Part shown: positions 1 to 64,000 of the stretch, in pieces
Layout of the letters: each line of letters starts with the position of its first letter
Numbering within the stretch: position 1 is the first letter of the stretch
Assembly (NCBI GenBank): GCA_035526025.1
Contig: DATLDE010000011.1
Coordinates: forward strand, 49,374 to 113,373
From: Candidatus Limnocylindrales bacterium
GTDB taxonomy: Bacteria; Patescibacteriota; Microgenomatia; Levybacterales; UBA12049
Direction: 5' to 3'
DNA length: 64,000 bases
The notes under the pieces: generated by a model
The model's input: the letters and a program-made list of their open reading frames with translations, nothing else
Database searches by the model: none
Told to the model about the DNA's origin: nothing
Translations under genes and position numbers: made by a program

Positions 1-679
1 ACTGTGTAAATATACTTGATCTAGCAACAAGTCTCTGTACAGCAGCTTTTTGTACCTCAAGAGGGGCTAAATCAGCACGCGCATATCCTGTCCCCATACT
101 GTTCCATGTACCAGCTGAGAACTGAAATGCGCCATAGTAGCCGTTTCCTGTATTCTTGGCAGGATCCATACCTGCTTCACAGCTTCCAAGATAATTAAGT
201 TGTCCCTCAGTCAACGATTGTGCTGATGCAACAGCCGCTACTGGTGCTGCAGGAGCCTGAGAAACAACAGGAACTTGCGTAACTGCTGCAGACGCACCAG
301 CAGATGGTGTATTCAAGGATGTTGCTACATAAGTATATTCAGGTGTTTCATCTGCTATTCGCTCTTCAAGTTCTGGGTTAAGTAACTCAGGAAGAATTGT
401 TTTGGTGTTTCTAATCTTTAATACCATTCCTGATTCAAGTTTAGCTGCATCTTCAAGCTCTGAATTATCATTCCAGATATTTGTCCAGTAGTCCTCACTG
501 CCATAATAAGCATTGGCAATCATAGAAAGATAATCACCATCTTGAACGATATATGATGAAAATTTCTCATTATTAACTACCTGGCTAAATGAATAGCTGG
601 GTGTCGGGTTGGGAGTTGCTGGCAATGACGTAGTTAATATTGATGATGCCATTACCCCGGCAATTAATGTAGTAATCAT
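1..679 (-). CDS. LysM domain + transglycosylase-like (Rpf/SLT-like) cell-wall protein, C-terminus truncated by window edge
   Basis: Minus-strand translation from the ATG at 677-679 gives MITTLIAGVMASS (signal/TM). A LysM-like block follows (DGDYLSMIANAYYGSEDYW...GMVLKI). The C-terminal region reads GYYGAFQFSAGTWNSMG...APLEVQKAAVQRL, as in transglycosylase-like domains. The frame is open to position 1. It is absent from the ORF track because there is no stop. Confidence 0.5.
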   Translation of the reverse strand, partial: MITTLIAGVMASSILTTSLPATPNPTPSYSFSQVVNNEKFSSYIVQDGDYLSMIANAYYGSEDYWTNIWNDNSELEDAAKLESGMVLKIRNTKTILPELLNPELEERIADETPEYTYVATSLNTPSAGASAAVTQVPVVSQAPAAPVAAVASAQSLTEGQLNYLGSCEAGMDPAKNTGNGYYGAFQFSAGTWNSMGTGYARADLAPLEVQKAAVQRLVARSSIFTQ

Positions 680-882
680 ATTTAAAACAAAAACCAAATG
701 GCTAATTTAGTCACTTGGCTATGTTTAGGAGTTATTATATACTAATTATTCTTATTTGTCAAGTAGTATAATAATTAAATTTGAGGCTCTAATATAATTT
801 ATATATATCCTATAATATTTTAATCGACTATTTTACGATTCCTTAATACCTTCCATGTAGAAGAGAATTAATTGAGAATTTA

Positions 883-1701
883 TTAATTACCTGACTTCAA
901 ATTAAGTGCGTCAAACTGTTGTAGGGCATGTCTGAAAGGATCTTGACTGACGCGGACATTTCCTGTGAATGGATAATTGATACTGAAAATAAGAAAGAGA
1001 ACACCAGCGATTATTGTTGCCAAAATACCAGTCAATATATAATGAGCTGAAACGCTTTTCATTGTAAAAAAGTACGAGGATATTACTGTAATCAAGCCGC
1101 CACCGATCAATAATGGCCAAAATATAGTTGGTAGACTTGCTTCACCAGCCAAATGCCTGAAGTGCCTCTGCGATTCAAGATTGCCAAGGCTTGACTCTGC
1201 GCTACTGAGTCCCGCTTCTTCTGAGGCATCTTGGGGAACCATATCCCGGTATAACTCCCAAGTACTATTTAAAGGGTCAGGGCTTGTATGTTTCATGACA
1301 GATCCATGTGATTTCCATTCTTTCACCATAACGTACTGAATATAATTCCTGTATTCTGCCTGAGCTTTGGATCTTACAGGTTCAGGAAGCCTCTGAGTAT
1401 CACGGAACGCAACTACAACAGCTGCAGCTTCACTTGTTACTACTGCACGTGTCGTAGTATAACGATCCCAGACCGCAAATACTACGAAGGCCAGGACGAC
1501 TGCATATACCAACGCAGTGGCGCTAAATATATACCCGACAATAGCTTCATCGTTTTTTAAGCTATGGGGTTTTATATAAGGTCTGAGGATCCAGAATAAA
1601 AATAGCGCAATGGAGACTGCTGACCCAATAAAAATAAGTGCATTAATAAAAAGTGACATAAAACTAATATCAATAAGTATTAGCTTGCCCTGAGCGAGCA
1701 A
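883..1701 (-). CDS. multi-pass membrane protein (DUF4239-like)
   Basis: 272-aa ORF with several hydrophobic helices at both ends and a charged central region. Family assignment is from memory only. Confidence 0.4.
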   Translation of the reverse strand: MLAQGKLILIDISFMSLFINALIFIGSAVSIALFLFWILRPYIKPHSLKNDEAIVGYIFSATALVYAVVLAFVVFAVWDRYTTTRAVVTSEAAAVVVAFRDTQRLPEPVRSKAQAEYRNYIQYVMVKEWKSHGSVMKHTSPDPLNSTWELYRDMVPQDASEEAGLSSAESSLGNLESQRHFRHLAGEASLPTIFWPLLIGGGLITVISSYFFTMKSVSAHYILTGILATIIAGVLFLIFSINYPFTGNVRVSQDPFRHALQQFDALNLKSGN

Positions 1702-1827
1702 AGCGAGCCGAACGGGTGCTGAGGGTCAGAGTCGAACTGACATAGCCTGTTCTTCAGACAGGTGCCTTGACCACCTTGGCTACCTCAGCAAAAAGCGGTA
1801 ACTGATATTGTATCAAAAAAACCTCGA

Positions 1828-3387
1828 TTAGTCAGCAGTTGTTGTAGTTACTTTATTTACAGGATTTCTTTTTTGTCCGGGACTATCACACTCTCCACTG
1901 CAATTTATAGGAGTACGGGTTACCTGAAGATCAAGCTTGCCATTGGGCTGCAGGCCAGACAATACAAATCTGTCAACTGAAGCTGGTCTGTTTTTGGCAT
2001 CAAAGTAGAGTATTGAGAATGTCTGGGGTTGGCCTGTATCACCCCCCGAAGCTTGGGTACATTTGTCATTCATCGTCCTGAGATTGGCACCACCCGTAGT
2101 ACCAACATTAAAGTTAATAGTTCCTGAATCGAGCTTGACATGCTCAGACATGCACCGATGTGAGTGTCCTGATATAACAATTCGTGTATTATTCACAACT
2201 TCTTTTGCAGCATCAGGCTTATGTACAACTACAAGATCCGGTATTTCTTGATCAACTATCTTCTTAAGTTTCTGTCCAGTTTCCAAATCAGTTTTCACAC
2301 GATCGCTTTGGCCAAATAATTGATCATCCGGTGAATAATCTTTGTCAGCAACTCCTGTAATTTTTATACCCTTAACCTCAACCATTTGACCGTCAAGAAC
2401 AGTTACATTTGGGATGTTGCTGAGAGCGGTCATTGTTTGCTCAGAATCATGATTCCCTCTTACCACATAATAATTAACACCAAGATTTCCCAAATCAGCA
2501 AGAGGTTCATTCTCAAAAGAAGCGCCCCATTCAGTCAAGTCCCCGGCATCAACAACAGCATCAACACAACTTGTCGATATAATAGAACGTAGAAGCGGGG
2601 CAACATTTCTGGAATGTATATCTGATACAACCATAATGCACGTTGATGGATCCTCAGTTGTATTATTTTGCTTTTGTAGAGCATTTGAAAGACGAAGATA
2701 ATTTCTGACTGTTAATGCAATTAAATCGTCATGTTCATCAAATTTTTCTAGTAAACCAAGTTGTTCTTTGGCATAGGCTATACCTCCTGTATATTTAGCT
2801 TTCTCAACGCTTTTACTATCATATGTTGAGGCGGAGTAAGCACTAACAGAACCGGCAAGTACAGCACCAGCCAAAACTCCACGCATAACCATGTGGGCCT
2901 TTTCCTTCCCAGAAGTCTTTTCTTTTCGCGTTATAGCCTCAGCAGATACCCATCCGACACTTCCTCCGAGTGCAAAAATTACCAAATCCCTTGCAAGATC
3001 TTTTTGGATTTCCTTTTTTATTGTTTTGAGGTTATTTCCAAATGATTCGGCAAAACTACTTACACCTTCACCTTCCTGGAGCGTATTCAAAGTTTTCTCA
3101 ACCGGAATAGATCTGACTCTCACATTTTGCCCAAATGGCCCTGAGTGAGTTGGAAGAATAATATCTCCCAAAGGTGTTTCTACTGTGACCCCATGTGTTC
3201 CCAATACAGTTTCCGACTCCCAGACTATACCTTGAGGTTTACTGGTATGCTCTACTGCATCAGGTGCGAGTACTGCCAGAGAGCCCATGCCAACTGCGGC
3301 AACACCCTTGAAAAGCCTACGTCCTGCCCTACGTGTTCTTCTGAATCTATCTTTTCCTTGACTTGAATCCTGTTCAATATTACTCAT
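1828..3387 (-). CDS. Tat-secreted calcineurin-like metallophosphoesterase
   Basis: N-terminal RRAGRRLFKGVAAVGMGSLAV matches a twin-arginine signal. The C-terminal half carries GDLTEWG, VVRGNHDS and ISGHSHR metallophosphoesterase motifs. Confidence 0.6.
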   Translation of the reverse strand: MSNIEQDSSQGKDRFRRTRRAGRRLFKGVAAVGMGSLAVLAPDAVEHTSKPQGIVWESETVLGTHGVTVETPLGDIILPTHSGPFGQNVRVRSIPVEKTLNTLQEGEGVSSFAESFGNNLKTIKKEIQKDLARDLVIFALGGSVGWVSAEAITRKEKTSGKEKAHMVMRGVLAGAVLAGSVSAYSASTYDSKSVEKAKYTGGIAYAKEQLGLLEKFDEHDDLIALTVRNYLRLSNALQKQNNTTEDPSTCIMVVSDIHSRNVAPLLRSIISTSCVDAVVDAGDLTEWGASFENEPLADLGNLGVNYYVVRGNHDSEQTMTALSNIPNVTVLDGQMVEVKGIKITGVADKDYSPDDQLFGQSDRVKTDLETGQKLKKIVDQEIPDLVVVHKPDAAKEVVNNTRIVISGHSHRCMSEHVKLDSGTINFNVGTTGGANLRTMNDKCTQASGGDTGQPQTFSILYFDAKNRPASVDRFVLSGLQPNGKLDLQVTRTPINCSGECDSPGQKRNPVNKVTTTTAD

Positions 3388-3464
3388 AGCTGTTGAGAGG
3401 ACTTATTATACAAGATGCGCTACCTAATTAGTATGGAAGAATAATTTCAGAGGAGCGAGATTGT

Positions 3465-3537
3465 GGACGCTGAGGGATTCGAACCCCCGACATCTTCAGT
3501 GTAAATGAAGCGCTCTACCAGCTGAGCTAAGCGTCCT
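3465..3537 (-). tRNA. tRNA-Val (anticodon TAC)
   Basis: Reverse complement is GGACGCTTAGCTCAGCTGGTAGAGCGCTTCATTTACACTGAAGATGTCGGGGGTTCGAATCCCTCAGCGTCCA. It has the canonical cloverleaf, GTTCGAATC T-loop, and anticodon loop TTTACAC. Confidence 0.8.
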
Positions 3538-3646
3538 AAGTAGAATAGATTATAGAATAAATTAAATTTTCAAGCAATGGTTATTTGAGATGACAAAAAG
3601 ACAGTTCATGAAATAATTCCAAAATAATTTCTGATACAATAATAAT

Positions 3647-4102
3647 ATGGATACCCTGCCAGACATGGAAGCATACAGATTCGTTGCGATTCTAAATAAA
3701 AAAATTGAGATTGGTAAGCTGATGAATGCTCTTGGGCATATGGCTGCAGGATTGGGTGGAGGATCAAAAAAAGCCGGTCTTATGTATTTTCTGGAATATT
3801 TTGATAAGGATGGTGGCCTGCACCCAAATATATCAAACTATCCATTTATTGTTCTAGCAGCTGATAACTCCAGTCAGATAAGAACCGCCAGAATTGGAGC
3901 AATAGAAAGAGGAATTTCTTTTACTGACTTTACAAGTTCCATGACTGTCGGATCAACCCAGGAACAGCTAGATAATACCGCAAATACAATTGAGACGGAT
4001 CTTGAATATTATGGTTTATGTATGTTCGGCGCAACACAGGAGCTTCAGGACATCACAAAGAAATTTCACTTTTCAAATAACACTTTGCCCAATCATGAAT
4101 GA
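3647..4102 (+). CDS. hypothetical protein (DUF2000-like)
   Basis: 151-aa ORF. Glycine-rich AAGLGGGSKKAG segment. Overlaps the next gene by 8 nt. Confidence 0.4.
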   Translation: MDTLPDMEAYRFVAILNKKIEIGKLMNALGHMAAGLGGGSKKAGLMYFLEYFDKDGGLHPNISNYPFIVLAADNSSQIRTARIGAIERGISFTDFTSSMTVGSTQEQLDNTANTIETDLEYYGLCMFGATQELQDITKKFHFSNNTLPNHE

Positions 4103-4673
4103 AACAAGATCTGAAACAGAAAGAGTATACGCCGTTCCTAGCATGGCATTACTTGAAAGCTTTACTCTCCCTCCCGATAGCTGGTCACCAACCCAGGAAC
4201 CATCTTCAGTTATTGAAGCAGGTGAACAATACAAATTTAAAACAGCATTAGTCATCGGTCGATTTCAGCCTTTGCACTGGGGGCATATTTACTTAATACA
4301 CAAAGCACTGGAGATGTCAAAATCTGTAGTAATAGGAATCGGAAGCTCAAACACAGCTGATGAAAAAAACCCATTTCCAGCCTTACAACGTCACCTTTTA
4401 TTAGAAAGAACTCTCAATAGGGAGGGGATTAGATCAAGAATAAATAATATTGTCCATCTCACAGATCATGATGATGATAATCAATGGTTACAAAGAACAG
4501 TTTACAGGACAGGTGAAGTTGAGGCGGTAGTAGGCAATAATCAATGGGTAAATGGGATTTTTGAAAACGCTGGGTTTCAGACAGTAGAAATCCCCATGTA
4601 TAAAAGACAGATTTATAAAGGTGAGGAGATCAGGAGAAATTTGCGCAGTGCAGGTCTCCTAAGACCCCATTAA
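4095..4673 (+). CDS. cytidylyltransferase-fold nucleotidyltransferase, NadM-like NMN adenylyltransferase
   Basis: ALVIGRFQPLHWGHIYLIHKAL is the (H/T)xGH nucleotidyltransferase motif in the archaeal NMNAT context GRFQP.HxGH. Start chosen at the internal ATG at 4095 (MNETR...). Track ORF is 3990..4673. Confidence 0.55.
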   Translation: MNETRSETERVYAVPSMALLESFTLPPDSWSPTQEPSSVIEAGEQYKFKTALVIGRFQPLHWGHIYLIHKALEMSKSVVIGIGSSNTADEKNPFPALQRHLLLERTLNREGIRSRINNIVHLTDHDDDNQWLQRTVYRTGEVEAVVGNNQWVNGIFENAGFQTVEIPMYKRQIYKGEEIRRNLRSAGLLRPH

Positions 4674-4710
4674 CTAATATCATTTATCAAAAACATAGAA
4701 GTCTTTTTTT

Positions 4711-6183
4711 TTAATTGAAATTCCCAACATCTTTTGAAATCCAGTATTTTATTTTATTTTCCGGCAAAAGCATAATCCTACTCGGACTTAGTCCCTCAAC
4801 AAATTCCTCCGTGTGGCTTACAAAAAGCATTGCCCCTTTATAAGTTTTTAACGCTTCAAGTATTGTTCTTTGCGATACCATATCAAGATACGTTGTGGGT
4901 TCATCAAGTATAAGCAAATTATAATTTTGAAGCATCAGCATCGCAATCGATAGTCTGGTCTTCTCGCCCCCTGAAAGTGTACCGATTTTTTGATAAAGTT
5001 GAGGTCTTGGGAAATTAAATGAACCGAAAATTGGCAATATTTGCTGAAGAGCCAGACTGCATTGCTCCTCAATCATTTCCATTATCGTCTGTTCAAAATT
5101 AAATGTTTCAAATTCTTGTGAGTAATACCCGATATGAAGCTCAGGATCTTTTATAATATCACCAGTTGTAGGCTGCAGTCTTCCCATGAGGATTTTGATA
5201 AATGTACTTTTTCCAGCACCGTTTGGACCATACAGTGCGATGCGCTCTCCACGTTTTATAGCAAGTGATACATCATTTAAGATTTTTTTTCCTTCAAAAC
5301 TTATTGAGATATCTTTCACCCGTAGAGGGATTTCACTGGTTCGCTTTGGCTCAGGGAGCGTAAATTTAATACCACGAACTTCTTTGGGCAATTCTGGCAA
5401 TTTGTCTTTGATACGATCAATACGTGTCTGTACGCTTGCACGCGCTCTCGCACCCTTTTCTGTAAATCCACTTGCCATTTTCAAAAGACTTTTTTTCATA
5501 CGATTTATTTCTTTTTGATCATTCTCAAATTTTTTCGCAAGCATCGCGTCATTGTTTCCTTTTAACTTAACGTATTTTGTATAATTTCCTTTATATTCCT
5601 CAATTTTCTTTGTTGTAGGGTTAATTGCCAGGATTTTATCGATATGATTATCAAGAAGACTGATATCATGAGAAATTATTAGTAGGGTATTTGGATAATC
5701 ACTCAAAAATTCCATTATCCATCTCTTGCCCTCTGTATCCAGAAAATTGGTTGGTTCATCAAGCAAGAGAATCTCTGGCTCCTGAATTATTGCACGAAGC
5801 AAGGCGAGCTTTGTGCGCTGTCCACCACTTAGAATTTTGGGCATTGTGTCCAGATCTGCATTCACTTCAAGAGACTCAAGCATTACCATAAGCTCCCACA
5901 TTTCTTTTTTCATTTCAGGGTCTATATAGCTTTTGATATCTACTGCAGCAACGAGTAGGGGATCATGTTTTACTTCTTGAGGTACATATCCGATACTTCC
6001 TTGAATTTGTAGGGATCCAGTCGAAGCCTGATCTTCACCTCTTAAGAGCTTAAATAAAGTTGATTTACCAGCCCCATTTGGACCGACCAACCCAATCAGC
6101 TCACCCTTTATGACAGAAAAGCTGGAGTCAGTATAGACAACTTGACGGGAATAACCATAAGAAATATTTTTGGCGATAATCAT
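4711..6183 (-). CDS. ABC-F family ATPase (tandem ABC domains, no membrane domain)
   Basis: Two Walker A sites (GPNGAGKST twice), two ABC signatures (LSGGQRTKLALL, LSGGEKTRLSIA), two Walker B sites (LLLDEPTN, LILDEPTT). 490 aa. Confidence 0.75.
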   Translation of the reverse strand: MIIAKNISYGYSRQVVYTDSSFSVIKGELIGLVGPNGAGKSTLFKLLRGEDQASTGSLQIQGSIGYVPQEVKHDPLLVAAVDIKSYIDPEMKKEMWELMVMLESLEVNADLDTMPKILSGGQRTKLALLRAIIQEPEILLLDEPTNFLDTEGKRWIMEFLSDYPNTLLIISHDISLLDNHIDKILAINPTTKKIEEYKGNYTKYVKLKGNNDAMLAKKFENDQKEINRMKKSLLKMASGFTEKGARARASVQTRIDRIKDKLPELPKEVRGIKFTLPEPKRTSEIPLRVKDISISFEGKKILNDVSLAIKRGERIALYGPNGAGKSTFIKILMGRLQPTTGDIIKDPELHIGYYSQEFETFNFEQTIMEMIEEQCSLALQQILPIFGSFNFPRPQLYQKIGTLSGGEKTRLSIAMLMLQNYNLLILDEPTTYLDMVSQRTILEALKTYKGAMLFVSHTEEFVEGLSPSRIMLLPENKIKYWISKDVGNFN

Positions 6184-6286
6184 AATTATTTTTGAGGAAA
6201 AGAATTAAACTAATTAGTTCTTGTGAGGGTCGCAAAGCGCAAAACACAATCTCTTCTTACATTTCTATTTATTATACCAGATCTAG

Positions 6287-6369
6287 TGCGGACGAAAGGA
6301 GTTGAACCTTCACACCCTTTCGGGCACTACCACCTCAAGGTAGCGTGTATACCATTTCACCACGTCCGC
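6287..6369 (-). tRNA. tRNA-Leu (anticodon GAG)
   Basis: Reverse complement is GCGGACGTGGTGAAATGGTATACACGCTACCTTGAGGTGGTAGTGCCCGAAAGGGTGTGAAGGTTCAACTCCTTTCGTCCGCA. The long variable arm is typical of Leu. No encoded CCA. Confidence 0.8.
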
Positions 6370-6559
6370 GTATTTTTGTGCCCCTGAGGGACTTTCTTTT
6401 GAACACTTCTTGCCTTGGATTCAGAAAATAATAAATGTTTATCAAAACCTTGAAGATGCTCAAGACGGTCAGCTTATACCTCAGGACATTACAACCTCTA
6501 AAGCATATTATACGAAAAAATTGAATTAAAAGAAAGTTAAATGATTAATAGAGAATTGG

Positions 6560-6832
6560 TTACTTTCCGTAGACTTCATCATGTGTTCCAATATCGACAA
6601 AGTATGCTGTACTATCATCAAGTAAATGATAAATCATTCTTATATTCATTGTAATTGAGATACTCCACATGTTTGTTAAGTTCCCAGTTAATTTATGGAG
6701 TCGCAATGAAGGATGCCTCGGATTAGTTTTTAATAGCTGTAATTGTTTAATGATTTTCTTTTCTAGTTTTTGATCTGTTTTTTTAATTCTTGATAATTCT
6801 TTTACGACAAGCGGAGAGAGTTTAAAATTCAT
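6560..6832 (-). CDS. type II toxin, RelE/ParE superfamily
   Basis: 90 aa. HPSLRLHKLTGNLTNMWSISIT...YFVDIGTHDEVY fits the RelE/YafQ-like core. Start overlaps the upstream antitoxin stop (ATGA). Confidence 0.65.
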   Translation of the reverse strand: MNFKLSPLVVKELSRIKKTDQKLEKKIIKQLQLLKTNPRHPSLRLHKLTGNLTNMWSISITMNIRMIYHLLDDSTAYFVDIGTHDEVYGK

Positions 6833-7086
6833 TACAATTCTTCAAAAAACTTAGTGACATCGTTAACTGAAACTGCATTATTAATCTGCTCCATTGCTTC
6901 CTTGGCTCTTTTTTCAGTCCTTTCAGACATTTTAAATGTAGGATATTCTTCAGTCTCTACCTCTTTGATTATGAGATGTTTTACAAATTGAGTTACAGGA
7001 ATACCTAAGCGCGAAGCTTTAGACTGCAATAAATCATTCAGTTGGTCCGAAAGGCTAATTTTGAGTTGTATTTGTTGTGTATTCAT
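6832..7086 (-). CDS. cognate antitoxin (RHH/ParD-DinJ-like)
   Basis: 84-aa acidic protein immediately upstream of, and overlapping, the toxin. PVTQFVKHLII is ribbon-helix-helix-like. Confidence 0.5.
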   Translation of the reverse strand: MNTQQIQLKISLSDQLNDLLQSKASRLGIPVTQFVKHLIIKEVETEEYPTFKMSERTEKRAKEAMEQINNAVSVNDVTKFFEEL

Positions 7087-7227
7087 AAAATTACTTAATT
7101 AATACCTAAATTATACCTATAAACTGTAGCTATGTCAAGATATAAAAAAATAAAGTGTTCAACTCTCCTTTAGGTGGTCATAAAAAATAGGCTAAAAATA
7201 CAAAAACTATTAAGTTATAAAATCGCC

Positions 7228-7255
7228 ATTTAGCCCGATATATCAATCTATTCGT
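7228..7255. repeat. 27-bp direct repeat, copy 1 (ATTTAGCCCGATATATCAATCTATTCGT)
   Basis: Matches 8581..8607 in 26 of 27 positions. The two copies bracket the Fic gene. Confidence 0.7.
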
Positions 7256-7391
7256 ATGTTTGAGACCGACCATGTCTCCTCTGGTGCACAAGAGAACTCT
7301 TATTTTGAACTCTTGCTGACATATTGTAACAAGTTGATGGAGGCTTATCAAGATAAAGCTGAAGACAAAATTGATAAAAATGAATAATTCC

Positions 7392-8426
7392 TTATTTCTC
7401 ACTCAAAACATAATAAGTGGCTCTTCCTTGTCCTTTTTTCTGAATAAGTCCTGCATCGATAAGTTTTTGAAAATCTAAAACTCTCGTGGGCTTGGCTCTT
7501 GACACTAGCTTTGCATATTCTCGATGGGTAATTGAACCATTTTCTTTTATAAAATTGAGTATTTTAATATGATAATCTTCTAATCTCGTGACTGATTTAA
7601 TAAAGGTTTCTGGCAGTAATTTTTGAACCCGGAGAAGCTCATCAATAATTCCTTCTGTAAAATACTCAAGCCATCTGGTGAAATCCATTTTCTCAGCTAA
7701 ATCATAATAATTTCCAAATTCTCCAACTGTTTGAAAGTATTTTGTAACATTTTTGTTATAATAATTTTCAAAACTAAAGAGACTGAATGTATTTAAACCC
7801 ATTTTTGCTAACAACACTTTTGTCATGAGTCGAGTTGTTCTTCCATTGCCATCCATAAATGGATGTATAATCACCATTTGTTTATGAAAAATACCAGCTA
7901 AAATAAGTGGATCAATACCTATGTTGTTAACATTGACATACCTTGTAAGCTCTTGAAGCATAGGTATTACATCTTGTACATCAGGAGGTAAATAAACCAT
8001 TTTGCCGGTTCGTGGATCATTAACAACTACCGGCTTTTGTCTAAGACCAATTTCGAACTTAGGAAGTAATCCTTCCATGACTTGTTTTTGAATTTTTAAG
8101 ATGAGGTCAAGTGAAAATTCCACTTTTCCCTCAGAAAGTTGTTGATTTAATTCTTGAAGCGCTCGGTTATAATTAAGTACTTCTTTTTCGCTGTCTCTAA
8201 TATGAGAAGGTGTGGTCTTAAGAATTTTTTTAACTTCGGTAAGAGGTAGTGGATTGCCCTCAATACTTGTGGAAGAGTAAGCTGATACTTCGCGGGCCGT
8301 CTTTTCAAATTCAAGAAGTATAATATTTGGGAAATGTCTGTTATTTAGCTCCGCCACAAGAGAAGTGATTTGCTTAATATTGGCGAGTAAACGTTCTGTA
8401 ATAGTGTACCTAGGATTAAATGACAT
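7392..8426 (-). CDS. Fic/DOC family protein (AMPylator-type) with C-terminal winged HTH
   Basis: HPFMDGNGRTTRLMTKVLL matches the Fic motif HPFx(D/E)GNGR. An N-terminal TSIEGN inhibitory-helix motif (S/T)xxxE(G/N) is present. 344 aa. Confidence 0.8.
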   Translation of the reverse strand: MSFNPRYTITERLLANIKQITSLVAELNNRHFPNIILLEFEKTAREVSAYSSTSIEGNPLPLTEVKKILKTTPSHIRDSEKEVLNYNRALQELNQQLSEGKVEFSLDLILKIQKQVMEGLLPKFEIGLRQKPVVVNDPRTGKMVYLPPDVQDVIPMLQELTRYVNVNNIGIDPLILAGIFHKQMVIIHPFMDGNGRTTRLMTKVLLAKMGLNTFSLFSFENYYNKNVTKYFQTVGEFGNYYDLAEKMDFTRWLEYFTEGIIDELLRVQKLLPETFIKSVTRLEDYHIKILNFIKENGSITHREYAKLVSRAKPTRVLDFQKLIDAGLIQKKGQGRATYYVLSEK

Positions 8427-8580
8427 TAGACGTATTATAGACGATTACTAGACGATTGTCAAGTATGTCTCACAATATTTGATTTAAATTAAAGAATACG
8501 AAGAGAAGAGTTGAACTTTTTTGAAGCTAAATTTATAGATTTGCTTACCACAAATAACTGTATGTTCTTATCAAGACAAA

Positions 8581-8607
8581 ATTAGCCCGATATATCAAGC
8601 TATTCGT
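8581..8607. repeat. 27-bp direct repeat, copy 2 (ATTAGCCCGATATATCAAGCTATTCGT)
   Basis: Second copy lies about 30 bp from the 3' end of tRNA-Leu(CAG). Confidence 0.7.
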
Positions 8608-8636
8608 CGCTTTGACAATACTACTATCTTCTCATG

Positions 8637-8719
8637 TGCCCAGGAGAGGAGTTGAACCTCCACGCCCTTGCGAGCACTGGCACCTGAAGCCAGCGTGTAT
8701 ACCATTTCACCACCTGGGC
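8637..8719 (-). tRNA. tRNA-Leu (anticodon CAG)
   Basis: Reverse complement is GCCCAGGTGGTGAAATGGTATACACGCTGGCTTCAGGTGCCAGTGCTCGCAAGGGCGTGGAGGTTCAACTCCTCTCCTGGGCA. Long variable arm. Confidence 0.8.
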
Positions 8720-8809
8720 ATGACAGGCTTATTCTAACGCCAAGCATAATTTTAACAGAAGATGATACAGTTGACAACGGAGGTGAATTTTGCAAATATA
8801 TAGTAGCCC

Positions 8810-9376
8810 ATGAGAAAGTTATTACTTGCCTCAATCCTCCTGGCAATCACTCCGCTTGCCATGATCCTTGGCCTCGTCGTCTTCTTAAATAGCTATAGCC
8901 AGACAGCCCAACCAATCACATACCGCGAAACCGTCGCGTACGCAGCGCTCCCATCTGATCAAAACATTATTTCAGGGAATATAATTGAAAGTCAGAACGG
9001 CAAAGCTGAAAAAATCAGACAATTTTTAGCTCGATACAATTCACCACTTGAGCCTTATTCAGTTGACATTGTAAATGCAGCAGAAGAGTATGGCCTTGAT
9101 CATAGGTTAATTCCGGCAATTGCCATGCAGGAGTCTACACTTTGTAAAAAAATACCCGTAAATTCTTTTAATTGTTGGGGATTTGGGATTTATGGAACCA
9201 AGGTAACAAGATTTGCTGACTTTAAAGAGGGTATTTATACCGTAACAAGGGCACTTGCTACAAGATATAAGAAAAGAGGACTTGTAACAGCCGATCAAAT
9301 AATGACTATGTACACCCCAAGTAGTAATGGTAGTTGGGCAAGAGGTGTAAATACAGTCCTCAATCAGCTTCAGTAA
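8810..9376 (+). CDS. secreted/membrane-anchored GH73-like glucosaminidase-domain protein (FlgJ-like), paralog 1
   Basis: N-terminal TM/signal. FLARYNSPLEPYSVDIVNAAEEYGLDHRLIPAIAMQES...NCWGFGIYG resembles the FlgJ glucosaminidase core (FLARL..P...A.QES.WG...NLFGIK). Confidence 0.45.
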   Translation: MRKLLLASILLAITPLAMILGLVVFLNSYSQTAQPITYRETVAYAALPSDQNIISGNIIESQNGKAEKIRQFLARYNSPLEPYSVDIVNAAEEYGLDHRLIPAIAMQESTLCKKIPVNSFNCWGFGIYGTKVTRFADFKEGIYTVTRALATRYKKRGLVTADQIMTMYTPSSNGSWARGVNTVLNQLQ

Positions 9377-9551
9377 ATCGATCACATCTTATAGTTTGGT
9401 ACTTGACAAACCTATAGTTATATGATATTATCCCTTCCAGATCCTAAGGCAAGTGCCCAAAACACTTGCGTTAGGATTTTTTTTAATAAAAATTAAATAG
9501 CATCTCTATTCTCACCAATACCAATCTTACAAGATTTTTCCAATACTTATT

Positions 9552-10100
9552 ATGAAAAAAATTTTATTTTTAATACTTTGCGCTTTATTTTTTCAGAATG
9601 CAGACCCTACTTTTGCCAAAACACCTATTGCACGATCATCTGCAAAATTAGTTGTATCTAATAGCTTACCTAAGAAGGATAGGCGTGCTGAAATACTTGA
9701 ACAATTCCTTATTGAGCGAGGGTCTCCACTTGCGCCGCATGCTCAGACATTTATAGACGAGGCTGATAAAAATAAGATTGACTGGAAGCTAGTCGTTGCC
9801 ATTTCAGGCAACGAATCTCAATTTGGTCTTCTGATCCCACCATATTCCAATAATGGATGGGGTTATGGAGTTTATGGGAACAATGTCAGAAATTTTGCGT
9901 CATGGGATGAGGGAATTGTAGTTGTATCAAAAGCATTGAGAAAAGACTATTTGGATATGTGGGGCGCAACAAATATTTATGAAATAGGAGCTATTTACGC
10001 AGAAGATCCGTTATGGGCAAATAAAGTAAGCTACTATTTAACACTCATTGAAGAATACGATTCGGAACCTTCGAACACTTCTATTTCAATTTCTCTATAA
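9552..10100 (+). CDS. secreted GH73-like glucosaminidase-domain protein, paralog 2
   Basis: Signal peptide. Same motif layout as 8810..9376 (QFLIERGSPLAPHAQTFIDEADKNKIDWKLVVAISGNES...NGWGYGVYG). Confidence 0.45.
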   Translation: MKKILFLILCALFFQNADPTFAKTPIARSSAKLVVSNSLPKKDRRAEILEQFLIERGSPLAPHAQTFIDEADKNKIDWKLVVAISGNESQFGLLIPPYSNNGWGYGVYGNNVRNFASWDEGIVVVSKALRKDYLDMWGATNIYEIGAIYAEDPLWANKVSYYLTLIEEYDSEPSNTSISISL

Positions 10101-10105
10101 ATATT

Positions 10106-11827
10106 CTATAATAATATTGTCTTTTCGTGGTTCCAGTCAAAATGCGTAGCATTTTGATAGAGGAGCAACCGACGAAAAGCCGCAATCCGAATGCAATGAG
10201 GATAAAGGCTGCAGTCGAGTTGTGACGAGCGGACGTGGTGAAATGGTAGACACGCAAGTTTTAGGAACTTGTGCTCAAAAGGCTTGGAGGTTCGAGTCCT
10301 CTCGTCCGCACACAACAGTACAGTCTCATCCTTAAACCCTCGAATAGCCTGATATAACGGGCTAATCTTATGATTCAATGTACCATTATAGCTCCAAGCT
10401 AATCCTTCAGGGAACATTGAACCAAGCAGTACCTTAGCCTGACTTTGATTTGATCTTTTGTAAGCTTCCCCAAGATCTGCTAAGAGTGTCTTTATAAAAG
10501 ACGTAACTTTATCAATATTGTAATTCTCCATCGTTGCGTCATCTTTACTGATCAAAACTTGAGTAATTTGGTTTTCAATAGTTGCGTTTTGCTCCTTAAA
10601 GATTTCATCAGAATATACACCTGAAAGGTTTTTCTCAACTAACTGTTTTCTAAGAGCTTTAAGCCTCACTATCTCATCATCAGCATTATTTTTAATCTTA
10701 AGTAGCCTTGAATATCTTGCATGGTATGTCTTGTAAAGACAGGTTATGAAAAGATTAAGGCATTCTGTTTTGGGAGTAACTTCTTTGAGTAAATTTATCA
10801 GGACATTATCAAGATCATTTGTTTTAATTGATTTACTATTGCAGGGTTTACCACAGCGGTAATATTGATATTTAATGTGTCGCCCCTTACTCCATGCACC
10901 AGTTAAGCCAAATCCGCATTTTGAACACTTTATAATCCGTCTTAGCGGAAAATCAGGGTTAATGTGATTCCTTTTGGCTAAAGCCACTTTATTTGGGTTC
11001 CGACCGTCCAGAATGGCCTGTACCTTATAGAATTGCTCCTCTGTGATCATTGGTACATATTGTCCTTTTACTTCCTCATTGTATGTGTTTGAGGACAGAA
11101 TTCCCATATAAAACTTATTTCTAAAAAGTTCATTTACTCTCTGGCGAAGCAGGGGATACTCTTTTTGTTTACGCATATGCCTCAAGCCCCAGTCATTCAT
11201 AATTTCAGCCATCTCAGAAAGGCTCTTAGTGCCTGTCGCCATAAGATCCCATGCTTTTCTCATACTATCCCAAGCTTTTGGATCTTTTACCGCATAACCT
11301 GTCTGAACCATATAACCAAGAGGCACAGAGCCTGTAACGATCATTCCTGACAAAAACCGTGCTCTAAGCCCATTTCGTGACCTTTCTGAGCGGATATCAT
11401 TATCAAGTTGTGCAAAGCCAGCAAGAATTGTCTCAACCAGCTTTTCTGTTGGACTTTCTCCAGTTGGCTCGGAAATTGAAACAACATTTGCTCCGTATTC
11501 AGCAAGTTTTTTCCTTATACTTAAATAATCAGCAGTTATTCTTGAAATCCTATCTATTCTATAGACAAATACAGCTTGAACCCTATTCTTGTTTTTCCGG
11601 CAATACTCAAGTAGATTAATCAGAACAGGTCTTCCGGTTATGTTTTTAGCAGAACGCCCCTCTTCTCTAAATATTTCAATCACGTCATAGCCTCTTTTCT
11701 CCGCTTCTTTTCTGCACATACCCTCTTGGGTATCCAGGGAGAAGTTATCAACCTGCTCCTCAGTTGATACCCGAATGTAGATTACTGCTCTTTTCCCATC
11801 AGCATAAATTGCTTTTTGCGGTCTCAT
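10106..11827 (-). CDS. large serine recombinase (resolvase/invertase N-domain + recombinase domain + zinc ribbon)
   Basis: N-terminus AVIYIRVSTEEQ carries the catalytic Ser. Zinc ribbon: CSKCGFGLTGAWSKGRHIKYQYYRCGKPC. 573 aa. The last roughly 70 codons run antisense through tRNA-Leu(TAG) and beyond. The true C-terminus is uncertain. Confidence 0.8.
   Translation of the reverse strand: MRPQKAIYADGKRAVIYIRVSTEEQVDNFSLDTQEGMCRKEAEKRGYDVIEIFREEGRSAKNITGRPVLINLLEYCRKNKNRVQAVFVYRIDRISRITADYLSIRKKLAEYGANVVSISEPTGESPTEKLVETILAGFAQLDNDIRSERSRNGLRARFLSGMIVTGSVPLGYMVQTGYAVKDPKAWDSMRKAWDLMATGTKSLSEMAEIMNDWGLRHMRKQKEYPLLRQRVNELFRNKFYMGILSSNTYNEEVKGQYVPMITEEQFYKVQAILDGRNPNKVALAKRNHINPDFPLRRIIKCSKCGFGLTGAWSKGRHIKYQYYRCGKPCNSKSIKTNDLDNVLINLLKEVTPKTECLNLFITCLYKTYHARYSRLLKIKNNADDEIVRLKALRKQLVEKNLSGVYSDEIFKEQNATIENQITQVLISKDDATMENYNIDKVTSFIKTLLADLGEAYKRSNQSQAKVLLGSMFPEGLAWSYNGTLNHKISPLYQAIRGFKDETVLLCADERTRTSKPFEHKFLKLACLPFHHVRSSQLDCSLYPHCIRIAAFRRLLLYQNATHFDWNHEKTILL
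10229..10310 (+). tRNA. tRNA-Leu (anticodon TAG)
   Basis: GCGGACGTGGTGAAATGGTAGACACGCAAGTTTTAGGAACTTGTGCTCAAAAGGCTTGGAGGTTCGAGTCCTCTCGTCCGCA. Long variable arm. Confidence 0.8.
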
Positions 11828-12213
11828 AGGCCTCCTTTCTCATGAAGCAACTCATTTAAAGTTTTTCCTTCAAATATTTCTCGCTCAAAATCATCAAGCC
11901 AACTTTCAGCTAGGAATTGGACTTTTGTTACCGTATCTTTTAACTCATTTTCGCTAAATTGAGTAGCCATAGGACCTAACGCCTTTTTTGCCTCTTGAAT
12001 AATTTTTCCGTCATATTCTTGCTCCGGGAATAAATCATCCAAGGATTGTTTAAGTGATTGAGAAATTGGCTTGGGCGCAGAGACAGGTAGGGATTCATCT
12101 AAAACTTGTGCTAAAGGAGTAATTATCTTTTCTTGAGAAAGTGGCAACTGTTGAACTGCTGCATTCATATTTGGTCTATCAACATTGTCAATTTTCAAAG
12201 CTAAACTAGTCAT
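11824..12213 (-). CDS. hypothetical acidic protein, overlaps the recombinase start (ATGA)
   Basis: 129-aa ORF translationally coupled to the recombinase. Confidence 0.45.
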   Translation of the reverse strand: MTSLALKIDNVDRPNMNAAVQQLPLSQEKIITPLAQVLDESLPVSAPKPISQSLKQSLDDLFPEQEYDGKIIQEAKKALGPMATQFSENELKDTVTKVQFLAESWLDDFEREIFEGKTLNELLHEKGGL

Positions 12214-12454
12214 ATATGATTAGTATATAACTATATATGCCTAGTTGTCAATCGCCAAATTATTTGCTCTTATTAAGAGCTTTTAAGTGCTTTTACAATG
12301 CTTCTTTTAGGGGTCTTACCCCTCTAATGCAAGGGTAAAATGCACTCCTCATTCTTCGTCGCCCTTGCATTATTCACCCTGCTTATGACTTTCAGTCAGG
12401 TAGTCGGGCATGGGCATGCCCGACAAAAACAATTATGAGAAAGGAGGTGAGAAT

Positions 12455-12790
12455 ATGGAATTATTAACAGTAGAGCTTAAAGAGAAACTTCCAGCTCTTT
12501 ATGCTCAAGAGAAAGAGAGAGATCCATTGGTGTATATTAAATTCTTTGATCCAACCGGATCATGGACATGGTATGCAACTGAAGGTGAGGAGGCAGATGA
12601 TGACTTTCTTTTCTTTGGGTATGTTGTAGGACACGATTCAGAGCTTGGGTATTTTACTCTTAGCCAGCTGAGGAGTGCTAAAAAAGGCGTGAGCGGTATT
12701 TTGAGCTTACCAATAGAACGTGATCTATATTTCAAGCCATGCAGGCTTTCTGAGGTAAAAGGATTAAATCAGTCCATGTGTAAGTTTTAG
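12455..12790 (+). CDS. DUF2958 family protein (plasmid/ICE-associated)
   Basis: KFFDPTGSWTWYATEGEE...FGYVVGHDSELGYFTLSQL...ERDLYF matches my memory of the DUF2958 signature. Start taken at the ATG preceded by GAAAGGAGGTGAG. Track ORF is 12410..12790. Confidence 0.6.
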   Translation: MELLTVELKEKLPALYAQEKERDPLVYIKFFDPTGSWTWYATEGEEADDDFLFFGYVVGHDSELGYFTLSQLRSAKKGVSGILSLPIERDLYFKPCRLSEVKGLNQSMCKF

Positions 12791-12837
12791 TGATAGTGGG
12801 GTGCTGACAAAGTGCCCCACTATTCTAATATGCTAGA

Positions 12838-13629
12838 TTATTTTATACTTTCCCAAATACTTCCAGTTACGCCATTTGCTATTACATCCTCAGCTGTTGC
12901 GAACATGATTGATAACTCATCAGTGTTATCTTCCTCAAGTATTCTTTTAGTATAGCGTTTTGCATAAATCATCCTTTCCTTTGTTCCTCCGACAAAAAAT
13001 ATCATGGGAAAAGGTGAATTTATGTGGTTTTCCCACTCATTACTGTAGTAAAAATCTTTGTATGCGCGTATTCGTTTTCGTATTCTGTAATATGGAAGTT
13101 TCTCATCAAAAATAGTCAGTAGGAAGTATTGTATTTTTTTGCCCTTTTCTTTTTTAGAAAAACATATATCAACCGACAGATCAGAGTTTTTTAAAAATTT
13201 AAAGTCACTATCTTCATTACAGATATCGCTTTCGGTTGAATATGTGCGAGTTACGGTATCATTGTTTTTCCTCTCAAGCTCGCAGCAAATTCTAGAGATA
13301 AGTAAACAGTGTTGAATAAAGCTATCAGAGCGGGTCTTATCCCAGTAGAGTTTATGAATAAAATTTGTGTCATATTTTCCTTTTGCTTTTATATATCTTA
13401 TCCCGTTATTATCCAATGTATAGATTGCCGATATTCTGTTTTTCCCAATGATCGTATTGTCATATATTCTTTTGATGTATTTCTTCTCTGTTAGGTCTTT
13501 TAACCAGTTATTTATTCTTGCCTCGTCTTTGTGATTGAGGAGGGATTGGATATGTTGTCTGTTGAGGAATCTGTATCGTGGAATTAGTGTTGTTATTTCT
13601 TGTTGTTTGTTAGTTATGTTAGGTATCAT
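12838..13629 (-). CDS. replication-relaxation (Replic_Relax) family-like protein
   Basis: 263 aa. N-terminal wHTH-like region (LIPRYRFLNRQHIQSLL...WLKDLTEKKYIKRIY). Family call is tentative. Confidence 0.4.
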   Translation of the reverse strand: MIPNITNKQQEITTLIPRYRFLNRQHIQSLLNHKDEARINNWLKDLTEKKYIKRIYDNTIIGKNRISAIYTLDNNGIRYIKAKGKYDTNFIHKLYWDKTRSDSFIQHCLLISRICCELERKNNDTVTRTYSTESDICNEDSDFKFLKNSDLSVDICFSKKEKGKKIQYFLLTIFDEKLPYYRIRKRIRAYKDFYYSNEWENHINSPFPMIFFVGGTKERMIYAKRYTKRILEEDNTDELSIMFATAEDVIANGVTGSIWESIK

Positions 13630-13788
13630 TATGTTTGTTTTTTTTGTATATATTTATTTTTTACTTTTATTATTTATGCCATGCCCAACCGTATTAATAT
13701 ACTCCGTTATTTTTAAGGGTAGGTGTCACAATTCTATTGCATATTAGCTTCAAATTAGCTTAAAAATTGTCGTTAACATCAACGACAA

Positions 13789-16548
13789 TTAAATATATTG
13801 TTGTTTTATAGTTTTTATTCCTTTTTTAACCCCGTTTGTTTTTACTGTGAGCTTACTTGCTTCTAGCAATTGCTTATCTTTTTTTTCAGAGTCTGTTTTC
13901 TTTGTGTTTCCTTTTGTAGGTACTGCTTTGAACAATTTTTCCAGTTGCTTTTCAACATCTGCTTTTGGAGTCGCATAGTGTGCCCTTGAATTCTCAATAA
14001 TCTTTTTTGCTGTTTTGTCACTCCCTTGTTCTGTTACGGGTAACGTAACGCCTGAAAATGCATCTTCTGAATGCTCATTGGTCACTTTCATATAGAAGTG
14101 GTGTGGCGCAAGATTAACTATTGCCCCTTTTTCTACTTCCGGCTCAAGGAAGGGTAGAAGGATTTTTTCATCATCAGGTCCGTTTTTAAGAGCAATTAAG
14201 TTTCCACTATTACTTAAAACTATCTTTGATAATTTTGGATCTTCAATTTGGGCAATATTTTGATGAGACGGCGTGAAGTAAACATGATACTTTCTTGCTT
14301 CTGAAAAAAGATCAGTAAAATGCGCACTTGCAAAGTTTTGAAATTCATCGATATAAACATAGAAATGAGATCTATCTTTTTCCGGTATTGCGGCTCTGGC
14401 ATATACAGCCAGTTGGATAAGGGAAAGTATTAGCGTGCCAAAGAACGCACTCCGCTCTTCTCCAAGCTTCCCTTTTGAGAGATTTACCAGAAGAATTTTA
14501 CCCTTATCCATTATTGCTGAAATGTTAATTGTTGTATTTTTCTGAAGTAAGATATTTCTTGACAATTTATCTGTCATAAATTCACCCAGTTTGTTGGTCA
14601 AGGGGGAGGCAGCATCTGCCTGCTGAATTTTGCCATATGAGCTATACTCTTTTTCCCAGAATTGCTTTAATACAGGATCAGTAAGAGTTTGAGTAACAGT
14701 TCTTCTATAGTCCTTATCAGTTAACAGTTTTTGAATTGCCATTAAAGAAATGTATGGAGTCTCAGGAGTCGGAGTATGTACCTGGAGTGCAGTAAGCGTG
14801 GCATTTCTGAGGATATGCTCCATTTTCTGACCCCAATGCTTCTCTGGTGTTATTTTCATAAATACAGCCATTAATGACCTGGCAATGAAACCATGCTCCT
14901 CATCAATATCTGAGAATTTTATATCTGGGGAGAGTATATTAAGTCCCAATGGAAAATCTTTATCAGAAGGATTAATTAGGACTACATCTTTCAATCTGTG
15001 TTTGGGGATAAGAGTCAGTAAATGCTCAATCAAATCCCCATGAGGATCAAGAATTGCAATCCCTTTCCCATTTTGAATGTCTTGTAGTGCCATACCTTCA
15101 ATAATGGTTGTTTTACCCATACCTGTTTTACCGACAATGTACGTGTGCTCCTTTTTATTCTTATCAGTTAACCCTACTTCAGTTTTTTCTCCACCATAAT
15201 TATTTGTACCAACTACAACGTCAAACTGCGTTGCTGTTTTTTTAAATGAATGAGGAGCAGGTAGTTCCTTACTTTTGCTTTTAACCATATCCTCAGTTTT
15301 GGTTGTTTGAGTGTAAGGCAAGTGATAGATGCTTGAGAGTTCTGTAACTGATAAGAAAATTGTATGGGAAAAAGAAAGGAGCCTGTTACCAAGTTGGTAG
15401 ACAGAAAAGAGTAAAATATATTGTTTTATTCTTTTAGGAATGAATGATGAAAAAACTGTGTGACGCGGAATAATTGCCTGATACTGGGCATTATCAAATG
15501 TTGAAAGTGTTGCCTGGAACCCCCTTATCCTCTCCCTAACAATATTCGAGTTATTTCCAATAACAAGAAGTCGCATGCTTGTTTCAAACACAGGAAGTTG
15601 TAACTTATCCTGTACCTGCTGAAACAATACTTGTTGAGTAGCTGTTGGGGTAAAGACTTTCTTGGGCTTTGCCTCATAATTATTACGTGGAGCTGGTTGG
15701 TTACTGCTACTTCTCAGTGCAATATCAGCAAAAAAACCAATAATTCCAACTAATAACCCAAGAGTCCAATAAATTAATTTACTAATTACATTAATTGGAA
15801 AAACAATGACTGAAAGCAATCTATTCTTTTGAATAATTGGTGAAATATCCTTATTGTGCCAGAGGTGATTTAGTAGCTTATCTGCCTCCTGTGTTTTTGC
15901 CCTATTACTTGCCTTGTCCATAGGAGAAAGGATTAATTGCAGGGAAATAAGCTCCTGTGGTGCAAGCTTTGTCATATTGCCTGTTAGGTATGCAATTGGA
16001 TCATGCTCTCTTAGTTTTGTTTGATCTGTTAGAGGGATAGCGAAGTGGTTTACTAAACGGAATGTTATTAACCGTATAGCTTTACTTGCTGTGAGAAAAT
16101 TTCTTATGCCTTCAAATGATCGCGGAAGATAATCAGCTACCTCCTCTATCTCAACACTTGGTAAGTATGAAAGAAGTGTTTTTCGTATAACTGGGGCATC
16201 AGATTTAGCTGTGTGAATAAGATAACGGATTCCTTCTTCTTTGGTTGCAACAAGCTCAACACTGATTGTTGTTTTGTCATGTATAAATCTTTGCCAGAAT
16301 GTTTTTCCTTTGATTAGCGAATGGAGTTGGGTAAATAACTGCTCTGTAGCATAGGAACTCTGGAGTGTTTGCTTGATTGGTTTAATTGAAAGAACAACAT
16401 GTGGGGTATTGAGTTTCCTTTTTAGCAGTAAATACCTGGAGAGGAGATAAACTATGAGCAAAGTAAATGCTACGCATGAGAGTAATATTAAGTACGCTGG
16501 AAGAACTGCCAGAAATGATATATATTGTGTTGGCATATGCAATATCAA
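13789..16548 (-). CDS. conjugative-transfer-type P-loop ATPase (TraG/TraD/VirD4 coupling-protein-like, or VirB4-like), membrane anchored
   Basis: N-terminal TM helices. Walker A YIVGKTGMGKTTIIEG near residue 480, followed by IAILDPHGDL. Walker B YVYIDEFQNF. Lys-rich C-terminal tail. Confidence 0.6.
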   Translation of the reverse strand: MILHMPTQYISFLAVLPAYLILLSCVAFTLLIVYLLSRYLLLKRKLNTPHVVLSIKPIKQTLQSSYATEQLFTQLHSLIKGKTFWQRFIHDKTTISVELVATKEEGIRYLIHTAKSDAPVIRKTLLSYLPSVEIEEVADYLPRSFEGIRNFLTASKAIRLITFRLVNHFAIPLTDQTKLREHDPIAYLTGNMTKLAPQELISLQLILSPMDKASNRAKTQEADKLLNHLWHNKDISPIIQKNRLLSVIVFPINVISKLIYWTLGLLVGIIGFFADIALRSSSNQPAPRNNYEAKPKKVFTPTATQQVLFQQVQDKLQLPVFETSMRLLVIGNNSNIVRERIRGFQATLSTFDNAQYQAIIPRHTVFSSFIPKRIKQYILLFSVYQLGNRLLSFSHTIFLSVTELSSIYHLPYTQTTKTEDMVKSKSKELPAPHSFKKTATQFDVVVGTNNYGGEKTEVGLTDKNKKEHTYIVGKTGMGKTTIIEGMALQDIQNGKGIAILDPHGDLIEHLLTLIPKHRLKDVVLINPSDKDFPLGLNILSPDIKFSDIDEEHGFIARSLMAVFMKITPEKHWGQKMEHILRNATLTALQVHTPTPETPYISLMAIQKLLTDKDYRRTVTQTLTDPVLKQFWEKEYSSYGKIQQADAASPLTNKLGEFMTDKLSRNILLQKNTTINISAIMDKGKILLVNLSKGKLGEERSAFFGTLILSLIQLAVYARAAIPEKDRSHFYVYIDEFQNFASAHFTDLFSEARKYHVYFTPSHQNIAQIEDPKLSKIVLSNSGNLIALKNGPDDEKILLPFLEPEVEKGAIVNLAPHHFYMKVTNEHSEDAFSGVTLPVTEQGSDKTAKKIIENSRAHYATPKADVEKQLEKLFKAVPTKGNTKKTDSEKKDKQLLEASKLTVKTNGVKKGIKTIKQQYI

Positions 16549-16719
16549 TAATTTTGAGGCAGTAGTCTAAAGCGGACAGAGGTTTTAGATGAAGCTGATG
16601 ATATCAGAAAAGGTTATTTAAGTACAGATGTCATACAATACCCAATAACCTGCTAAGAGACTTTTTTAATACTTGAAGTTTTAGAGCATGATGGGAAAAA
16701 AGACCAAAGCATCTTGGTT

Positions 16720-17655
16720 TTAAGCAGCAATCTTGTCATAGTAAAATAACTTTCCTCTTACGTCGTCAAAGCAGCGTTTCGAAGTTAGAGCTGATGGTAT
16801 ACCATTTGCATGCCCAGCTTGTTGATAAGCTTGCCATTCTTCAGGATCAAATCTGTCAACATATTCACTGGCATCTCTAGCAATAAAATAAACTGGTATC
16901 CCCGCAGCTAAAGCTGTAGTTCCTTTTAAAAATTCACGCCTATCCTTTAATGGTTCTTCTTTCTTGTTTATATAAGACACTGCAGCAATTTCAGCTGCTG
17001 CAGCTGCTGCTACGTATGGAGCTGTAGCTAAAGTTAATTTTTTCATACCGTATAATGCGGTTACAGCATTTCTAGTGTTTTCACCTCGTCTCCCACCTTG
17101 CACTACGTGATATAGCTCATGAAAAACTACTCCATTTAGTGCAGAATTCCAATGCGGAAGAATGTCTGGGGCTATTTCTAAAACTATTGGATCTTCAGGA
17201 TACATAGGGTGACGTACTGTGCCTGAAAATCCGCTATGTCCATCTCCGTTACCCCTATCTTCTTTACGCATTTGATTTATTTCTAGTCCGTATTTTTTAA
17301 CGTATGCAGATACTCTGTCTACCTCAGAGACTCCTCCGTCAAGATAGGATAAGTAAGTTAGGGCACGAGACATAGTATCCAAATTGACTGCGGGTTGGCT
17401 TGGACTTCCATCTGATCCTCCACCTATTACTATAACAGTGTCAAACTTTCCAGCTTTCATGTATTTTTTTATTTCCTCTGCCTTGGGCTTTAGAAGTTCA
17501 GCAGTTTGTGGAGATATATCATAATCAGGACCAAATGTTCGGTTTTCATAGGCTTTACTTCCCAGGACCCCCCCCAATACAGTAGCAACTCCCGCTTTTG
17601 CACCTAAACGTAAGAATCTTCTTCTGCCTATGCTTACAGGATCTCTTTCCGCCAT
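16720..17655 (-). CDS. Tat-signal secreted protein with HExxH zinc-peptidase-like motif
   Basis: N-terminal RRRFLRLGAKAGVATVLGG. FHELYHV is an HExxH motif. A second internal Tat-like motif, DRREFLKGTTALAAGIP, is also present. Confidence 0.45.
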   Translation of the reverse strand: MAERDPVSIGRRRFLRLGAKAGVATVLGGVLGSKAYENRTFGPDYDISPQTAELLKPKAEEIKKYMKAGKFDTVIVIGGGSDGSPSQPAVNLDTMSRALTYLSYLDGGVSEVDRVSAYVKKYGLEINQMRKEDRGNGDGHSGFSGTVRHPMYPEDPIVLEIAPDILPHWNSALNGVVFHELYHVVQGGRRGENTRNAVTALYGMKKLTLATAPYVAAAAAAEIAAVSYINKKEEPLKDRREFLKGTTALAAGIPVYFIARDASEYVDRFDPEEWQAYQQAGHANGIPSALTSKRCFDDVRGKLFYYDKIAA

Positions 17656-17870
17656 AATGCGGATTATATACCGTTCTAGGATAAATTTCTACACTATTTT
17701 GAGCAGGTTAATTCCCCACTAGAGAAAAAATATATCTAAGTCCATTTCTACAAAACTTAAAAATTTTTACATTAAACACTGTCATATTCAAAAATACATG
17801 AAAAAGTAAATAATTTTATTTTCCTATAGTACTTGTTTTTGCCATTTCAGGCTGCTAAAATAGGCAAATC

Positions 17871-18767
17871 ATGATGCAAGCCGAAAGAAGACCGAGCCGA
17901 TATGAGTTTGGTGATCTAAATAGAAGTCTTTTAAAGGATCTTCGCATTGTCCATTTGCCAGAAACCACCAGCACAATGGATTTAGTTGATGGATTAGCCA
18001 GATCATGGGCAAAAACAAAACGCGAATTCATACCCCCAGTTGTAATAATTGCGGATCATCAAACTGCAGGAATCGGCAGAGGAGATTTGGGAGAAGAAAA
18101 AAAGTGGCATGACATACCCGAGCTATCTATGCTTTTTAGCATTTTTATTCCAAAAGACAGAATAGAAGAAGAAAATCTACCCGAGTTATCAGATTTGGTT
18201 GCATTAAGAACATGCATGGCACTTAGAAAAGCAGGAGGAAATTTTCTTATAAAAGCCCCCAATGACATTGTTGACGCAGATACTGGTAAAAAGGTTAGCG
18301 GACTTCTTGTTAGATCGATTTATTCAGATGAAGGAGAATATTTGGGAGCAAATGTTGGAGTAGGTACAAATGTTCATTATAGAGATAATCAATTAGCTAA
18401 TTTTCCTGTGGAACCTGAATATGGAGCAATCTCAGTAGATAGCGCAACTGGTCAATTCAATAGTAGACAAGATTTATTGGTTGATATCTTAACTGGTATT
18501 TCCACAGTTGTTCCGGAAGCCGCCACTATCAATAAGGGAAGTGTTCATAACCCAACATCTGTTCATGCTATACAAAATGCCGAATGGAGAAGGCATTCAT
18601 ATTTACTAAATGAAAGGGTAGTAGTTAGAGAAGGTGAACAAGTCGTAGCCGAGGGAACAGTTGTTGACACAGAAATTGGTAACGGATTTATATTGAGATC
18701 AAATGATGGAATTGAGCATGCGGTACCGGTTTTTGGAACAGATACGAAGGTGAGGTTAGCTTCATGA
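17871..18767 (+). CDS. biotin--protein ligase (BirA-like; BPL catalytic domain + BPL_C-like C-terminus), paralog 1
   Basis: TSTMDLV...VVIIADHQTAGIGRGDLGEEKKWHD is a divergent BirA GRGRxGRxW block. The C-terminus VVVREGEQVVAEGTVVDTEIGNGFILRSNDGIEHAVPVFGTD is SH3-like as in BirA. Confidence 0.6.
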   Translation: MMQAERRPSRYEFGDLNRSLLKDLRIVHLPETTSTMDLVDGLARSWAKTKREFIPPVVIIADHQTAGIGRGDLGEEKKWHDIPELSMLFSIFIPKDRIEEENLPELSDLVALRTCMALRKAGGNFLIKAPNDIVDADTGKKVSGLLVRSIYSDEGEYLGANVGVGTNVHYRDNQLANFPVEPEYGAISVDSATGQFNSRQDLLVDILTGISTVVPEAATINKGSVHNPTSVHAIQNAEWRRHSYLLNERVVVREGEQVVAEGTVVDTEIGNGFILRSNDGIEHAVPVFGTDTKVRLAS

Positions 18768-19186
18768 TTGGTGAAGGATTTAGGAGATTACCCAGACCCG
18801 AAGGAGATGGCCATCCAACTAGAGAAGTACGGGGAAATGTTACTAGAAGTATCGAGCGTTTAAGGCCAGATTCCATAGCAGTTGAGTTAGTGCCACCTCA
18901 TGAGCTTATGCCATTTATTCTTCCTCCAAGTGCCGAAGGGGTAGTGCAAGCAATAGCGGCATTCGCAATCAGTGGAGAAACCCGTACTGCAGTTTGCGAA
19001 TTTGAAGATCGCAGAAACGATACGGTAACAAGAATTACTCTTGAAAATCCAACTGGTGATCCTTTCAACATGAGAATTACCCTTTCCAGTCCAGACAGAG
19101 AAGAAGGAGAAAAAGTACCACCCGGTATTGGCATTAAGGTTGTTGATAAAGAAGGAGCAACTCAAAAAGAGTTAGATAAAAAGTAA
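18764..19186 (+). CDS. hypothetical protein
   Basis: 140-aa ORF overlapping the ligase stop. No recognisable motif. Confidence 0.35.
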   Translation: MIGEGFRRLPRPEGDGHPTREVRGNVTRSIERLRPDSIAVELVPPHELMPFILPPSAEGVVQAIAAFAISGETRTAVCEFEDRRNDTVTRITLENPTGDPFNMRITLSSPDREEGEKVPPGIGIKVVDKEGATQKELDKK

Positions 19187-19263
19187 GACTTTGGAGACGG
19201 CTGAATCCTCGAGAAGATCCTCTTATTCAAGTTGGACAGACAGTTGAGCCTGGAGCTACTCTT

Positions 19264-19446
19264 ATGCTTGCAACAAGAGGCAAAAGTATCAAAAGAAGAA
19301 TAAAACTTCCAAGAGATAAATTTCCCAAGGGAGGTAAAGTTACTGCTATTTACGTTGACCCAGAGGACAACAATGAAGAACTCCGAAAAAAGGGTAAATT
19401 AGTTAATGGTGAATTTGTTCTTGCAGTTATAGATCCAGTTAAATAG
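19264..19446 (+). CDS. small ORF of uncertain status (possible fragment)
   Basis: 60-aa ORF. The frame is open about 78 nt upstream of the ATG without another start codon. KGGKVTAIYVD is KOW/hybrid-barrel-like. Confidence 0.25.
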   Translation: MLATRGKSIKRRIKLPRDKFPKGGKVTAIYVDPEDNNEELRKKGKLVNGEFVLAVIDPVK

Positions 19447-19449
19447 CCT

Positions 19450-22400
19450 ATGCCTGTATCCGTTAAAGAAAGATCAAGAACTCCAGAAGAAGGTGTCCGT
19501 CCGATTCGTAAAATGTTTATTGCAAACCGCGGTGAAATTGCTGTGCGTGCTGCAAAGGCATGTGAGAGAAGAGGGATTGCTGCTGTAATCCCATATTCTG
19601 ATCTTGAGTCCGAAAGAAATTCTTACGCAACTCGTTTTGTGGATAAGAACGCTAACAAAGGCTGGGAATTAGCAGCTATAGAGGGATATAGTGGCGACGA
19701 AACGTATGGAGATCCTAACGCAATACTACAAGAAGCAATTATACATAATTGTGACGCTATTTTTCTTGGATATGGATTTTTAGCAGAAAACGCTGATTTT
19801 GTTAAGCAAGTTGAGGATCATAATGAGGCAAGAAGAAGCCGAGGGGATGAACCTATTCGTTTACTTGCTCCTGATTCACGTGCCATGAGGCTTTTGGGAA
19901 ATAAAGCAAATGCTCGGGAGTTTGTAAACACTGTTAAAGTTGGCCTTGGAAGAAACAGAAGAACAGTGCCCATTGTTGAAGGATCTGATAAGCCTCGAAC
20001 CCAAATTGAAGAACTAATAAGGGATGTTGAGGGGGACGGAAAGAGCAAAGAAGGTATTGGATATCCTGTTATGGTAAAAGCTCCTGATGGAGGTGGTGGA
20101 ATGGGTAATATTGTAGCACGTACTCATGCTGAGCTTGATGCAGCATATAGGGATCTTCGCGGAACAGGAGAAGATCAAGGATTAATTGTTGAGCACTATA
20201 TAGAAAACGCAATTCATGTTGAGATGCAAGTTATTGCTGATCAACACGGTAACGTTGTGATTTTGGGTGAGCGTGATTGCACTCTTCAGAGAAGAAGTCA
20301 AAAACTGGTTGAAGAGTCCCCATCTCCACATATAAATGAACGGCAAAGGAAGAAAATAACTGAAGAATCTGCTGCAATTGTAAAAAAAGCAAAATATTCA
20401 GGACCGGTAACAATTGAAATGATCTTTGATAAAGACAGAGTTGATGAAGACGGGGATATGTGGCATGGTTTCATGGAAGCAAATACACGCTTGCAGGTAG
20501 AGCATGTTGTAACTGAAATTCAGACAGGAATAGATATTGTTGACACAATGATAGATGTTGCAGAAGGTCGTGAGTTAAAATTTAAACAAAAAGACATTAA
20601 GCCTCAAGGACATACTATGGAGCTTCGTGTTTACGCAGAAGATCCTGACCGTAATTTTGAACAACAAGAAGGAATTTTAAATGTATTAAGTCTTCCTGAA
20701 GATGTGGAGGGAGTAAGGATTGATAAAGGATATGAAGAAGGTGATGAAGTATCAGTAGAATACGACGGAACGATATTTAAAATAAATATACATGGCGTAA
20801 CAAGAGCTGACATGCTTGAGCGGACAAGTCAAGTAATTGCAATGTGTGAAATTGCTGGAGTTAAAAATAATCTTGCCTTTCTTGATGAGCTTATTAATAC
20901 ACCAGAATTTCAACGAGGAACAGTGAAAACGAAATTTGTCGAGGAATGGGTAGACCGTAGGCGAAAAGAGGCAAGAGACCAAATAATGAATGAGTTATTG
21001 GGCGAAAATGGAACATTTACTCCATTTCCCCCATCAAAACTTCGTGATAATTTTCCTGTAAATCCAACTTTTAAAACTTCTAACTCTGCTGAATCCACAA
21101 CGCTAGAGGAAAGCCTTGCGCGACAGAAAGAAAAAACAGGATTAGAAAGAGCGTCAGAATATGGAATTGTTGAAAGAGATGGAGTTAGGTACGTATTATA
21201 TCTATTAAATTCCAAATTTAATGCAGGAACATTTGGAAAAGAAGAAGGGTGGATGTTGACCGATGCAATTAAACTTGCACATAAGTACAATCTCCCATTA
21301 ATAACAGATACTTCAACAGCGGGTGTCAGAAACACTGAAGGATCATACGGAATAGATATGATGATGAACTCTACCAGCGATCTAAGTGAATATCCTCCAC
21401 TTTTTCATATTGACATACGGCATGGATACGTATTGGGTGGAGTTCCAGCCTCATATTCTGGAAGAGCCAATTTGTTTATGGCGGTTAATGATGACGCTAC
21501 CAAAATAGGAATAACTGGAGCAAATGCATTGGCTGCTGGAGAGGATTTGCATCCTACTGACTTAGAAGGTAAGTCAAGCACAAAAGCTGCTGACGCATAT
21601 AGAGCATTGAATGAAAACCAAGAAGACGAAGGCGCTCCAGTGCATACTCCCACCCGTCATCACGAGGAAAGAACTGGTGCTGATATGCTGCCAGCAAGTT
21701 TAACAGAAGCTGGGGCAAAGATTAGCCATATATTACAAATTCTAAAATTCACTCATCCCCACATCAGATCAGATCTAGATACACATGTCTTTAGTCCACA
21801 TGAGCAAATAGGATACGGACATATGCCTCACGCTGTTACTCTTTACGATTCAGGTGAACAACGACCCGGTTTTGTGCCCCCAACAATCAGCCGATTATGG
21901 GAAAGGTTTGCGAGTAATAGAGGAAAAGAAAAAATTATTTTTGCACCTGAAACTCCAGAAATCACAATCGGAGAGAGAAGAAGAATAGTAAAGCACCCCG
22001 ATAGACCTACAGGTCTTGACCTTGTTGATACTGGTTCCGAACTTTTTGATGATGCTGTATTTCTTGATCATGTAACTTTTGTCGATAATGTACACCAAGT
22101 TCTTCCCATTACCTCGGCCTTAGTTCGCTTTGGTGATCACCCAATTTTAGTGGTTACTCAAAATCGTCAAGAGAGAATCAATGACGCTGGAGAAAGAGAA
22201 ATATATTACAAACCAATTCGTCCTACTGATTGGGAAGCCACAAAACGTCATCTTCAATGGGCAGAAAATGTAGGTATCACAGTTATGCTAATGGGCGACA
22301 CTTCAGGAGCAGATTCAAGTAGGCAGGCTGAAGACCGGGGACAAGAAATTAAGCTCGCCGAAATATCGCAATTTGTTCAACAGCTAAAAGTGCCAGTAAT

Positions 22401-22875
22401 TACTAATCAATCTGGACTAGGGGGAAGTGGTAGTGTTCTTCCCTTTAGTTGGTATGGAGATTATGCAGCCATGTGGGAGAATGCCACAAGGTGGCCAGCC
22501 GATGCCCCAGCAATGAGAAGCTTTATTGAAGGAGTCTCTCTTCTTAAAGAATCAGACGCAACAGCAGAGGAGATAGCAGCACTTGATTTATTTGCAGCTC
22601 AATTTATCGATGTTACTGCTGAAGCGCATCTAGCAAAAGGTAGGATTGATAAAATACTTCTAGAAGGACCCGGAGGTGCGCATATAAACCCAAGAATAAT
22701 TGTTGATAGTAACAGGGAGATGTTGAGAGACGTGTTACCAAAATTACGACAAAGATATCTTGACGGCACTTTACTTGAAGAAAGAAGGAGAAGAAAAGAG
22801 CATGTTGCATTGATTGGCTCCAGACCAAATCCAGACTATGCAGCACAAGTTGCTGAATTAGAAGAAAGACTTTAA
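19450..22875 (+). CDS. biotin carboxylase - carboxyltransferase fusion protein (acyl-CoA carboxylase-like BC + PccB/AccD-like CT), no BCCP domain
   Basis: BC motifs MFIANRGEIAVRAAKACERRGI, GYPVMVKAPDGGGGMGNIVA, ERDCTLQRRSQKLVEESPSP, FMEANTRLQVEHVVTE. First CT subdomain PLITDTSTAGVRNTEG...GGVPASYSG. Second CT subdomain VPVITNQSGLGGSGSV. No (A/V)MKM biotinyl motif anywhere in the 1141 aa. Confidence 0.7.
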   Translation: MPVSVKERSRTPEEGVRPIRKMFIANRGEIAVRAAKACERRGIAAVIPYSDLESERNSYATRFVDKNANKGWELAAIEGYSGDETYGDPNAILQEAIIHNCDAIFLGYGFLAENADFVKQVEDHNEARRSRGDEPIRLLAPDSRAMRLLGNKANAREFVNTVKVGLGRNRRTVPIVEGSDKPRTQIEELIRDVEGDGKSKEGIGYPVMVKAPDGGGGMGNIVARTHAELDAAYRDLRGTGEDQGLIVEHYIENAIHVEMQVIADQHGNVVILGERDCTLQRRSQKLVEESPSPHINERQRKKITEESAAIVKKAKYSGPVTIEMIFDKDRVDEDGDMWHGFMEANTRLQVEHVVTEIQTGIDIVDTMIDVAEGRELKFKQKDIKPQGHTMELRVYAEDPDRNFEQQEGILNVLSLPEDVEGVRIDKGYEEGDEVSVEYDGTIFKINIHGVTRADMLERTSQVIAMCEIAGVKNNLAFLDELINTPEFQRGTVKTKFVEEWVDRRRKEARDQIMNELLGENGTFTPFPPSKLRDNFPVNPTFKTSNSAESTTLEESLARQKEKTGLERASEYGIVERDGVRYVLYLLNSKFNAGTFGKEEGWMLTDAIKLAHKYNLPLITDTSTAGVRNTEGSYGIDMMMNSTSDLSEYPPLFHIDIRHGYVLGGVPASYSGRANLFMAVNDDATKIGITGANALAAGEDLHPTDLEGKSSTKAADAYRALNENQEDEGAPVHTPTRHHEERTGADMLPASLTEAGAKISHILQILKFTHPHIRSDLDTHVFSPHEQIGYGHMPHAVTLYDSGEQRPGFVPPTISRLWERFASNRGKEKIIFAPETPEITIGERRRIVKHPDRPTGLDLVDTGSELFDDAVFLDHVTFVDNVHQVLPITSALVRFGDHPILVVTQNRQERINDAGEREIYYKPIRPTDWEATKRHLQWAENVGITVMLMGDTSGADSSRQAEDRGQEIKLAEISQFVQQLKVPVITNQSGLGGSGSVLPFSWYGDYAAMWENATRWPADAPAMRSFIEGVSLLKESDATAEEIAALDLFAAQFIDVTAEAHLAKGRIDKILLEGPGGAHINPRIIVDSNREMLRDVLPKLRQRYLDGTLLEERRRRKEHVALIGSRPNPDYAAQVAELEERL

Positions 22876-22877
22876 AT

Positions 22878-23726
22878 ATGAAAACAGAAGCTGCAATTAG
22901 TGTTCGACCTTATACCGAATATGATCAGAATAGAGTCAGATCTGCAGTGGGAGCATTGGGATACGATTTTCAATACCGTCAGATCACTGGAACCACCATG
23001 GATGATGCTCTGTCTTCGGAAAGACCTACTGTTTGGGTTGCTGATAGTCAAAGAAATGGCCGAGGAAGAACAGGAAATAGATGGGAAGACACATCAAAAG
23101 CAAATGTTCTGGTAACAGTTGCCGTCGACCGGATAAAACTTTCAAATCCTTTACTGCTTCCTCAGCTTGGTGCATTGGCTGCCTGCAGGGCTGCCAGAAC
23201 AGTTACAAAAAGTGATGCTCCTCAGATACGTTGGCCCTATGACCTAGAAATTGATGGTAAAAAGTTCGGGGGAGTATTGGTCGAACAAAAGGTTTCTGCA
23301 ACCGGAAAACCGTTAACCTTAATTGGCGTTGGAATGGATGTACATGATCAGTCTTTTCCTCAATTTCCTTGGGAAGCAGTAGCTCTTGAACAAGTACAAG
23401 GCATTGAATCAATAGATAGGAACGCACTATTAATTGAATTTACAAAAGAGTTAACTAGCCTGCTAGATATAATCGATATTGTTGATACTGATCCGCAAGC
23501 ATACGCAACATGGAACAACATTTGGATAGCTCATCAAAGCTTAGGAGGAAAACATGTTATAGCAGAGAATATCGGTCCAGATAAATTTGGGGACGTGGAG
23601 GGAATTGCAAGGGTACCTATGCTAGGAAGAGGGCTTGATTTAGTCACAACAGGTTTCGATGGATTGGAAAAAACTGTTACGGTTTCAAGCTGGAATCCCC
23701 TCTCTTTAATTAGAAACTTGGAATAA
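22878..23726 (+). CDS. biotin--protein ligase (BirA-like), paralog 2
   Basis: QRNGRGRTGNRWEDTSKANVLVTVAV matches the BirA signature GRGRxGRxW..G.xL. It has a C-terminal SH3-like domain. Its start lies 3 nt after the BC-CT stop. Confidence 0.65.
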   Translation: MKTEAAISVRPYTEYDQNRVRSAVGALGYDFQYRQITGTTMDDALSSERPTVWVADSQRNGRGRTGNRWEDTSKANVLVTVAVDRIKLSNPLLLPQLGALAACRAARTVTKSDAPQIRWPYDLEIDGKKFGGVLVEQKVSATGKPLTLIGVGMDVHDQSFPQFPWEAVALEQVQGIESIDRNALLIEFTKELTSLLDIIDIVDTDPQAYATWNNIWIAHQSLGGKHVIAENIGPDKFGDVEGIARVPMLGRGLDLVTTGFDGLEKTVTVSSWNPLSLIRNLE

Positions 23727-23730
23727 AAAT

Positions 23731-24360
23731 ATGCCAGTTGAACAAGCAAGGAACGTTTTCGTACTCGACATCGGTCAAGTCCTTGCCGACGGTGGACGGG
23801 AATATTTCACAAGAAGAAAAGGACAATTTAGTTTTAGAGATAGAGCCTCTCTTGCTATTGTTTATGATGATTTTGTTCCCCTACCAGGTTCGATAGAGGG
23901 AGTAGGTGCGCTTTCCAAAGTTGCTACATTTGGCGGATATTATACGGTAAGACCTCCAGAGTTAAAACAACAAGGAACCAACTGGTTGACCCGTTATAAT
24001 TTCCCTGATGCAGAAAATATCCATACCTGTGTAAATCACGAAGATAAAGTAAGACAAATTATCAATGATTTACTCTTGAATGAAGATGGCCAAAATAACA
24101 GAAGCGTTGTACTGATTGATGATAACTTGGACCCTTTACTATCCGCAGCTGAAAAACTGGTAGACCAAGACCCCCCCCTCAAGCAAGCAACTGAAAAATT
24201 AATTCTTGTAGGATTTGGAAAAAAACATCAAGATATGCCTCAAGGAGGAGTACATCTTGCAACAGGCATTAGAACATTCTCGCTTTCTTCCTGGGAAAAC
24301 CAGAATAGAGATGATCTTATTGGAGACTTGCAAATGTTATATCAGAGCCATTCAGGTTGA
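23731..24360 (+). CDS. hypothetical protein (degenerate HAD-like motifs)
   Basis: VFVLDIGQVL and VVLIDDNLDPL resemble HAD motifs I and IV, but motif I lacks the second Asp. Confidence 0.35.
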   Translation: MPVEQARNVFVLDIGQVLADGGREYFTRRKGQFSFRDRASLAIVYDDFVPLPGSIEGVGALSKVATFGGYYTVRPPELKQQGTNWLTRYNFPDAENIHTCVNHEDKVRQIINDLLLNEDGQNNRSVVLIDDNLDPLLSAAEKLVDQDPPLKQATEKLILVGFGKKHQDMPQGGVHLATGIRTFSLSSWENQNRDDLIGDLQMLYQSHSG

Positions 24361-24418
24361 TATGGCAATAAATTTACATTTGCAGTAATAATTAAGACTA
24401 TGTTATAATGCAAATCTT

Positions 24419-24781
24419 ATGGGAGCTCCACAAGAAAGAAATTGCGAAGCGCTGATTACTTACACTACGGTTAGGAGAGGTCAAGCAAGGTATGAAATTC
24501 TTAAACCACCTGAGGGCATGGAATTAAATTCTACAGGAATGGTTGCGAACAGAGAAGTAATTAGTGGCATAGAAGAGGTTTGCATAAATTGTGGGAGATG
24601 TGGAATTGATAATGTAAAGCGCAGGTCATCAGATAATAAACATCCATGGTCTGCTGCTGTTGGCGCAGAAAGACTAGCGGCCCAAGTACTTGAAGACCAA
24701 TGTCAGCCTTTTCAACCCCTGAAGGAATTGGGATTAAAGCCAAATAAAGATTTCCATCCAATGCTTACTCATATAAAATAG
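24419..24781 (+). CDS. hypothetical protein with CxxCxxC cluster
   Basis: 120 aa. CINCGRCG. Confidence 0.3.
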   Translation: MGAPQERNCEALITYTTVRRGQARYEILKPPEGMELNSTGMVANREVISGIEEVCINCGRCGIDNVKRRSSDNKHPWSAAVGAERLAAQVLEDQCQPFQPLKELGLKPNKDFHPMLTHIK

Positions 24782-24834
24782 GCCTACCGCGCGGTTATTT
24801 GAAGTCTTAGGGTTTGACATTTTATATTAAAAAT

Positions 24835-25548
24835 TTAATTTGTGGGCATTATCAAATCTCTTTCCATATCTATATTATCCAATAACAAATTCAACTCCAA
24901 TAATCTTACTCTACTTTCTTCAACTTCTTTAGGAGTCCTACTTCTTAATGGACCCAATATGAGTTCATCCCAGTGCTTGTATATGGCTGCATTTATTTGA
25001 GCGTTGATTAATTCGTCATCTAAAAATCCCGCAGCTGATCTTGGATCCTCATCTGAATCATTGGATCCAACAACTAACGGACGTGGTTCATCGGTAGCAG
25101 CCATTACTAAATCAGTACTTGGTCTCTCAGGATATTCAATATCATAATCTCTTTCGTAATCTTGCGCTCCTTCCGGCAAAAAAAGTGTTTTTTGTTTCCC
25201 GTCGCCAAACCAAATAAATCTCTTGCCTGCACCACCTCTGATATATTTATCGTCTACAAATGGGTCAGGAATTACAGGGGTAAAAACAATGTGCCCGTCA
25301 TATAAGCTTGGCCCCACAGGCTCATTGCAAACTGCAGATACGACAACCCCCCCCTCAGTATTTCTATAAAGAGAGATTCGCTCTTTAGATACGTGCGAAG
25401 GAATTGCGAGTCCGTTCGGATCTATTACAAAAGTGAATCCGCTCCGCTTTGCAAGCCTGCTTAAACGAGTTGTTGTTTGTTTTGCAAGTTCTTGTTCCGG
25501 AATTGGTACAGCAGCTTCATGTCTTTGCATGGGGCGATTATAGCACAA
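24835..25548 (-). CDS. hypothetical protein
   Basis: 237-aa ORF. Acidic. No motif recognised. Confidence 0.4.
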   Translation of the reverse strand: MCYNRPMQRHEAAVPIPEQELAKQTTTRLSRLAKRSGFTFVIDPNGLAIPSHVSKERISLYRNTEGGVVVSAVCNEPVGPSLYDGHIVFTPVIPDPFVDDKYIRGGAGKRFIWFGDGKQKTLFLPEGAQDYERDYDIEYPERPSTDLVMAATDEPRPLVVGSNDSDEDPRSAAGFLDDELINAQINAAIYKHWDELILGPLRSRTPKEVEESRVRLLELNLLLDNIDMERDLIMPTN

Positions 25549-25623
25549 ATTATGCCTATAATTAGTTTCTTACTGCGACCTTTTTATAAAAAGTGTATAA
25601 TCTAAAATAGAGGTAAATTATTT

Positions 25624-25827
25624 ATGGGAGCCAAACAACTAGGAAAAAATGTTAAGAAAGCCAGGGAAAAAGCAGGTTTGACCCAAGAGGAGCTTGCCGA
25701 AAAAATAGGCTTGCATGCTAGTTCTATTTCCCGCATTGAAAGAGGTGCTGCCAACCCTACGCATTCTATTTTGGATAATATCCGTAAACTCTTGAAAATG
25801 GATCCTTCGGAAATATTCCCCAACTAA
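25624..25827 (+). CDS. XRE-family HTH transcriptional regulator
   Basis: KAREKAGLTQEELAEKIGLHASSISRIERG is a canonical Cro/C1-type HTH. Confidence 0.75.
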   Translation: MGAKQLGKNVKKAREKAGLTQEELAEKIGLHASSISRIERGAANPTHSILDNIRKLLKMDPSEIFPN

Positions 25828-25830
25828 TAT

Positions 25831-26148
25831 TTATTCTGTTTTTTCATTTTCTTCGAAAACTTTCTTAGCAAACACCTGCATCAAATCAGCAAGAACGGTA
25901 GCTTGTTCATAAGTTGCGTTGGGATCTGTTTTCTTCAAGCTTTTTAGAGCTGATTTTATCAAAGCTTTGCGGTTTTTACTCTCAGCAGCAAACTGGAAAC
26001 TAGATTTTGGAATTCTCTTAAATACCTCCTTAAATAAACCTTTTTGGCTAATTTCTTTTATATCTTCCCAAGGCAAATCATCAATATTTGAAGTACTCAT
26101 GTTGTGAGTATAAATTTTTTGGAGGTATTTAACAAGAGATGTGATCAA
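25831..26148 (-). CDS. hypothetical protein
   Basis: 105-aa ORF. Confidence 0.35.
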   Translation of the reverse strand: MITSLVKYLQKIYTHNMSTSNIDDLPWEDIKEISQKGLFKEVFKRIPKSSFQFAAESKNRKALIKSALKSLKKTDPNATYEQATVLADLMQVFAKKVFEENEKTE

Positions 26149-26186
26149 CTTCTATTTTCACACTATTATTCGGGCCCGAACGTAAG

Positions 26187-27212
26187 CTATTTATTATCTT
26201 CTTCCCGCAATACTTTTTTTATCTCTTCAATTGTTAAACGTTTTTCAAGTTGCAATTGCCGAATACGCTTGACTACATCAATCGCTGAATGCTCATACAA
26301 TTGGTATCCACTTGGAGTATGATCTTTTGCGTTTAGTAATCCCTCTTTGGTCCAGAAGCGTAATGTGTGAATTGTCTCTCCTGTTTTCTTGGCAAGGCTT
26401 CCTATTTTTAAAAGTTCTTCTTGTGGTTGAGTCTCAAACTCTTTAAATACGGCGTTCTTTTTACTAAGTGCGTTTAGGTATATATCAAGTGATCTTTCAA
26501 CAGAGGTAAAGATAATTGTATAAAAGGGCTGCATGTCTTTTTTATTTTGTGCTGATTCAAATGAGTTAAGATATGCAGTTCTTTCTTCATTTCGTATAAT
26601 ACCCATTGGGTACCCATTCAGCAAAAGAATTAAGTTCATTAATAGTCTAGTTGTACGCCCATTTCCGTCAATAAATGGATGAATACTGACAAACTTCATA
26701 TGAGCATCCGCTGCGATTTTAACAGGATGATCATCTTGTTGTGCCTGAAGCCAACTGATGAAATTGCGCATTTCGATATGTAGAGAATTGGGCATGGGAA
26801 ATTCTGCATTTGAGCCACGAATAAAAACCTCAGTCAACCTGTATTTACCTGCCCAGTTATCGTCAATACCGGTCAAAATAATTTTATGAATGTCCAAGAT
26901 GTCTTTTTCAGTAATAAATTGATGGCTTTTTCGTGTCCGCGCTAACTGATTTATGAAATCAAGCGCTTTTGCGTGATTAATTGCTTCTATTTGATCTTTT
27001 AGAGGTTTACCATTTATAACAGCTGTTATGCCCCTCTCGATCACCTCTGCAGTTTCAATACGTGTTAAGGTGTTGCCTTCAATAGCGTTTGAGGAATATG
27101 TAAGCTCAACTTTTAGCCATTCTTCAATATTCTTTCGTAATTCCGGGGGAATTGGCTGATGAGAGTCCAGCTGCTTTTTTTTCTTAGTTAGCCTTAGAAG
27201 TAGATTATCCAT
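26187..27212 (-). CDS. Fic/DOC family protein fused to a C-terminal MerR-type HTH
   Basis: HPFIDGNGRTTRLLMNLILL is the Fic motif. An AIEGN inhibitory motif is present. The C-terminus LLKIGSLAKKTGETIHTLRFWTKEGLL is MerR-like HTH. Confidence 0.75.
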   Translation of the reverse strand: MDNLLLRLTKKKKQLDSHQPIPPELRKNIEEWLKVELTYSSNAIEGNTLTRIETAEVIERGITAVINGKPLKDQIEAINHAKALDFINQLARTRKSHQFITEKDILDIHKIILTGIDDNWAGKYRLTEVFIRGSNAEFPMPNSLHIEMRNFISWLQAQQDDHPVKIAADAHMKFVSIHPFIDGNGRTTRLLMNLILLLNGYPMGIIRNEERTAYLNSFESAQNKKDMQPFYTIIFTSVERSLDIYLNALSKKNAVFKEFETQPQEELLKIGSLAKKTGETIHTLRFWTKEGLLNAKDHTPSGYQLYEHSAIDVVKRIRQLQLEKRLTIEEIKKVLREEDNK

Positions 27213-27263
27213 TCATAAAGTATAAAGCATCACTTCATGCTTTGTCAAGTGGACAAGTTAAAA

Positions 27264-27461
27264 TTAATCACGCCTGACCCAAAACTCTAGAACACGTCTT
27301 TTCTGGGGATCAATAGTGATTTTGTCCCAATATTTCTTAAGATGTTTTGTATCAATTTTCTCTCCCTCTAAACCATAATTTATCAATTGCTCAAGCTTCC
27401 AAATAACATGTTTTTCAGAATTTTTCTCAAGTATTGCTGTGTCCGTACTCCAATTATGCAT
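27264..27461 (-). CDS. small hypothetical protein upstream of the Fic-MerR gene
   Basis: 65-aa Lys/Glu-rich ORF in the same orientation as the Fic gene. Uncertain. Confidence 0.3.
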   Translation of the reverse strand: MHNWSTDTAILEKNSEKHVIWKLEQLINYGLEGEKIDTKHLKKYWDKITIDPQKRRVLEFWVRRD

Positions 27462-27572
27462 AAGTCTATTCTACCAGATCCTAAGCGAATATTCAGCATA
27501 AACGGATGGCCTCAATTTAGCCTCAAAACAGCACTTGACAGAAATGGGCCACATTATGTATACTTCTTGTAT

Positions 27573-27845
27573 ATGAATACAACATCTATACATATAAAAA
27601 TAGAAGCTGATATTAAAGCACAAGCTCAAAAAACAGCAGAAGAACTAGGTCTTTCTTTGAGCGCTGTTATGAAAGCATTGCTCAAACAATTCATTCGCAC
27701 AAAACATTTATCCGTAGGATTAAGCGAAGAGCCTTCTTCCTACATGCTTGAAGCATTAAAAAAATCAGATAAAGAATATAAAGAAGGCAAAACTTCCCCA
27801 AGTTTTACCGCAGTTGAAGACTCTTTCAAATGGCTCGATCAATAA
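27573..27845 (+). CDS. RelB/DinJ-family antitoxin
   Basis: MNTTSIHIKIEADIKAQAQKTAEELGLSLSAVMKALL is an RHH DinJ-like N-terminus. Start at the internal ATG of track ORF 27387..27845. The stop overlaps the toxin start. Confidence 0.6.
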   Translation: MNTTSIHIKIEADIKAQAQKTAEELGLSLSAVMKALLKQFIRTKHLSVGLSEEPSSYMLEALKKSDKEYKEGKTSPSFTAVEDSFKWLDQ

Positions 27846-28124
27846 ATGAGCATGTCTATCAAGTATTCAACCACATTCAAAAAACAATATAAGAAAGCTC
27901 CAAAAAAGATACAAGAAAAAGTAAAAGAACGAATCAGTATTTTCGTTCAAGATCCTACAAATCAACAACTGAATAATCATGGTCTCACAGGAAAATTTCA
28001 GGGAATACGCAGTATAAACATCACAGGAGATTGGAGAGCAGTTTATTCAATACGCTTAAATTCACAATCACAAAAGGAGTATTATTTCGAGCTAGTGGGA
28101 ACACATAGCCAACTATATAAATAA
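27846..28124 (+). CDS. YafQ/RelE-family toxin
   Basis: HGLTGKFQGIRSINITGDWRAVYSI...FELVGTHSQLY matches the YafQ/RelE core. Confidence 0.7.
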   Translation: MSMSIKYSTTFKKQYKKAPKKIQEKVKERISIFVQDPTNQQLNNHGLTGKFQGIRSINITGDWRAVYSIRLNSQSQKEYYFELVGTHSQLYK

Positions 28125-28258
28125 CATAATCAGCTCACTTTTCCGGCTCTTCCGCTGCTTGATAAGCCTCCATCAAACTGCTAAAATGGACTATGAACTG
28201 GAGGAAAAGCGGTTCAAAATAAATACTATCCTCCGCACACCAGCGGAAAAATATAAAT

Positions 28259-29089
28259 ATGGAAAAATCACAAATTGAACGTCTCAAAGACGGTACAATC
28301 AAATTGACTATTACAATACCAAAAGAAAAGGTCAGTAAAGCCCGAGAGGACGCCATCGTGCATATTGCCAAACAGGCCAATCTCCCTGGATTCAGAAAAG
28401 GAAAAGCCCCAGAAAAACTTGTTGAGGAAAAACTAGATAAAGCCGAGATCCAAGAAGACGTGCTAAAAAATCTACTACCTGCAGCATATCAGGAAGCTGT
28501 ACTTCAGCATCAATTACGTCCAATTATGAGTCCCAAAATTCATATAGAAAAGCTTGAGGAAGACATGGATTGGACTCTTGATGCCATAACTTGTGAAGCA
28601 CCCGTTGTAGAAGCGGGGGATTATAAGACAAGTGTCAAAAACGTGACTGCAAAGAGTAAAATTATAATACCAGGCAAGGAAGAAAAAAAACCTACATTTG
28701 AAGAAATAGCAAAAGCTCTTTTGGAAAAAGCAGAAGTCGCTATTCCGGATGTCCTACTTGAGCAGGAAACAGATAGATTACTGTCTCAACTTCTGGCAGA
28801 CATTAAAAAATTGGGTCTCAATCTTGAACAGTATCTAGCCTCCACTAAAAGAACTCCTGATGACTTAAGGGCTGAGTACGCAAATAGAGCCAGAGATGAC
28901 ATGAAGCTTGAATTTATTCTCCAAAAAATTGCAGAAAATGAGAAAATAACAGTTGAGGACAGAGAAATTGAGGAGGCTATTCAAAAAGCTAAATCTGATG
29001 AAGAAAGAAAACATCTTGAGGGAAATAGATATATGCTGGCTGCAATACTCAGGCAACAAAAAACACTTGATTTTCTTATGGGACTGTGA
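28259..29089 (+). CDS. tig: trigger factor (N- and C-domains only, no PPIase domain)
   Basis: GFRKGKAPEKLVEE is the TF ribosome-binding signature GFRxGxxP. 276 aa with no FKBP-like segment. Confidence 0.65.
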   Translation: MEKSQIERLKDGTIKLTITIPKEKVSKAREDAIVHIAKQANLPGFRKGKAPEKLVEEKLDKAEIQEDVLKNLLPAAYQEAVLQHQLRPIMSPKIHIEKLEEDMDWTLDAITCEAPVVEAGDYKTSVKNVTAKSKIIIPGKEEKKPTFEEIAKALLEKAEVAIPDVLLEQETDRLLSQLLADIKKLGLNLEQYLASTKRTPDDLRAEYANRARDDMKLEFILQKIAENEKITVEDREIEEAIQKAKSDEERKHLEGNRYMLAAILRQQKTLDFLMGL

Positions 29090-29104
29090 TAGAATCGGGC
29101 TGTT

Positions 29105-29746
29105 ATGGCTAGCAAATTCAAGAAGCTTACAGGCATCAAGAACCCTCTTGAGTCACTAAGTGATTTTACAGGGATAGGCCACGCCACTGCAAAATCCGCA
29201 AAAGACGATATTTTAAAAGGTTCAGCAAATGATTTCATGGAAATGCTCGGACTTGGTCTGGAATCAACAGACAAAAAAGGATCCAAACATTCAGAGCCAA
29301 CTGACATTGTTGATTTTACCAAATCAAAGGATTCTCAAAAATCCAAACCTGAGTCCCGCATCGAGGCAGCAATTGATTACCACCGCGATATAGTCAGGTC
29401 AAGTGAAAATATATCAAGGACTGAGCTTCAGACAATGAATAGTAAAGTCCAGCAGATAAAAATGGAGCTACAAGCGCTTGTTGCATCATCAAAAGACCTG
29501 CAAATGACTTTTGCATCAGTAACAGTTGAGCAGACTACGACAAATATAGGTACATATCATGAAAATTTCTTTGACTGGATGATTAATATGATACGGGATG
29601 CAAGAAAGAAAGTTGAAGACTCAGGATCATGGATGAATGCAGCAAAAGGAAAAGGAAATAAAAAAGGCTACTGGGGAATGTTCAAAAAACATGGCACAAG
29701 CTTTGGTCTTTCAAATGAGCGAAGTGTTGCAACTCAAGTCGGGTAA
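29105..29746 (+). CDS. hypothetical protein
   Basis: 213-aa ORF. Confidence 0.4.
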   Translation: MASKFKKLTGIKNPLESLSDFTGIGHATAKSAKDDILKGSANDFMEMLGLGLESTDKKGSKHSEPTDIVDFTKSKDSQKSKPESRIEAAIDYHRDIVRSSENISRTELQTMNSKVQQIKMELQALVASSKDLQMTFASVTVEQTTTNIGTYHENFFDWMINMIRDARKKVEDSGSWMNAAKGKGNKKGYWGMFKKHGTSFGLSNERSVATQVG

Positions 29747-29750
29747 GCTC

Positions 29751-29887
29751 TTGACCATTTGAAAAAAGTTTGCTATTATCAATTTATGAAATCACAAAAA
29801 TTTGTAACATTATCACTCCTTCTTAACCCGTAAGGGCGGGGAAGAATGTTGTGAATTGAATACCCGCCAACTGAGCGGGTTTTTTTG
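29751..29887 (+). promoter_or_regulatory. promoter + 15-codon Leu-rich leader ORF + intrinsic terminator (putative attenuator)
   Basis: Promoter: TTGACC 29751-56, 17-nt spacer, TATTAT 29774-79. Leader ATG at 29786 encodes MKSQKFVTLSLLLNP* (29786..29833). Terminator hairpin CCCGCCAACTGAGCGGG plus a T-run (29864..29887). The upstream GGGCGGGG (29834-41) could form an antiterminator. Confidence 0.5.
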
Positions 29888-29912
29888 TGGTTTGAAAGGA
29901 GGTGGGAAAAAT

Positions 29913-30233
29913 ATGAGAAATGAGCAAGTACCATTAGAGGTATTAAGAGTAGCAACTGATACAAGATGGCATGATCAGGTTGCAGAAGTAATGAATAAAA
30001 GAAGACCGGGGGCTGTTACGGTCTTTGAGGCAACAGATGATCAACCTAAAGGATATTCATATCCTGTTGAAAGTCCGTTTAGAGCATTAACTAGAGCTGC
30101 ACAAAATTTTGACACAGCTTTAGAAGCTATTACACCTGACGCAGATGCCAGAGCAATAGAAGTCAGAAAAGCAATTAAAAAAGTTTATAAAGATCAAACC
30201 AAAAAAAGATTTGGTAGACGCAGGGGAAAATAA
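29913..30233 (+). CDS. hypothetical basic protein
   Basis: Start at the ATG after the RBS AAAGGAGGTGGG. Track ORF is 29856..30233. Arg-rich tail. Confidence 0.45.
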   Translation: MRNEQVPLEVLRVATDTRWHDQVAEVMNKRRPGAVTVFEATDDQPKGYSYPVESPFRALTRAAQNFDTALEAITPDADARAIEVRKAIKKVYKDQTKKRFGRRRGK

Positions 30234-30292
30234 CTTATCCTTATAATCAAAACTGTTTGGAGGCATATTGAAACAAAGGAGGTGAGTAAATT

Positions 30293-30700
30293 ATGAATAG
30301 AAACATAGAAGGAGATACAAGAGAAAGAATGGTAACTGGTGAAAATTTAGCCATGCAGTTAGCAGGTAAGGTTACAGCAACTCTTGATACAATGTCAGAA
30401 AAAGGTATACCAGATGGTGCTACTGTTGGGCGGTTAAAAGGTGTATTCCCACAAATCAGAGATAGGGATATTGATCGCATCTTGGGTAAATCGTCAAAAA
30501 GAATGGGAACCATAGTGGTACCACGCGATAGTGTTGTTAAATTGGTTGTAAGCGTTGGATATCCAAGTCAAGTTGGAAATAAACCCTTTGATAAAGCACT
30601 GGAAAGTGCAATTCGTGATGAAAATAGAAAGAGGGCCGAAGCGCAACGCCTTAAAAGAAATGGAGGAAGTGTTCAGTCTAGATCTTCCGGAGGAAAATGA
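30293..30700 (+). CDS. hypothetical basic protein
   Basis: RBS AAGGAGGTGAG precedes the ATG. 135 aa. Confidence 0.45.
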   Translation: MNRNIEGDTRERMVTGENLAMQLAGKVTATLDTMSEKGIPDGATVGRLKGVFPQIRDRDIDRILGKSSKRMGTIVVPRDSVVKLVVSVGYPSQVGNKPFDKALESAIRDENRKRAEAQRLKRNGGSVQSRSSGGK

Positions 30701-30724
30701 TAAGCATTACATATTTCAAATAGC

Positions 30725-30855
30725 TTGACGAAAAAATATACTCGTGGTATTATAGCTTAGATGAAGGCGAAATTATTTTTAAATGAAATTAGTATTAACT
30801 CCTAGAGAGAGGTTCTATCGCGTTTGCAATGGACCTCCCGAACGGGAGTTTTTTT
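30725..30855 (+). promoter_or_regulatory. promoter + short leader ORF + hairpin/T-tract upstream of ilvA (putative attenuator)
   Basis: Promoter: TTGACG 30725-30, 17-nt spacer, TATTAT 30748-53. Leader ATG at 30761 encodes MKAKLFLNEISINS* (to 30805). Hairpin CTCCCGAACGGGAG plus 7 T (30835..30855) lies immediately before the ilvA ATG. Confidence 0.45.
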
Positions 30856-32106
30856 ATGCTTATGGAAGTTACTGTTAAAACAATTGATGACGCCGCGAAA
30901 ACACTGGAAAGTGTTGTGAAAAAGACACCTCTTCAGCACAATAAAAGATTATCTGATCAATTTGGTGCAAATATTTATTTTAAACGTGAAGACTTACAAG
31001 ACGTAAGGTCATATAAGATACGCGGTGCATATACTCTGATGAGCACTCTTAGTACGGAGGAGAAAAGTAAAGGGGTAGTTGCAGCGAGTGCCGGAAATCA
31101 TGCACAAGGCGTTGCGATGAGCGCAAGCCTTCTTAAGATAAAAGCGACCATTTTCATGCCGGTTATCACACCGCGTCAGAAAATAAACAAGGTAAAGCAT
31201 TTTGGAAAAGATTTTATAGAAATAAAACTTGTCGGGCAGGTATATGACGAAGCTTCCGCTGCAGCGTACGCATATTGTAAGGCACAAAAAATGGTATATG
31301 TTCACCCATTTAATGATCCACGAACAATGTCAGGGCAGGGAACAGTAGGTAAGGAGATATTGGAACAACTTGAATCATCACCTGATTATATTTTCTGCCC
31401 GATTGGCGGAGGAGGGCTTATATCAGGACTTGGTACTTACGTAAAAGAAAAGTATAAAGATACAAAAATAATTGGTGTTGAACCCAAAGGCGCTCCGGCG
31501 ATGTATGAATCCTTCAAACAAAAAAAAGTTATCACGCTAAACGATATAGATACATTTGTTGATGGTGCGGCAGTAACGACAGTCGGGGACCTGAGCTATA
31601 AGATCGCAAGCCTTGTAACAGACAAAATCGTTGTCAGTGATGAAGGGAAAATATGTACAACTATGATTGAGGTATATCAGAATGAGGGCATCATAGCAGA
31701 GCCAGCTGGTGCCTTATCAATTTCAGCAATAGATGATTTTGCAAAAGAAATAAAAGGCAAAACTGTAGTCTGCATTCTAAGTGGTGGGAATAACGATATT
31801 CTGCGCTATCCAGAAGTTATGGAAAAAAGCCTGGTGTATAGAGGGCTCAAACACTATTTTCTGATAGAATTTGCACAAAAACCAGGCCAGTTAAAACAAT
31901 TTTTAAATCACGCCCTCGGTCCAAATGATGACATTGTACTTTTCGAATACATAAAAAGAAATTCAAGAGAAAAAGGACCTGCATTAATTGGGGTTGAGTT
32001 AACAAAGAAAGAAGATTTATCAACACTTTTGGAAAGAATGAAAAAAATGCAGTTGCGTTATACTAAAATAACAAGTGATGATCCACTTTATGGATTTATA
32101 TTATGA
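30856..32106 (+). CDS. ilvA: threonine dehydratase (threonine ammonia-lyase) with C-terminal ACT-like regulatory domain
   Basis: TPLQHNKRLSDQFGANIYFKREDLQDVRSYKIRGAY and SAGNHAQGVA place it in the PLP fold-II family. Track ORF begins at 30829, but that ATG lies inside the hairpin. 30856 or 30862 is the more likely start. Confidence 0.75.
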   Translation: MLMEVTVKTIDDAAKTLESVVKKTPLQHNKRLSDQFGANIYFKREDLQDVRSYKIRGAYTLMSTLSTEEKSKGVVAASAGNHAQGVAMSASLLKIKATIFMPVITPRQKINKVKHFGKDFIEIKLVGQVYDEASAAAYAYCKAQKMVYVHPFNDPRTMSGQGTVGKEILEQLESSPDYIFCPIGGGGLISGLGTYVKEKYKDTKIIGVEPKGAPAMYESFKQKKVITLNDIDTFVDGAAVTTVGDLSYKIASLVTDKIVVSDEGKICTTMIEVYQNEGIIAEPAGALSISAIDDFAKEIKGKTVVCILSGGNNDILRYPEVMEKSLVYRGLKHYFLIEFAQKPGQLKQFLNHALGPNDDIVLFEYIKRNSREKGPALIGVELTKKEDLSTLLERMKKMQLRYTKITSDDPLYGFIL

Positions 32107-32189
32107 CCCTTCGACTATGCTCAGGTCATTCGACTCTGAGGGAGCCCTCAGGCTCAGACTCGAAGAGATCATGTTGAGTTTATCGAAAT

Positions 32190-32561
32190 ATGAAAAAAAT
32201 TTACACTGATAAAGCACCCAGGCCTGTCGGCCCATATTCTCAGGCAATTATAAGCAATGGAATGGTATTTACAGCGGGACAAATTGGCCTGGATCCAATA
32301 TCAGGTAATCTGGTAGGAGTGGATATTGCAGAACAAACAACGCAAGTCATCAAAAATCTGAATGAAGTACTTACGGAAGCGGGTAGTTCCCTTCAAAAAG
32401 TTATTAAAACCACGTGTTACTTAAAAAATATGGATGATTATACTGTTTTCAATGAAATTTATGCAAAGCACTTTACAAATAATCCAGCGCGCTCAACTGT
32501 GGAAGTCTCCAAACTTCCTAAAGACGCGCTAATTGAAATAGAAGTAATCGCTGAGATTTGA
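32190..32561 (+). CDS. ridA: RidA/YjgF-family reactive-intermediate deaminase
   Basis: YSQAIISNGMVFTAGQIGLDP. 123 aa. Confidence 0.75.
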   Translation: MKKIYTDKAPRPVGPYSQAIISNGMVFTAGQIGLDPISGNLVGVDIAEQTTQVIKNLNEVLTEAGSSLQKVIKTTCYLKNMDDYTVFNEIYAKHFTNNPARSTVEVSKLPKDALIEIEVIAEI

Positions 32562-32571
32562 CTCTTCATTT

Positions 32572-33651
32572 ATGATTAATAAAAACCGCCTGATTAATAC
32601 ATTCCTGGAACTCGTGAAAATTGATAGCCCTTCTGGTGAGGAAAAAGCCATCAGTAAATTCATCGCTTTAAAGCTTTCTGATTTAGGTGGTGAAGTATCA
32701 TTTGACAGTTATGGAAATCTTCTTGGAAAGTTCAAAGGAACAGGGGACGCAATAATGCTAAACGCACATCTCGATACAGTTGAACCCGGACGTGGAATTT
32801 CACCTTTAGTTAAAAATGATCGTATTACAAGTGACGGCCGTACTGTTCTAGGCGCTGATGCAAAATCGGGAATTGCCATGATTTTGGAAGCTATCACTTC
32901 TCTTGTTGAGGATAAAATTTCTCACCTACCACTTGATGTATTGTTCACTGTTGAGGAGGAAACAGGCCTACATGGAGCTTCCAATCTTGACTATACGATG
33001 CTTGAAGCAAAATATGGAATAACTTTTGATGGACAAAGCTCGGTCAATAACATCACAAGTTCTGCTCCCGGGTTTATCCGGGTTGATGCAGCAGTTATAG
33101 GGCGGGGTGCCCATGCTGGCTATGAACCAGAAAAAGGATTATCTGCTATCAAAATAGCTGCAGAAATAATTACCAAACTTGATGTTGGAAGGATTGATTC
33201 TGAAACAACGGCAAATATAGGTACAATTCACGGAGGAAGTGTCAGAAATGCTGTCCCTGAGACTGTACATATTGAAGCTGAGATTAGAAGCAGAAATTTA
33301 GAAAAACTAAATGCTCACAAGACACACTTTGAAAAAGTCTTTAAAGATGCCTCCAAAAAATATACTGATGCAAAAATAGATCTAAATCTTTTTAAAGAAT
33401 TTGATCCTTATCTATTTGATGAAACACAACCACTCAAAAAAATGGCTCTTCAAGCAATTAAAAAAATAGGCCTTGTGCCAAGTCTTAAGCCTTCAGGGGG
33501 CGCAACTGATGTGAACATTTTTCATACAAAAGGATTGAAGGCTTTATGCGTAGGCGCTGGGTATTATAATGCTCACACAACACGTGAATACGCTGTTATT
33601 TCCAAAATGGTTCAAGGAGCCAAGTTTTGTGAAGAAATTGTAAAGATATAA
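32572..33651 (+). CDS. M20-family metallopeptidase (PepT/ArgE/DapE-like)
   Basis: NAHLDTVEPG carries the metal-binding His. Dimerisation-domain layout. 359 aa. Confidence 0.6.
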   Translation: MINKNRLINTFLELVKIDSPSGEEKAISKFIALKLSDLGGEVSFDSYGNLLGKFKGTGDAIMLNAHLDTVEPGRGISPLVKNDRITSDGRTVLGADAKSGIAMILEAITSLVEDKISHLPLDVLFTVEEETGLHGASNLDYTMLEAKYGITFDGQSSVNNITSSAPGFIRVDAAVIGRGAHAGYEPEKGLSAIKIAAEIITKLDVGRIDSETTANIGTIHGGSVRNAVPETVHIEAEIRSRNLEKLNAHKTHFEKVFKDASKKYTDAKIDLNLFKEFDPYLFDETQPLKKMALQAIKKIGLVPSLKPSGGATDVNIFHTKGLKALCVGAGYYNAHTTREYAVISKMVQGAKFCEEIVKI

Positions 33652-33657
33652 ATAATG

Positions 33658-33731
33658 TGGATCTAAGTGGATTCGAACCGCTGACCTCTTCAATGTCAAT
33701 GAAGCGCTCTAACCAACTGAGCTATAGATCC
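33658..33731 (-). tRNA. tRNA-Val (anticodon GAC)
   Basis: Reverse complement is GGATCTATAGCTCAGTTGGTTAGAGCGCTTCATTGACATTGAAGAGGTCAGCGGTTCGAATCCACTTAGATCCA. One C-A mismatch in the T-stem. Confidence 0.7.
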
Positions 33732-33836
33732 TTTTATCTCCTCATTCTAACAAAACCGTAGCTTTTAGACAAACTAAATTTCATAAATTATGAAGGTAAC
33801 CTTGACAGTTCAAAGCATTGATGGTGTAATTGCATT

Positions 33837-34073
33837 ATGCCTAGAGATATTCAACCATATGAAAAAGCTGGTGCACGCTTAAAACTTCGGGAAATAGTAG
33901 CCAATAACTTCATAGGCGGAGTATTTTGGGCTGTTGGAGCAACAGTAGGGCTTGCTATTGTATTCTCTGTACTTACAATTGTCTCAAATAACATTGACCT
34001 TATTCCTGTTATCGGATCATTTGTTTCTGAAATAATTGATTTTGTCATAACCAAGAATCCAAATCTCAGGTAA
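33837..34073 (+). CDS. small membrane protein
   Basis: 78 aa with one long hydrophobic helix. Confidence 0.35.
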   Translation: MPRDIQPYEKAGARLKLREIVANNFIGGVFWAVGATVGLAIVFSVLTIVSNNIDLIPVIGSFVSEIIDFVITKNPNLR

Positions 34074-34112
34074 CATCTTTATAAACTCCTAAAATTCAGC
34101 TATAATCCGTTT

Positions 34113-35861
34113 ATGGATAAAGAAAAATTGGAACACCTCAGACATTCTACAGCTCATCTTCTGGCAGCTGCTGTAATGGAAATCTGGCCAAATACCAAAA
34201 GAGCTATTGGTCCGGCAATAGATAATGGATTTTATTTTGATTTTGAGTTTGAAAATCCAATCTCAGAAGAAAATTTCCCACAAATTGAGAAAAAAATGAA
34301 TGAAATTCTAAAATCCTGGAATAACTTTGAAAAACATTTGTTAACTCCCGATGATGCAAAAAAAGAATTCCCAAACAATCCATATAAACATGAATTAATT
34401 GATGAATTCTCAAAAAATGATGAGAAACTGAGCTTTTATAAATCCGGTACGTATTGGGATCTTTGTAAAGGCGGGCATGTCGAAAATCCATCAAAAGAAA
34501 TCGGAGCTTTTAAATTACTATCAGTTGCAGGAGCATACTGGAGGGGCAGTGAAAAAAATAAAATGCTGACCAGGATTTATGGAACTGCATTTTCATCTAA
34601 AAAAGAGCTTGACGAACATTTAAATATGCTTGAGGAAGCAAAACTACGGGATCATAAAAAATTAGGAAAAGAATTAGATCTTTTTGTATTTTCAGATATT
34701 GTAGGTAAAGGCTTACCCTTATGGACTCCTAAGGGCTCGATTATTCGTCGTGAACTGGAGAGATTTATAACAGATGAAGAAATTAAAAGAGACTATTTAC
34801 ACGTTTATACACCAGATTTAGCAAATGTAGCATTATATGAAAAGTCTGGCCACTATCCCTATTACAAAGAATCAATGTATGCACCGATTAAAGTAGATGG
34901 CGAAGAGTTTATGCTTAGACCAATGTCTTGCCCGCATCATTTTGAACTATATCTTAGCAAGCCGCATAGTTATAAAGAATTGCCAATAAGATATGCTGAA
35001 CTTGCCAAGCTTTATCGTTATGAACAATCAGGCGAGCTAGCAGGACTGCAAAGAGTACGCTCTTTCACTCTAGCTGATGCACATATAGTTGTAAGTGTTG
35101 AACAGGCAACAGATGAAATAACAAAAGTTCTTGATTTAATTGATGATTCGGTAAAATTATTGGGGCTTAAGTTGGGAAAGGACTATTGGTACAGATTGTC
35201 ACTGGGGGACCGAGAAGACGAAAAAAAATATTTCAAAGATGACCTATCATGGGACAATGCAGAAAAAGCTTTACGAGATGCTCTGAAAAAAAGAAAAGCG
35301 GATTTTGAGGAAGCAGCTGGTGAGGCTGCTTTTTATGGTCCCAAGATAGATATACAAATGAAAAATGTAAATGGCAAAGAAGACACAGCTTTCACTGTAC
35401 AGTATGATTTTGTAATGCCAAAACGGTTTAATCTTACATATATAAATGACCTGGGAGAAGACGTAATGCCTGTTGTAATTCATAGATCATCAATTGGTGC
35501 TATTGAAAGACTTATGGCATTCCTAATTGAGCATACTGCTGGTGCATTTCCTACATGGCTTGCGCCTGTTCAGATTTCTTTACTTCCAATTGCGGATAGA
35601 CACATAGAATTCGCAGAAAAAGCCAAAAAAGAATTGAAAAATGCAGGTATACGCGTTGAGATTGATTCCAGATCAGAAAGACTTCAGGCCAAAATTCGAG
35701 ATGCTGCTTTACAAAAAGTACCATTTATGGGTATAATAGGGGATAAGGAATTAGAGGGAAGTACCGTCTCTGTTAGAATGCGGGGAGGAGAAGACTTAGG
35801 ATCTCTATCTGTAACGACACTTAAAGATAAATTAAAAGAAAACATTGATAAGAAAATTTAA
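34113..35861 (+). CDS. thrS: threonyl-tRNA synthetase (lacking the N-terminal TGS/N1 domain)
   Basis: Begins at the HSTAHLLAAAV editing-domain motif, followed by the class II core and the anticodon-binding domain. 582 aa. Confidence 0.85.
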   Translation: MDKEKLEHLRHSTAHLLAAAVMEIWPNTKRAIGPAIDNGFYFDFEFENPISEENFPQIEKKMNEILKSWNNFEKHLLTPDDAKKEFPNNPYKHELIDEFSKNDEKLSFYKSGTYWDLCKGGHVENPSKEIGAFKLLSVAGAYWRGSEKNKMLTRIYGTAFSSKKELDEHLNMLEEAKLRDHKKLGKELDLFVFSDIVGKGLPLWTPKGSIIRRELERFITDEEIKRDYLHVYTPDLANVALYEKSGHYPYYKESMYAPIKVDGEEFMLRPMSCPHHFELYLSKPHSYKELPIRYAELAKLYRYEQSGELAGLQRVRSFTLADAHIVVSVEQATDEITKVLDLIDDSVKLLGLKLGKDYWYRLSLGDREDEKKYFKDDLSWDNAEKALRDALKKRKADFEEAAGEAAFYGPKIDIQMKNVNGKEDTAFTVQYDFVMPKRFNLTYINDLGEDVMPVVIHRSSIGAIERLMAFLIEHTAGAFPTWLAPVQISLLPIADRHIEFAEKAKKELKNAGIRVEIDSRSERLQAKIRDAALQKVPFMGIIGDKELEGSTVSVRMRGGEDLGSLSVTTLKDKLKENIDKKI

Positions 35862-36435
35862 GCCAAATCAAAAGAAAATTTATAGGCTCAATCAAAGAAT
35901 TTTTGCATCCCCTCTAAGAGTTCTAGATGCAGAAGGAACATTAATTGGAGTCCTAACAAAATTTGAAGCACTAAAGCTTGCCCAGGAACAGGAGCTAGAT
36001 CTAGTTGAGATAGCACCAAAAGCAAACCCACCTGTTGCAAAGATAGTTGATTTTAATAAATTTCTTTATCAACAGGAGAAAAAGAAAAAAGAAGAAAAGA
36101 AAAAAGCAAAAACAAGTGAGACCAAGGAAGTTAGACTTGGCCCATTTATGTCTGAGAACGACCTCCAAGTTGTTATCAGAAGGGCCCGGGATTTTCTCGA
36201 AGAAGGACATAAATTAAGGCTTGTTTTGAAATTCAGGGGAAGACAAATAGTCCATCCCGAATTTGGACACAAAATCATAAATAAATTTGTTGAGTCTCTA
36301 AAAGACTTATCAAAAGTTGATAGAGAAGCGCATTTTGAAGGAAAACAACTGGTAGCACTCCTATCAGCTGATAAAGGGGCGCAGGTCAAAAAACCGAGCC
36401 CGCCTGCGAGCGCAAGCGAGACAGGGGAGGAGTAA
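35845..36435 (+). CDS. infC: translation initiation factor IF-3
   Basis: RVLDAEGTLIGVLTKFEALKLAQEQELDLVEI. The true start may be a downstream non-ATG codon (ATT/ATA), as is usual for infC. Confidence 0.8.
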   Translation: MIRKFKPNQKKIYRLNQRIFASPLRVLDAEGTLIGVLTKFEALKLAQEQELDLVEIAPKANPPVAKIVDFNKFLYQQEKKKKEEKKKAKTSETKEVRLGPFMSENDLQVVIRRARDFLEEGHKLRLVLKFRGRQIVHPEFGHKIINKFVESLKDLSKVDREAHFEGKQLVALLSADKGAQVKKPSPPASASETGEE

Positions 36436-36438
36436 AGC

Positions 36439-36651
36439 ATGAAGAAAACGACGAAGACAAAACAAAAAGTTAGAGGATCTGTAAGTAAACGCTTTAAGGT
36501 TACAAAAACCGGCAAAGTGCAATTTGCGCATCAAATGGGAAGTCATAAAAAACTTCACAAGTCAAAAAGCCGCATCAGACGTCAAAAAGAGCCAGGAGAA
36601 CTAACAGGCGCATTTGCAAAAAAAGTAAAACAAATGCTGGGAGTCGCATAA
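36439..36651 (+). CDS. rpmI: 50S ribosomal protein L35
   Basis: MKKTTKTKQKVRGSVSKRFKVTKTGKV. Confidence 0.85.
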   Translation: MKKTTKTKQKVRGSVSKRFKVTKTGKVQFAHQMGSHKKLHKSKSRIRRQKEPGELTGAFAKKVKQMLGVA

Positions 36652-36661
36652 AGGAGATATT

Positions 36662-37012
36662 ATGGCAAGAGTAAAAAGAGGAACTATATCACGAAGAAAA
36701 CACGTTAAATTACTTTCCCTTACAAAAGGGTTTAAGGGTACGAAAAGTACACTTATAAAAGAAGCTAAATCAGCTAGTCTTCATGCTGGGCAATACGCAT
36801 ATCACGGAAGAAAAATCAAAAAAGGAGACTTCAGGACACTTTGGATCACAAGAATTGGTGAAGCTGTAAAATTACAAGGCCTTTCATACAGTGTATTTAT
36901 AGATAAACTTAAAAAAGCAAATATTGAACTTGATCGAAAAATATTAAGCAATCTATTGGTTGAGGACCCGGCAGCATTCAAGCACGTTGTTGACTCAGTC
37001 AACAAATCTTAG
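36662..37012 (+). CDS. rplT: 50S ribosomal protein L20
   Basis: MARVKRGTISRRKHVKLLSLTKGFKG. Confidence 0.9.
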   Translation: MARVKRGTISRRKHVKLLSLTKGFKGTKSTLIKEAKSASLHAGQYAYHGRKIKKGDFRTLWITRIGEAVKLQGLSYSVFIDKLKKANIELDRKILSNLLVEDPAAFKHVVDSVNKS

Positions 37013-37120
37013 TACGATAAACATATGATTAACAAGCAAATTTCTTGGAACTTCTATTATTTTACCACCCTTACCGGGATGGTTAAGTAATGGTAAATTA
37101 ACAAAATACCAAAACATAAA

Positions 37121-37143
37121 CCTCCCAGTTGGAGGTTTTTTTT
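37121..37143 (+). terminator. intrinsic terminator after rplT
   Basis: CCTCCCAGTTGGAGG followed by an 8-T run. Confidence 0.6.
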
Positions 37144-37161
37144 ATTGAGAATATAAAACAT

Positions 37162-37536
37162 ATGATAAGAAATGAATTAAAACGAGACACTGTTGAGATA
37201 TGGCAACGAAGAAATTCAGGAACACCTGGGGGCGGAGATGTTATCACAGCTACATTATTTCCGTTGCCTCATGGCGCTGGTGTCCATAAATTTGATACTC
37301 CAACAGGTACTGTAACTGTTGATATGAGATTTGAAAATATAAATCCTGCAAACGAAACACAGCACGCTGTCGTAAAAGGTCCTCACACTGGTGGAAAAAT
37401 CGAGGTAGAGCTTAAAAATGGACGGGGGAGGTCAACGCCCACTCCAGATGTAGAAGTAGTTTGTGATGTATTCAAACTCACAAATGCATTAAAGGCAATG
37501 CACGCGCATGATAGTCGCCCTAGAAAGGGCTGGTAG
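37162..37536 (+). CDS. hypothetical protein (Gly/Thr/Pro-rich)
   Basis: Start at the internal ATG (MIRNELKR...) after the terminator. Track ORF is 37129..37536. Confidence 0.4.
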   Translation: MIRNELKRDTVEIWQRRNSGTPGGGDVITATLFPLPHGAGVHKFDTPTGTVTVDMRFENINPANETQHAVVKGPHTGGKIEVELKNGRGRSTPTPDVEVVCDVFKLTNALKAMHAHDSRPRKGW

Positions 37537-37549
37537 CCTAGTAATATAT

Positions 37550-37694
37550 TTGACTAAATTCAAATAGTTTGATATACTATATTCAGATGAAGAACCTAAC
37601 AAAAATAAATGCATTCTTTTTTGCCTTTGCGTAAGCGGAGGTAGTTTTTGCGTTAAAAAAACTAACTAACCTCCGAAAAGCGGAGGTTTTTTTA
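37550..37694 (+). promoter_or_regulatory. Phe-leader transcription attenuator (pheM/pheL-like) upstream of pheA-pheS-pheT
   Basis: Promoter: TTGACT 37550-55, 17-nt spacer, TATACT 37573-78. Leader ORF 37587..37634 encodes MKNLTKINAFFFAFA*. GCGGAGG (37635-41) can pair with CCTCCG (37670-75) as an antiterminator. The terminator CCTCCGAAAAGCGGAGG plus 7 T spans 37670..37693. Confidence 0.7.
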
Positions 37695-37707
37695 TGGAGA
37701 AAATTAT

Positions 37708-38931
37708 ATGACAAGAGCTGAAACAGCAACACAACCACCGAGTGATGTTTTGAGAAAAACTGAGGGTAGTCCTCTGCGTACTTATGCATATCTTAAGCCA
37801 AATGGTAACTTTACTCACTTGGCAGCTTTAGAATTGATAAAGCGACCTCAGCATGAATCTGCTATTCTAATTGGTGAAAGCGGAATCGATAATCTATTTG
37901 GATCAATTATATCTGGGCGTACATCACACGCGCTTATTCCCATTGAAAACTCCACTGAAGGACCTGTACCAAAGTCTCACGCTAATCTTTTTGAACATGA
38001 TGTTACCATAGTAGGCGAAATGAATATGCCTATAATTCCGTCTATTTATTATCAAGATAAAACCACGGTTAAAAAAGTCGCATCAAAAGACTCAGCTCTA
38101 GGACAGTGCAAGCAACACATCAGAAAGCATTTTGGAAGCGATGTAGAATTAATTGAAATGGAAAGCACAGGGGATGCTGTTGCGCTTGCAGCAAAAGATC
38201 CAACCGTAGCAGCTATAGGAAGTTCGATATCAGCCAGGGAACAAGGTATAGATAATTTGCATCAAATAGATAACTTTAATGACAAAGACTTAAACGCGAC
38301 AACATTCGCATTAGTTCAAAAGGGTGGCGAGCTTCCTTCACCCACAGGAGATGATAAAACAACTTTTATAATGACGATTGAGGACTCAAAAGGAAAATTG
38401 GTAGATGCTCTAGATGTGCTCGCAAAAAAAGGAGTAGATCTGAATAAAATTAAATCAATAAATAAAACTCTTGATACCGTAAGCTTCTTAGTTTCGGCAG
38501 ATGGACATGTTGATGATGAAGGCCCGACTGGCGCAGCGCTAATGGCTCTTGCCGAATCAGGTGTTATTGTAAAAAAACTTGGATCTTATCCAAAAGATGA
38601 TTACGCACCTCCTGAAAATAATGAAGATTATGATTTTGACGCAGCTATTGAGCGAATACAAAATGAAGCCAAAAACGGTGATGAAATGGATAAGAATAAA
38701 ACAATTGTTGTATTCACCCTACAAGATAAGCCAGGAGCACTTTTGGGTGCTTTAAAACCATTTGCTGACGAAGGAGTGAATTTAACCAAAATTGACTCAC
38801 AACCAAGCGGTATTCCAAATGAACATATTTTTTATCTTGCGTTTGATAATCAAACACCTCGTGCCGATGAGCTTATTACAGAATTAGGCAAACACTGTCA
38901 TCATGTTGCAAAATTGCAGCGTGCAGCATAA
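37708..38931 (+). CDS. pheA: prephenate dehydratase with two C-terminal ACT domains
   Basis: IPIENSTEGPV is the PDT ENS.EG motif. ACT-like segments TTFIMTIEDSKGKLVDALDVLAKKGVDLNKIKS and IVVFTLQDKPGALLGALKPFADEGVNLTKIDSQPS. Confidence 0.75.
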   Translation: MTRAETATQPPSDVLRKTEGSPLRTYAYLKPNGNFTHLAALELIKRPQHESAILIGESGIDNLFGSIISGRTSHALIPIENSTEGPVPKSHANLFEHDVTIVGEMNMPIIPSIYYQDKTTVKKVASKDSALGQCKQHIRKHFGSDVELIEMESTGDAVALAAKDPTVAAIGSSISAREQGIDNLHQIDNFNDKDLNATTFALVQKGGELPSPTGDDKTTFIMTIEDSKGKLVDALDVLAKKGVDLNKIKSINKTLDTVSFLVSADGHVDDEGPTGAALMALAESGVIVKKLGSYPKDDYAPPENNEDYDFDAAIERIQNEAKNGDEMDKNKTIVVFTLQDKPGALLGALKPFADEGVNLTKIDSQPSGIPNEHIFYLAFDNQTPRADELITELGKHCHHVAKLQRAA

Positions 38932-38961
38932 AAATAATACCTTCTATGATACAATTAATTT

Positions 38962-39993
38962 ATGGAATATGAACTTCTTACAATCAAGAATAACGCTATC
39001 TCACTTATTCTTGACGCAAAAGAAAGAAAAGAACTTGAAGAAATAAAACTGCAGTTCCTTGGACGAAGCGGAGAACTCACCCAAGCCTTAAAAGGGTTAA
39101 AAAATCTATCAGTAGATGACAAGCCAAAAGTAGGCAAGATTGCGAATGAAGTAAAAAATATAATTGAGGATGCTATAAAACAGAAGCAAACTGAGCTCGT
39201 ACATCCAAAAAAAGCCACCCAAAAAATTGATACATCAGAGCCTGGAATTACTCCGGAAATAGGACACCTACATCCAATGACTCTTACTCTTTTTGAAATG
39301 GTCGAGATATTTAAAAAAATTGGTTTTCAGGCAGCTGATGGACCTGATATAGAAACAGATCATTATAATTTCGAAATCTTAAACATTCCCAAAAATCACC
39401 CGGCCCGTGATACCCAACAATCACTTTACCTCGATACAAGAAATTCAAAGACAAATCCTGGTGAAATTTTACTTCGTACACACGGCTCAAACATGCAGGG
39501 AAGAATTATGGAAAAAACAAAACCACCTATAAGAGCAATTTATCCAGGAAAAGCATTTCGATATGAACAAGTTGATGCATCACACGGATTTGAATTTTGG
39601 CAACTGGAGGGACTTGCAATCGGAACTGATATCACCATGACAAATTTATTTGGAACAATGTCATACATTGTCAAAGAGTTTTTTGGGAAAGATACAAAAG
39701 TAAAATTTGTATGCCACAATTTTCCATTTGTTGAACCGGGAGCAGAAGCTTACATGAGTTGCACTGTTTGCAAAGGCAAAGGATGTAGTTTTTGCAAACA
39801 TTCAGGCTGGGTTGAAATTCTAGGGTGCGGGATGATACATCCAAAAGTTTTAAAAGCTGTTGGATATGATTCTCAAAAATATTCAGGCTTTGCATGGGGT
39901 ATGGGACTATCACGTATGGTAACACTTCGCTACATGATGGATGATCTTAGGCTCTTGACCAATCCTGATATGCGAATATTGGAACAATTTTAA
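38962..39993 (+). CDS. pheS: phenylalanyl-tRNA synthetase alpha subunit
   Basis: Class II core (FRYEQVDASHGFEFWQLEG, GWVEILGCGMIHPKVL). Confidence 0.9.
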   Translation: MEYELLTIKNNAISLILDAKERKELEEIKLQFLGRSGELTQALKGLKNLSVDDKPKVGKIANEVKNIIEDAIKQKQTELVHPKKATQKIDTSEPGITPEIGHLHPMTLTLFEMVEIFKKIGFQAADGPDIETDHYNFEILNIPKNHPARDTQQSLYLDTRNSKTNPGEILLRTHGSNMQGRIMEKTKPPIRAIYPGKAFRYEQVDASHGFEFWQLEGLAIGTDITMTNLFGTMSYIVKEFFGKDTKVKFVCHNFPFVEPGAEAYMSCTVCKGKGCSFCKHSGWVEILGCGMIHPKVLKAVGYDSQKYSGFAWGMGLSRMVTLRYMMDDLRLLTNPDMRILEQF

Positions 39994-39995
39994 TT

Positions 39996-41885
39996 ATGCT
40001 TGCACCATTATCCTGGCTTAAAGATTACGTAAATATAAAAAGTAATATAAAATCACTTACTGAGCGATTGGGTGAGGTAGGACTTGGTACTGAAGAAATG
40101 ACCAAAACCTCAGATGGCGACACAATTCTTGATCTTGAGATCACTCCAAACAGACCTGATTTGCTTTCAATTATCGGAATTGCCAGAGAAGTTGCAGCTG
40201 TTGAAAATACAAAGATAAAGTATCCGGACTTGAAGACTGATCTTAACCCCAAAAAAAATGCAGATATTCTACCTCTTAAAATACATCCTAACTACGAAGT
40301 TACACCCAGACTTACTGGAATAGTTATAAATAACGTAACTGTTAAAGAATCACCTGATTGGTTAAAAGAAAAACTTAAAAAACTTGGACAACGCCCTATT
40401 AATAATATAGTTGACATCACAAATTTTGTGATGTATGAGCTGGGTAATCCTATTCATTCTTTTGATTACCATAAAATTGCAGGTCATGAAATTTACGTAC
40501 AACAGTCAAAAGGTGGTGAAAAATTTGAAAGTGTTGATGAAATTGTATATCACCTACCCAAAGACGCGATAATTTTTGAGGACACAGAAAAAATATTTGA
40601 TTTAGTCGGCATAAAAGGAGGGAAAAATAGCGGAACTTACAATGACACAAAAGCTGTATTTATAGCAGTCGAAGTCGATGATCCTGTCCTTATTAGAAAA
40701 GCATCCCAAGCACTGAGCCTCCGATCTGATGCAAGCGCTATATTTGAGCGAAACGTAAACAGAGGCGGAACAATTGATGCGCTAAAAAGAACTGTTGATT
40801 TAATTTTAGAATGCGCTGGTGGTGAAATCGCGAGCGAATTATATGATCTTAAAAAAGACAATTTTGAACCCTGGAAACTATCCTTACGAATTGAGAGATT
40901 AAATAAGTTATTAGGAATTGAAATTTCAGAAAAGAATGTACTGGAAATACTCGAATCACTCAATTTATCTCCAAAGCTTAGTAGTGAAAAAGTAGAATGT
41001 ATAATACCTACTTACAGAAATGATTTACAGATTGAGGAAGATCTAATTGAGGAGGTTGCACGTATTTACGGGTATAGTAAATTCCCGCAAATTCTACCAA
41101 GTGGTGAGATTCCAATAGATGAAGTCCCATATTTTAAAGATTACAAAATCGATGAAAAGGTAAAAGGACTTCTGGCTGCTGCAGGATTTTCTGAAATATA
41201 TACATATGGTTTAGTTAGTGAAAAAGATCTACATAATCACGGAGTAAGTTCTGAAAAAACACTTAGAGTAGATACTCCAGTCAGTCGGGAATATGAATAT
41301 CTTAGGCCAAATCTTTTGATCAATTTAAAAAAAGCGCTTTATCAGAACAGACTTATATCTGCAAAAATAAATTTGTTTGAGCTGGGAAAGGTTTATAATG
41401 GTAAAAAAATAGATGAAGCCTCTGAGAAATACAGTCTTGCCGGGATAACCAATAGCAAAAGTTTCCTAGAGGTAAAAGGAATATTGGAAAGAGTCTATAA
41501 AAATTTGAACATCAACGAGGATCCAACTGAGTATATCGAGTTCATCGATGAGGGAGTATACTTTGAACTTGATTATTCATCTTTACTGGAAAAAACCAAT
41601 CAAACAAAATTATTTATTCCTGTCCCCAAATTTCCACCAATATTTGAAGATATGTCATTTATCGCATCAGAAAACGTGTTAATCGGGGACATAATTAAGA
41701 CTATGAAGTCTCAAAGCACTCTTATTTCAGAAGTCACAGTGCTGGATAAATATAGAGATACCAGAACATTTCATATAATTTATCAAAGTCGCGAAAGGAA
41801 TTTAAAAACAGAAGAAATCATTGAGATTAGAAATAAAATCATAAAAGCCCTAAATGAAAAGCATAACGCTAGACTAAAAGAATAA
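39996..41885 (+). CDS. pheT: phenylalanyl-tRNA synthetase beta subunit (short form)
   Basis: MLAPLSWLKDYVNIK N-terminus and B3/4 and B5 region motifs. 629 aa. Confidence 0.85.
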   Translation: MLAPLSWLKDYVNIKSNIKSLTERLGEVGLGTEEMTKTSDGDTILDLEITPNRPDLLSIIGIAREVAAVENTKIKYPDLKTDLNPKKNADILPLKIHPNYEVTPRLTGIVINNVTVKESPDWLKEKLKKLGQRPINNIVDITNFVMYELGNPIHSFDYHKIAGHEIYVQQSKGGEKFESVDEIVYHLPKDAIIFEDTEKIFDLVGIKGGKNSGTYNDTKAVFIAVEVDDPVLIRKASQALSLRSDASAIFERNVNRGGTIDALKRTVDLILECAGGEIASELYDLKKDNFEPWKLSLRIERLNKLLGIEISEKNVLEILESLNLSPKLSSEKVECIIPTYRNDLQIEEDLIEEVARIYGYSKFPQILPSGEIPIDEVPYFKDYKIDEKVKGLLAAAGFSEIYTYGLVSEKDLHNHGVSSEKTLRVDTPVSREYEYLRPNLLINLKKALYQNRLISAKINLFELGKVYNGKKIDEASEKYSLAGITNSKSFLEVKGILERVYKNLNINEDPTEYIEFIDEGVYFELDYSSLLEKTNQTKLFIPVPKFPPIFEDMSFIASENVLIGDIIKTMKSQSTLISEVTVLDKYRDTRTFHIIYQSRERNLKTEEIIEIRNKIIKALNEKHNARLKE

Positions 41886-42155
41886 ATGAATAAGGTAGAC
41901 ACTCTTAATGCTGAGATTGATAAATTAAGAGAACGAAATAAGAAAGTTGATAGAAATAAGGCTTGGGAAATAAGTTCTACAAGAAAACTCCTAATAATAA
42001 TTCTAACTTACATAGTCGCGGTCATCACTCTAATTACCATAGATAATCCCTCACCCTTTGAAAATGCTATTATTCCTTCCATCGGATTCTTTCTATCAAC
42101 ATTGACTCTTCCGCTCGCTCGAAAACTTTGGGAGAAAAAAATTTATAAAAAATAG
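41886..42155 (+). CDS. small membrane protein
   Basis: 89 aa with hydrophobic helices. Confidence 0.35.
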   Translation: MNKVDTLNAEIDKLRERNKKVDRNKAWEISSTRKLLIIILTYIVAVITLITIDNPSPFENAIIPSIGFFLSTLTLPLARKLWEKKIYKK

Positions 42156-42157
42156 AC

Positions 42158-44476
42158 TTATGGAGCGGTGGACGGAGTCGGGGATGTGTCTGCTCCACTT
42201 ACCGCGGGGACAGCAGTTGGCGCGGGTTCATCTTTCTTTTCCTCTTGATTTGGATTTTTCACCTCATCTGGGGGATTGTACATCTTATCATCCTTTTTAA
42301 ACTGCGCTATCCACTCGTCAATTCCTTTTTGCCATCTATTTTGACCATCACTTGATACGGGATCATCTTCTTTAAATACAAAGTACTCTTGTCCATCTTT
42401 GCTTTTATATATTGGTGATTCGCCTGTTGGCTCAGTACCTTTTACAAAATATTCAGATCGCGTTGGAATACTTCCATGGGGAAGACCGCCTCCCAAACTA
42501 TCGATTTGAAGCGCTATGACGTTATCCGGCTTTTGTGGGATTTCATCTGCTTTGTCCTTAAGAACTTCTTTCATGATTTTGTTCCAGATTGGACTTGCTC
42601 CAGTAATACCACTGGCGATTGCTTGATTCATCGGAGTGTTATCATTATTTCCTACCCAGACACCAACAACAAAAGACGGAGTATATCCAATAGTCCAGTT
42701 GTCGCGTTTGTCATCAGTAGTTCCTGTTTTTACAGAAACTGTCTTCCCGGGAATATTAAGTGTTGAATTTGGGCCAAAAGCCTGTTTCCTTGCATTATTA
42801 TCCAGAAGAATATGAGAAATAATAAAAGATACTTCCTCTGACAACGCTTTTTTCCCTTCGGTTTTTTGACGCTCATATAGAACTTTTCCTTTGATATCTG
42901 TGACTTTGAGAATGGTCACAGGGTCATGTTTTATACCTTTATTGGCGAAAACACCGTAAGCTGTTACTTCGTCAATGAGAGAGGTCTCACGCCCTCCGAG
43001 AACTAGAGATAGTCCAACACCTGCTCGATTTTTGGCCGTTGGTTCCCAGTTATTTATTCCCATCTCATAAGCTTTTCGCAGGACTGGAGTTATCCCAACT
43101 TTAGCCAACATTTTAACAGCCGGAATATTGTATGAATTTCCTAAAGCAAATCTTACTTGAGTTGGTCCTCTAAATACTCCGTCATAATTCACTGGAGTAT
43201 ATATGGGGGGATTTCCACTTGAGGGGAATTCGGTTCTGGTATCCATTAAAAGAGTTGAGGCAGTATATCCACTTTCTAGTGCCGCTGCATATACGATTGG
43301 CTTCATCGAAGATCCGGGCTGTCTGGTATTATGAACTGCAACATTATAATTTCCTTCATTTTCACGATCAAAATAATCTTTGCTTCCGACCATTGCGAGC
43401 ACTTCACCAGTTTTCGGGTCTGACACAATAGCAGCGCCATTTCCAACTTTATAAGTTTTAAGTTCATCAACTTCATCTTTAACTATTTTCTCAGCTTTTT
43501 CCTGCAATGCATAATCCAGGGACGTGGTCACCTGAAGTCCGCCGGTTGTGACAGCTTGTTCCCCAAATTGTGCTGCCAACTTTTCTCTTACATACATAAC
43601 AAAATGCGCTGCTTTTATAGCCTCATCGCGTTCTGAGAATTTATAATTTTTAATTTCAGCAAGTGCTTTGACTGATTCCTTCTTTGTTATATATTTATTT
43701 GAAACCATTTGCTTCAGAACAGCTTCTGTTCTCCCAATGTAGGATTTTCCACCATTAAAAGGCGCATACCGGCTTGGGCTCTGTGGTAATCCCGCTAGAA
43801 AAGCCGACTCTGCAAGATTCATTTCATTTGCTTTTTTACCAAAATATTGTTGACTTGCAGCCTCCACACCGACCGCTGTCCCTCCATATGGAATGTTATT
43901 TAAATACATCTCCAGGATTTCAGGTTTCTTATATTTTCTATTTACCTGAATTGCAAGTATCAGCTCTTTTATTTTTCTGGGAAGACTTCTTTCGTTTGAT
44001 AACAATACATTTTTTACAAGTTGCTGGGTAATCGTTGACCCCCCGGCAAGTCCTTTCCCACGCGCAGCATTCCAGGCAACTCTCACATACGCAATCGGTG
44101 AGAATCCGTTATTTTTATAAAAATCCTTGTCTTCAATCGAAATAGTTGCTTCCTGAAGCTTGATAGGTATCTTGGATAATGATACATAGGATCTATTTTC
44201 ATCCTGATACACAGAGTACAGTAATTCACCTTTTCTGTCAGTTATGCGGGTCGCATCTTTATATTTGGATGTGACCAATTTTCCAGGAGTAGGCAAATCC
44301 CTGGAGAACCATAAAAACATAAGCGGAATCGCTACTATAAAGGCAATCAACCCATAAAGCGCTATTCTCAGTAGCTTGTTATAAGTTAATAGCTTTGAAG
44401 TATTTACTGTTCTTAATGTTCTTCTTCGGGCGAGTCTGCTACGACGATTTCGATAATCCATAGAGGGTTGATACAT
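42158..44476 (-). CDS. class A penicillin-binding protein (PBP1A: GT51 transglycosylase + transpeptidase)
   Basis: GT51 motif GGSTITQQLVKN. Transpeptidase motifs SSMKPIVYAAAL (SxxK), SYN and KTGTT. Pro/Thr-rich C-terminal tail. Confidence 0.85.
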   Translation of the reverse strand: MYQPSMDYRNRRSRLARRRTLRTVNTSKLLTYNKLLRIALYGLIAFIVAIPLMFLWFSRDLPTPGKLVTSKYKDATRITDRKGELLYSVYQDENRSYVSLSKIPIKLQEATISIEDKDFYKNNGFSPIAYVRVAWNAARGKGLAGGSTITQQLVKNVLLSNERSLPRKIKELILAIQVNRKYKKPEILEMYLNNIPYGGTAVGVEAASQQYFGKKANEMNLAESAFLAGLPQSPSRYAPFNGGKSYIGRTEAVLKQMVSNKYITKKESVKALAEIKNYKFSERDEAIKAAHFVMYVREKLAAQFGEQAVTTGGLQVTTSLDYALQEKAEKIVKDEVDELKTYKVGNGAAIVSDPKTGEVLAMVGSKDYFDRENEGNYNVAVHNTRQPGSSMKPIVYAAALESGYTASTLLMDTRTEFPSSGNPPIYTPVNYDGVFRGPTQVRFALGNSYNIPAVKMLAKVGITPVLRKAYEMGINNWEPTAKNRAGVGLSLVLGGRETSLIDEVTAYGVFANKGIKHDPVTILKVTDIKGKVLYERQKTEGKKALSEEVSFIISHILLDNNARKQAFGPNSTLNIPGKTVSVKTGTTDDKRDNWTIGYTPSFVVGVWVGNNDNTPMNQAIASGITGASPIWNKIMKEVLKDKADEIPQKPDNVIALQIDSLGGGLPHGSIPTRSEYFVKGTEPTGESPIYKSKDGQEYFVFKEDDPVSSDGQNRWQKGIDEWIAQFKKDDKMYNPPDEVKNPNQEEKKDEPAPTAVPAVSGADTSPTPSTAP

Positions 44477-44557
44477 TATAGCAAATTATCGACAAGTATG
44501 TGGGGCTGCACACCTGGCCTTAATATTGGTAAAACCATATGTTATACTGTAAATAAC

Positions 44558-45763
44558 ATGGACAAAATTGAAGAATTACTTACACGAGGAGTGGATAAAA
44601 TATATCCCTCAAAAGTTGAACTTGAAAAAGTACTGAAAAGTGGCAAAAAATTACGTCTCTATCAAGGGTTTGACCCAACTGGAACGCAGCTTCACATAGG
44701 ACATATGGTTGGATTTAGAAAACTTAGACAGTGGCAAGATCTGGGCCATCATGTTATATTTTTGATAGGAGACGGCACAGGACAAGCAGGTGACCCCTCA
44801 GGCAAAACAAAATCACGAGATAAGTTCATGAACCGCGATGAACTACGATCAAATGCAAGAAATTATGTTATGCAGGCCAAAAAAATTGTTAGATTTGACG
44901 GAGATAATCCCGTAGAGATTCTCTATAACGGTGACTGGCTCAACAAACTAGCTCTGGTAGATATTTTAAACATAGCAGGCAATTTTTCACTCCAACAACT
45001 TTCAGAACGGGACCTTTTTCAGGAAAGAATGAAAAAAGGAGAAACTGTAAATATGCGTGAATTTCTTTACCCATTACTTCAGGGATATGACTCTGTTGCC
45101 ATGAAGGTTGATCTTGAACTGGGAGGATCTGACCAGACTTTTAATATGCTTTGTGGAAGAACTCTTGTAAAATCTATGCTTGATAAAGAAAAATTTGTCA
45201 TGACCACGCCGCTCCTAACTGATTCAGACGGACGAAAAATCGGAAAAACAGAGGGAAATGTCATAGGGATAACAGATGAACCAAATGAGTTATTCGGAAA
45301 AATAATGGGCTTATCTGATGATGTTATCGTTAAAGCATTTGAGTACCTAACAGACCTTCCAATTGAGGAAATCAGTATTATCAACAAAAAAATTACTGAC
45401 GGAGAAAATCCTATGCAATTCAAAAAACAGCTGGCTTTTGAACTGGTGAAACAATTAAATGATAAAGATGAAGCAATAAAATCTCAAGAAAATTTTGAAA
45501 AGACAGTACAAGACAAAGAGACTCCCTCAGAAATATCTACTGTCTCAGTACAAAAAGCCCAAAGTATTTTAGACGTTTTAATTCATACTGGACTAGCGCT
45601 TAGTAAATCCGATGCGAAAAGACTTGTGGAACAGGGAGCTGTTGAGATTAATAATAAACGGATTACGGATGGATATATACTAATTGAAAAACTTGCAAAA
45701 AGCGATGAGACACTAATTCAGGTAGGAAAAAGAAGATTTATTAAGGTGAAGATTGAAAAATAA
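44558..45763 (+). CDS. tyrS: tyrosyl-tRNA synthetase (C-terminal S4 domain)
   Basis: GFDPTGTQLHIGHMVG is the HIGH motif. KIGKTEGN is KMSKS-like. S4 domain AKRLVEQGAVEINNKRI. Start at the internal ATG of track ORF 44468..45763. Confidence 0.8.
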   Translation: MDKIEELLTRGVDKIYPSKVELEKVLKSGKKLRLYQGFDPTGTQLHIGHMVGFRKLRQWQDLGHHVIFLIGDGTGQAGDPSGKTKSRDKFMNRDELRSNARNYVMQAKKIVRFDGDNPVEILYNGDWLNKLALVDILNIAGNFSLQQLSERDLFQERMKKGETVNMREFLYPLLQGYDSVAMKVDLELGGSDQTFNMLCGRTLVKSMLDKEKFVMTTPLLTDSDGRKIGKTEGNVIGITDEPNELFGKIMGLSDDVIVKAFEYLTDLPIEEISIINKKITDGENPMQFKKQLAFELVKQLNDKDEAIKSQENFEKTVQDKETPSEISTVSVQKAQSILDVLIHTGLALSKSDAKRLVEQGAVEINNKRITDGYILIEKLAKSDETLIQVGKRRFIKVKIEK

Positions 45764-45904
45764 TTTGCTATAATAAATATATGGAAACTTTTGGAAAACA
45801 CAAAACAATTTGGAAAGTAATAATGATAGTAGCCTCACTTTCATTAATAGCTGCAACATTTCTTCCATACCTGACCCTTCTAAATCAATAGCTTTTAATA
45901 ACTT

Positions 45905-47932
45905 ATGAATTTACAATCTCCGATCACAATGGGCGGAAGACCTCTGAAGATGTTTTCAACAAGGCTTGAAAAACTTGAAATATTTACTTTTGAAGATTTT
46001 CTTTTGCACCTACCTTCGCGTTATGAAGACTTTTCACTGATTTCAAAAATCGGCAGACTTCAAGCGGGTGAGACAGTAACCATAAAAGGAAAAGTGCAGG
46101 AATCAAAAAATCAATACCTAAGAGGAAATCGCATCAAAACTATCCAAAAAGCAGTTCTGTCAGACGAGACTGGCTCAATAGAGCTTACATGGTTTAATCA
46201 ACCATTCATAGTCAAAGCAATTCCTGTAGGATCAGACATCTCAGTATCTGGAAAAGTTGAGCTTTCCAAAAAAGGACTATCGATAAGTTCTCCAGATTAT
46301 GAAATAATTTTTAATGAAAAATCTGATTCTCTCCATACGGGAAGACTTGTACCTATTTATCCTGAGACAAAAGGAATATCATCCAAATGGCTTAGGCGCC
46401 AAATTCACAATATTTTAGTCCAGTACGGAGCAAACATCAAAGACTATCTACCTGTTGAAGTTATAAAACGGAATAATTTCTTAGATTTGCATGACGCATT
46501 GCAAGAAGTTCATTTTCCCAAATCACTTGTTTCAGCGACAAATGCAAGAAACAGGATAGCATTTGATGAGCTTTTTCTTTTACAACTGGCAAGTATTAAA
46601 AAACGCAGTGATTGGAAGATAAAGAAAAAAGGGCATAAGTTTGAAATTACTAAATATCAAAAAAAAATTGATAACTTAATTTCGTCTTTACCATTTATAC
46701 TTACTGATTCACAGCAGATTGCTGTTAATGAGATTCTCACAAACTTATCAACTGATCAGCCGATGAATAGGCTTCTACAGGGAGATGTGGGATCTGGTAA
46801 AACAGTAGTTGGTGCAATAGCAATGTATTTAGCTTATCTTAACGGTTTTCAATCAGTACTTATGGCTCCAACTGAAATCTTAGCTGAGCAACATTTTGAA
46901 ACTATCAAAAACCTACTTGAGCCAATTGGTGTGAGAGTTAAGATTGTTACCGGATCAAAAAAATTAACCGATGAGTTTGATATCTTGATAGGAACACACG
47001 CGATACTAAATGAAAAAGTTTTGTTTTCCAAATTAGGACTTGTAATCATAGATGAGCAACAACGATTTGGAGTAAACCAAAGAGGTATTATCCGAGACAA
47101 AGGAGAAAATCCACACTTACTTACTATGACCGCGACTCCGATACCAAGAACGGTTGCGCTCACAATGTACGGAAATCTTGATCTTTCTTATCTTAAAGAA
47201 TTGCCCAAAAACAGAAAGCTCATAAAGACTTGGCTCGTTCCACCTGTTAAAAGAGATCCTGGATATTTATGGATAAAAAAAGAAATTATAGAAAATAAAT
47301 CTCAAGCATTTATAATATGTCCGTTTATTGAAGAATCGGAAAGCATGCAAACGATTAAAGCGGCTGCAAAAGAATATGAAAAACTGTCAAAAGATATTTT
47401 CCCGGACCTCAAACTGGGTCTTCTGCACGGTAAGTTAAAAGGTAAGGAAAAAAACGAAATTCTTAATAAATTCCGTTCAGGCGATTTTGACATATTGGTT
47501 TCTACTCCAGTTGTAGAGGTAGGAATTGATATACCAAATGCAACTATAATAATGATTGAGGCAGCAGAACGCTTTGGTCTCGCCCAACTACACCAGCTCA
47601 GAGGAAGAGTAGGAAGGGGAGATAAGCAATCATATTGCCTCCTTTTCACTGATAATCCTAATTCACTCCATTCCCCTAGATTAAAAGGAATGGAGACACT
47701 GTATTCCGGCGCAGAACTGGCAGAGTTAGATCTCAAACTTAGGGGACCTGGAAATCTATATGGAATCGCCCAACATGGAGTACCAAAATTAAAAGCTGCG
47801 TCATTTTCCGATACACATACACTCCATATAGCAAAGAGGGAAGCAGATAAAATTTTTTCTGAACTTAATAAACATATTTTATTATCGGAAAAGATTGAGA
47901 ATACTGCATATTCCCATGTTTCCCCAGACTAA
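45905..47932 (+). CDS. recG: ATP-dependent DNA helicase RecG
   Basis: DVGSGKTVVGAIAM (motif I), IIDEQQRFGV (motif II), TATPIPRT. N-terminal wedge-domain region. Confidence 0.85.
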   Translation: MNLQSPITMGGRPLKMFSTRLEKLEIFTFEDFLLHLPSRYEDFSLISKIGRLQAGETVTIKGKVQESKNQYLRGNRIKTIQKAVLSDETGSIELTWFNQPFIVKAIPVGSDISVSGKVELSKKGLSISSPDYEIIFNEKSDSLHTGRLVPIYPETKGISSKWLRRQIHNILVQYGANIKDYLPVEVIKRNNFLDLHDALQEVHFPKSLVSATNARNRIAFDELFLLQLASIKKRSDWKIKKKGHKFEITKYQKKIDNLISSLPFILTDSQQIAVNEILTNLSTDQPMNRLLQGDVGSGKTVVGAIAMYLAYLNGFQSVLMAPTEILAEQHFETIKNLLEPIGVRVKIVTGSKKLTDEFDILIGTHAILNEKVLFSKLGLVIIDEQQRFGVNQRGIIRDKGENPHLLTMTATPIPRTVALTMYGNLDLSYLKELPKNRKLIKTWLVPPVKRDPGYLWIKKEIIENKSQAFIICPFIEESESMQTIKAAAKEYEKLSKDIFPDLKLGLLHGKLKGKEKNEILNKFRSGDFDILVSTPVVEVGIDIPNATIIMIEAAERFGLAQLHQLRGRVGRGDKQSYCLLFTDNPNSLHSPRLKGMETLYSGAELAELDLKLRGPGNLYGIAQHGVPKLKAASFSDTHTLHIAKREADKIFSELNKHILLSEKIENTAYSHVSPD

Positions 47933-47981
47933 TTTAATCCTGCACTTGACAATCAATCAATTTGTTATTACGCTAGATCTA

Positions 47982-48728
47982 ATGACTAAAAAGATAATCA
48001 TTGCATCAGCCATTGCATTTGCGACATTTACACCTTTTGCTTTTGCTGAATCTCATCCAATTAATGACTCCACAAATCCACCAACCCGTAAAGAGAAATT
48101 TGTTCAAAGAATGGAAGATAAAAAATTTGTAACTACGGAACATAAGGAAAATGGAGAAGAGCTAAAAAGCCTTCAACAAGATAAATTAAAAGCATTGCAC
48201 GAAGAGTTTAATGCCAAACATGATGAATTTAAGAAAAAAATCCTTGACTTAAAAGATCAACACAAAAAAATCATAGTTGATCGAGTAGATAGTCGACTTG
48301 TAACAATAAATCAAAATTGGGTTCAAAGAATGAATGCATCTATTCTTAGACTTGAGAGATTACTTGATAAATTCTCAGGTAGAGCTGAGAGGTTAAAAGC
48401 AGAGGGTAAAAATACAACTGAGGTAGAGACGGCGATTGTAGCTGCTGAAAGAGCAATACAGACTGCCAAAGACGCTGTAGCGGTTCAGGGAGCAAAGGAA
48501 TATGTAGCAGACCTCTCTAACGAAGAAAATCTTAAATCAACAGTGGGGGATGCAATATCAGAGCTTCGAAAAGATTTAAAAATAGCACATGATATCGTTA
48601 AAGTTGCAAAACAAAAAGTTATAGATGTTGCAAGAGCACTTGCAAAAATTAATAAAACAAGTGATATTCCAAGCATAGAACCAACTCAGACAAGCACACC
48701 TAGCCCAACTGAAGTACCTGAAATATAA
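47982..48728 (+). CDS. secreted coiled-coil protein
   Basis: Signal peptide MTKKIIIASAIAFATFTPFAFA. Lys/Glu-rich heptad-like sequence. Confidence 0.45.
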   Translation: MTKKIIIASAIAFATFTPFAFAESHPINDSTNPPTRKEKFVQRMEDKKFVTTEHKENGEELKSLQQDKLKALHEEFNAKHDEFKKKILDLKDQHKKIIVDRVDSRLVTINQNWVQRMNASILRLERLLDKFSGRAERLKAEGKNTTEVETAIVAAERAIQTAKDAVAVQGAKEYVADLSNEENLKSTVGDAISELRKDLKIAHDIVKVAKQKVIDVARALAKINKTSDIPSIEPTQTSTPSPTEVPEI

Positions 48729-48732
48729 TAAT

Positions 48733-49173
48733 ATGGATAATAATAACAATAATAATACACAAAATAATAATCCGACTGGTCAAGTTTCCCAGCCAGAACA
48801 ACAGCAAGTACTTCAACCAGAGGCTCAACACGCACCTCCTGAACCAGCACAGACCCCAACTCAACCAACAGAACAAACTCCGCCAGTTATTCAAAATCCT
48901 ACTGCTGCTCAGCCAAAAAAAGGAAATAAAACATTTTTGATAGTGTTTCTAATTATCTTAGTTCTAATAACCGGGGTCATGTTATATTTTATGAAAAATA
49001 ATCAAAATTCCACCAAATCCGTTACCCCCTTAGTAAGCTCACCGACCCAAGCTCCACTCACAACTCCTACTGCTTCTGGATCCGCTGAAGAACAAGAGGT
49101 TAAAAATGTAGACATAAATGACACAAGTCCTACAGAATTCCCCGCAGTAGAATCCGACATTAAGAGATTATAA
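48733..49173 (+). CDS. low-complexity (Asn/Gln/Pro/Thr-rich) single-pass membrane protein
   Basis: Begins MDNNNNNNTQNNN. TM helix FLIVFLIILVLITGVMLYF. Confidence 0.4.
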   Translation: MDNNNNNNTQNNNPTGQVSQPEQQQVLQPEAQHAPPEPAQTPTQPTEQTPPVIQNPTAAQPKKGNKTFLIVFLIILVLITGVMLYFMKNNQNSTKSVTPLVSSPTQAPLTTPTASGSAEEQEVKNVDINDTSPTEFPAVESDIKRL

Positions 49174-49193
49174 AGTCGAACTTTATTATTATC

Positions 49194-49856
49194 CTAGGCT
49201 GCTTTGGGTATAACTACTTTATATGAAACAACTGTGGGGTCACCTGTTGATCTATCCCTTGATGAAACGGACATAATATATTCTTCCCCGACTTTCAGTT
49301 GAGTAACTGCTTCCCAACGTGGGGATTTCTCTGGTTCACCATCAACTCGCATCTGTACTGTTCTGTGAAGAGGAACGGTTTTTAAAATGCGATCAGGCGT
49401 TCTAATGGATCTAATTTGTGCTTTTACATCTTCTAGTTCCCTTGAAATTTCTGGATTTTCCATATTGCGTGCATTAACAAAGCTTAAAACCAGGCTTCCA
49501 GGGGATGTGACTACATTTCTCTGCTGCTTTATAGTATTTCTCTGCTGCTCTACAGTAAAAGTACAATGATTTTCTGTATACGCATTTTCAGTCATTACAT
49601 GCCCGCTAAACAATTCTATCCTGGCAGAAGGTTGGGAAGTTTTATCAGAGTCCAACGGGGAAATTTGTATTCCAGTTTCACTTACTGTAGCAGGATTTTT
49701 TCTTTGTGAATCTACCAATGCAGCTCTGCCTCCGCCAACACCAAGCGCCAAACCAGCGCTCATTAATAAAATAGGCAATCTTTTCCTAGGCTCCCTCTCT
49801 CCTCTCATATGCACATAATTATAGCAACAACCGCTCCGCTTGTCGAATGCTTGCAA
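49194..49856 (-). CDS. secreted hypothetical protein
   Basis: Signal-like RKRLPILLMSAGLALGVGGG. The true start is probably the internal ATG (MRGEREP...). Confidence 0.4.
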   Translation of the reverse strand: MQAFDKRSGCCYNYVHMRGEREPRKRLPILLMSAGLALGVGGGRAALVDSQRKNPATVSETGIQISPLDSDKTSQPSARIELFSGHVMTENAYTENHCTFTVEQQRNTIKQQRNVVTSPGSLVLSFVNARNMENPEISRELEDVKAQIRSIRTPDRILKTVPLHRTVQMRVDGEPEKSPRWEAVTQLKVGEEYIMSVSSRDRSTGDPTVVSYKVVIPKAA

Positions 49857-49886
49857 GAACCGATTAAATAAAGTAAAATAGAGAGC

Positions 49887-50114
49887 ATGTCACAAGAACC
49901 AAAAAGAAGACATTCAATTGCTCGGAAAGGGAAAAGAAGAGCCGCAATTAAACTTGCTGTAAATAGATCTGTAATTTGTAAAAATTGCCAAAATCTTTAT
50001 TTGCCACATACTGTTTGTGCCAATTGCGGTTATTATAAAGGGAAACAAATTGTTGCAACGAAACTGAGTAAAAAGTTATCCGGGGAAACACCGGCTCAAG
50101 TACCTCAATCCTGA
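49887..50114 (+). CDS. rpmF: 50S ribosomal protein L32
   Basis: KRRHSIARKGKRRAA...CKNCQNLYLPHTVCANCGYYKGKQI. Confidence 0.85.
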   Translation: MSQEPKRRHSIARKGKRRAAIKLAVNRSVICKNCQNLYLPHTVCANCGYYKGKQIVATKLSKKLSGETPAQVPQS

Positions 50115-50124
50115 TAATTAACTG

Positions 50125-50484
50125 ATGAAAACCTCTCAAGACCCCAGACATCAAAGAAGACAGGCAATTGTTCAAGAGTTATTTGGTTTTGATTTTCATA
50201 CTCAGAGAATTGGACTTGAGACAAAGAATGTAATTGATAATAAAGCAATAATAGACAAAAACATACAAAAAGCTGCGCCTGATTTTCCAGTGGAAAAAAT
50301 AAATAGAATTGATCTAGCAGTATTAAGACTAGCGTCCTATGAATTACTAATTGATAAAAAAGAACCGCCAAATGTTATAATTGATGAGGCAGTTGAACTG
50401 GCTAAAGAATTCGGAAATGAAACCAGTCCTGGTTTTATTAATGGAGTACTAGGTCAAATTTTATCTTATGCACGCACTACCTGA
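50125..50484 (+). CDS. nusB: NusB-family antitermination protein
   Basis: RHQRRQAIVQELFGFDF...DLAVLRLASYELL...VIIDEAVELAKEFG. Confidence 0.7.
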   Translation: MKTSQDPRHQRRQAIVQELFGFDFHTQRIGLETKNVIDNKAIIDKNIQKAAPDFPVEKINRIDLAVLRLASYELLIDKKEPPNVIIDEAVELAKEFGNETSPGFINGVLGQILSYARTT

Positions 50485-51133
50485 ATTCAAAAATCCAAAA
50501 TTATTACGCCTTGCATTTATTCATAGGTCGTATTTGAATGAATCAAAAACTGACGCTGAGTCTAACGAAAGACTTGAATTCTTAGGAGATAGCATTATTT
50601 CATTTGTAATTTCAGATCATCTTTATAAAACATACCCTGGATTTGATGAGGGCATTCTGACAAATCTTCGATCATTAGTTGTTAATACCAAGAGCCTTGC
50701 AAAAGCAGGAAAAGCTTTAAAATTTGGTGATCAGCTTTTACTATCCCGGGGAGAAGAAGAATCAGGTGGACGTTTAAATGATTCACTTCTGGCTAATACA
50801 TTTGAGGCATTTACCGGTGCGTTATATATAGACCAGGGCATTGTTACTGTATCCAAATTTTTGCACGAAATTCTTGTTCCATCTATCTCAGAACACGTAC
50901 AAAAAAAAGTTTTTAAAGATCCAAAAAGCTTATTACAAGAACAGGTGCAAGCCAAAAAACAAAACTCACCTGTGTACAAAGTACTTACGGAGGTCGGTCC
51001 AGCACATGCAAAGCAATTTACAATTGGGGTATACATTCAAAATGAGTTACTGGGAGAAGGAAGTGGGAAATCCAAACAGATTGCTGAAGAAATTGCAGCT
51101 GGAGTAGCACTTGAGAAGATCAGCAAACTCTGA
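50468..51133 (+). CDS. rnc: ribonuclease III
   Basis: ERLEFLGDSII is the RNase III signature. C-terminal dsRBD. Confidence 0.85.
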   Translation: MHALPEFKNPKLLRLAFIHRSYLNESKTDAESNERLEFLGDSIISFVISDHLYKTYPGFDEGILTNLRSLVVNTKSLAKAGKALKFGDQLLLSRGEEESGGRLNDSLLANTFEAFTGALYIDQGIVTVSKFLHEILVPSISEHVQKKVFKDPKSLLQEQVQAKKQNSPVYKVLTEVGPAHAKQFTIGVYIQNELLGEGSGKSKQIAEEIAAGVALEKISKL

Positions 51134-51146
51134 TACAATATACACT

Positions 51147-51374
51147 ATGTCACTTGTGATTAGACTTACCAGAACAGGAAAAAAAGGAGAGCGAAAATTC
51201 CGTGTTGTCGTGAAAGAAAAGCGAAGCAAGCGGGATGGGGGATATATCGATCTTTTAGGTTGGTATGAAAAATCAAAGGATATGAAAAATAAAAAAATTG
51301 ATATGGAAAAATATAAATACTGGATATCAAATGGTGCACAACCAAGCAGCACCGTACAAGAACTAGTAAAATAA
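51147..51374 (+). CDS. rpsP: 30S ribosomal protein S16
   Basis: MSLVIRLTRTGKKGERKFRVVV. Start at the internal ATG of track ORF 51111..51374. Confidence 0.8.
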   Translation: MSLVIRLTRTGKKGERKFRVVVKEKRSKRDGGYIDLLGWYEKSKDMKNKKIDMEKYKYWISNGAQPSSTVQELVK

Positions 51375-51619
51375 TGAAAGACACCCTGCACTATATAATC
51401 TCTTCGATTGTTGACAGTCCTGACTCCGTTGTAATTGACGAGAATGAAGTTGATGGAATTATAAATTTCGTAGTCACAGTAGCAAAAGAAGATATGGGTA
51501 AAATAATTGGAAAAGAAGGAAAAGTTATAAGAAGCATTAGAAATATAATGAAAATTAAGGCCATGAAAACCGATGTACGTATAAATATCACACTTGCTGA
51601 CATTCCTCAGGATTCTTAA
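51374..51619 (+). CDS. KH-domain RNA-binding protein (YlqC-like)
   Basis: GKIIGKEGKVIRSIRNIMKIKA is a KH GxxG motif. It sits in the conserved position after rpsP. Confidence 0.7.
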   Translation: MKDTLHYIISSIVDSPDSVVIDENEVDGIINFVVTVAKEDMGKIIGKEGKVIRSIRNIMKIKAMKTDVRINITLADIPQDS

Positions 51620-51714
51620 TTTCTCTTCTATTTAGAATTAACTTTTTGCAAGTATAGGGAAGTGAAATATAAAAGTTATATCAATATCAAACTACTATTT
51701 GATAAAATATATTT

Positions 51715-52407
51715 ATGAAAATAACCATACTCACATTATTCCCGGAAATGTTTAAAGGTCCGTTTGAGCAATCGATTATAAAAAATGCAATTGACAAGAA
51801 ACTTGTCGAAATTACATATGTAAATATTCGAGATTCTGGAATTGGCAAACACAAAATTATTGATGACACGGAATATGGGGGAGGAATTGGAATGGTAATG
51901 AAAGTTGATGTATTACATAATGCAATAGAAAGTGTACGAACCGGTGAGAATAACGAAGAAGTTGTACTCCTAAGCGCAACGGGGGAGACATATAATCAAA
52001 AGATAGCTAAAAGTTTCTCAAAATTAAATCATCTGATTTTAATTTGCGGCCATTATGAGGGGGTGGATGAAAGGATAAAAAAATATATTAATATGGAAGT
52101 TTCGATCGGAGACTTTGTATTAACGGGTGGAGAGATACCGGTAATGTTGATTACCGACAGTGTTTCCAGGTTAATCACAGGTGTACTTCCCAAAGGCGCA
52201 ACTGAAGATGAATCATTCTCTGAAATTAATAATAAAATATTGCTTGAATATCCACACTATACAAAACCTCGCATTTTTAAAAACAAACATGTACCAGATA
52301 TTCTACTATCAGGAAATCACCCTGAAATTAAAAAGTGGAGGGAAAAAAAAGCTATAGAAGTAACAAATTCCCTACGTCCTGATTTATTAAAAAAGAGGAA
52401 CGGCTGA
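51715..52407 (+). CDS. trmD: tRNA (guanine37-N1)-methyltransferase
   Basis: MKITILTLFPEMFKGPF and YGGGIGMVMKVD. Confidence 0.85.
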   Translation: MKITILTLFPEMFKGPFEQSIIKNAIDKKLVEITYVNIRDSGIGKHKIIDDTEYGGGIGMVMKVDVLHNAIESVRTGENNEEVVLLSATGETYNQKIAKSFSKLNHLILICGHYEGVDERIKKYINMEVSIGDFVLTGGEIPVMLITDSVSRLITGVLPKGATEDESFSEINNKILLEYPHYTKPRIFKNKHVPDILLSGNHPEIKKWREKKAIEVTNSLRPDLLKKRNG

Positions 52408-53130
52408 TGATGATGAGGTCGGCAAGTCTTCTACATTAAAAATTGGTGTTGATTTCCATTTAGATAATTTTTCTATAACTTCTCTTTTTTTTGGTGAGAC
52501 TGCAGCAATCGCTTCATCAGCTTTAATTGTAATCACAGGGTAAGGCTTGTAATGAAATTTTAATTTTACTAAAGTGTACTCTGAACTCCCATCAATCTCA
52601 AAAACTTCAACCAGGGGTGATTTCTCACTCAACTCTTTTAAAAAATTTCTCACTTTAAGAGTATTACCCTCTAAGGAAATTGTCATATCAATCGTCTGAG
52701 AAACAGTTTTCTTTTCTCCAACCTTTCTGGCACTTCCTGAAGCAATTTCGCCTATAACGAATTTATAATCATTTACTGATGCACCCGACTTAGCTGATGA
52801 ATCTGATAGTGCATCGATAATTCCCCCAAAGTCTTTTTGTGCAGGAACAGCGCTTGTAACTATTGCTAATTGGTCTTCTAATTCATCTTTATTTAGGTTT
52901 TTCATAAATTCTATATTTTCGTTTACCACTCTTATTTGTTCTCTTTTCGCGATCACTTCACTTCTTAAAGAAAAATAATTATTTGCCAATGGTATAATTA
53001 TTGACGCTATTAGCATAAAGCAAATCGTAATTGTAGCAAGTATAATAGAAATTGAATAAAGACTTGAATCTTTAAATCGGAAATATAAATATCTTAAATC
53101 GTTTTTTCCAAAAAATAATTTATTATTCAT
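52387..53130 (-). CDS. type IV pilus assembly protein PilO-like
   Basis: Single N-terminal TM helix followed by a coiled-coil region. Positioned immediately after pilM-pilN. Confidence 0.5.
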   Translation of the reverse strand: MNNKLFFGKNDLRYLYFRFKDSSLYSISIILATITICFMLIASIIIPLANNYFSLRSEVIAKREQIRVVNENIEFMKNLNKDELEDQLAIVTSAVPAQKDFGGIIDALSDSSAKSGASVNDYKFVIGEIASGSARKVGEKKTVSQTIDMTISLEGNTLKVRNFLKELSEKSPLVEVFEIDGSSEYTLVKLKFHYKPYPVITIKADEAIAAVSPKKREVIEKLSKWKSTPIFNVEDLPTSSSSAVPLF

Positions 53131-53660
53131 TATATTGAAATCATCAAAGTCACACTAAAGCTATTGTCACTTTTATCAATTTTTAAATTTGAAAGCAAAA
53201 TATTTGAAAAACCATTTTGAGATTTATCTGCATTTTGGATTGTGTCAAGGAACTGATTAATATTGAATAATGACATACTGCTAACAGTTACGTTTAAAAT
53301 ATCTCCTTCTACTTTAAACGAGTCAATTGCAACGCCTGATGGTAGCAAGCTTTGTAAATTATTTAAAAACTGATCATATTGTGGGCGATTTTTTAATATA
53401 TTATTTATTATTTGAATCCTATCATTAACTAAGCCCAGCTTGACTATTTCACTAGATGAAAGTGATAAATTGAATTCGGCAGCTTTTTTTTGCTTTGACA
53501 ATTCCGGAAGAGGAGAAAGCGATATAAGGATAAAAAGCACAATTGATGCTGCTGATACCAAAAACAATAAACCAACAGCAATAATCCTTAAAGAGCTATT
53601 ATTTCTATGCTTTGAAACATTTATTTTGGATTTATAATCGAGTAAATTTATGTTATTCAT
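53130..53660 (-). CDS. type IV pilus assembly protein PilN-like
   Basis: N-terminal NINLL..K followed by a TM helix, the typical PilN layout. Start overlaps the pilM stop. Confidence 0.55.
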   Translation of the reverse strand: MNNINLLDYKSKINVSKHRNNSSLRIIAVGLLFLVSAASIVLFILISLSPLPELSKQKKAAEFNLSLSSSEIVKLGLVNDRIQIINNILKNRPQYDQFLNNLQSLLPSGVAIDSFKVEGDILNVTVSSMSLFNINQFLDTIQNADKSQNGFSNILLSNLKIDKSDNSFSVTLMISI

Positions 53661-54687
53661 ACTCTTTTAAAGCGAGTCCGCATGCAACAGCATATTCGGG
53701 GCCTTGTCGCTGCAATGATTCAGGTACTCCTTGGACATTCATCATTTTCCATGGGTTTGCTATAACTGTTTCAATTCCTATGTTTTTTACAAAATATATA
53801 TCAATTCCAGGCATTTTGGCTGAACCACCTGATAACACAATTTGAGAAATAGGAGATTCATTTTTATATTTCTCATTATAAAATGCAATTGCTTTTCTAA
53901 GTTCGGTTAGTAAATTTGAAAAAATTGGATCAATTGCTATTCCTATTTTTCCTCCTAAATTTTTATCTGATAAACCGTATGTTTTTTTATATTCTTCTGC
54001 TTGCGCAATACTCAGTCCAAAATCTGAAGCAATAGCGCGTGTCATTGCAGTACCACCAAGAGGTATTGAATATGTAAATACAATTACCCCTCCTTGCACA
54101 ATCGCAATAGAAGTACTAAGTGATCCGATATTCATAATAATAGATGTGGGAGAACTTGGACCTTTGAATAATCCCCTAATTATTGATAAAAGTTCGGTTT
54201 CAACCGCAACAACAGAAAGACCCGCTAAGTCCAGAATGGTCTGGTATCTCTTAATTAGCTGAATCGGAGCAGCTACCAAAAGCACCTGCATCATTTGACC
54301 ATTACCGCTAGTTTTTGGCCTATTAACCACATTCCAGGCAAGAGACATGGTTTCGATTGGTGCCGGAATATGCTCCTCTGCCTCCCAGTAAATAGCAGTT
54401 GATAGCTCCTTTTCAGAAATGGCCGGCATATCAATCATTTTGGTGAAAATATGACTCTCAGGAAGCGCAATTACAACTTTTGTTGACGTAATTTTCGCGT
54501 CATTTATCAATTTGTTAATTGCCTGCGCTAAATCCTGATGATCAAAAGGAGATTCTGATTGTAATCCTGGGGTAGGAGTGGGCGTGGATAAAGCACTATT
54601 ATAGGTTATAATTTCTTTTTCACGATTAAACCAAACTGCTTTTATAGTAGAAATGCCTATATCAAGGCCGAATGTATTGCTTTTCAT
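53653..54687 (-). CDS. pilM: type IV pilus assembly protein PilM (actin-like ATPase fold)
   Basis: FGLDIGISTIKAV N-terminus. 344 aa. Confidence 0.75.
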   Translation of the reverse strand: MKSNTFGLDIGISTIKAVWFNREKEIITYNSALSTPTPTPGLQSESPFDHQDLAQAINKLINDAKITSTKVVIALPESHIFTKMIDMPAISEKELSTAIYWEAEEHIPAPIETMSLAWNVVNRPKTSGNGQMMQVLLVAAPIQLIKRYQTILDLAGLSVVAVETELLSIIRGLFKGPSSPTSIIMNIGSLSTSIAIVQGGVIVFTYSIPLGGTAMTRAIASDFGLSIAQAEEYKKTYGLSDKNLGGKIGIAIDPIFSNLLTELRKAIAFYNEKYKNESPISQIVLSGGSAKMPGIDIYFVKNIGIETVIANPWKMMNVQGVPESLQRQGPEYAVACGLALKEYE

Positions 54688-55547
54688 TATTTGGGTGAGA
54701 AGAGTACGAACGGAAATAGCTCGACCGGTAATTTCGGGAATCCCTTATAACTTAATATCTTTCTCTTAGTTTCATTTGAAGTCCCAGTTGCAGTGATTAT
54801 AGTTCCCTGCGAAGGCAAGTCAGGATCACCTGCTGCTTTCTGTACGCCTATCACTGTTGATGAATACAATGGAATCACACGCACGATTAATCCTGAAGTT
54901 ATAGGAATAGACTTTTTTCTAAAATAGGTAGTTCCATTGATATTATCCCCAGCAGTAGAAATTTGCTCTGCGTTGCTACTACTTGCCCGGGAGCTACATG
55001 GATCCAGTAAATAAGTAGTGGTCTTAGGAGTAGTTAAGCTTCCCGAGATCACTACTACCTCAAGAGCTGACTGTGTATTATTGGATTCAATTGGGTCACA
55101 TGTATCTGTTGCACTGCCCCAATTTATATCTAGTGTACCTGTCCAAGGGCTTGAATATGTGGGATATGTAGCTAACCAAATATCAACAGGCTCATCCTTG
55201 AGAACAATTGTACCATTGTTTAAATTTAATGAATTTCCAGACAAAATCGTAACAGTGGTCGCATAAGTGGTGTTATTTGGAAGACTGGATGAATTTGGCA
55301 AATTTGATGTTGAAGATAATTCTATCCCAGCTTCTGCGGCGGAAAAAGCGCGTTCGGAATTTTCCCCGTCGCTTGAGGTACGCAAATTGCTTGTTGTCCG
55401 AACGGCAACTGAAAGTCCAACTGTCAAAGCAATAACCATAACCAAAATTACAATTAATAATCCTTGTCCAGACTGTAAGTTTTTTTTATTATATAAAGGT
55501 ATTTTAAAGTTCATAATTTTATATAGTAGATACATATATCGTAACAA
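54687..55547 (-). CDS. pilus-associated protein (PilX-like minor pilin candidate)
   Basis: Hydrophobic N-terminal segment GQGLLIVILVMVIALTVGLSVAV without Glu at +5. Confidence 0.4.
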   Translation of the reverse strand: MLRYMYLLYKIMNFKIPLYNKKNLQSGQGLLIVILVMVIALTVGLSVAVRTTSNLRTSSDGENSERAFSAAEAGIELSSTSNLPNSSSLPNNTTYATTVTILSGNSLNLNNGTIVLKDEPVDIWLATYPTYSSPWTGTLDINWGSATDTCDPIESNNTQSALEVVVISGSLTTPKTTTYLLDPCSSRASSSNAEQISTAGDNINGTTYFRKKSIPITSGLIVRVIPLYSSTVIGVQKAAGDPDLPSQGTIITATGTSNETKRKILSYKGFPKLPVELFPFVLFSPK

Positions 55548-55588
55548 TCGCCCGTACTAGTGTCAACCTTATTTAAATAGAATTAAGC

Positions 55589-56146
55589 CTACTGACTGTA
55601 GTTCCTTAATGTCACTGAAGTATCAAAAGGAATAGAAACTCTTTGCTCCCAAATATTACTTGGATTTTTTGAATTGAGTACAAAACTAAATTTGATGGTA
55701 GGTGGATCATTTAGAGTGTTTTGCGTACAAGTAAATGAGCAATTTGTTGCAACTGCCGAATTTGTGTCTATTAATGATAATCCATTTGACTCTATAGTTG
55801 CTGAACTTCCACCTGTACATACGAATGTCGTTGACTCATTTTCAAGAGATGTTACCGTAATACTAGTTGTTCTTACAGGACTGATGCATGATGATGGTGA
55901 GTTCAATTTTTTTGTATACCTTATTGCTTTAGATACTTGAGAAATTGCACTGTTTCCATTATATTTCAGAACTACAATCAAATCTGTTCTCTTACTAACT
56001 CTGAGGGTTGTAAAGAGAATTGATATTATAATCGCTCCAACAAATCCGGAAATCCCAAGTGACATTAAAAGCTCAATCAAAGTAAATCCATGAAGCGCAA
56101 ATTTTAAATTTTTATTCTTTTTTCTAAACTTAATTATATTATTCAT
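55589..56146 (-). CDS. prepilin-type pseudopilin
   Basis: HGFTLIELLMSLGISGFVGAII is a prepilin cleavage/methylation motif. Confidence 0.7.
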   Translation of the reverse strand: MNNIIKFRKKNKNLKFALHGFTLIELLMSLGISGFVGAIIISILFTTLRVSKRTDLIVVLKYNGNSAISQVSKAIRYTKKLNSPSSCISPVRTTSITVTSLENESTTFVCTGGSSATIESNGLSLIDTNSAVATNCSFTCTQNTLNDPPTIKFSFVLNSKNPSNIWEQRVSIPFDTSVTLRNYSQ

Positions 56147-56176
56147 TTAACTTTAGGAAATCTATATAATTCTAGA

Positions 56177-57022
56177 TTAATTCACTGTAAAATTAATAAC
56201 TGCAGAATCTCTTCCAGGACATGTAGTTCCACCAGGAACATATCTTCCAAATACCGTATGGCTGCCAGCGCCAATTGCATTTGCTGGATATCCTGCGGTA
56301 GCAACTCCCGGATTGCTATTACCTGTACTCGCGGCGGTAAAATAAGATGGCTGTCCATCTCTATAAAAATAAACAGCTCCTGTTGGCGTGCAGCCTGAAC
56401 CTGTTACCGTAGCGGTAAATGTTATGCTCTGACTGACAGATACTGGATTGGGGGATACTGTCATGGAAATACTTCCACCTCCTGCAGGAGGTGCTGACGT
56501 GGGAGTTGCTGTAGGAATAGTTGTAGGTGCTCCTGGACCTGCTACAGGAGAATCACCAAATTCTGAGAACTGAGAAGGTTTTATTTTCGATAGACAAGAT
56601 ACGAGACTGCTCTTATGACAGAATACGCCGCTTGAACACTTGCTATCACTCCACGCCACATTCACAGTAGCTTTTGCAACATTTTCAGCACATCCTGGTG
56701 ACTGTTCAATCGTTACCGATCTTATGAAATTATCATAATTCATAGCTGTACAGGATGAGGGAACACTAATTGATGTTGCATTTTTGTCCAGACAATAAGT
56801 ACCATTGTATGACTGGAATTCGCTATAATTACTATTTCTAATTTTTTGTAATATCTCTATTCCTTCTTGAGCTGACTGTGTAGCCGAAACCTGTCTTTTT
56901 CCATAATCAACATTTTTTAATGATGATGTTACTATGACAGAGATTCCTGACACAATTATTCCAATTACGCTTATTGCCAATAGTGCTTCAATTAATGACT
57001 GGCCTTTCATATCATTGAACAA
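56177..57022 (-). CDS. prepilin-type protein with C-terminal Ig-like domain
   Basis: GQSLIEALLAISVIGIIV. C-terminal SVSQSITFTATVTGSGCTPTGAVYFYRDGQ is Ig-like. Confidence 0.65.
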   Translation of the reverse strand: MFNDMKGQSLIEALLAISVIGIIVSGISVIVTSSLKNVDYGKRQVSATQSAQEGIEILQKIRNSNYSEFQSYNGTYCLDKNATSISVPSSCTAMNYDNFIRSVTIEQSPGCAENVAKATVNVAWSDSKCSSGVFCHKSSLVSCLSKIKPSQFSEFGDSPVAGPGAPTTIPTATPTSAPPAGGGSISMTVSPNPVSVSQSITFTATVTGSGCTPTGAVYFYRDGQPSYFTAASTGNSNPGVATAGYPANAIGAGSHTVFGRYVPGGTTCPGRDSAVINFTVN

Positions 57023-58142
57023 CTAGATTAACTGTTGAGGATACAGCTGCTGGACAAGCACCGTTGGAGACATACCTCGCATATAATGGATGAGTCCCAA
57101 CTCCAATCACCGATGCAGGGTAACTTGAATATGTGGCAACCCCGGGATTTGAACTTCCTGTTGTAGCGGCCACAAATCTTGTGGATTGATTATCCCGGTA
57201 AAAATCAACATATCCAGTTGGAGTACAATTTATTCCTGTAACTGTAGCAGTAAGCGAAATGCTTTGACTTGAAGATACTGGATTGGGAGATACCGAAAAA
57301 GATATAGTTGTATTAACACCAGCTGGTGCAGTTGTAGCAGTAGGAGCAGTAGTTGCAACGGGAGCAGTTCCTACCCGACCACCACATGTTTCCTCACAGT
57401 CACTACCGGCAAATGCTCCTGCACCTAAGTCATAACATATAGCGGGTGAGACACTGTTATAATAGTAATATCTCTTGTTACAGGAAGGAGTCACATTTGG
57501 TTGACCACATGTAGCATCACAATACGTTCCAGTCCCTGGATCACCTTCTACACAGTTGTATGGTGCTGGATACAATCGGTATTTCGCAGTAGATGCATTA
57601 CAACTGGCTGATACCGCTGGAGTGGCGGTAGGATCAGTTGAAGCAGAAGGTACAAAGGCTCCTGACGATAGGATGATCGTACCAGTCCTGTCAATTGATA
57701 ACGTACTTGTTTTACCCAGTCCTGTGACCATAATAATTCCAGGTGTTGTCATCGTACCGGTTGAAACATTAAACATAACTACCGATGTAGATCCCGTTGC
57801 AAATGTTAAGGATGATGCCAATTTCCTTCTTTCTATAACAGTACGCACTCCTCCACATACTACAGATTGCTCATAATCGGTTCCAGAAACAGTTATTTTC
57901 ACCTCATAACCATCTAATGTGCCTGCACCGCAATTTGCTGGCTTTACCTGAGAAATGGCTCTTGAACGGGCAACATTCAGTGTATTTTGCACTTCAGACA
58001 CACTCCCATTAAAAACTTGAGAATTATTCAATATGCTAGAGGATGTTACGCCAGCGCTGATAATAATTCCACTTATAGCGAAAACTAACAAAAGCTCAAC
58101 CAATGTAAAACCTTTAATATTTTTATAGTATTTTTTAAACAT
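57012..58142 (-). CDS. prepilin-type protein with C-terminal Ig-like domain (paralog of 56177..57022 C-terminus)
   Basis: KGFTLVELLLVFAISGIII. C-terminal SSSQSISLTATVTGINCTPTGYVDFYRDNQ is Ig-like. Confidence 0.65.
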   Translation of the reverse strand: MFKKYYKNIKGFTLVELLLVFAISGIIISAGVTSSSILNNSQVFNGSVSEVQNTLNVARSRAISQVKPANCGAGTLDGYEVKITVSGTDYEQSVVCGGVRTVIERRKLASSLTFATGSTSVVMFNVSTGTMTTPGIIMVTGLGKTSTLSIDRTGTIILSSGAFVPSASTDPTATPAVSASCNASTAKYRLYPAPYNCVEGDPGTGTYCDATCGQPNVTPSCNKRYYYYNSVSPAICYDLGAGAFAGSDCEETCGGRVGTAPVATTAPTATTAPAGVNTTISFSVSPNPVSSSQSISLTATVTGINCTPTGYVDFYRDNQSTRFVAATTGSSNPGVATYSSYPASVIGVGTHPLYARYVSNGACPAAVSSTVNLVVQ

Positions 58143-58152
58143 CTTTCAGAAG

Positions 58153-58665
58153 TCATGGGCTACTTACCGTATACAATCCCGGGTAAGCACCCCCCCAATC
58201 GCAAGATCCATACCGAATAATATTATTAATTTCACTATCAGTTGTATTTTCAAGTCGGGTAGTTAAAATATATGATGTACCAGGAGCTACACCGCAAAAA
58301 GAACTGCTGTAATATGAATATGTATAGCCGCTTGAGAAAGGAACAGGCGACCCGCTATTTTTTGGGTCTTTAGGAACCGTTTTTAAAAAATTCGGAGTTA
58401 AGCCCGCGATCCATGAATCTCCTTGTTGGCTATTTACCCAATCACTAACAGGATACGAATCGTTATCTGACCTATAAAGCTCTAATGCTGCGCGGATTTG
58501 CTGAAGATCGGCTTTTCTTTTGGAGTCTCTTGATTTTTGTAATTGCCCTGAGGGATTTAACAATGCCATACTTGTCGTAGCTAAAACACCCAAAATCCCA
58601 ATTACTACCAATAATTCAATTAGTGTGAATCCTTTTCTCATATATTTATTATCTATCACATCCAC
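58153..58665 (-). CDS. type IV pilin
   Basis: RKGFTLIELLVVIGILGVLA. Confidence 0.75.
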   Translation of the reverse strand: MDVIDNKYMRKGFTLIELLVVIGILGVLATTSMALLNPSGQLQKSRDSKRKADLQQIRAALELYRSDNDSYPVSDWVNSQQGDSWIAGLTPNFLKTVPKDPKNSGSPVPFSSGYTYSYYSSSFCGVAPGTSYILTTRLENTTDSEINNIIRYGSCDWGGAYPGLYTVSSP

Positions 58666-59453
58666 TATATAAGTAAATATCCAGTTATTTTACTAATTAA
58701 AATATCTCCCCAAAACATCGAGATAATTGTACCGCTTACCAAAAAAGGGCCAAATGGGATAGTACTGCCTTTGATTTTTTTCTTTTTTGCCATCACCAGT
58801 ATCAAAGATATAATTGCACCACTTATAAAAGCTATATACATACCGAGGATTATTTTTGGATAACCTAACAAAAAGCCCATTAAAAATACATAGATAACAT
58901 CTCCAAATCCCATCCCGCGACCTTTTGTAACTAAAAATATAAACAAAAATGCCAAAAAAGAACATAAAGCAGAAATAAAGCTTAATCTTAAATCCGAAGA
59001 AAAATATATAGATTTAAAAATAAGAGCAACAACAAATGCCATGACAGTCACGTTAAATGGTATCAGCCCATACTTGATGTCTGTAAGAAAAATCACGATA
59101 AGCGATGATAATATAACTAAAGAATAAGCAATAGTTAACCAAAAATGAATATTAAATTCTCCGATATTTGTAGAAAATATATATGCAGAAGCAAATAATA
59201 TCCCTGTTATCAGCTCTGAAAGAGGATAATAGAATGAAAGCTTTTTTTTACAATATCTACATTTCCCACCTGTTGAGATATATGAAAATAACGGAATTAG
59301 ATCAAATGGGGAAAGAATTTTCTTGCAATATTCACAGTGTGATCTTCCCTTAAATGGATTTTCACCATTTGGTAATCGATCCGCCAAAACATTTAAAAAA
59401 CTGCCCACAAATATACCCAGTATAAAAAGTACAATTACAAATAATTCAGGCAT
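58665..59453 (-). CDS. pilD: prepilin peptidase (A24 family)
   Basis: Zinc-binding CEYC...CRYC pairs. Multi-TM. GMGFGDV. Confidence 0.8.
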   Translation of the reverse strand: MPELFVIVLFILGIFVGSFLNVLADRLPNGENPFKGRSHCEYCKKILSPFDLIPLFSYISTGGKCRYCKKKLSFYYPLSELITGILFASAYIFSTNIGEFNIHFWLTIAYSLVILSSLIVIFLTDIKYGLIPFNVTVMAFVVALIFKSIYFSSDLRLSFISALCSFLAFLFIFLVTKGRGMGFGDVIYVFLMGFLLGYPKIILGMYIAFISGAIISLILVMAKKKKIKGSTIPFGPFLVSGTIISMFWGDILISKITGYLLI

Positions 59454-59507
59454 GTCTAGAGCGTATCTAAAATGAATATTATATGCAAGAAGAAATATGA
59501 AGTTGCT

Positions 59508-59975
59508 TTATGGACAGCCAGTACCAACTGCAGCGACTATGCACTGCTTTCCGGTAACAGAATCATATTTTGCAAATGCAGTTGCTCCACCTGATGCTGC
59601 TAATGATTTTTTGGAAAAAAGGGTAGCTGTCATTGAAAATGCAGTTGCACTATACGTTGGGTTATAAGTCCACTTAGTTCCAGCCCCATCCGGATCTATG
59701 GGAGCTGATTTTAAATTTCCCGATGAAATCAATATAGCTTCAGTTGTCGGATAAGCCCCATTATTTGATGCTGCATAATTCTCAGCAGCTCTTGCCACAA
59801 GTCCTACATCATTCAATACTTTTGTATCATTAGATGCGTTTATTTTGTCAACTGGATCAATTGTCGAGATAAGACCAACAGCTAAAATACCTAGAACTGA
59901 AATAACTACCAAAAGCTCAATCAGAGTAAATCCTTTGGGAATAAAAGTGGATTTGGAATTATTTATTTTATTCAT
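59508..59975 (-). CDS. type IV pilin (major pilin candidate)
   Basis: PKGFTLIELLVVISVLGILAVG. C-terminal Cys pair. 155 aa. Confidence 0.75.
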   Translation of the reverse strand: MNKINNSKSTFIPKGFTLIELLVVISVLGILAVGLISTIDPVDKINASNDTKVLNDVGLVARAAENYAASNNGAYPTTEAILISSGNLKSAPIDPDGAGTKWTYNPTYSATAFSMTATLFSKKSLAASGGATAFAKYDSVTGKQCIVAAVGTGCP

Positions 59976-60049
59976 TTTCTATCTGTATTTAGTAGACCAC
60001 ATTTCTAGATAACGTGTCAAGAGGTTAAAAAGCGAAAAAAACGCGAATT

Positions 60050-61540
60050 TTATAACTTAGTGTGAACTATACCTACTTTATTTTCAGAGTCATTATTTGA
60101 AATTTCGCTATCTTTTGATAGATCTTCACCTTTAAAAACTTTCAGCGAAAAGCAAAATTGAGCACCTTTGCCCAATCCCTCAGAATTCGCCCAGATTTTT
60201 CCTTTATGCAATTCTATAATTGATCTGGAAATATACAGCCCAAGCCCACTTCCTGACGCACTTTTATTATTTGCATAAGAGTCTGGCAACATACTGAATT
60301 TCTGAAAAAGTTTATCTATATTTTCTTTTGATATTCCGGCACCAGTATCACTTATGCTTGTCTCAATCATGTCATTATTCTGGAAAAAAGAAATAGAAAT
60401 ATTTCCATTTTTAGGTGTAAATTTCAGAGAATTACCGATAAGGTTAAACAAGACCTCTTTAATTTTGTCAGCATCAGCCAAAACTTCGGGAAGTCCAGCT
60501 GCCGAATTAACTATCACATGCACTCCTAGTTCGGTTGCCCTCGGTTGGATCTCACCAACAATTTCTTGAGTTATTTTATACAAATCAACTTTCTGCAGCT
60601 CAACGGTTATCCTACCAGATTCTATCCTTGAGATATTTAACATATCATTTACAAGTTTTATCAATCTCTCAACAGAGCTATATGCACGGTCCAAGTATAA
60701 TTTCTGGGTATCATTCAAAATTCCGGCATCACCTTGCAACGTCATCCATAAGTATGACTTTATTGCAGTCATAGGTGTCCTCAACTCGTGAGACGCGAGA
60801 TATACAAATTCATCTTTAAGCTTATCCAAAACTTTTAATTTTTCGTTTGCATCCTGAAGATTATTGTACAAAGAAGCATTATCAATAGCGATTCCTATTA
60901 CCTGAGCCAGACGAGCCAATAAGTCTTTTGTGTATTCAGATATGTTTTGCTCTTCATCTGTTAGAGCAACCGCAATGACACCTGTTAATTGATCTCTTAC
61001 GATAAATGGGTAGGCGTGTACGGACTTCACTCCATTGAAATCCTTCAAACTAATTAACTTTGTTGATCCTTCTTTTGAAACAAACGAATTTTGCAGGGTA
61101 TTTGAGGATGTAGCAGTCTTATTTATTATGGCTTGTGGTATGATATTGTCTTTTTCAGAAAGAGATAATTCTGTTAAATAATATCTTTCAAAGTCATTTT
61201 TGAAGTTTTTGCTATACATGGATTCAGTTTCATATAGGGATAATCTCTTAAGAACCTCCTTTGACTCATCATATTCAAATATTGCAGCAATCTGAAAATC
61301 TGTTTCTGTAACAAGTAACTGAGTAACTCTTCTGGCAATTTCGTGATGATCTGTAACTGAACTAAGTATTATTTCATCGATTTTGCGAAGAAGTAGTAAT
61401 GTTTTGTTGCGCTCTGAAAGCTCTACGCTTTTTTTGTACATTTCCTGATTTATGTGAACAAGCTCTTGGGGAAGGTCGGATTTTCCACTGGTGTCATCGG
61501 ATGTTTTTTTGAGAAAAGGCAGCATAGGATTGATTACCAT
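60050..61540 (-). CDS. sensor histidine kinase (GAF-like N-terminus, HisKA + HATPase_c)
   Basis: LASHELRTPMTAIKSY is the H-box. N, G1 and G2 boxes are present (GNSLKF, DTGAGI, GSGLGL). Confidence 0.8.
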   Translation of the reverse strand: MVINPMLPFLKKTSDDTSGKSDLPQELVHINQEMYKKSVELSERNKTLLLLRKIDEIILSSVTDHHEIARRVTQLLVTETDFQIAAIFEYDESKEVLKRLSLYETESMYSKNFKNDFERYYLTELSLSEKDNIIPQAIINKTATSSNTLQNSFVSKEGSTKLISLKDFNGVKSVHAYPFIVRDQLTGVIAVALTDEEQNISEYTKDLLARLAQVIGIAIDNASLYNNLQDANEKLKVLDKLKDEFVYLASHELRTPMTAIKSYLWMTLQGDAGILNDTQKLYLDRAYSSVERLIKLVNDMLNISRIESGRITVELQKVDLYKITQEIVGEIQPRATELGVHVIVNSAAGLPEVLADADKIKEVLFNLIGNSLKFTPKNGNISISFFQNNDMIETSISDTGAGISKENIDKLFQKFSMLPDSYANNKSASGSGLGLYISRSIIELHKGKIWANSEGLGKGAQFCFSLKVFKGEDLSKDSEISNNDSENKVGIVHTKL

Positions 61541-61566
61541 TTTATCTTAACTGCTTTTTAGGAATA

Positions 61567-61845
61567 TTACAAAAGCAATTGTGGAATTTGATCTTTTGGA
61601 GCCTGTGAAATTATACTTTTAACCGCATCACGGCAAACTTCAATTGATGCAGGGCCAAAAAGCTTTTCGTATTGTCTAACCAAATTTTCTAAAATTATTT
61701 TCTTATCACCAGATATAATTAGTTCATTTTTTGCTTCATCAACTTTAATCCCGGTAACTTTCTGAGCCTGCTCCAGCGCAATAGGACCAATGATTGTTTC
61801 CTGCTCTTTTATTATTTTATCAACTATTTGGGCAAAAATATCCAT
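61567..61845 (-). CDS. hypothetical protein
   Basis: 92-aa ORF. Confidence 0.35.
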   Translation of the reverse strand: MDIFAQIVDKIIKEQETIIGPIALEQAQKVTGIKVDEAKNELIISGDKKIILENLVRQYEKLFGPASIEVCRDAVKSIISQAPKDQIPQLLL

Positions 61846-61848
61846 AGC

Positions 61849-62673
61849 TTATGCTCTATTACCTTGCTCTTTTGTGTCAAAGCAGTTAATTCCAAAAACG
61901 ATAAGCATCCAGGCAGTAGGCAAAATGATATCTACCCAATGTCCGTTATAATAAGTCCCAACCGTCGTTGTATATGAAAAAGAAAAATCACCAAAAAAGA
62001 GAACAAGCAATCCTAAAATTATGCTCAAAATAGGATATTTATATCTGCCCCCAAGATAATTAAAAGATAATCCATAAATAAGTAATGCGAAAAGTAAAAT
62101 TACTAAGTCACCAAGAGGATATGCAAGATCAAAGAAAAGCTTCAAACCTCCTTCTTCAAAATCAATAACTCCACCGCGAGCCACAACAATAAGCAAATAA
62201 TATGCTACAAATGTAGCAATAATTGTAATGACAGCAGCAAGTATTTTCCCGCCAACATGTTTTAATGAAATACGAGCTCCACTTGCTTTTGATAAACTAA
62301 CCAGTCCGATTGCTAAAAAGGGGAAAGATAAACTGTAACCTACATCGGCCAGAGAAGGGTATGGTACATCTATCTTCTGAAGAATATTATAGTATATAGA
62401 CCAAAACATTTGACCTATTCCCCAGGAAAATGCACCCAGAGACATAAAAAACATAGCTCTTCCGACCTTACTTTTAAGCATTCCCCATTGTTTTGCTTTG
62501 GTCATTCCCCAAATTCCACCAATGAGTGGGATAAGTCCAAATGCAAACTGATACCAATAATTGGCAGCAGTTTCTTTAATTCCGAGGAAATAAAAAGTCG
62601 AGCCCCATACAATAATTAGGCAGTAATAAATGAAGATAATCTTTGAATCTTTACTAATATTCCTTAATTGCAT
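61849..62673 (-). CDS. polytopic membrane protein
   Basis: 274 aa with about 7 hydrophobic helices. Confidence 0.45.
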   Translation of the reverse strand: MQLRNISKDSKIIFIYYCLIIVWGSTFYFLGIKETAANYWYQFAFGLIPLIGGIWGMTKAKQWGMLKSKVGRAMFFMSLGAFSWGIGQMFWSIYYNILQKIDVPYPSLADVGYSLSFPFLAIGLVSLSKASGARISLKHVGGKILAAVITIIATFVAYYLLIVVARGGVIDFEEGGLKLFFDLAYPLGDLVILLFALLIYGLSFNYLGGRYKYPILSIILGLLVLFFGDFSFSYTTTVGTYYNGHWVDIILPTAWMLIVFGINCFDTKEQGNRA

Positions 62674-62773
62674 AAATTATTACTACTATTGTTAGTATGC
62701 ACCCTCCAAAATAAATGTCAAGAGCATAGCATCTTTCAAATGCTTGGCATGCAAAAAGTAAAATAATTCTAAA

Positions 62774-64000
62774 TTATTTCACAACCCATACAGTCTCCAT
62801 TGACTTATCTCTCGCTGCAATATGTACATTGGGATAATTTCTTAGCTTTAAGTAATACTCAACAATCTCCTGCGTAAATTCTTCACCTTTTATTGTCAAT
62901 GGAATGCCAGGTGGGAATGGGGTTATGTATTCTGCAGCAATTCTTCCAATAGCCTTCGCTAATGGCACCATTTCAATTTGACTCCATAACAGCTTTGAAA
63001 CGTCGCTCAACTCTAAAATTCTGGGAATGTTTGTAGGAATATTTAGGTCAAACTTCGCACGTATTTTCCCTCGTTTTGGTAATTGTACTATTTGCTTAAG
63101 TGCACTTACTGTAATTTTTACATCGCTCAATGTGGCGCGGAAAGGAACCAAAAAAAGAATTGTACCTATATTATATTCCTCTACAATAACTTTGTATTTT
63201 TTTTCAAGAAGTTTTGCTATTTCATATCCATTAAATCCTGCTTTAGATACATTTACAATTACCTTTGTTTCATCACGATTATGCACAGAGATATGTCTAC
63301 TCTTCAACAGGTTAGTGGTTACAACTTCAAGTCCATCAATATGACTAATTTGCTGGGAAAGGGATTCTGCAATCATTAGAATATGATCTATTTTACTTTT
63401 ACCTCTTTTTTCCATCATTTCTCTTGCTGCATCCAATGACGCAAGAAGTAAAAACGATGGACTGCTTGTTACTAAACTCCGATAAGAATCCATTAATAAA
63501 TCAATATTAATTCTTCCATCGTTCCAATGAATCATTCCTGACTGCTGAAGAGAACCACCTTGCTTATGTGTGCTTTGCACGCATATATCAGCACCCGCTT
63601 CCATGGAAGAAGTTGGCAGCCTATTTGAAAAATGTAAATGTGCTCCCCATGCTTCATCTACAAAGACTACTAATTCTGGATATTTACGGCGTATCGTTGT
63701 AATTATCTTTTTTAAATTTATAGATATTCCCTCATAGGTAGGATTTACAAGAAGCAAAACTTGAGGTTTTGTTTTTTCAATCGTTTCATATATCTCTTTT
63801 TCCGTGTTTGGAAGAAATAATTGAAGTTCTTGGTCAATATTCGTAGGAAGAAAAATAAGATTTATGCCATAATCCTCACATGCTGCCACTATTGATTTGT
63901 GAACGTTTCTTCCAGAGAGTATCCTTAAGTTTGGAATCTGCTTGCTTAGTGCCCTAAGAACTACAAAATTGCTACCGGTTGTTCCGTTTACAGAAAAAAG
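62774..64000 (-). CDS. Orn/Lys/Arg decarboxylase family (PLP-dependent), N-terminus beyond window
   Basis: The frame is open upstream of the track start to the window edge (..FSVNGTTGSNFVVLRAL..). QSTHKQGGSLQQS carries the PLP lysine. Confidence 0.65.
   Translation of the reverse strand, partial: LFSVNGTTGSNFVVLRALSKQIPNLRILSGRNVHKSIVAACEDYGINLIFLPTNIDQELQLFLPNTEKEIYETIEKTKPQVLLLVNPTYEGISINLKKIITTIRRKYPELVVFVDEAWGAHLHFSNRLPTSSMEAGADICVQSTHKQGGSLQQSGMIHWNDGRINIDLLMDSYRSLVTSSPSFLLLASLDAAREMMEKRGKSKIDHILMIAESLSQQISHIDGLEVVTTNLLKSRHISVHNRDETKVIVNVSKAGFNGYEIAKLLEKKYKVIVEEYNIGTILFLVPFRATLSDVKITVSALKQIVQLPKRGKIRAKFDLNIPTNIPRILELSDVSKLLWSQIEMVPLAKAIGRIAAEYITPFPPGIPLTIKGEEFTQEIVEYYLKLRNYPNVHIAARDKSMETVWVVK

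Follow-up and report, generated by a model that had tools for sequence, protein, structure and literature searches.

A Fic gene in the window, by which we mean the whole 64-kb stretch of DNA analysed, belongs to a widespread, unstudied single-gene family in which a FICD-like Fic domain is joined to a C-terminal MerR-type DNA-binding domain. The protein, here called Fic-MerR, appears to repress its own gene at a MerR-style dyad, a predicted operator within its promoter. The best explanation of the locus is, in our judgement, a self-contained, autorepressed Fic-MerR module among independent neighbours, and we regard this as probable. The gene and its control region comprise the following features.

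26187-27212, minus strand: Fic-MerR gene, 341 aa (Pfam Fic and MerR_1 matches, FICD-like class II Fic domain)
27072-27095, minus strand: inhibitory-helix motif SSNAIEGN, aa 40-47 (alignments to FICD and to homologs)
26646-26681, minus strand: Fic active-site motif HPFIDGNGRTTR, aa 178-189 (read from the sequence)
26202-26408, minus strand: MerR-type DNA-binding domain, aa 269-337 (HMM and PDB matches, predicted secondary structure)
27219-27248, minus strand: Fic-MerR promoter (promoter scan, 11/12 matches)
27243-27248, minus strand: -35 hexamer TTGACA of this promoter
27225-27242, minus strand: 18-bp dyad, putative operator AAGCATGAAGTGATGCTT (conservation in relatives, dyad symmetry)
27219-27224, minus strand: -10 hexamer TATACT of this promoter

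Both domains score above the Pfam cutoffs, Fic over aa 100-196 (3.1e-22, 79.7 bits; cutoff 24) and MerR_1 over aa 269-337 (5.7e-16, 58.8 bits; cutoff 21.6), and the Pfam MerR model matches as well (3.5e-8, 33.6 bits; cutoff 28.2). The active site fits HxFx(D/E)GNGRxxR and is conserved in 25 homologs, with H178, P179, F180, D182, G185, R186 and R189 invariant in their alignment; the stretch S40-N47, including S41-N-A-I-E45-G46, is invariant across the same 25. In the alignment to FICD (TVAIE234GN), Glu45 takes the place of Glu234, and the protein contains LAKKTGETIHTLRFWTKEGLL. Judged by these motifs, Fic-MerR is a class II Fic protein that carries the inhibitory helix within its own chain. With this helix in the same polypeptide, it is not a classical toxin in need of an antitoxin, and the FicTA class I arrangement, in which a separate antitoxin supplies the helix, does not apply, as the motif is found in cis; a conserved [ST]xxxE[GN] motif was not found in orf65 or orf89, the two small ORFs nearby.

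The C-terminal domain aligns to positions 2-68 of the 69 in the MerR_1 model, PDB structures of MerR and CadR match it over their own residues 1-72, and its predicted secondary structure consists of a helix-turn-helix (HTH), a beta wing and then two helices. The chain stops 4 residues past the MerR_1 model, a boundary that is identical in 30 homologs, and the MerR dimerisation helix and effector domain are absent from the protein. The first-pass annotation had read an HPFIDGNGR active site, an AIEGN motif and a C-terminal MerR HTH from the protein; both motifs are present, and the MerR HMM match, the lack of which it had named as speaking against the HTH, was found. Its description of the fusion as unusual did not outlast a survey of its frequency: the best 120 database matches are without exception full-length Fic+MerR proteins (60-89% identity), and the combination occurs in ~40 of the 150 top-ranking clusters at the 50% identity level, spanning 10 phyla or more. 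It also persists where genomes are small, in Patescibacteria and Rickettsiales.

The case for autoregulation comes from the promoter. The -10 ends just 6 nt short of the ATG (27212), and the mRNA is therefore probably leaderless; in most aligned Fic-MerR loci, the distance from TATACT to ATG is 6-9 nt. The complete arrangement of TTGACA, the 18-bp dyad element (the window copy being AAGCATgaagtgATGCTT) and TATACT is found at 34 of 35 loci of MerR-bearing relatives and also in the window. Approximately 30 relatives, at 46-89% protein identity, share the -35, the 18-mer, the -10 and the short leader, and they come from Patescibacteria, Verrucomicrobia, Rickettsiales, Planctomycetes, Acidobacteriota and other phyla; in the upstream regions of these ~30, no conservation was found beyond the -35. 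Positions A1, A2, T6 and G10 of the 18-mer are invariant, and on average 5.28 of its 9 dyad pairs are complementary, against 2.56 +/- 0.26 in shuffles, the dyad being imperfect in that pairs 3/16, 4/15, 5/14, 7/12 and 9/10 are complementary in less than half of the sequences.

When the 100 nt upstream were scanned with a PWM, the best match had a median of 21.7 bits among the MerR-bearing loci, 33 of the 35 reaching at least 16 bits, with the reservation that 25 of the scored loci also trained the PWM and the independent cases are L026, L034, L039 and L042 plus the Fic-only negatives. The median among Fic-only relatives is -2.75 bits, and the element was found above 6 bits upstream of none of the 36. 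Two apparent Fic-only exceptions carrying the element are disrupted full-length Fic-MerR genes, and one outlier, L011, has an operator-like site at -142. Within the 64-kb window, the site in the Fic-MerR promoter is the sole one above chance, and 190 kb of the relatives' flanks held no further above-chance sites except a repeat in L030.

The HTH most likely binds the 18-bp dyad that fills the -35/-10 spacer of its own promoter; occupation of this operator would repress transcription, and the resulting negative autoregulation would ensure that little is made of a modifying enzyme that could be harmful. MerR-family regulators bind around position -21.5, and the element is centred at approximately -21.5. 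Classical MerR activators, however, work on a spacer of 19-20 nt and activate by untwisting the DNA; with a spacer of 17-18 nt, the analogy to MerR holds only in part, and this spacing together with the near-consensus hexamers argues for repression. The recognition-helix variants IHTLR, VPTIR and NSTIR group with the operator variants AAG..GCTT, ..ACGT and AACCGT..ATGGTT, a pattern that is suggestive only and may reflect shared descent, since the sequences are phylogenetically related. The earlier guess that the protein is self-regulating thus gains support from the conserved dyad, the predicted operator, in its own promoter.

The Fic part offers a possible source for the symmetry of the complex. 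The top PDB match of Fic-MerR is human FICD (2.2e-40, 37-39% identity over ~250 residues), the protein starting ~23 residues ahead of the aligned region, and Foldseek places the AF2 model, a monomer with pLDDT 82, on FICD with a TM of 0.65 at 37% identity. Glu242, Lys256 and Leu258 of FICD, the roles of which have been described along with that of Glu234 (PMC6826200), correspond to Glu53, Lys69 and Leu71, none of which varies among the 25 homologs in the alignment. The two-fold symmetry required by the operator would probably come from a FICD-type Fic-Fic dimer, as the HTH has no dimerisation helix of its own; with the AF2 model being monomeric, we infer the geometry in which such a dimer places two HTHs on one operator. 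More generally, we infer that Fic-MerR binds DNA, represses rather than activates, dimerises, and AMPylates and deAMPylates. One could go further and suppose that the operator-bound dimer is both repressor and deAMPylase while monomers AMPylate a target and de-repress the gene, giving a one-protein circuit through which energy or proteostasis status would govern a post-translational modification as well as transcription, but we consider this improbable. The monomer-dimer balance might then be shifted by a signal such as the ATP/ADP ratio, following what has been described for FICD, and DnaK/Hsp70 or a DNA-associated protein would be possible targets; were it true, the family would be a tractable prokaryotic model near the ancestor of metazoan FICD.

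A different role for the same architecture would be single-gene abortive-infection defence of the SoFic or PDC-S04 kind, the HTH holding expression low or sensing infection and the triggered Fic AMPylating an essential host protein. This is compatible with autoregulation, and only the biological role differs. The Fic part does match the PADLOC models PDC-S04 (1.2e-31) and SoFic (5.1e-29), SoFic is reported to be toxic and to act in defence by an Abi-type mechanism (PMC12249575), and the setting resembles a defence island, with toxin-antitoxin (TA) modules, an orphan antitoxin-like gene, the integration site of a mobile element and, at a distance of 18 kb, another SoFic-type Fic. The PADLOC matches, however, span only the generic Fic core (aa 40-281 for SoFic), and PDC-S04 is itself a candidate system; elsewhere the gene sits among housekeeping genes such as those for FtsX, PNPOx and SecA, it persists in the small genomes mentioned above, and no phage-sensing element is evident. 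We therefore think a defence role rather unlikely.

The conserved upstream block could also be read without an operator, as a strong portable promoter or as a recombination or cassette boundary, the MerR domain then acting mainly as a DNA tether for the enzyme, the substrates of which would be DNA-associated proteins. For the tethering there is a precedent in CbFic2 of Coxiella, whose AMPylation and deAMPylation activities are stimulated, via dimerisation, upon DNA binding through the HTH (PMC10628234). The right half-site overlaps a -10-like sequence, and given its resemblance to a -10 hexamer, the conservation could partly be that of a promoter and not of an operator; in L030, a second copy of the promoter block follows the gene, a cassette-like hint. 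On the other hand, ordinary promoters do not have spacers that are conserved from phylum to phylum, the dyad symmetry is significant, the element accompanies only the members with the MerR domain, and apart from the L030 repeat, neither the window nor the flanks hold other above-chance sites. This makes the reading an improbable one, and autorepression at the dyad remains our preferred account.

That account has the neighbouring genes independent of Fic-MerR. The first-pass annotation had combined them into an addiction island, with an XRE regulator and two small ORFs flanking the Fic gene and an overlapping DinJ-YafQ pair beyond; the regulator and the ORFs do exist at or near the positions it gave. 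The features concerned are these.

25624-25827, plus strand: XRE-family HTH protein, 67 aa (HTH_3, 6.8e-16)
25831-26100, minus strand: orf89, 89 aa (homologs; NCBI annotation)
26135-26107, minus strand: orf89's own promoter, TTGTTA-17-TATACT (promoter scan)
10372-26186, no strand: 15.8-kb segment missing here in the closest relative, L001 (blastn synteny, junction alignment)
27264-27461, minus strand: orf65, 65 aa, conserved Patescibacteria family
27535-27564, plus strand: dinJ-yafQ promoter, TTGACA-18-TATACT (promoter scan)
27573-27845, plus strand: RelB/DinJ-family antitoxin, 90 aa (Pfam RelB, TIGR02384)
27846-28124, plus strand: YafQ/RelE-family toxin, 92 aa (YafQ_toxin, TIGR02385)
27555-27572 and 27577-27594, plus strand: inverted repeat with 18-nt arms, likely DinJ-YafQ operator, covering the -10 hexamer and start codon

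A 105-aa version of orf89 (25831-26148, minus strand) was shortened to begin at its ATG, 89 aa being most likely according to the NCBI model. Synteny between L001 and the window breaks exactly at the stop codon of Fic-MerR, and the XRE gene and orf89 lie beyond the break. They stand at the end of the 15.8-kb segment, which begins at a tRNA-Leu(tag) with a large serine recombinase and by Pfam contains Replic_Relax, a T4 coupling protein, DUF2958 and biotin-carboxylase-type cargo, and which is probably an integrative mobilisable element. In other genomes, XRE and orf89 (11 homologous clusters) form a conserved pair, always convergent, at the edges of T4SS-type mobile elements, with no Fic gene. 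L001, with 89% identity in Fic-MerR, shares orf65, RelB-YafQ and trigger factor; more distant relatives have Fic-MerR alone in unrelated contexts, next to FtsX, PNPOx and SecA or to a GTPase and an HhH-GPD glycosylase, and at none of the other ~28 loci were homologs of XRE67, orf89, orf65, RelB or YafQ found near it.

The gene closest to the Fic-MerR promoter, orf65, belongs to a family of 51 homologous clusters and has no Pfam or PDB match. Its homologs are immediately followed, often with an overlap, by an AbiEii gene in 5/5 other genomes, and no AbiEii gene was found in the 64-kb window; orf65 is thus putatively an orphan antitoxin of an AbiEii-type toxin. One might imagine that it has been re-partnered from the AbiEii nucleotidyltransferase to Fic-MerR as its antitoxin or modulator, forming a new two-gene module. 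The two genes share a strand and are 51 nt apart, orf65 being the upstream one, L001 has the same arrangement with an 89% identical orf65 (82% nucleotide identity over the block), and orf65 has a plausible extended -10 of its own, TGgTAGAAT, 6 nt ahead of its ATG. Yet a complete private promoter with the putative operator stands between the two genes, orf65 lacks the [ST]xxxE[GN] motif, its relatives precede AbiEii and no other Fic-MerR locus has such a gene; a pairing seen in only two related genomes fits chance adjacency after the loss of AbiEii, and we hold the re-partnering to be very doubtful.

Least probable of all, and largely refuted by the comparative context, is a single addiction island containing DinJ-YafQ and a toxic Fic-MerR that is controlled or neutralised by XRE, the small ORFs or both: the genes are adjacent, E. 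coli SoFic has a small downstream antitoxin, AS1, of 47 aa (PMC12249575), and TA systems include Fic-Xre pairs (PMC2701414), but the XRE/orf89 pair is an element pair across the synteny break, orf65 has AbiEii as its usual partner, the neighbours are shared by L001 only, and Fic-MerR has its own promoter and an intramolecular inhibitory helix. As far as synteny and gene content tell, the supposed island consists of four independent units that are neighbours by chance.

One of these units, DinJ-YafQ, is by all its sequence features a standard autoregulated type II TA pair. The antitoxin matches Pfam RelB (1.9e-7, 31.3 bits; cutoff 22.4) and, slightly below the cutoff of 45.65, TIGR02384 (2.1e-11, 43.9 bits), and the toxin matches YafQ_toxin (2e-11, 44.4 bits; cutoff 30) and TIGR02385 (5.8e-13, 49.2 bits; cutoff 27.9). 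The start of the long antitoxin ORF at 27387 was replaced by the ATG at 27573; the resulting protein is 87% identical to the 90-aa gene of L001. In alignment with the E. coli structures, the toxin keeps His50, Asp67 and His87 and has His63 replaced by Asn, these four residues being what we take to be the catalytic set of E. coli YafQ. The pair proposed earlier is therefore genuine, but its genes do not overlap: the antitoxin stop codon (27843-27845) abuts the toxin ATG at 27846. Similarly, the proposed doubling of Fic and RelE modules in the region holds in part, the first locus being real.

7392-8426: first Fic, its C-terminus matching a winged HTH weakly and below the cutoff
6560-6832: RelE-type toxin of the first locus

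The PADLOC SoFic model matches this first Fic end to end (1.1e-45), and the 84-aa ORF upstream in the locus has no HMM match. With 28% identity between the two Fic proteins and 29% between the two toxins, they represent different subfamilies and not recent paralogs.

Overall, fusions of Fic with DNA-binding domains are known but, to our knowledge, the role of that domain has been established only for CbFic2, a pathogen effector. The comparative evidence suggests that a large, uncharacterised family uses a MerR-type domain at its own promoter, with an operator predicted to the base pair, and the family may provide a simple bacterial system for the dimer-controlled AMPylation/deAMPylation switch of human FICD. 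The locus also demonstrates that addiction-like clusters can be accidental, here the end of an element, an orphan antitoxin-like gene and a TA pair coming together at a tRNA-linked hotspot, and it calls for caution in the annotation of such islands.

Among known systems, the neighbours are the simplest to place. DinJ-YafQ agrees with other DinJ-YafQ/RelBE systems in gene order, sizes, HMM matches and the promoter inverted repeat, differing in the His63 to Asn change. Compared with AbiE/MenAT type IV systems, orf65 is far shorter than the classical AbiEi antitoxins, and while its homologs adjoin AbiEii on the upstream side, the window is without the toxin gene. Fic-MerR itself shares with FICD/HYPE the TxxIEGN-type inhibitory helix, the HPFIDGNGR motif and the dimer-relay residues; FICD, however, is a metazoan class II AMPylase/deAMPylase of BiP with a transmembrane anchor and a TPR domain, whereas the bacterial protein is without both and has the C-terminal MerR HTH instead. 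FICD selects BiP through the TPR domain, of which no Pfam match was found in Fic-MerR.

Proteins of the SoFic/CbFic2 type are likewise auto-inhibited Fic proteins with a C-terminal DNA-binding domain, but they are remote from Fic-MerR (E ~6e-7, 16-18% identity, poor global superposition), their HTH is of the DeoR/ArsR type, and they have a DUF4172-type N-terminus that Fic-MerR lacks. According to a proposal by Kinch et al. (2009), the HTH domains in Fic fusions control the expression of fic; a conserved autoregulatory operator is not reported for this type in the published accounts surveyed. The MerR regulators (MerR, CueR, CadR, ZntR and HspR) have a dyad operator in the -35/-10 spacer, as in the Fic-MerR promoter, where binding is predicted, but their wHTH is N-terminal and followed by a long coiled-coil dimerisation helix and an effector domain, whereas that of Fic-MerR is C-terminal on an enzyme and has neither. 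A domain similarly stripped of the dimerisation helix is found in the truncated-MerR antitoxins of PIN toxins (Makarova, Wolf and Koonin 2009; PMC2701414); these are separate small proteins without wing 2, while Fic-MerR keeps wing 2 (helices 3-4) and carries the domain fused in cis.

The 341-aa protein encoded at 26187-27212 on the minus strand, Fic-MerR, carries a Fic domain (3.1e-22) with the active-site motif HPFIDGNGRTTR at aa 178-189 and SSNAIEGN at aa 40-47, and ends in a MerR-type helix-turn-helix at aa 269-337 (MerR_1, 5.7e-16; 58.8 bits, cutoff 21.6), as the first-pass annotation had proposed. Among proteins of known structure, human FICD is the closest to it (phmmer 2.2e-40, aa 24-256). 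FICD also superposes best on the AlphaFold2 model (mean pLDDT 82), with a TM score of 0.65 and 37-39% identity; BtFic, CdFic, SoFic and CbFic2 rank behind it. Glu45 aligns with the inhibitory Glu234 of FICD, and Glu53, Lys69 and Leu71 with Glu242, Lys256 and Leu258, by which FICD dimerisation is relayed to the active site and the balance between AMPylation and deAMPylation is set (PMC6826200); all four Fic-MerR residues are invariant across 25 homologs. In the C-terminal domain, the helix-turn-helix of MerR type is followed by a beta wing and two more helices, after which the protein ends; both the long dimerisation helix and the effector domain of MerR regulators are missing, and the C-terminal boundary is identical in 30 relatives.

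On the minus strand, the sequence 5' of the gene reads TTGACA-AAGCATGAAGTGATGCTT-TATACT-ttatga-ATG, a near-consensus promoter whose 18-nt spacer is a dyad, the predicted operator. Because the -10 element lies only 6 nt from the start codon, the mRNA is probably leaderless, and the short leader is retained even in phyla where such leaders are atypical. The same layout precedes nearly every full-length relative, down to 46% protein identity and in very different host phyla, and the aligned upstream regions show no conservation beyond the -35 element. Among 25 aligned 18-mers, four positions never vary (A1, A2, T6 and G10) and three hardly do (A8, T11 and T18); of the nine symmetric pairs, 5.28 are complementary on average, whereas shuffled sequences give 2.56 +/- 0.26. 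With a PWM derived from this alignment, 33 of the 35 MerR-bearing loci show a site of 16 bits or more in the 100 nt before the start (median 21.7 bits). The training set included 25 of these positives, however, and the independent part of the result comes from four untrained loci, at 16-23 bits, and from the negatives: none of 36 Fic-only relatives exceeded 6 bits in the same interval (median -2.75). The two low-scoring MerR-bearing loci have the site at -142 (L011) or reach only 11.5 bits (L014), and the two apparent Fic-only exceptions are Rickettsia loci with disrupted full-length Fic-MerR genes. On two Rickettsia-labelled MAG contigs (L046, L048), full-length homology is broken across frames, with ORFs just 169 and 220 aa long, and the upstream operator is still present (15.5 and 22.7 bits); these are possibly pseudogenes or assembly errors.

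The operator is centred near -21.5, the classical position for MerR regulators. Since the spacers are 17-18 nt and the hexamers strong and near-consensus, its occupancy should repress, and for the same reasons a MerR-type activator was rejected as the leading model. Recognition-helix variants group with operator variants, a suggestive pattern confounded by phylogeny. We consider it fairly probable that Fic-MerR is an autorepressed, auto-inhibited FICD-like enzyme in which the Fic-Fic dimer would organise the pair of helix-turn-helices; our confidence in the composition is high, in autoregulation good, and in repression and dimerisation moderate. A role in defence by abortive infection is possible and compatible with autoregulation: PADLOC models PDC-S04 and SoFic match Fic-MerR (1.2e-31 and 5.1e-29), but the matches are confined to the Fic core, and many relatives lie among housekeeping genes.

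The promoter site, at 22.9 bits, is the sole match in the window above the shuffle maximum, and scanning the window and 190 kb of relatives' flanks gave only autoregulatory sites, one borderline site and one repeat, with no evident regulon. The borderline site, AACAATGACGCGATGCTT (5539-5556, minus strand; 18.4 bits), ranks second among the window's operator-like sequences and lies inside an ABC-F ATPase ORF (4711-6183); it is probably a chance match, because its score equals that of the best shuffle. The repeat is in a Rickettsiales MAG (L030, about 2850-2976 and 4100-4200), where the promoter/operator region of about 100 nt recurs directly downstream of the gene with an operator copy of 23.8 bits, and may be a tandem-duplication remnant or a sign of the gene moving as a cassette. 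A pure DNA-tethering role, by analogy with CbFic2, is less likely than autorepression.

Six ORFs occupy the segment 25624-28124, which the first-pass annotation had described as a single addiction island:

25624-25827, plus strand: XRE helix-turn-helix protein (HTH_3, 6.8e-16)
25831-26148, minus strand: orf89, start almost certainly ATG 26100, giving 89 aa as in the NCBI annotation
26187-27212, minus strand: Fic-MerR
27264-27461, minus strand: orf65, a small ORF
from ATG 27573 (true start), plus strand: RelB/DinJ antitoxin, 90 aa, matching the closest relative
27846-28124, plus strand: YafQ/RelE toxin

Shared neighbours are confined to the closest relative, L001, whose protein is 89% identical: it is colinear with window 29904-26188 through trigger factor, YafQ, RelB, orf65 and Fic-MerR, and colinearity stops exactly at the Fic-MerR stop codon. 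More distant relatives sit isolated among unrelated genes, and homologs of XRE, orf89, orf65, RelB or YafQ were found near none of the other Fic-MerR loci compared. The neighbourhood is not a single island, and the original island model is among the less likely readings; the observation is real, but the locus is ordinary as an island. The DinJ-YafQ module is of the standard kind and has a promoter of its own (TTGACA-18-TATACT), overlapped by an inverted repeat with 18-nt arms; its genes, described earlier as overlapping, in fact abut (TAA, then ATG), and the catalytic residues of YafQ are mostly kept in the alignment. In orf89, Fic-MerR, orf65 and dinJ (26107-26135, 27219-27248, 27462-27480 and 27535-27572) the -10 element lies only 6-9 nt 5' of the ATG, that of orf89 within TTGTTA-17-TATACT, and Shine-Dalgarno sequences are absent at all four starts; leaderless transcription seems to be the norm among these neighbours.

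That orf65 has been re-partnered as an antitoxin for Fic-MerR is also less likely. Its family (51 clusters, Patescibacteria; 62-85 aa, unannotated, consensus MHNWSTD...IWKLEQLINYGL.GEKI...LKKYW..I.IDP) gave no significant match in profile searches against PDB and Pfam, and an AbiEii gene directly follows the homolog in all five other genomes (L090, L092, L093, L095, L096). Family members often overlap the downstream AbiEii genes in Patescibacteria, and they are likely to form a new family of short antitoxins for toxins of the AbiEii/MenT type. In the window, tblastn with five AbiEii proteins found nothing better than E = 0.25.

Beyond the break, the closest relative passes from the Fic-MerR stop to a tRNA-Leu(tag) corresponding to window 10371-10224, and window 10372-26186 is therefore extra. 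The segment 10106-26186, missing at this site in that relative, is probably an integrative mobilisable or conjugative-type element at the tRNA gene:

10106-11827: large serine recombinase, its ORF running through tRNA-Leu(tag)
10229-10311: tRNA-Leu(tag), on the strand opposite to the recombinase ORF
12838-13629: Replic_Relax protein
13789-16548: type IV coupling protein
19450-22875: biotin-carboxylase/carboxyltransferase fusion, 1141 aa

It also holds DUF2958 and two BPL-family proteins, with XRE and orf89 at the end; the metabolic genes are either cargo or rearranged chromosome. Elsewhere, orf89 homologs always have a convergent XRE gene and adjoin Peptidase_M23, VirB4/TraG-type and TraC-like genes, so that XRE/orf89 is the terminal pair of a mobile element. 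The closest relative, element-less here, retains beside its tRNA some 50 nt similar to the 3' end of the recombinase (6166-6313; compare window 10106-10371), which points either to a hotspot of repeated integration or to an element that has decayed.

Another Fic gene lies between two tRNA-Leu genes and adjoins a RelE-type toxin-antitoxin pair (6560-7086):

6560-6832: ParE/YafQ-type (RelE-type) toxin
6832-7086: putative antitoxin, 84 aa, upstream of the toxin, without an HMM match (Pfam included)
7392-8426: full-length Fic protein of the SoFic type, described as anti-phage

The Fic protein aligns with the PADLOC SoFic model over its full length (1.1e-45) and has a Pfam Fic domain with weak, sub-cutoff winged-HTH matches. 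The earlier count of two Fic genes and two RelE-type modules holds, within 22 kb, but the two Fic proteins share only 28% identity and the two toxins 29%; at 28%, recent paralogy of the Fic genes was rejected. Gottesmanbacteria-type contigs (L006-L009) have two more Fic-domain genes (374 and 353 aa) less than 5 kb from Fic-MerR, and several Fic paralogs may be common in small Patescibacteria genomes. The source MAG (contig of P0001, P0121 and P0322) is labelled 'Candidatus Limnocylindrales' (Chloroflexota) at NCBI. Yet Fic-MerR, orf65 and orf89 have their nearest relatives in Levybacteria/Microgenomates and other Patescibacteria, and GC content is about 37%; mis-binning of the contig is possible.

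The architecture, taken at first as unusual, turned out to be very common. The best 120 matches in a collection of 5.8 billion proteins were all full-length Fic+MerR_1 proteins (60-89% identity), the named ones mostly Microgenomates/Patescibacteria, and when 50%-identity representatives were searched exhaustively, 435 clusters were obtained at E <= 1e-30, with alignments running through the MerR domain in about 40 of the best 150. Among species-representative genomes, full-length relatives (46-62% identity) occur in Levyibacteriota, Gottesmanbacteria, Saccharibacteria, Verrucomicrobia, Rickettsiales, Margulisiibacteriota, Acidobacteriota, Planctomycetes, Nitrospirota and Bacteroidota; shorter relatives, of about 250 aa and with the Fic domain only, are present in Clostridium, Bacillus and others. 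Our literature searches on Fic+MerR fusions found no relevant paper. Fic-HTH fusions in general, and the proposal that the HTH regulates fic expression, were described by Kinch et al. (2009); Fic-MerR is a MerR-type variant of this known kind, belonging to a large, catalogued but unstudied family, to which our analysis adds a testable operator prediction at the base-pair level.

Follow-up and report, generated by a model that had tools for sequence, protein, structure and literature searches.

The 64,000-nt stretch of DNA analyzed here (the window) contained a short regulatory element on the forward strand, located immediately downstream of the tig-DUF5660 operon and upstream of two small genes. 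The element opened with a sigma-70-type promoter with an extended -10 (29751..29779), composed of the -35 box TTGACC (29751-29756), a 17-nt spacer, and the -10 box TATTAT (29774-29779) with an upstream TG (TG-n-TATTAT), matching 10 of the 12 consensus positions. The promoter was followed by a leader ORF of 15 codons, MKSQKFVTLSLLLNP (ATG at 29786 to TAA at 29833), that lacked a Shine-Dalgarno sequence and carried four Leu among its last seven codons. These regulatory Leu codons (29810..29824) were a TTA at 29810 (codon 9) and the run CTC CTT CTT at 29816-29824 (codons 11-13), with tRNA-Leu(GAG), encoded at 6286-6369 in the window, as the expected decoder of the CTY codons. An intrinsic terminator (29862..29886) closed the element with the arms ACCCGCC (29862-29868) and GCGGGT (29875-29880), the loop AACTGA, and a T7 run at 29880-29886. 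The two genes behind it, coding for a 106-aa (VM077_03615; 29913-30233) and a 135-aa protein (VM077_03620; 30293-30700), were also on the forward strand and each was preceded by the Shine-Dalgarno sequence AAGGAGGTG (29896..29904 and 30276..30284, respectively). The near-consensus promoter, Leu-rich ORF, terminator, and strong ribosome-binding sites were all located where a first-pass annotation of the sequence had placed them.

The leader ATG was situated only 6 nt past the -10 box, such that the transcript is probably leaderless, with transcription starting at or next to the leader AUG as judged from this spacing. The same distance was 6-8 nt in nearly all of the ~20 leaders compared, leaving no room for a Shine-Dalgarno sequence, with the exceptions of ~9 nt in locus L037 and 11 nt in L004.

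Four segments with alternative pairings were identified in the leader RNA. Region 1 (29819..29831) covers the pyrimidine-rich 3' end of the leader coding sequence (UUCUU..CCCG) and was the partner of region 2 in the untranslated RNA, forming a protector or pause hairpin. Region 2 (29834..29846; GGGCGGGGAAGAA) lies directly 3' of the leader stop codon and includes the G-rich segment GGGCGGGG at 29834-29841; its GGCGGG paired with region 3 as an antiterminator and its AAGAA and GGG paired with region 1. Regions 3 and 4 are the two arms of the terminator, and the antiterminator and terminator were mutually exclusive as they share region 3. The antiterminator pairing of GGCGGG (29835-29840) with CCCGCC (29863-29868) had an energy of -13.2 kcal/mol that was matched by 8 of 2000 spacer shuffles. 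The free transcript folded with a z-score of -2.45 and formed both the region 1:2 hairpin and the terminator, while the region 1:2 duplex of the window was no better than those of composition-matched shuffles (1413/2000).

Folding with the ribosome footprint masked displayed a switch at the Leu codons. The antiterminator was the lowest-energy structure of the window leader when Leu9, Leu11, or Leu12 occupied the A site, and the terminator was preferred once the ribosome had advanced to Leu13 or the stop codon, as in attenuators of the trp type. A comparable switch at slightly different Leu codons was found for L005 and L006. For L001 and L004, the terminator stayed the energy minimum at the LLL run and the antiterminator prevailed only at an earlier Leu stall, implying that the switch in these loci relies on kinetics. 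The proposed competition of the upstream G-rich segment with the terminator was supported by both the pairing energy and the mask folding.

Comparison with related loci revealed that a leader ORF with an LLL run was present in all seven that carried a homologue of the 106-aa gene (the window, L001, L004, L005, L006, L010, and L037). The homologous proteins were 86% (L005), 69% (L004), 59% (L001), and 46% (L006) identical to that of the window, while the L010 homologue was a tandem two-domain version (26-32% identity) and that of L037 was identified by profile (E 3e-11). The orthologous leaders MKSQIAYTLSLLLNP, MKSQNLITSVLLLNP, MSIEVYSVSLNLLLTR, MTTKHAIILSLLLNLA, MKSQIAFTLALLLTR, and MNHNSQSVILVLLLNP had a variable N-terminal part and kept the C-terminal LLLNP, and their stop codon abutted region 2 in every locus with a 106-aa homologue. 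The promoter was also conserved in L001, L005, L006, L010, and L037. The Leu residues were retained through synonymous change, including across codon families, as the upstream Leu codon was TTA, TTG, or CTA depending on the locus and the run was encoded by CTC CTT CTT or CTT CTC CTT. The CUU/CUC codons also pair with region 2, such that constraints on RNA structure could by themselves have preserved part of the LLL run. Loci with a different upstream neighbor (a 184-aa ORF in both L001 and L004; a 320-aa ORF in L037) likewise kept the leader attached to the 106-aa gene. In the Levybacteria loci without the 106-aa gene (L009, L011, and L014), no Leu leader was present at this position and DUF5660 was directly followed by an Ile leader. 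The first-pass annotation had proposed checking whether orthologous leaders conserve the Leu codons, and the LLL run was indeed retained in six loci beyond the window.

The RNA helices were similarly maintained. Across six loci, 91.7% of the cells in the antiterminator helix and 93% of those in the terminator helix were paired, and region 1:2 equivalents were identified as UCUCC/GGAGA in L001, L004, and L005, CUUCUCC/GGAGAAG in L010, and GUCUUC/GAAGAC plus CCUCGC/GCGAGG in L006. Column-wise covariation among the six close leader copies was not significant and gave no signal above the controls; the antiterminator and terminator helices were invariant in this close set, which accounts for the lack of covariation in them, and the region 1:2 helix changed by register shifts rather than by covariation. 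In two more distant Levybacteria loci (L018 and L019), Leu leaders kept the four-region logic with unrelated helix sequences, and the L018 antiterminator was an 11-bp GGUUUGGGAGA/UCUCCCAAACC helix of -19.4 kcal/mol reached by none of 2000 shuffles. These two leaders preceded another small gene without a known family and had no ilvA behind them.

The 106-aa ORF is a real gene as supported by dN/dS values of 0.14-0.48 and a confident predicted structure (pLDDT 86.8 and pTM 0.77) with a beta-alpha-beta-beta-alpha-alpha arrangement. Its product has a basic tail and is rich in Arg (12.3%; 11.1% in the 135-aa protein vs. a mean of 4.5%) and poor in Leu (3.8%). Leu contents of 1.7-4.7% extended over the whole family compared to a genome mean of 9.6%, as would be expected for proteins produced under Leu limitation, and this low content was the only link to leucine detected for the products of the two genes. 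Searches of Pfam, NCBIfam, PHROGs, and PADLOC returned no family for the 106-aa or 135-aa protein, nor for the other small ORFs under attenuator control, and comparison of the predicted 106-aa fold revealed no known relative. The description of both proteins as Arg-rich and without a recognizable family consequently held, including under remote homology searches and structure prediction. When clustered at 50% identity, the 106-aa family accounted for about six of 1.84 billion representatives, and an exhaustive HMM search extended it by two genuine relatives (P0007 and P0008); two further candidates (P0009 and P0010) were discarded as spurious repeat proteins. A scan of genome contigs for the family found nothing, and a metagenome scan recovered nothing beyond the L006 contig again.

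The 135-aa protein, which also has a basic Gly/Ser tail, is effectively an orphan. Its sole match among 5.8 billion clusters was itself, with a weak match to a 99-aa ORF of L006 (E 0.03-0.04), and its predicted structure (pLDDT 67.5) had no fold match. The gene was not a conserved partner of the 106-aa gene, as the second gene varied by locus. An earlier suggestion that the two genes are GC-richer in the manner of the 16.7-25.5 kb island applied to the 135-aa gene, the GC content of which equaled that of the island (0.402), and failed for the 106-aa gene (0.377 vs. a window mean of 0.373). The GC content of the 106-aa gene therefore spoke against a horizontally acquired, GC-rich island-like origin, which was rejected, and this gene lay within conserved Levybacteria synteny.

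The Leu leader was not the only such element in the window. An Ile attenuator (30725..30855, forward strand) was located behind the 135-aa gene, with the promoter TTGACG-17-TATTAT, a probably leaderless leader ORF MKAKLFLNEISINS (30761-30805), a terminator at 30835-30848 followed by T7, and ilvA (30856-32106) directly 3' of it. Ile-rich leaders preceding ilvA were also identified in L001, L004, L006, L009, L010, L011, L014, and L037, and the peptides from other loci included IIIEIIINS, GIIINS, INIINS, IIEIIIAP, IISIIINS, QIIINIITP, and IIIDIIIAP. Downstream of the 135-aa gene, no terminator intervened before the Ile attenuator, such that read-through from the Leu attenuator would meet this second element. 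Furthermore, a Phe leader, MKNLTKINAFFFAFA (FFFAF), preceded pheA-pheS-pheT in the window, where a probable aromatic leader was also present. As the Ile and Phe leaders, which served as positive controls within the window, had their cognate genes downstream (ilvA and pheA-pheST), the organism uses attenuation with the expected amino acid-to-gene logic. The two attenuators also suggest that ilvA and pheA have true biosynthetic functions in these genomes.

These elements were not recognized by the existing RNA families. At the Rfam gathering threshold, only tRNAs were detected in the whole window, and in E-value mode the sole families touching the leader sites were Phe_leader, Leu_leader, and Trp_leader, all below threshold. 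On the Leu leader, Leu_leader (RF00512) scored 20.2 bits (E 1.5; 29815-29886) and did not reach its gathering score of 50, Phe_leader (RF01859) scored 22 bits against a gathering score of 55, and Trp_leader (RF00513) scored 18.6 bits against a gathering score of 41. RF01859 gave the best sub-threshold match of the region, with 38.7 bits at the aromatic leader (37030-37145) and 32.9 bits at the Phe leader (37598-37695), both below threshold. The T-box riboswitch is the usual sensor of tRNA charging in Gram-positive bacteria; no T-box was found at the gathering threshold in the window, nor up to E = 10 in 29700-37750, and the Leu element is only ~100 nt long.

Among the closest parallels in design is the enterobacterial leuL, the Escherichia coli peptide of which contains GLLLLNA. 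Shared features were the Leu run near the end of the ORF (here ...LSLLLNP) an RNA of four regions in which the protector, antiterminator, and terminator pairings exclude one another, and a T-run terminator before the first gene. The levybacterial leader differed in lacking a Shine-Dalgarno sequence and probably also a 5' UTR, which would make it leaderless, in its shorter peptide (15 aa) with a stop codon that abuts region 2, in its Levybacteria-like Candidate Phyla Radiation (CPR) rather than proteobacterial host, and in preceding two small proteins without a family instead of leuABCD. The Phe leader of the window likewise shared the logic of the E. coli pheA (pheL) and pheST (pheM) leaders and the peptide style of pheL, with the difference that one leader serves a fused pheA-pheS-pheT arrangement. 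Leaderless leaders occur in Actinobacteria, including those of Corynebacterium glutamicum trp and leuA and the mycobacterial Cys-rich leaderless uORFs. The levybacterial elements would share with them an AUG at the transcript 5' end followed by a three-hairpin attenuator, with the start here deduced from spacing; in contrast, the phylum differs, there was no sequence similarity, and the cargo is non-biosynthetic. The C. glutamicum ilvBNC leader is also treated as leaderless (PMC11857589).

The arrangement suggests, with good though not full confidence, a ribosome-mediated leader-peptide attenuator of the classical trp/his/leu/thr/phe/ilv type that senses charged tRNA-Leu and controls the 106-aa gene together with the small basic gene behind it. 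RNA polymerase would start ~7 nt past TATTAT, at or next to the AUG, and a 70S ribosome would load on the leaderless 5' end. When Leu-tRNA is ample, the ribosome would reach the UAA and, as the stop codon abuts GGGCGGGG, the terminating ribosome would cover region 2, leaving CCCGCC (region 3) free to pair with GCGGG (region 4) such that transcription ends at T7. When Leu-tRNA is scarce, the ribosome would stall with its A site on Leu codon 9, 11, or 12, masking region 1 and freeing region 2; GGCGGG would then capture CCCGCC once made, block the terminator, and allow the polymerase to enter the 106-aa and 135-aa genes. If the leader is untranslated, regions 1 and 2 would pair and the terminator would form. 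The latter case would apply to read-through RNA from tig-DUF5660, in which the leader AUG is internal and without a Shine-Dalgarno sequence, and the hairpin would consequently also close the upstream tig-DUF5660 operon. The Leu-responsive attenuator originally proposed is in this way supported by leader conservation, mask folding, and the Ile and Phe parallels.

The first-pass annotation had itself named the opposing case, in which the hairpin acts only as the terminator of the upstream gene (29105..29746) and the leader ORF is unconserved. In this reading, the hairpin would do no more than close the tig-DUF5660 operon, and the short ORF and the G-rich segment would be incidental. Only 4 nt separate the DUF5660 stop codon (29746) from the -35 box and the gene has no other terminator behind it, so that upstream transcripts must end at the Leu-leader hairpin. 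Nevertheless, the promoter, ORF, G-rich segment, and terminator were conserved as a unit that tracks the 106-aa gene in L001, L004, and L037, whereas L009, L011, and L014 lacked both the 106-aa gene and the element after DUF5660; moreover, the antiterminator complementarity was above chance. A terminator-only role is hence most improbable, and the hairpin likely serves two purposes, terminating read-through from upstream and attenuating transcription from its own promoter. Slightly less remote, yet still very unlikely, is that the ~100-nt unit acts as a stand-alone small RNA or encodes a trans-acting hydrophobic micropeptide, with downstream control secondary or absent. Possessing both a promoter and a terminator, the unit is transcriptionally complete, and the C-terminal LLLNP of its peptide is conserved. 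A precedent has been described in Sinorhizobium meliloti, where trans functions are documented for the attenuator RNA rnTrpL and its leader peptide peTrpL (PMC7968998; PMC7298713). Although the levybacterial unit resembles trpL in being a self-contained promoter-leader-terminator module of ~100 nt, from which termination could release a small RNA or peptide, nothing in it indicates a trans function. In addition, the N-terminal two-thirds of the peptide were unconserved. The unit was strictly tied to a single downstream gene family, its antiterminator overlapped its terminator, and Ile and Phe counterparts stood before ilvA and pheA, all of which argues for control in cis, to which a trans role could be additional.

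An improbable alternative, albeit the most credible of those weighed, retains a ribosome-dependent attenuator whose signal is not specifically leucine; it would either respond to general translation stress or mainly provide an upstream Leu input to the ilvA operon with the two small genes as passengers. E. coli ilvGMEDA is under multivalent control, which a serial Leu-then-Ile arrangement would resemble, and the absence of a terminator before the Ile leader and ilvA means that read-through can reach ilvA under such serial control; the small genes also have no known link to leucine. Against this, ilvA is preceded by a leader and a near-consensus promoter of its own, the Ile leader alone controls it in L009, L011, and L014, and the Leu leaders of L018 and L019 precede a small gene that is not followed by ilvA. 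The low Leu content seen throughout the family of the regulated protein also fits expression specific to Leu starvation. As to what the products do, a low-confidence suggestion is that they are Leu-sparing proteins of Leu starvation, with basic tails that may bind nucleic acid or ribosomes, in an organism that probably lacks leucine synthesis.

The Limnocylindrales (Chloroflexota) label of the NCBI assembly did not fit the window, the synteny and best matches of which pointed to Levybacteria, ultra-small bacteria of the CPR. CPR/Patescibacteria are uncultured, have reduced genomes, and by common view obtain their amino acids from hosts; to our knowledge, very little is known about their gene regulation, and a literature search found no paper joining leader-peptide attenuation and CPR bacteria. 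More speculatively, Levybacteria-like CPR might possess a set of leaderless attenuators (Leu, Ile, Phe, and mixed aromatic) that sense tRNA charging, apparently undescribed for CPR, of which the Leu and aromatic members would control not biosynthesis but small, Arg-rich proteins that evolve fast, are confined to the lineage, and contain little of the amino acid being sensed. Such proteins would form a new class of amino acid-starvation effectors in auxotrophic episymbionts, a generalization that we regard as tentative and on balance doubtful. The proteins that it takes in are the 106-aa family, a 64-69-aa PxDW family, an MRYMN family, and a 124-aa ORF (37162-37536). If true, these effectors could target ribosomes or nucleic acids, or could act on the host as a means of acquiring the amino acid that is lacking. 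The conserved set of attenuators would mean that the charging of individual tRNAs is monitored with the logic known from E. coli, but from probably leaderless transcripts, extending leader-peptide attenuation to a new major lineage. The attenuators also give a functional handle on otherwise unannotatable genes; the 106-aa family can now be labeled as putatively leucine starvation-induced, which opens its role to experimental study.

The promoter, leader ORF, G-rich segment, and terminator reported in the first-pass annotation were all present at 29751-29912. The -35 box (TTGACC, 29751-29756) is separated by a 17-nt spacer from the -10 box (TATTAT, 29774-29779), which has TG ahead of the hexamer, and the ATG of the leader ORF (29786) lies 6 nt past the -10 box. 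The 15-codon ORF (MKSQKFVTLSLLLNP) ends at the stop codon 29831-29833 and is followed immediately by the G-rich segment GGGCGGGGAAGAA (region 2) and by the terminator ACCCGCC-AACTGA-GCGGGT plus T7 (29862-29886). The genes for the 106-aa (29913-30233) and 135-aa (30293-30700) proteins are each preceded by their own AAGGAGGTG ribosome-binding site. Both products are Arg-rich as proposed (12.3 and 11.1%, respectively, vs. a mean of 4.5% for 51 window genes), while the suggested elevated GC content held for the 135-aa gene (0.402) and failed for the 106-aa gene (0.377), which is at the window mean (0.373).

The source MAG is labeled 'Candidatus Limnocylindrales' (Chloroflexota) at NCBI, an identity contradicted by gene content and synteny. 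The window encodes a trigger factor without PPIase domain, 75-77% identical to Levybacteria/Levyibacteriota versions, plus a DUF5660 protein, and the nearest genomes by DUF5660 and synteny (tig-DUF5660-ilvA-ridA-M20...thrS) were Candidatus Levybacteria/Levyibacteriota MAGs. The window was treated as a Levybacteria-like CPR (Microgenomates) genome. Several related GTDB MAGs (L009-L011) also carry implausible labels ('uncultured Gammaproteobacteria', Saccharimonadales, and Sulfotelmatobacter). A pair of RelB-like antitoxin and YafQ/ParE-like toxin genes was located at 27387-28124, shortly before the start of the trigger factor gene.

The 106-aa family is very small (five clusters in 5.8 billion clusters, and seven matches in 1.84 billion representatives, including two spurious repeat proteins), and leaders were compared in the DNA recovered around every relative. 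Each of them is preceded by the same unit, in which a promoter and a probably leaderless ORF are followed by the G-rich segment and a terminator, with leader peptides MKSQIAYTLSLLLNP (L001), MKSQNLITSVLLLNP (L005), MSIEVYSVSLNLLLTR (L004), MTTKHAIILSLLLNLA (L006), MNHNSQSVILVLLLNP (L037), and MKSQIAFTLALLLTR (L010). The N-terminal peptide half differs between loci, region 2 adjoins the stop codon in every case, the upstream Leu codon is TTA, TTG, or CTA depending on the locus, and the triple Leu is spelled CTC CTT CTT or CTT CTC CTT, which together argue for selection on the Leu codons for their translation. The first-pass annotation had raised the alternative that the hairpin does no more than terminate the upstream gene and that the leader is not conserved. 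This was rejected because the unit, kept at all 106-aa homologs, stays with the gene where the upstream neighbor is instead a 184-aa (L001, L004) or 320-aa ORF (L037) and is missing from the Levybacteria loci lacking the gene (L009, L011, L014). The hairpin probably also halts read-through from tig-DUF5660, as no other terminator follows the DUF5660 gene. The conserved ORFs of 184/185 aa that separate DUF5660 from the Leu leader in L001 (3186-3740) and L004 (754-1311) have no family, are 47% identical to each other, and do not occur in the window.

In the free Leu leader transcript, region 1 (UUCUU..CCCG, at the ORF end) pairs with region 2 in a hairpin and regions 3 and 4 form the terminator (-27 kcal/mol, z = -2.45). 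When the RNA was masked for ~14 nt counting from the first base in the A site to represent the ribosome, the GGCGGG:CCCGCC antiterminator formed with the A site on Leu9, Leu11, or Leu12 and the terminator returned once it had reached Leu13 or the stop codon. For L001 and L004, minimum-energy folding gave the antiterminator only with the A site on the earlier Leu. The window antiterminator duplex (-13.2 kcal/mol) was equaled by 8 of 2000 spacer shuffles and the region 1:2 duplex was no better than shuffles. Across six close leader copies the helices were conserved (paired cells 84.9 and 91.7% vs. ≤67% in slid controls) and no covariation measure exceeded shuffles. Independent support came from the Leu leaders of the more distant Levybacteria L018 (MNRNFLLITLSLLLIEER) and L019 (MTNRFVLSSLSLLVSDEC), which keep the four-region architecture with regions 2-4 of unrelated sequence. 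L018 switched cleanly in masked folds via an 11-bp antiterminator helix (GGUUUGGGAGA/UCUCCCAAACC), and L019 lends support by architecture only, its terminator keeping the lowest energy at all tested positions of the A site. The conserved Leu codons and the switch in masked folds support the earlier proposal, and the Leu leader is likely a Leu-responsive ribosome-mediated attenuator.

A scan of the 64-kb window for a -10 box followed within 4-9 nt by the ATG of a short ORF and then by a terminator returned only four sites, the Leu, Ile, Phe, and aromatic leaders, of which those other than Leu provide internal positive controls. The Ile leader (MKAKLFLNEISINS, 30725-30855) lies immediately 5' of ilvA (start 30856; threonine dehydratase, NCBIfam 622 bits) and carries an antiterminator and terminator ahead of ilvA-ridA-M20 peptidase. 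It is much poorer in Ile than its orthologs, which are strongly Ile-rich (MATKSIIIEIIINS, MNANFLILGIIINS, MTQQIKNINIINS, MVAQKFIIEIIIAP, MKRQGSIISIIINS, MLIKKAQIIINIITP, and MASQKIIIDIIIAP) with Ile codons exchanged synonymously among ATT, ATC, and ATA; as these codons lie outside every helix, RNA pairing cannot account for their conservation. The terminator 3' arm GGGAG plus T7 occupies the expected position of the ilvA Shine-Dalgarno, such that the hairpin may additionally block initiation of ilvA translation. Three relatives have a conserved ~70-nt element (AATCCGCC...GAGCCG...CGAAAAGTAA...GGCGGAT) between this terminator and the ilvA start (L004 2430-2505, L010 5935-6005, and L037 1938-2010) that is absent from the window, had no Rfam match and a weak consensus fold, and may be a further regulatory RNA including the ribosome-binding site. 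In L010 (complete Levybacteria chromosome OY970292.1), ilvA was recovered as two adjoining tblastn pieces (6017-6118 and 6118-7275), indicating a frameshift or assembly error near the 5' end.

The Phe leader (MKNLTKINAFFFAFA, 37550-37693), upstream of the prephenate dehydratase gene in pheA(PDT+ACT)-pheS-pheT, is probably leaderless, forms a 10-bp hairpin between regions 1 and 2, and includes a terminator. Past its T-run, a 5-codon mini-ORF (ATGGAGAAAATTATATGA, 37694-37710) overlaps the pheA start at 37708, suggesting that the two may be translationally coupled. A probable aromatic (Trp/Phe/Tyr) leader (MINKQISWNFYYFTTLTGMVK, 36990-37143) between rplT and a 124-aa ORF (37162-37536) has a counterpart of the same arrangement in L018 (7660-7840, MARHQSFYFWFYFTS...) and would be a second attenuator with uncharacterized cargo.

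The ATG lies 6-8 nt past the -10 hexamer in nearly all of ~20 leaders (L037, ~9 nt, and L004, 11 nt, being exceptions), a spacing implying that they would be translated leaderlessly, as is described for the Corynebacterium glutamicum ilvBNC leader (PMC11857589). In mechanism, the Leu leader resembles textbook attenuators of the leader-peptide class, specifically the leaderless sub-type of Actinobacteria. In Rfam E-value mode, the Leu, Phe, and aromatic elements were matched only by amino-acid leader families, all below gathering scores: Phe_leader (38.7, 32.9, and 22 bits vs. 55, the first at the aromatic site being the best sub-threshold match), Leu_leader (20.2 vs. 50), and Trp_leader (18.6 vs. 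41). The Ile element matched only the sRNA STnc220, weakly (24.6 bits vs. 60). The window elements would therefore function like these leader families, yet are not members.

The 106-aa ORF represents a genuine gene, with dN/dS values of 0.14-0.48. As the first-pass annotation had indicated, its product had no relative in Pfam, NCBIfam, PHROGs, PADLOC, PDB sequences, or PDB folds, and an AlphaFold model (pLDDT 86.8, pTM 0.77, from five sequences only) predicted a beta-alpha-beta-beta-alpha-alpha fold with a disordered basic tail. The L010 leader is followed by a 259-aa protein in which the 106-aa domain is duplicated in tandem (blastp 8.6e-8 and 2.6e-5). Conservation does not extend to the second gene: the 135-aa protein retrieved only itself from the database, consistent with its described lack of family, and showed faint similarity to a 99-aa ORF in L006, its low-confidence structure model being uninformative; L001, L005, and L037 encode 64-69-aa basic proteins (PxDW...GRPQG) and L004 carries a different gene again. 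The Leu leaders of L018 (4598-5010) and L019 (5186-5640) precede another small uncharacterized family starting MRYMN (73 and 80 aa), and an L019 Ile leader (MNTRSIISIIEIITS, 4640-5189) precedes an uncharacterized 132-aa ORF in place of ilvA. The 106-aa family is uniformly Leu-poor (1.7-4.7% vs. 9.6%), which fits proteins needed while Leu-tRNA is scarce, and the regulated products are tentatively regarded as starvation-induced proteins binding nucleic acids or ribosomes.

A full-text literature search found no paper joining leader-peptide attenuation with CPR/Patescibacteria, such that the lineage is new for this mechanism, as is the presence of several leader-peptide sensors inside one 64-kb window. 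While the mechanism itself is textbook, a further new aspect is that the cargo of the Leu sensor, and probably also of the aromatic sensor, consists of lineage-specific orphan proteins rather than biosynthetic genes.

What the first reader, a model, noticed from the sequence alone, without database searches (positions are those of the whole stretch)
30725..30858. Leader ORF plus hairpin directly abutting the ilvA start
A promoter (TTGACG-17-TATTAT) is followed by a leader ORF 7 nt later encoding MKAKLFLNEISINS, with Ile/Leu near the end. Then comes the hairpin CTCCCGAACGGGAG plus 7 T, ending 1 nt before the likely ilvA start. The hairpin's 3' arm, GGGAG, is also the only plausible Shine-Dalgarno for ilvA. 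It may therefore act transcriptionally (terminator) and/or translationally (SD sequestration) in response to Ile/Leu. The track start at 30829 would put the hairpin inside the coding region, which is unlikely.
Basis: partly seen in the sequence, partly recalled or inferred. Interest (0 to 1): 0.5.

Follow-up and report, generated by a model that had tools for sequence, protein, structure and literature searches.

The report
Isoleucine leader-peptide attenuator before ilvA
The 130 bases in front of the threonine deaminase gene (ilvA) of this small-genome, Levybacteria-like bacterium form a classical ribosome-sensing isoleucine switch (promoter, tiny Ile-coded reading frame, alternative hairpins, terminator); this is a textbook mechanism, but I found no report of it in this bacterial group.

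Summary
All the listed features are at the stated coordinates: promoter (30725-30753), 14-codon ORF (30761-30805), hairpin CTCCC-GAAC-GGGAG (30835-30848), U7 (30849-30855) and ATG 30856. Taken alone, none of them exceeds chance: promoter and terminator counts, folding energy and two Ile codons are all ordinary.

The comparative evidence is decisive. Eleven related loci carry the same unit upstream of ilvA. Their leader ORFs have 5-7 Ile among 13-15 codons (e.g. MTRQIIIIGIIIAP, MASQQFIIEIIINS). The -10 box lies 6-7 nt before the start codon in 12/12, so the leader appears to be translated leaderless. Each has an antiterminator that overlaps the terminator.

A ribosome-masking fold model gives a termination-competent RNA at every ribosome position except codons about 10-12. 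These are Ile codons in every relative and I-S-I in the window.

The window copy has lost three Ile codons but keeps the two in that sensitive window. The 30829 start is refuted; ilvA starts at 30856 or 30862.

In the window the terminator's 3' arm is the only Shine-Dalgarno, and L090 has the same layout. Added translational gating is therefore plausible but unproven.

The same window holds Leu-, Phe- (pheA-pheST) and aromatic-type paralogues. Verdict: new member of a known kind.

The parts
30725..30730 (+). -35 hexamer TTGACG
   Evidence: TTGAC[AG] lies at the same place in 11 of 12 homologous loci (TTGATT in L090).
30745..30753 (+). Extended -10 element TGgTATTAT
   Evidence: TAnnnT is present in 12/12 and an upstream TG in 11/12. 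It always lies 6-7 nt before the leader start codon.
30761..30805 (+). Leader ORF MKAKLFLNEISINS plus TAG stop. It is predicted to start at or 1 nt from the transcript 5' end, with no Shine-Dalgarno. Ile codons lie at 30788-30790 and 30794-30796 (codons 10 and 12).
   Evidence: Orthologues have 5-7 Ile. The frame is open in 12/12.
30797..30803 (+). Segment 1 (AACUCCU), covering the last two codons plus the first base of the stop. It can pair with segment 4 (and weakly with segment 2), and is masked by a ribosome stalled on codons 10-12.
   Evidence: MFE. The 1:4 helix is 87-91% paired, with changes on both sides in 5 of 7 pairs across the family. The 1:2 pairing is not supported over slid controls.
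30809..30837 (+). Antiterminator hairpin (segments 2:3): GAGGUUCUAU...AUGGACCUC, -11.9 kcal/mol. Its 3' strand takes CUC (30835-30837) from the terminator's 5' arm.
   Evidence: The equivalent hairpin is -12.5 to -17.1 kcal/mol in all 11 relatives. The distal pairs covary (UUC/GGA, UUU/AAA, UAU/AUA, UUUAG/CUAAA).
30835..30848 (+). Terminator hairpin (segments 3:4): CUCCC-GAAC-GGGAG, about -7 kcal/mol.
   Evidence: It is 98% paired across 11 loci on a structure-blind alignment, against 22-64% when slid. L091 carries a fully changed stem, CCCGC/GCGGG.
30849..30855 (+). U-tract (7 T) of the intrinsic terminator. It also serves as the 7-nt spacer between GGGAG and ATG 30856.
   Evidence: At least 6 T (7 in most) in all 12 loci.
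30844..30848 (+). GGGAG: the 3' arm of the terminator and the only Shine-Dalgarno candidate for ilvA.
   Evidence: Modelled pairing probability is 0.99 in free RNA and about 0.6 with a ribosome on codons 10-12.
30856..32106 (+). ilvA (threonine ammonia-lyase, one C-terminal regulatory domain). The start is ATG 30856 (best SD spacing) or ATG 30862 (public annotation; matches MEV[TSN]VKTID of the nearest orthologues). It is not 30829.
   Evidence: Pfam PALP plus Thr_dehydrat_C. NCBIfam NF006390 IlvA scores 621.6 bits against a cut-off of 421. P0001 is 100% identical at 414 aa.
32190..33651 (+). ridA (32190-32561) and an M20-family peptidase (32572-33651), probable co-transcribed genes (inferred).
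   Evidence: Pfam. The order ilvA-ridA-M20 is kept in L002, L082-L085, L088 and L089.

Best explanation
This is an isoleucine-responsive, ribosome-mediated transcription attenuator of the ilvA-ridA-peptidase operon. It belongs to a family of such elements in Levybacteria-like CPR bacteria.

Proposed mechanism:
1. Transcription starts about 7 nt after the -10 box, so the RNA begins with, or 1 nt before, the AUG of a 14-codon leader ORF. That ORF is translated without a Shine-Dalgarno (leaderless).
2. Four short segments follow: 1 = CUCC at the end of the ORF, 2 = GAGG+UUC, 3 = GGA+CCUCCC, 4 = GGGAG followed by U7.
3. With charged tRNA-Ile plentiful, the ribosome runs to the stop codon and covers segments 1 and 2. 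Segment 3 then pairs with 4 and RNA polymerase terminates at the U-tract.
4. With no ribosome on the RNA, 2:3 and 1:4 form a long hairpin that also ends at the U-tract, so the default is again termination.
5. Only a ribosome stalled on codons 10-12 (Ile-Ser-Ile here, Ile-Ile-Ile in relatives) masks segment 1 while leaving 2 free to take 3. Segment 4 is then left single-stranded and polymerase reads into ilvA.
6. In this window segment 4 is also the ilvA Shine-Dalgarno, so the same state that allows read-through also exposes the ribosome-binding site.

Shown: the anatomy, its conservation, the Ile-rich orthologous leaders, the mutually exclusive helices, and the identity of IlvA.
Inferred: the transcription start, leader translation, the ribosome footprint geometry, actual termination and its response to Ile, and the translational component.
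For: - Anatomy at the stated coordinates.
- Eleven homologous units upstream of ilvA, with leaders MTRQIIIIGIIIAP, MVAQKFIIEIIIAP, MVGQTIIIGIINS, MLSKQIIIEIIINS, MASQQFIIEIIINS, MTEQSIIIKIIIAP, MPREFSIIAIIINS, MIKHSNIIAIIINS, MKRQGSIISIIINS, MRENIDSISIIIIP and (V)INQVISSIDIIITP.
- At least 5 Ile occurs in only 13 of 514 background 12-16-codon ORFs, and 10 of those 13 are these leaders.
- Ile is kept through ATT/ATC/ATA changes (51/9/4). The -10-to-start gap is 6-7 nt in 12/12.
- The leader frame is open in 12/12, while the other two frames have stops in 9 and 10 of 12.
- The CUCC of segment 1 is kept although it sits in a different codon phase in the 'NS' and 'AP' leader types.
- The antiterminator (-11.9 to -17.1 kcal/mol) is stronger than the terminator (-5.2 to -9.6) in all 11 loci folded (L093 was not included), and the two overlap.
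- Pair counts: terminator 98% paired against 22-64% when slid; nested 1:4 + 2:3 80.6% against 39-58% on a structure-blind alignment. With paralogues included, 14 of 18 pairs change on both sides and 0/500 shuffles reach the observed values (alignment fitted to the model).
- Ribosome-mask model: the bases next to the U-tract are paired with P >= 0.9 for A-site codons 1 to about 8-10. P rises again over the last codons and is >= 0.9 at the stop in 10/12 and >= 0.8 in 11/12 (L093 stays at 0.4-0.6). P drops to 0-0.5 around codons 10-12, which are Ile codons in every locus.
- The downstream gene is IlvA, the first enzyme specific to Ile synthesis. In L091 ilvB/ilvN follow in the same gene cluster.
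Against: - The window's own leader has only 2 Ile. On its own it is statistically unremarkable, so sensitivity may be reduced.
- The 5-bp terminator stem is short (about -7 kcal/mol).
- The antiterminator removes only 3 of the 5 terminator pairs here. In the model, segment 4 still has about 0.6 pairing probability in the 'stalled' state, against 0.1-0.2 in L083 and L084.
- The classical 1:2 hairpin is not supported over slid controls.
- The first Ile block of relatives (codons 6-8) lies outside the modelled sensitive window and is unexplained.
- There are no data on the transcription start, on translation or on termination.
- The fold model is an equilibrium model with an assumed footprint.
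- No other ilv gene lies in the 64-kb window, so a complete Ile pathway in this organism is not shown.
Confidence: 0.75

Rival explanations
1. The window copy is a decayed attenuator. The family senses Ile, but this copy, having lost three of five Ile codons, no longer responds. It would act only as a fixed partial terminator or insulator behind a promoter, and as the terminator of the upstream genes 29913-30700.
For: - The window has 2 Ile against 5-7 in all 11 relatives. The differences are simple point changes (ATT to TTA, AAT, AGT).
- The modelled switch is less clean than in relatives.
- No terminator lies between the upstream gene's stop (30700) and the promoter.
Against: - The ORF length, stop position and all four RNA segments are intact.
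- The window scores 86.8 bits, fifth of 12, against the family model.
- The two Ile codons that remain are exactly at the modelled sensitive positions 10 and 12.
- From general knowledge, the E. coli trp leader works with two Trp codons.
Confidence: 0.13
2. Control is mainly translational. A leaderless sensory ORF acts by freeing a sequestered ribosome-binding site, as reported for mycobacterial poly-Cys leaderless short ORFs, and the U-tract hairpin contributes little termination.
For: - GGGAG is both the hairpin arm and the only SD. It is 99% paired in free RNA and partly freed by a stalled ribosome.
- The stem is short.
- The mycobacterial precedent is bioRxiv 10.1101/834739.
- ATG or GTG directly follows the U-tract in 17 of 24 family members.
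Against: - At least six T (seven in most) follow the stem in all 12 loci. This is the signature of an intrinsic terminator and is not needed for SD sequestration.
- In 8 of 12 loci a 30-154 nt spacer separates the hairpin from ilvA, which there has its own upstream sequence. SD masking therefore cannot be the conserved function.
Confidence: 0.07
3. The unit is an independent small gene: a roughly 95-nt sRNA or a 14-residue hydrophobic peptide with its own promoter and terminator, acting in trans and only incidentally next to ilvA.
For: - It is a self-contained promoter-to-terminator unit.
- In most relatives it is separated from ilvA by a spacer that may hold a second promoter.
- Terminated trp attenuator RNA and its peptide act in trans in Sinorhizobium (PMC7968998 and PMC7298713, listed).
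Against: - It stays linked to ilvA across different upstream neighbours (DUF1361 gene in L090, unknown genes elsewhere).
- The amino acid encoded matches the pathway of the downstream gene. The same logic holds for the Phe unit before pheA.
- The N-terminal half of the peptide is not conserved.
Confidence: 0.04
4. The features are a chance juxtaposition of a promoter-like site, a short ORF and a hairpin.
For: Single-sequence statistics are all within chance.
Against: Twelve loci share the unit, with covarying helices and Ile-rich leaders.
Confidence: 0.01

Closest known systems
E. coli/Salmonella ilvGMEDA attenuator (ilvL leader peptide) and the other classical enterobacterial leaders (trpL, hisL, thrL, leuL, pheL)
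   Same: A short ORF rich in end-product codons, an overlapping antiterminator and terminator, and a U-tract. The regulated operon includes ilvA. Termination is the default both when the leader is fully translated and when it is not translated.
   Different: - The leader here is 14 codons and Ile-specific. From general knowledge, ilvL has 32 codons and is multivalent for Ile, Leu and Val.
- The leader ORF has no Shine-Dalgarno and starts at the predicted 5' end.
- The whole unit is only about 95 nt.
- All four segments share one CUCC/GGAG core, so 1:4 pairing is possible.
- There is no sequence or covariance-model similarity to any Rfam leader family.
Corynebacterium glutamicum ilvBNC attenuator (three-hairpin model; PMC11857589)
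   Same: A branched-chain amino-acid leader peptide, with terminator, antiterminator and anti-antiterminator. The authors discuss translation initiation of the leader in terms of leaderless mRNA.
   Different: It is from a different phylum (Actinobacteria), controls a different target operon (ilvBNC) and has a multivalent leader. No homology was detected.
Mycobacterial leaderless poly-Cys short ORFs ('Cys ribulon'; bioRxiv 10.1101/834739)
   Same: A leaderless sensory short ORF. Ribosome stalling on a run of one amino acid's codons remodels downstream RNA. Several such units in one genome form a family.
   Different: That system is reported to act by freeing a sequestered ribosome-binding site. 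Here every member carries a canonical hairpin plus U-tract terminator, and SD masking applies in only some loci.
Firmicute ilv-leu ribosome-mediated attenuators (S. aureus Leu-rich attenuator peptide, PMC5794164; Listeria Rli60, PMC5864092)
   Same: Leader-peptide control of branched-chain amino-acid biosynthesis outside the Proteobacteria.
   Different: They have a different amino-acid signal or architecture and work together with CodY. They were only listed and not read in detail.
T-box riboswitches for Ile/Leu genes
   Same: The same regulatory logic (uncharged-tRNA status decides between terminator and antiterminator) and the same class of target genes.
   Different: T-boxes bind tRNA directly, are at least 200 nt long and have conserved Stem I and T-box motifs. 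None is present and there is no Rfam match.

Membership tests
Ribosome-mediated (leader-peptide) transcription attenuators of amino-acid operons | Short upstream ORF enriched in codons for the pathway's end product | tested here: met
   There are 5-7 Ile of 13-15 codons in 11 orthologous leaders. At least 5 Ile is otherwise seen in 3 of about 504 background short ORFs. The window copy itself has only 2 Ile (codons 10 and 12).
Ribosome-mediated (leader-peptide) transcription attenuators of amino-acid operons | Intrinsic terminator (GC-rich hairpin plus U-tract) between the leader ORF and the first structural gene | tested here: met
   CTCCC-GAAC-GGGAG plus T7 at 30835-30855. It is present in 12/12 loci and 98% paired.
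Ribosome-mediated (leader-peptide) transcription attenuators of amino-acid operons | Alternative antiterminator helix sharing bases with the terminator's 5' arm | tested here: met
   The 2:3 hairpin is -11.9 kcal/mol here and -12.5 to -17.1 in relatives, and overlaps the terminator arm. Its distal pairs covary.
Ribosome-mediated (leader-peptide) transcription attenuators of amino-acid operons | Regulatory codons placed so that a stalled ribosome favours the antiterminator and a ribosome at the stop codon favours the terminator | tested here: met
   In silico only. In the mask model, terminator competence dips at codons about 10-12 (Ile) in 12/12, and is >= 0.9 at the stop in 10/12 and >= 0.8 in 11/12 (L093 0.6).
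Ribosome-mediated (leader-peptide) transcription attenuators of amino-acid operons | Anti-antiterminator (1:2) hairpin | tested here: inconclusive
   CUCC/GGAG around the stop codon can pair (-1.9 to -7.4 kcal/mol). The pairing is no better than slid controls. The 1:4 pairing is better supported.
Ribosome-mediated (leader-peptide) transcription attenuators of amino-acid operons | Regulated gene belongs to the pathway of the sensed amino acid | tested here: met
   IlvA by NCBIfam NF006390 at 621.6 bits. ilvB/ilvN follow in the same cluster in L091.
Ribosome-mediated (leader-peptide) transcription attenuators of amino-acid operons | The leader is translated, and read-through rises on starvation for the amino acid | not testable with these tools
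   Only indirect evidence is available: a conserved open frame, synonymous Ile codon changes, and a conserved stop position.
Rfam leader families (Thr/Leu/His/Trp/Phe leaders and similar) | Match to the family covariance model at the gathering score | tested here: not met
   There is no such match in the region at E <= 10. The best hit is the unrelated STnc220 at 24.6 bits against a gathering score of 60. The whole window gives only tRNAs, and five relatives give no hit over the leader or spacer (only tRNAs and sub-threshold matches overlying tRNA genes).
T-box riboswitch | Stem I with specifier loop and the conserved T-box antiterminator sequence; Rfam T-box match | tested here: not met
   No match at E <= 10. 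The leader is about 95 nt long.
Leaderless sensory short-ORF attenuators (mycobacterial type) | The short ORF starts at the transcript 5' end | tested here: inconclusive
   The prediction is consistent: the -10 box lies 6-7 nt before the start codon in 12/12 and there is no SD. No transcription-start data are available.
Leaderless sensory short-ORF attenuators (mycobacterial type) | An RNA duplex sequesters the downstream gene's ribosome-binding site and is opened by the stalled ribosome | tested here: inconclusive
   In the window, the SD is the terminator's 3' arm: P(paired) is 0.99 in free RNA and about 0.6 when stalled. This layout holds in only 4 of 12 loci.

The most novel reading that the evidence does not exclude
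Levybacteria-like CPR bacteria, which have very few regulators, may run much of their amino-acid sensing through one modular family of roughly 95-nt leaderless leader-peptide attenuators. The family includes Ile, Leu, Phe, aromatic and Met-type leaders, sometimes in tandem. In the ancestral layout the terminator's 3' arm is the Shine-Dalgarno of the regulated gene, so one stalled ribosome would gate transcription and translation together. Several members control small proteins of unknown function, which would then be amino-acid-starvation effectors.
Probability: 0.3. Interest if true: 0.6.

Novelty: new member of a known kind. Interest (0 to 1): 0.45.

Why it matters
Ribosome-mediated attenuation is textbook biology. 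In the full-text library searched, I found no report of it for the Candidate Phyla Radiation / Patescibacteria. Four things follow from finding it here.

1. These reduced-genome organisms regulate ilvA, and apparently pheA-pheST, by sensing tRNA charging. That argues the pathways are used biosynthetically.
2. It gives a sequence signature (-10 box, 6-7 nt, AUG, codon run, CUCC/GGAG segments, U7) for finding more such switches. The codon runs could then be used to guess the function of unknown genes downstream.
3. It corrects a recurrent annotation error, in which IlvA starts are extended through the terminator.
4. It extends leaderless sensory ORFs, so far described in Actinobacteria, to a distant lineage. 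It also suggests a combined transcription and translation gate.

Tried and rejected
- **Rfam.** Permissive and gathering-threshold searches of the region, the whole window and five relatives found only tRNAs, sub-threshold matches overlying tRNA genes, and a sub-threshold STnc220 hit that just aligns the terminator. Known leader families and the T-box were rejected.
- **Single-sequence statistics.** Promoter and terminator counts, folding z-score and Ile count are all within chance. They cannot support the finding alone.
- **Metagenome scan.** The exact terminator pattern was too strict and gave one locus, L081. That locus turned out to be a paralogous tandem pair, not an ilvA leader.
- **Classical 1:2 hairpin.** It is not supported over slid controls.
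- **Structure-blind covariation among the 11 ilvA leaders.** The signal is modest: 5 of 18 pairs change on both sides, and 128/500 shuffles reach that count. The strong signal needs the paralogues and a model-fitted alignment.
- **Ribosome-mask model on the paralogues.** Applied to the Leu, Phe and aromatic units it gives weak or no dips. Their assignment rests on peptide composition, the terminator and gene context only.
- **Unknown small proteins** (29913-30233, 30293-30700, 37162-37536). They have no Pfam or NCBIfam hit and no similarity to each other.
- **Other ilv genes in the window.** None were found.
- **Look-up of P0041** returned no DNA.
- **More distant relatives.** L003, L004, L005 and L092 (61-65% IlvA identity) have no leader directly before ilvA.
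Full report
**What is in the sequence.**
- -35 TTGACG at 30725-30730, a 17-nt spacer, and an extended -10 TGgTATTAT at 30745-30753.
- Seven bases, then ATG 30761 opening a 14-codon ORF, MKAKLFLNEISINS, with stop TAG at 30803-30805.
- Hairpin CTCCC-GAAC-GGGAG at 30835-30848 and seven T at 30849-30855.
- ATG 30856 follows immediately, in frame with ATG 30829 upstream and ATG 30862 downstream.

The stem is 5 bp with a 4-nt loop, and the T-run touches the ATG.

Taken alone, none of this exceeds chance:
- Promoter-like and terminator-like sites are no more frequent than in shuffles.
- The 116-nt fold has z = -0.72.
- Two Ile in a 14-codon ORF is ordinary: 29% of comparable short ORFs have at least two.
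- Rfam has no family for it.

**Where the window comes from.** The flanking genes are trigger factor, a DUF5660 protein, two small unknown proteins, IlvA, RidA and an M20 peptidase. The same gene order is found in a complete 'Candidatus Levybacteria' chromosome (L002) and in several metagenome contigs whose IlvA is 68-83% identical. The window therefore belongs to a Levybacteria-like member of the Microgenomates/CPR. The organism labels of the public records disagree with each other.

**Comparative evidence for the leader peptide.** Eleven loci carry a homologous unit upstream of ilvA. From start codon to end of U-tract it measures 91-99 nt.

The leaders are MTRQIIIIGIIIAP, MVAQKFIIEIIIAP, MVGQTIIIGIINS, MLSKQIIIEIIINS, MASQQFIIEIIINS, MTEQSIIIKIIIAP, MPREFSIIAIIINS, MIKHSNIIAIIINS, MKRQGSIISIIINS, MRENIDSISIIIIP and (V)INQVISSIDIIITP.
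- Five or more Ile occurs in 13 of 514 background 12-16-codon ORFs, and 10 of those 13 are these leaders.
- Ile is maintained through synonymous changes (ATT 51, ATC 9, ATA 4), while the N-terminal residues drift.
- The leader frame is open in 12/12. The other two frames contain stops in 9 and 10 of 12.
- The CUCC motif at the ORF end is kept although it sits in a different codon phase in the '...NS*' and '...AP*' leader types. This points to an RNA role for that stretch.

The window leader aligns codon for codon with MASQQFIIEIIINS. It differs at three Ile codons by point changes (ATT to TTA, AAT and AGT) and keeps Ile at codons 10 and 12.

**Promoter and leaderless start.** All 12 loci have a TTGAC[AG]-like -35 (TTGATT in L090), a 17-18 nt spacer and a TAnnnT -10. 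Eleven of the 12 have an upstream TG. The -10 box ends 6-7 nt before the leader start codon in every case, and no Shine-Dalgarno is present. The predicted transcript therefore begins at, or 1 nt before, the AUG (GUG in L091).

Leaderless sensory leader ORFs are known from Actinobacteria:
- the C. glutamicum ilvBNC attenuator (PMC11857589);
- mycobacterial poly-Cys short ORFs (bioRxiv 10.1101/834739).

I found no paper that connects CPR/Patescibacteria with leader-peptide or transcription attenuation.

**RNA structures.** Four segments share one core:
- segment 1, CUCC, at the end of the ORF;
- segment 2, G(G)AGG plus UUY;
- segment 3, RAA plus CCUCC(C);
- segment 4, GGGAG followed by U7.

In each of the 11 loci folded (L093 was added later and not folded there):
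- a 2:3 hairpin (-11.9 kcal/mol in the window, -12.5 to -17.1 in relatives) overlaps the 5' arm of the 3:4 terminator (-5.2 to -9.6);
- the full-length minimum-energy fold is the nested pair 1:4 + 2:3, a long hairpin that also ends at the U-tract.

On a structure-blind MAFFT alignment of 11 loci:
- the terminator is 98% paired, against 22-64% when slid;
- the nested fold is 80.6% paired, against 39-58% when slid.

Covariation there is modest because the sequences are close. L091 has a completely exchanged stem set (CCCGC/GCGGG).

A covariance model built from the 12 leaders also finds paralogous units. On that model-fitted 20-sequence alignment, 14 of 18 pairs change on both sides and no shuffle reaches the observed values. 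The terminator is 88% paired. The textbook 1:2 hairpin is not distinguishable from slid controls. I leave open whether untranslated RNA terminates through 1:2 + 3:4 or through the 1:4/2:3 hairpin.

**Does the geometry fit attenuation?** I masked the bases a ribosome would cover (A-site -15 to +12) at each codon in turn. I then computed the probability that the two stem bases next to the U-tract are paired.
- The probability is at least 0.9 for A-site codons 1 to about 8-10. It rises again over the last codons and is at least 0.9 at the stop in 10 of 12 loci and at least 0.8 in 11 of 12 (L093 stays at 0.4-0.6 after its dip). Free RNA gives 0.56 in L093 and 0.90-1.00 in the rest.
- It falls to 0-0.5 around codons 10-12.
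- Those codons are Ile-Ile-Ile in most relatives, the corresponding Ile codons in L090 and L091, and Ile-Ser-Ile in the window.

Stalling for lack of Ile-tRNA is therefore the one state that leaves segment 4 unpaired. A ribosome that reaches the stop codon, or no ribosome at all, gives termination. This is an equilibrium model with an assumed footprint, so it is inference rather than measurement.

The window's switch is less clean than in L082-L084. Its antiterminator removes only 3 of the 5 terminator pairs, and segment 4 keeps about 0.6 pairing probability in the stalled state.

**The start of ilvA and the abutting hairpin.**
- The protein is IlvA: Pfam PALP plus one Thr_dehydrat_C domain, and NCBIfam NF006390 at 621.6 bits.
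- Of the 60 orthologue N-termini printed, most have 3-6 residues (up to about 9) before V[KQ]TI[DE].
- The few much longer ones are unconserved over-extensions. Two of them read '...GGFFVF...', which is a hairpin plus U-tract translated, just as the 30829 start gives MDLPNGSFF.
- The identical public protein is 414 aa and starts at ATG 30862.

The 30829 start is therefore refuted. Between 30856 and 30862 the evidence is split:
- GGGAG lies an ideal 7 nt before 30856. L093 has the same layout, U7-ATG followed by an in-frame ATG three codons later.
- 30862 gives the MEV[TSN]VKTID N-terminus of the nearest orthologues.

The hairpin abuts ilvA, at 0-6 nt, in the window, L093, L090 and L091. A spacer of 30-154 nt intervenes in the other eight loci. 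The spacers are of at least three unrelated kinds. On a rough IlvA tree the abutting state sits on the deepest leader-bearing branches as well as in the crown. This is consistent with an ancestral abutting layout followed by several later insertions.

Where the hairpin abuts, segment 4 is the only Shine-Dalgarno. The read-through state would then also expose the ribosome-binding site, the mode reported for the mycobacterial short ORFs. This part is plausible, is not conserved, and is untested.

**Rivals.**
- Decayed, non-responsive copy (0.13). Against it: the ORF, stop codon and segments are intact, the model score is high, and Ile is retained at exactly the sensitive codons.
- Purely translational control (0.07). 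Against it: the at-least-six-T U-tract in all 12 loci and the spacers in 8 of 12 loci.
- Independent sRNA or peptide gene (0.04). Against it: the unit stays linked to ilvA despite changing upstream neighbours, and the amino acid matches the pathway.
- Chance (0.01). The comparative data exclude it.

**Comparison with the known.**
- It works like the enterobacterial ilvL, trpL and pheL attenuators and like the C. glutamicum ilvBNC attenuator.
- It shares the leaderless sensory ORF with the actinobacterial cases.
- It is not a member of any Rfam leader family, nor a T-box.

I file it as a new member of a known kind. Its distinctive traits are small size, leaderless initiation, one CUCC/GGAG core used by all four segments, and, in some loci, a terminator arm that doubles as the Shine-Dalgarno.

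**Beyond the finding.** The same window holds three more units of the same build.

| Type | Coordinates | Leader peptide | Downstream genes |
|---|---|---|---|
| Leu | 29751-29886 | MKSQKFVTLSLLLNP | two unknown genes directly upstream of this element |
| Aromatic | 36990-37143 | MINKQISWNFYYFTTLTGMVK | an unknown gene |
| Phe | 37551-37693 | MKNLTKINAFFFAFA | pheA-pheS-pheT |

Relatives add tandem and Met-rich versions, and a Gottesmanbacteria member. Ribosome-mediated attenuation thus looks like a general regulatory device in these organisms. This broader picture, rather than the single ilvA leader, is what would deserve follow-up.

Noticed in passing
window 29751-29886: A second unit of the same build. 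It has TTGACC-17-TATTAT, 6 nt, then ATG 29786 encoding MKSQKFVTLSLLLNP*, then terminator ACCCGC-CAACTGA-GCGGGT plus T7. It lies upstream of two genes with no Pfam or NCBIfam hit (29913-30233 and 30293-30700). The Leu run (L[SA]LLL and variants) is conserved in L002, L082, L083, L085, L088 and L089. The unit scores 30.9 bits against the Ile-leader model. It is probably a Leu attenuator controlling unknown proteins.
   Followed up: partly
window 37551-37693: A Phe-type unit. It has TTGACT-17-TATACT, 8 nt, then ATG 37587 encoding MKNLTKINAFFFAFA*, then terminator CCTCCG-AAAAG-CGGAGG plus T7. ATG follows directly, opening a 5-codon mini-ORF whose TGA overlaps the pheA ATG. Downstream lie prephenate dehydratase+ACT (37708-38931), pheS and pheT. 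The peptide resembles E. coli pheL. No relatives were examined, and the fold model gives only a weak dip.
   Followed up: partly
window 36990-37143: An aromatic-type unit. It has TTGACT-17-TACGAT, 6 nt, then ATG 37025 encoding MINKQISWNFYYFTTLTGMVK*, then terminator AACCTCC-CAGT-TGGAGGTT plus T8. It lies upstream of an unknown 124-aa gene (37162-37536) that sits just before the Phe unit. This mirrors the Leu-unit/unknown-genes/Ile-unit arrangement at 29.7-30.9 kb.
   Followed up: partly
L002 2636-2745 and 2748-2881; L081 1206-1479: Tandem attenuator-like units. In L002 a mixed Val/Leu/Ile leader (MKKVIYSLVVLLIAP*) with its own terminator sits directly before the Ile unit. In L081 two units with Met-containing leaders (MKKFIFNKVLMMQAA*...NNLMEMMKPP...) precede an unknown gene.
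   Followed up: partly
L003 2211-2342; L092 2807-2913: Family members outside the ilvA-leader clade.
- In a Gottesmanbacteria contig (L003), MNRQNLLINVINVLLIGGIDVLGGM* plus a terminator lies upstream of two small unknown genes that precede ilvA.
- In L092, MKPARILTNRTLLTNP* plus a terminator lies downstream of ilvA, before an unknown gene.
   Followed up: no
first codon after the U-tract in 24 family members (e.g. window 30856, 29887, 37694): ATG or GTG directly follows the U-tract in 17 of 24 units, 7 nt after the GGAG-like 3' arm. Where a spacer follows, this opens a 2-31 codon mini-ORF. It could be a relic of an ancestral abutting gene start or a functional ribosome loading site.
   Followed up: partly
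L001 695-793; L083 2886-3000; L002 2882-2994; L084 2952-3057; L088 2847-3000: The spacers inserted between the attenuator and ilvA in relatives fall into at least two recognisable kinds.
- L001 and L083 carry inverted repeats of the ATTCCC-N8-GGGAAT type (MITE-like).
- L002, L084 and L088 share a stretch with a TATACAAT/CACATAAT -10-like box and a conserved ATCCGCC...GGCGGAT helix, with no Rfam match. This could be a second promoter and an unknown structured RNA.
   Followed up: no
L002 2995-4262: In the complete Levybacteria chromosome record, ilvA is split into a 53-aa ORF and a 362-aa ORF (P0017). This is a frameshift, either a pseudogene or an assembly error.
   Followed up: no
public proteins P0007, P0020, P0025, P0038, P0041; window 30829: A recurrent annotation error: IlvA starts are extended upstream through the attenuator, giving unconserved N-termini. 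Examples are 'GGFFVF' in P0038 and P0041 and MDLPNGSFF in the window track.
   Followed up: yes
window 30783-30878: A 31-codon ORF in another frame (MKLVLTPRERFYRVCNGPPEREFFYAYGSYC) starts inside the leader and runs across the attenuator into ilvA. Its ATG is created by the window-specific AAT GAA codons and is absent from relatives. It is probably meaningless.
   Followed up: partly
window 10106-16548: A large serine recombinase (10106-11827, minus strand) lies beside tRNA-Leu (10229-10311), with a TrwB/HerA-like ATPase at 13789-16548. This may be an integrated mobile element.
   Followed up: no
records behind P0001, L001, L004, L093: Organism labels of clearly related contigs disagree: Limnocylindrales, Lysobacterales/Xanthomonadales, Micrarchaeota, Saccharimonadales and Levybacteria. 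These are likely binning or labelling errors in automated MAG submissions.
   Followed up: no
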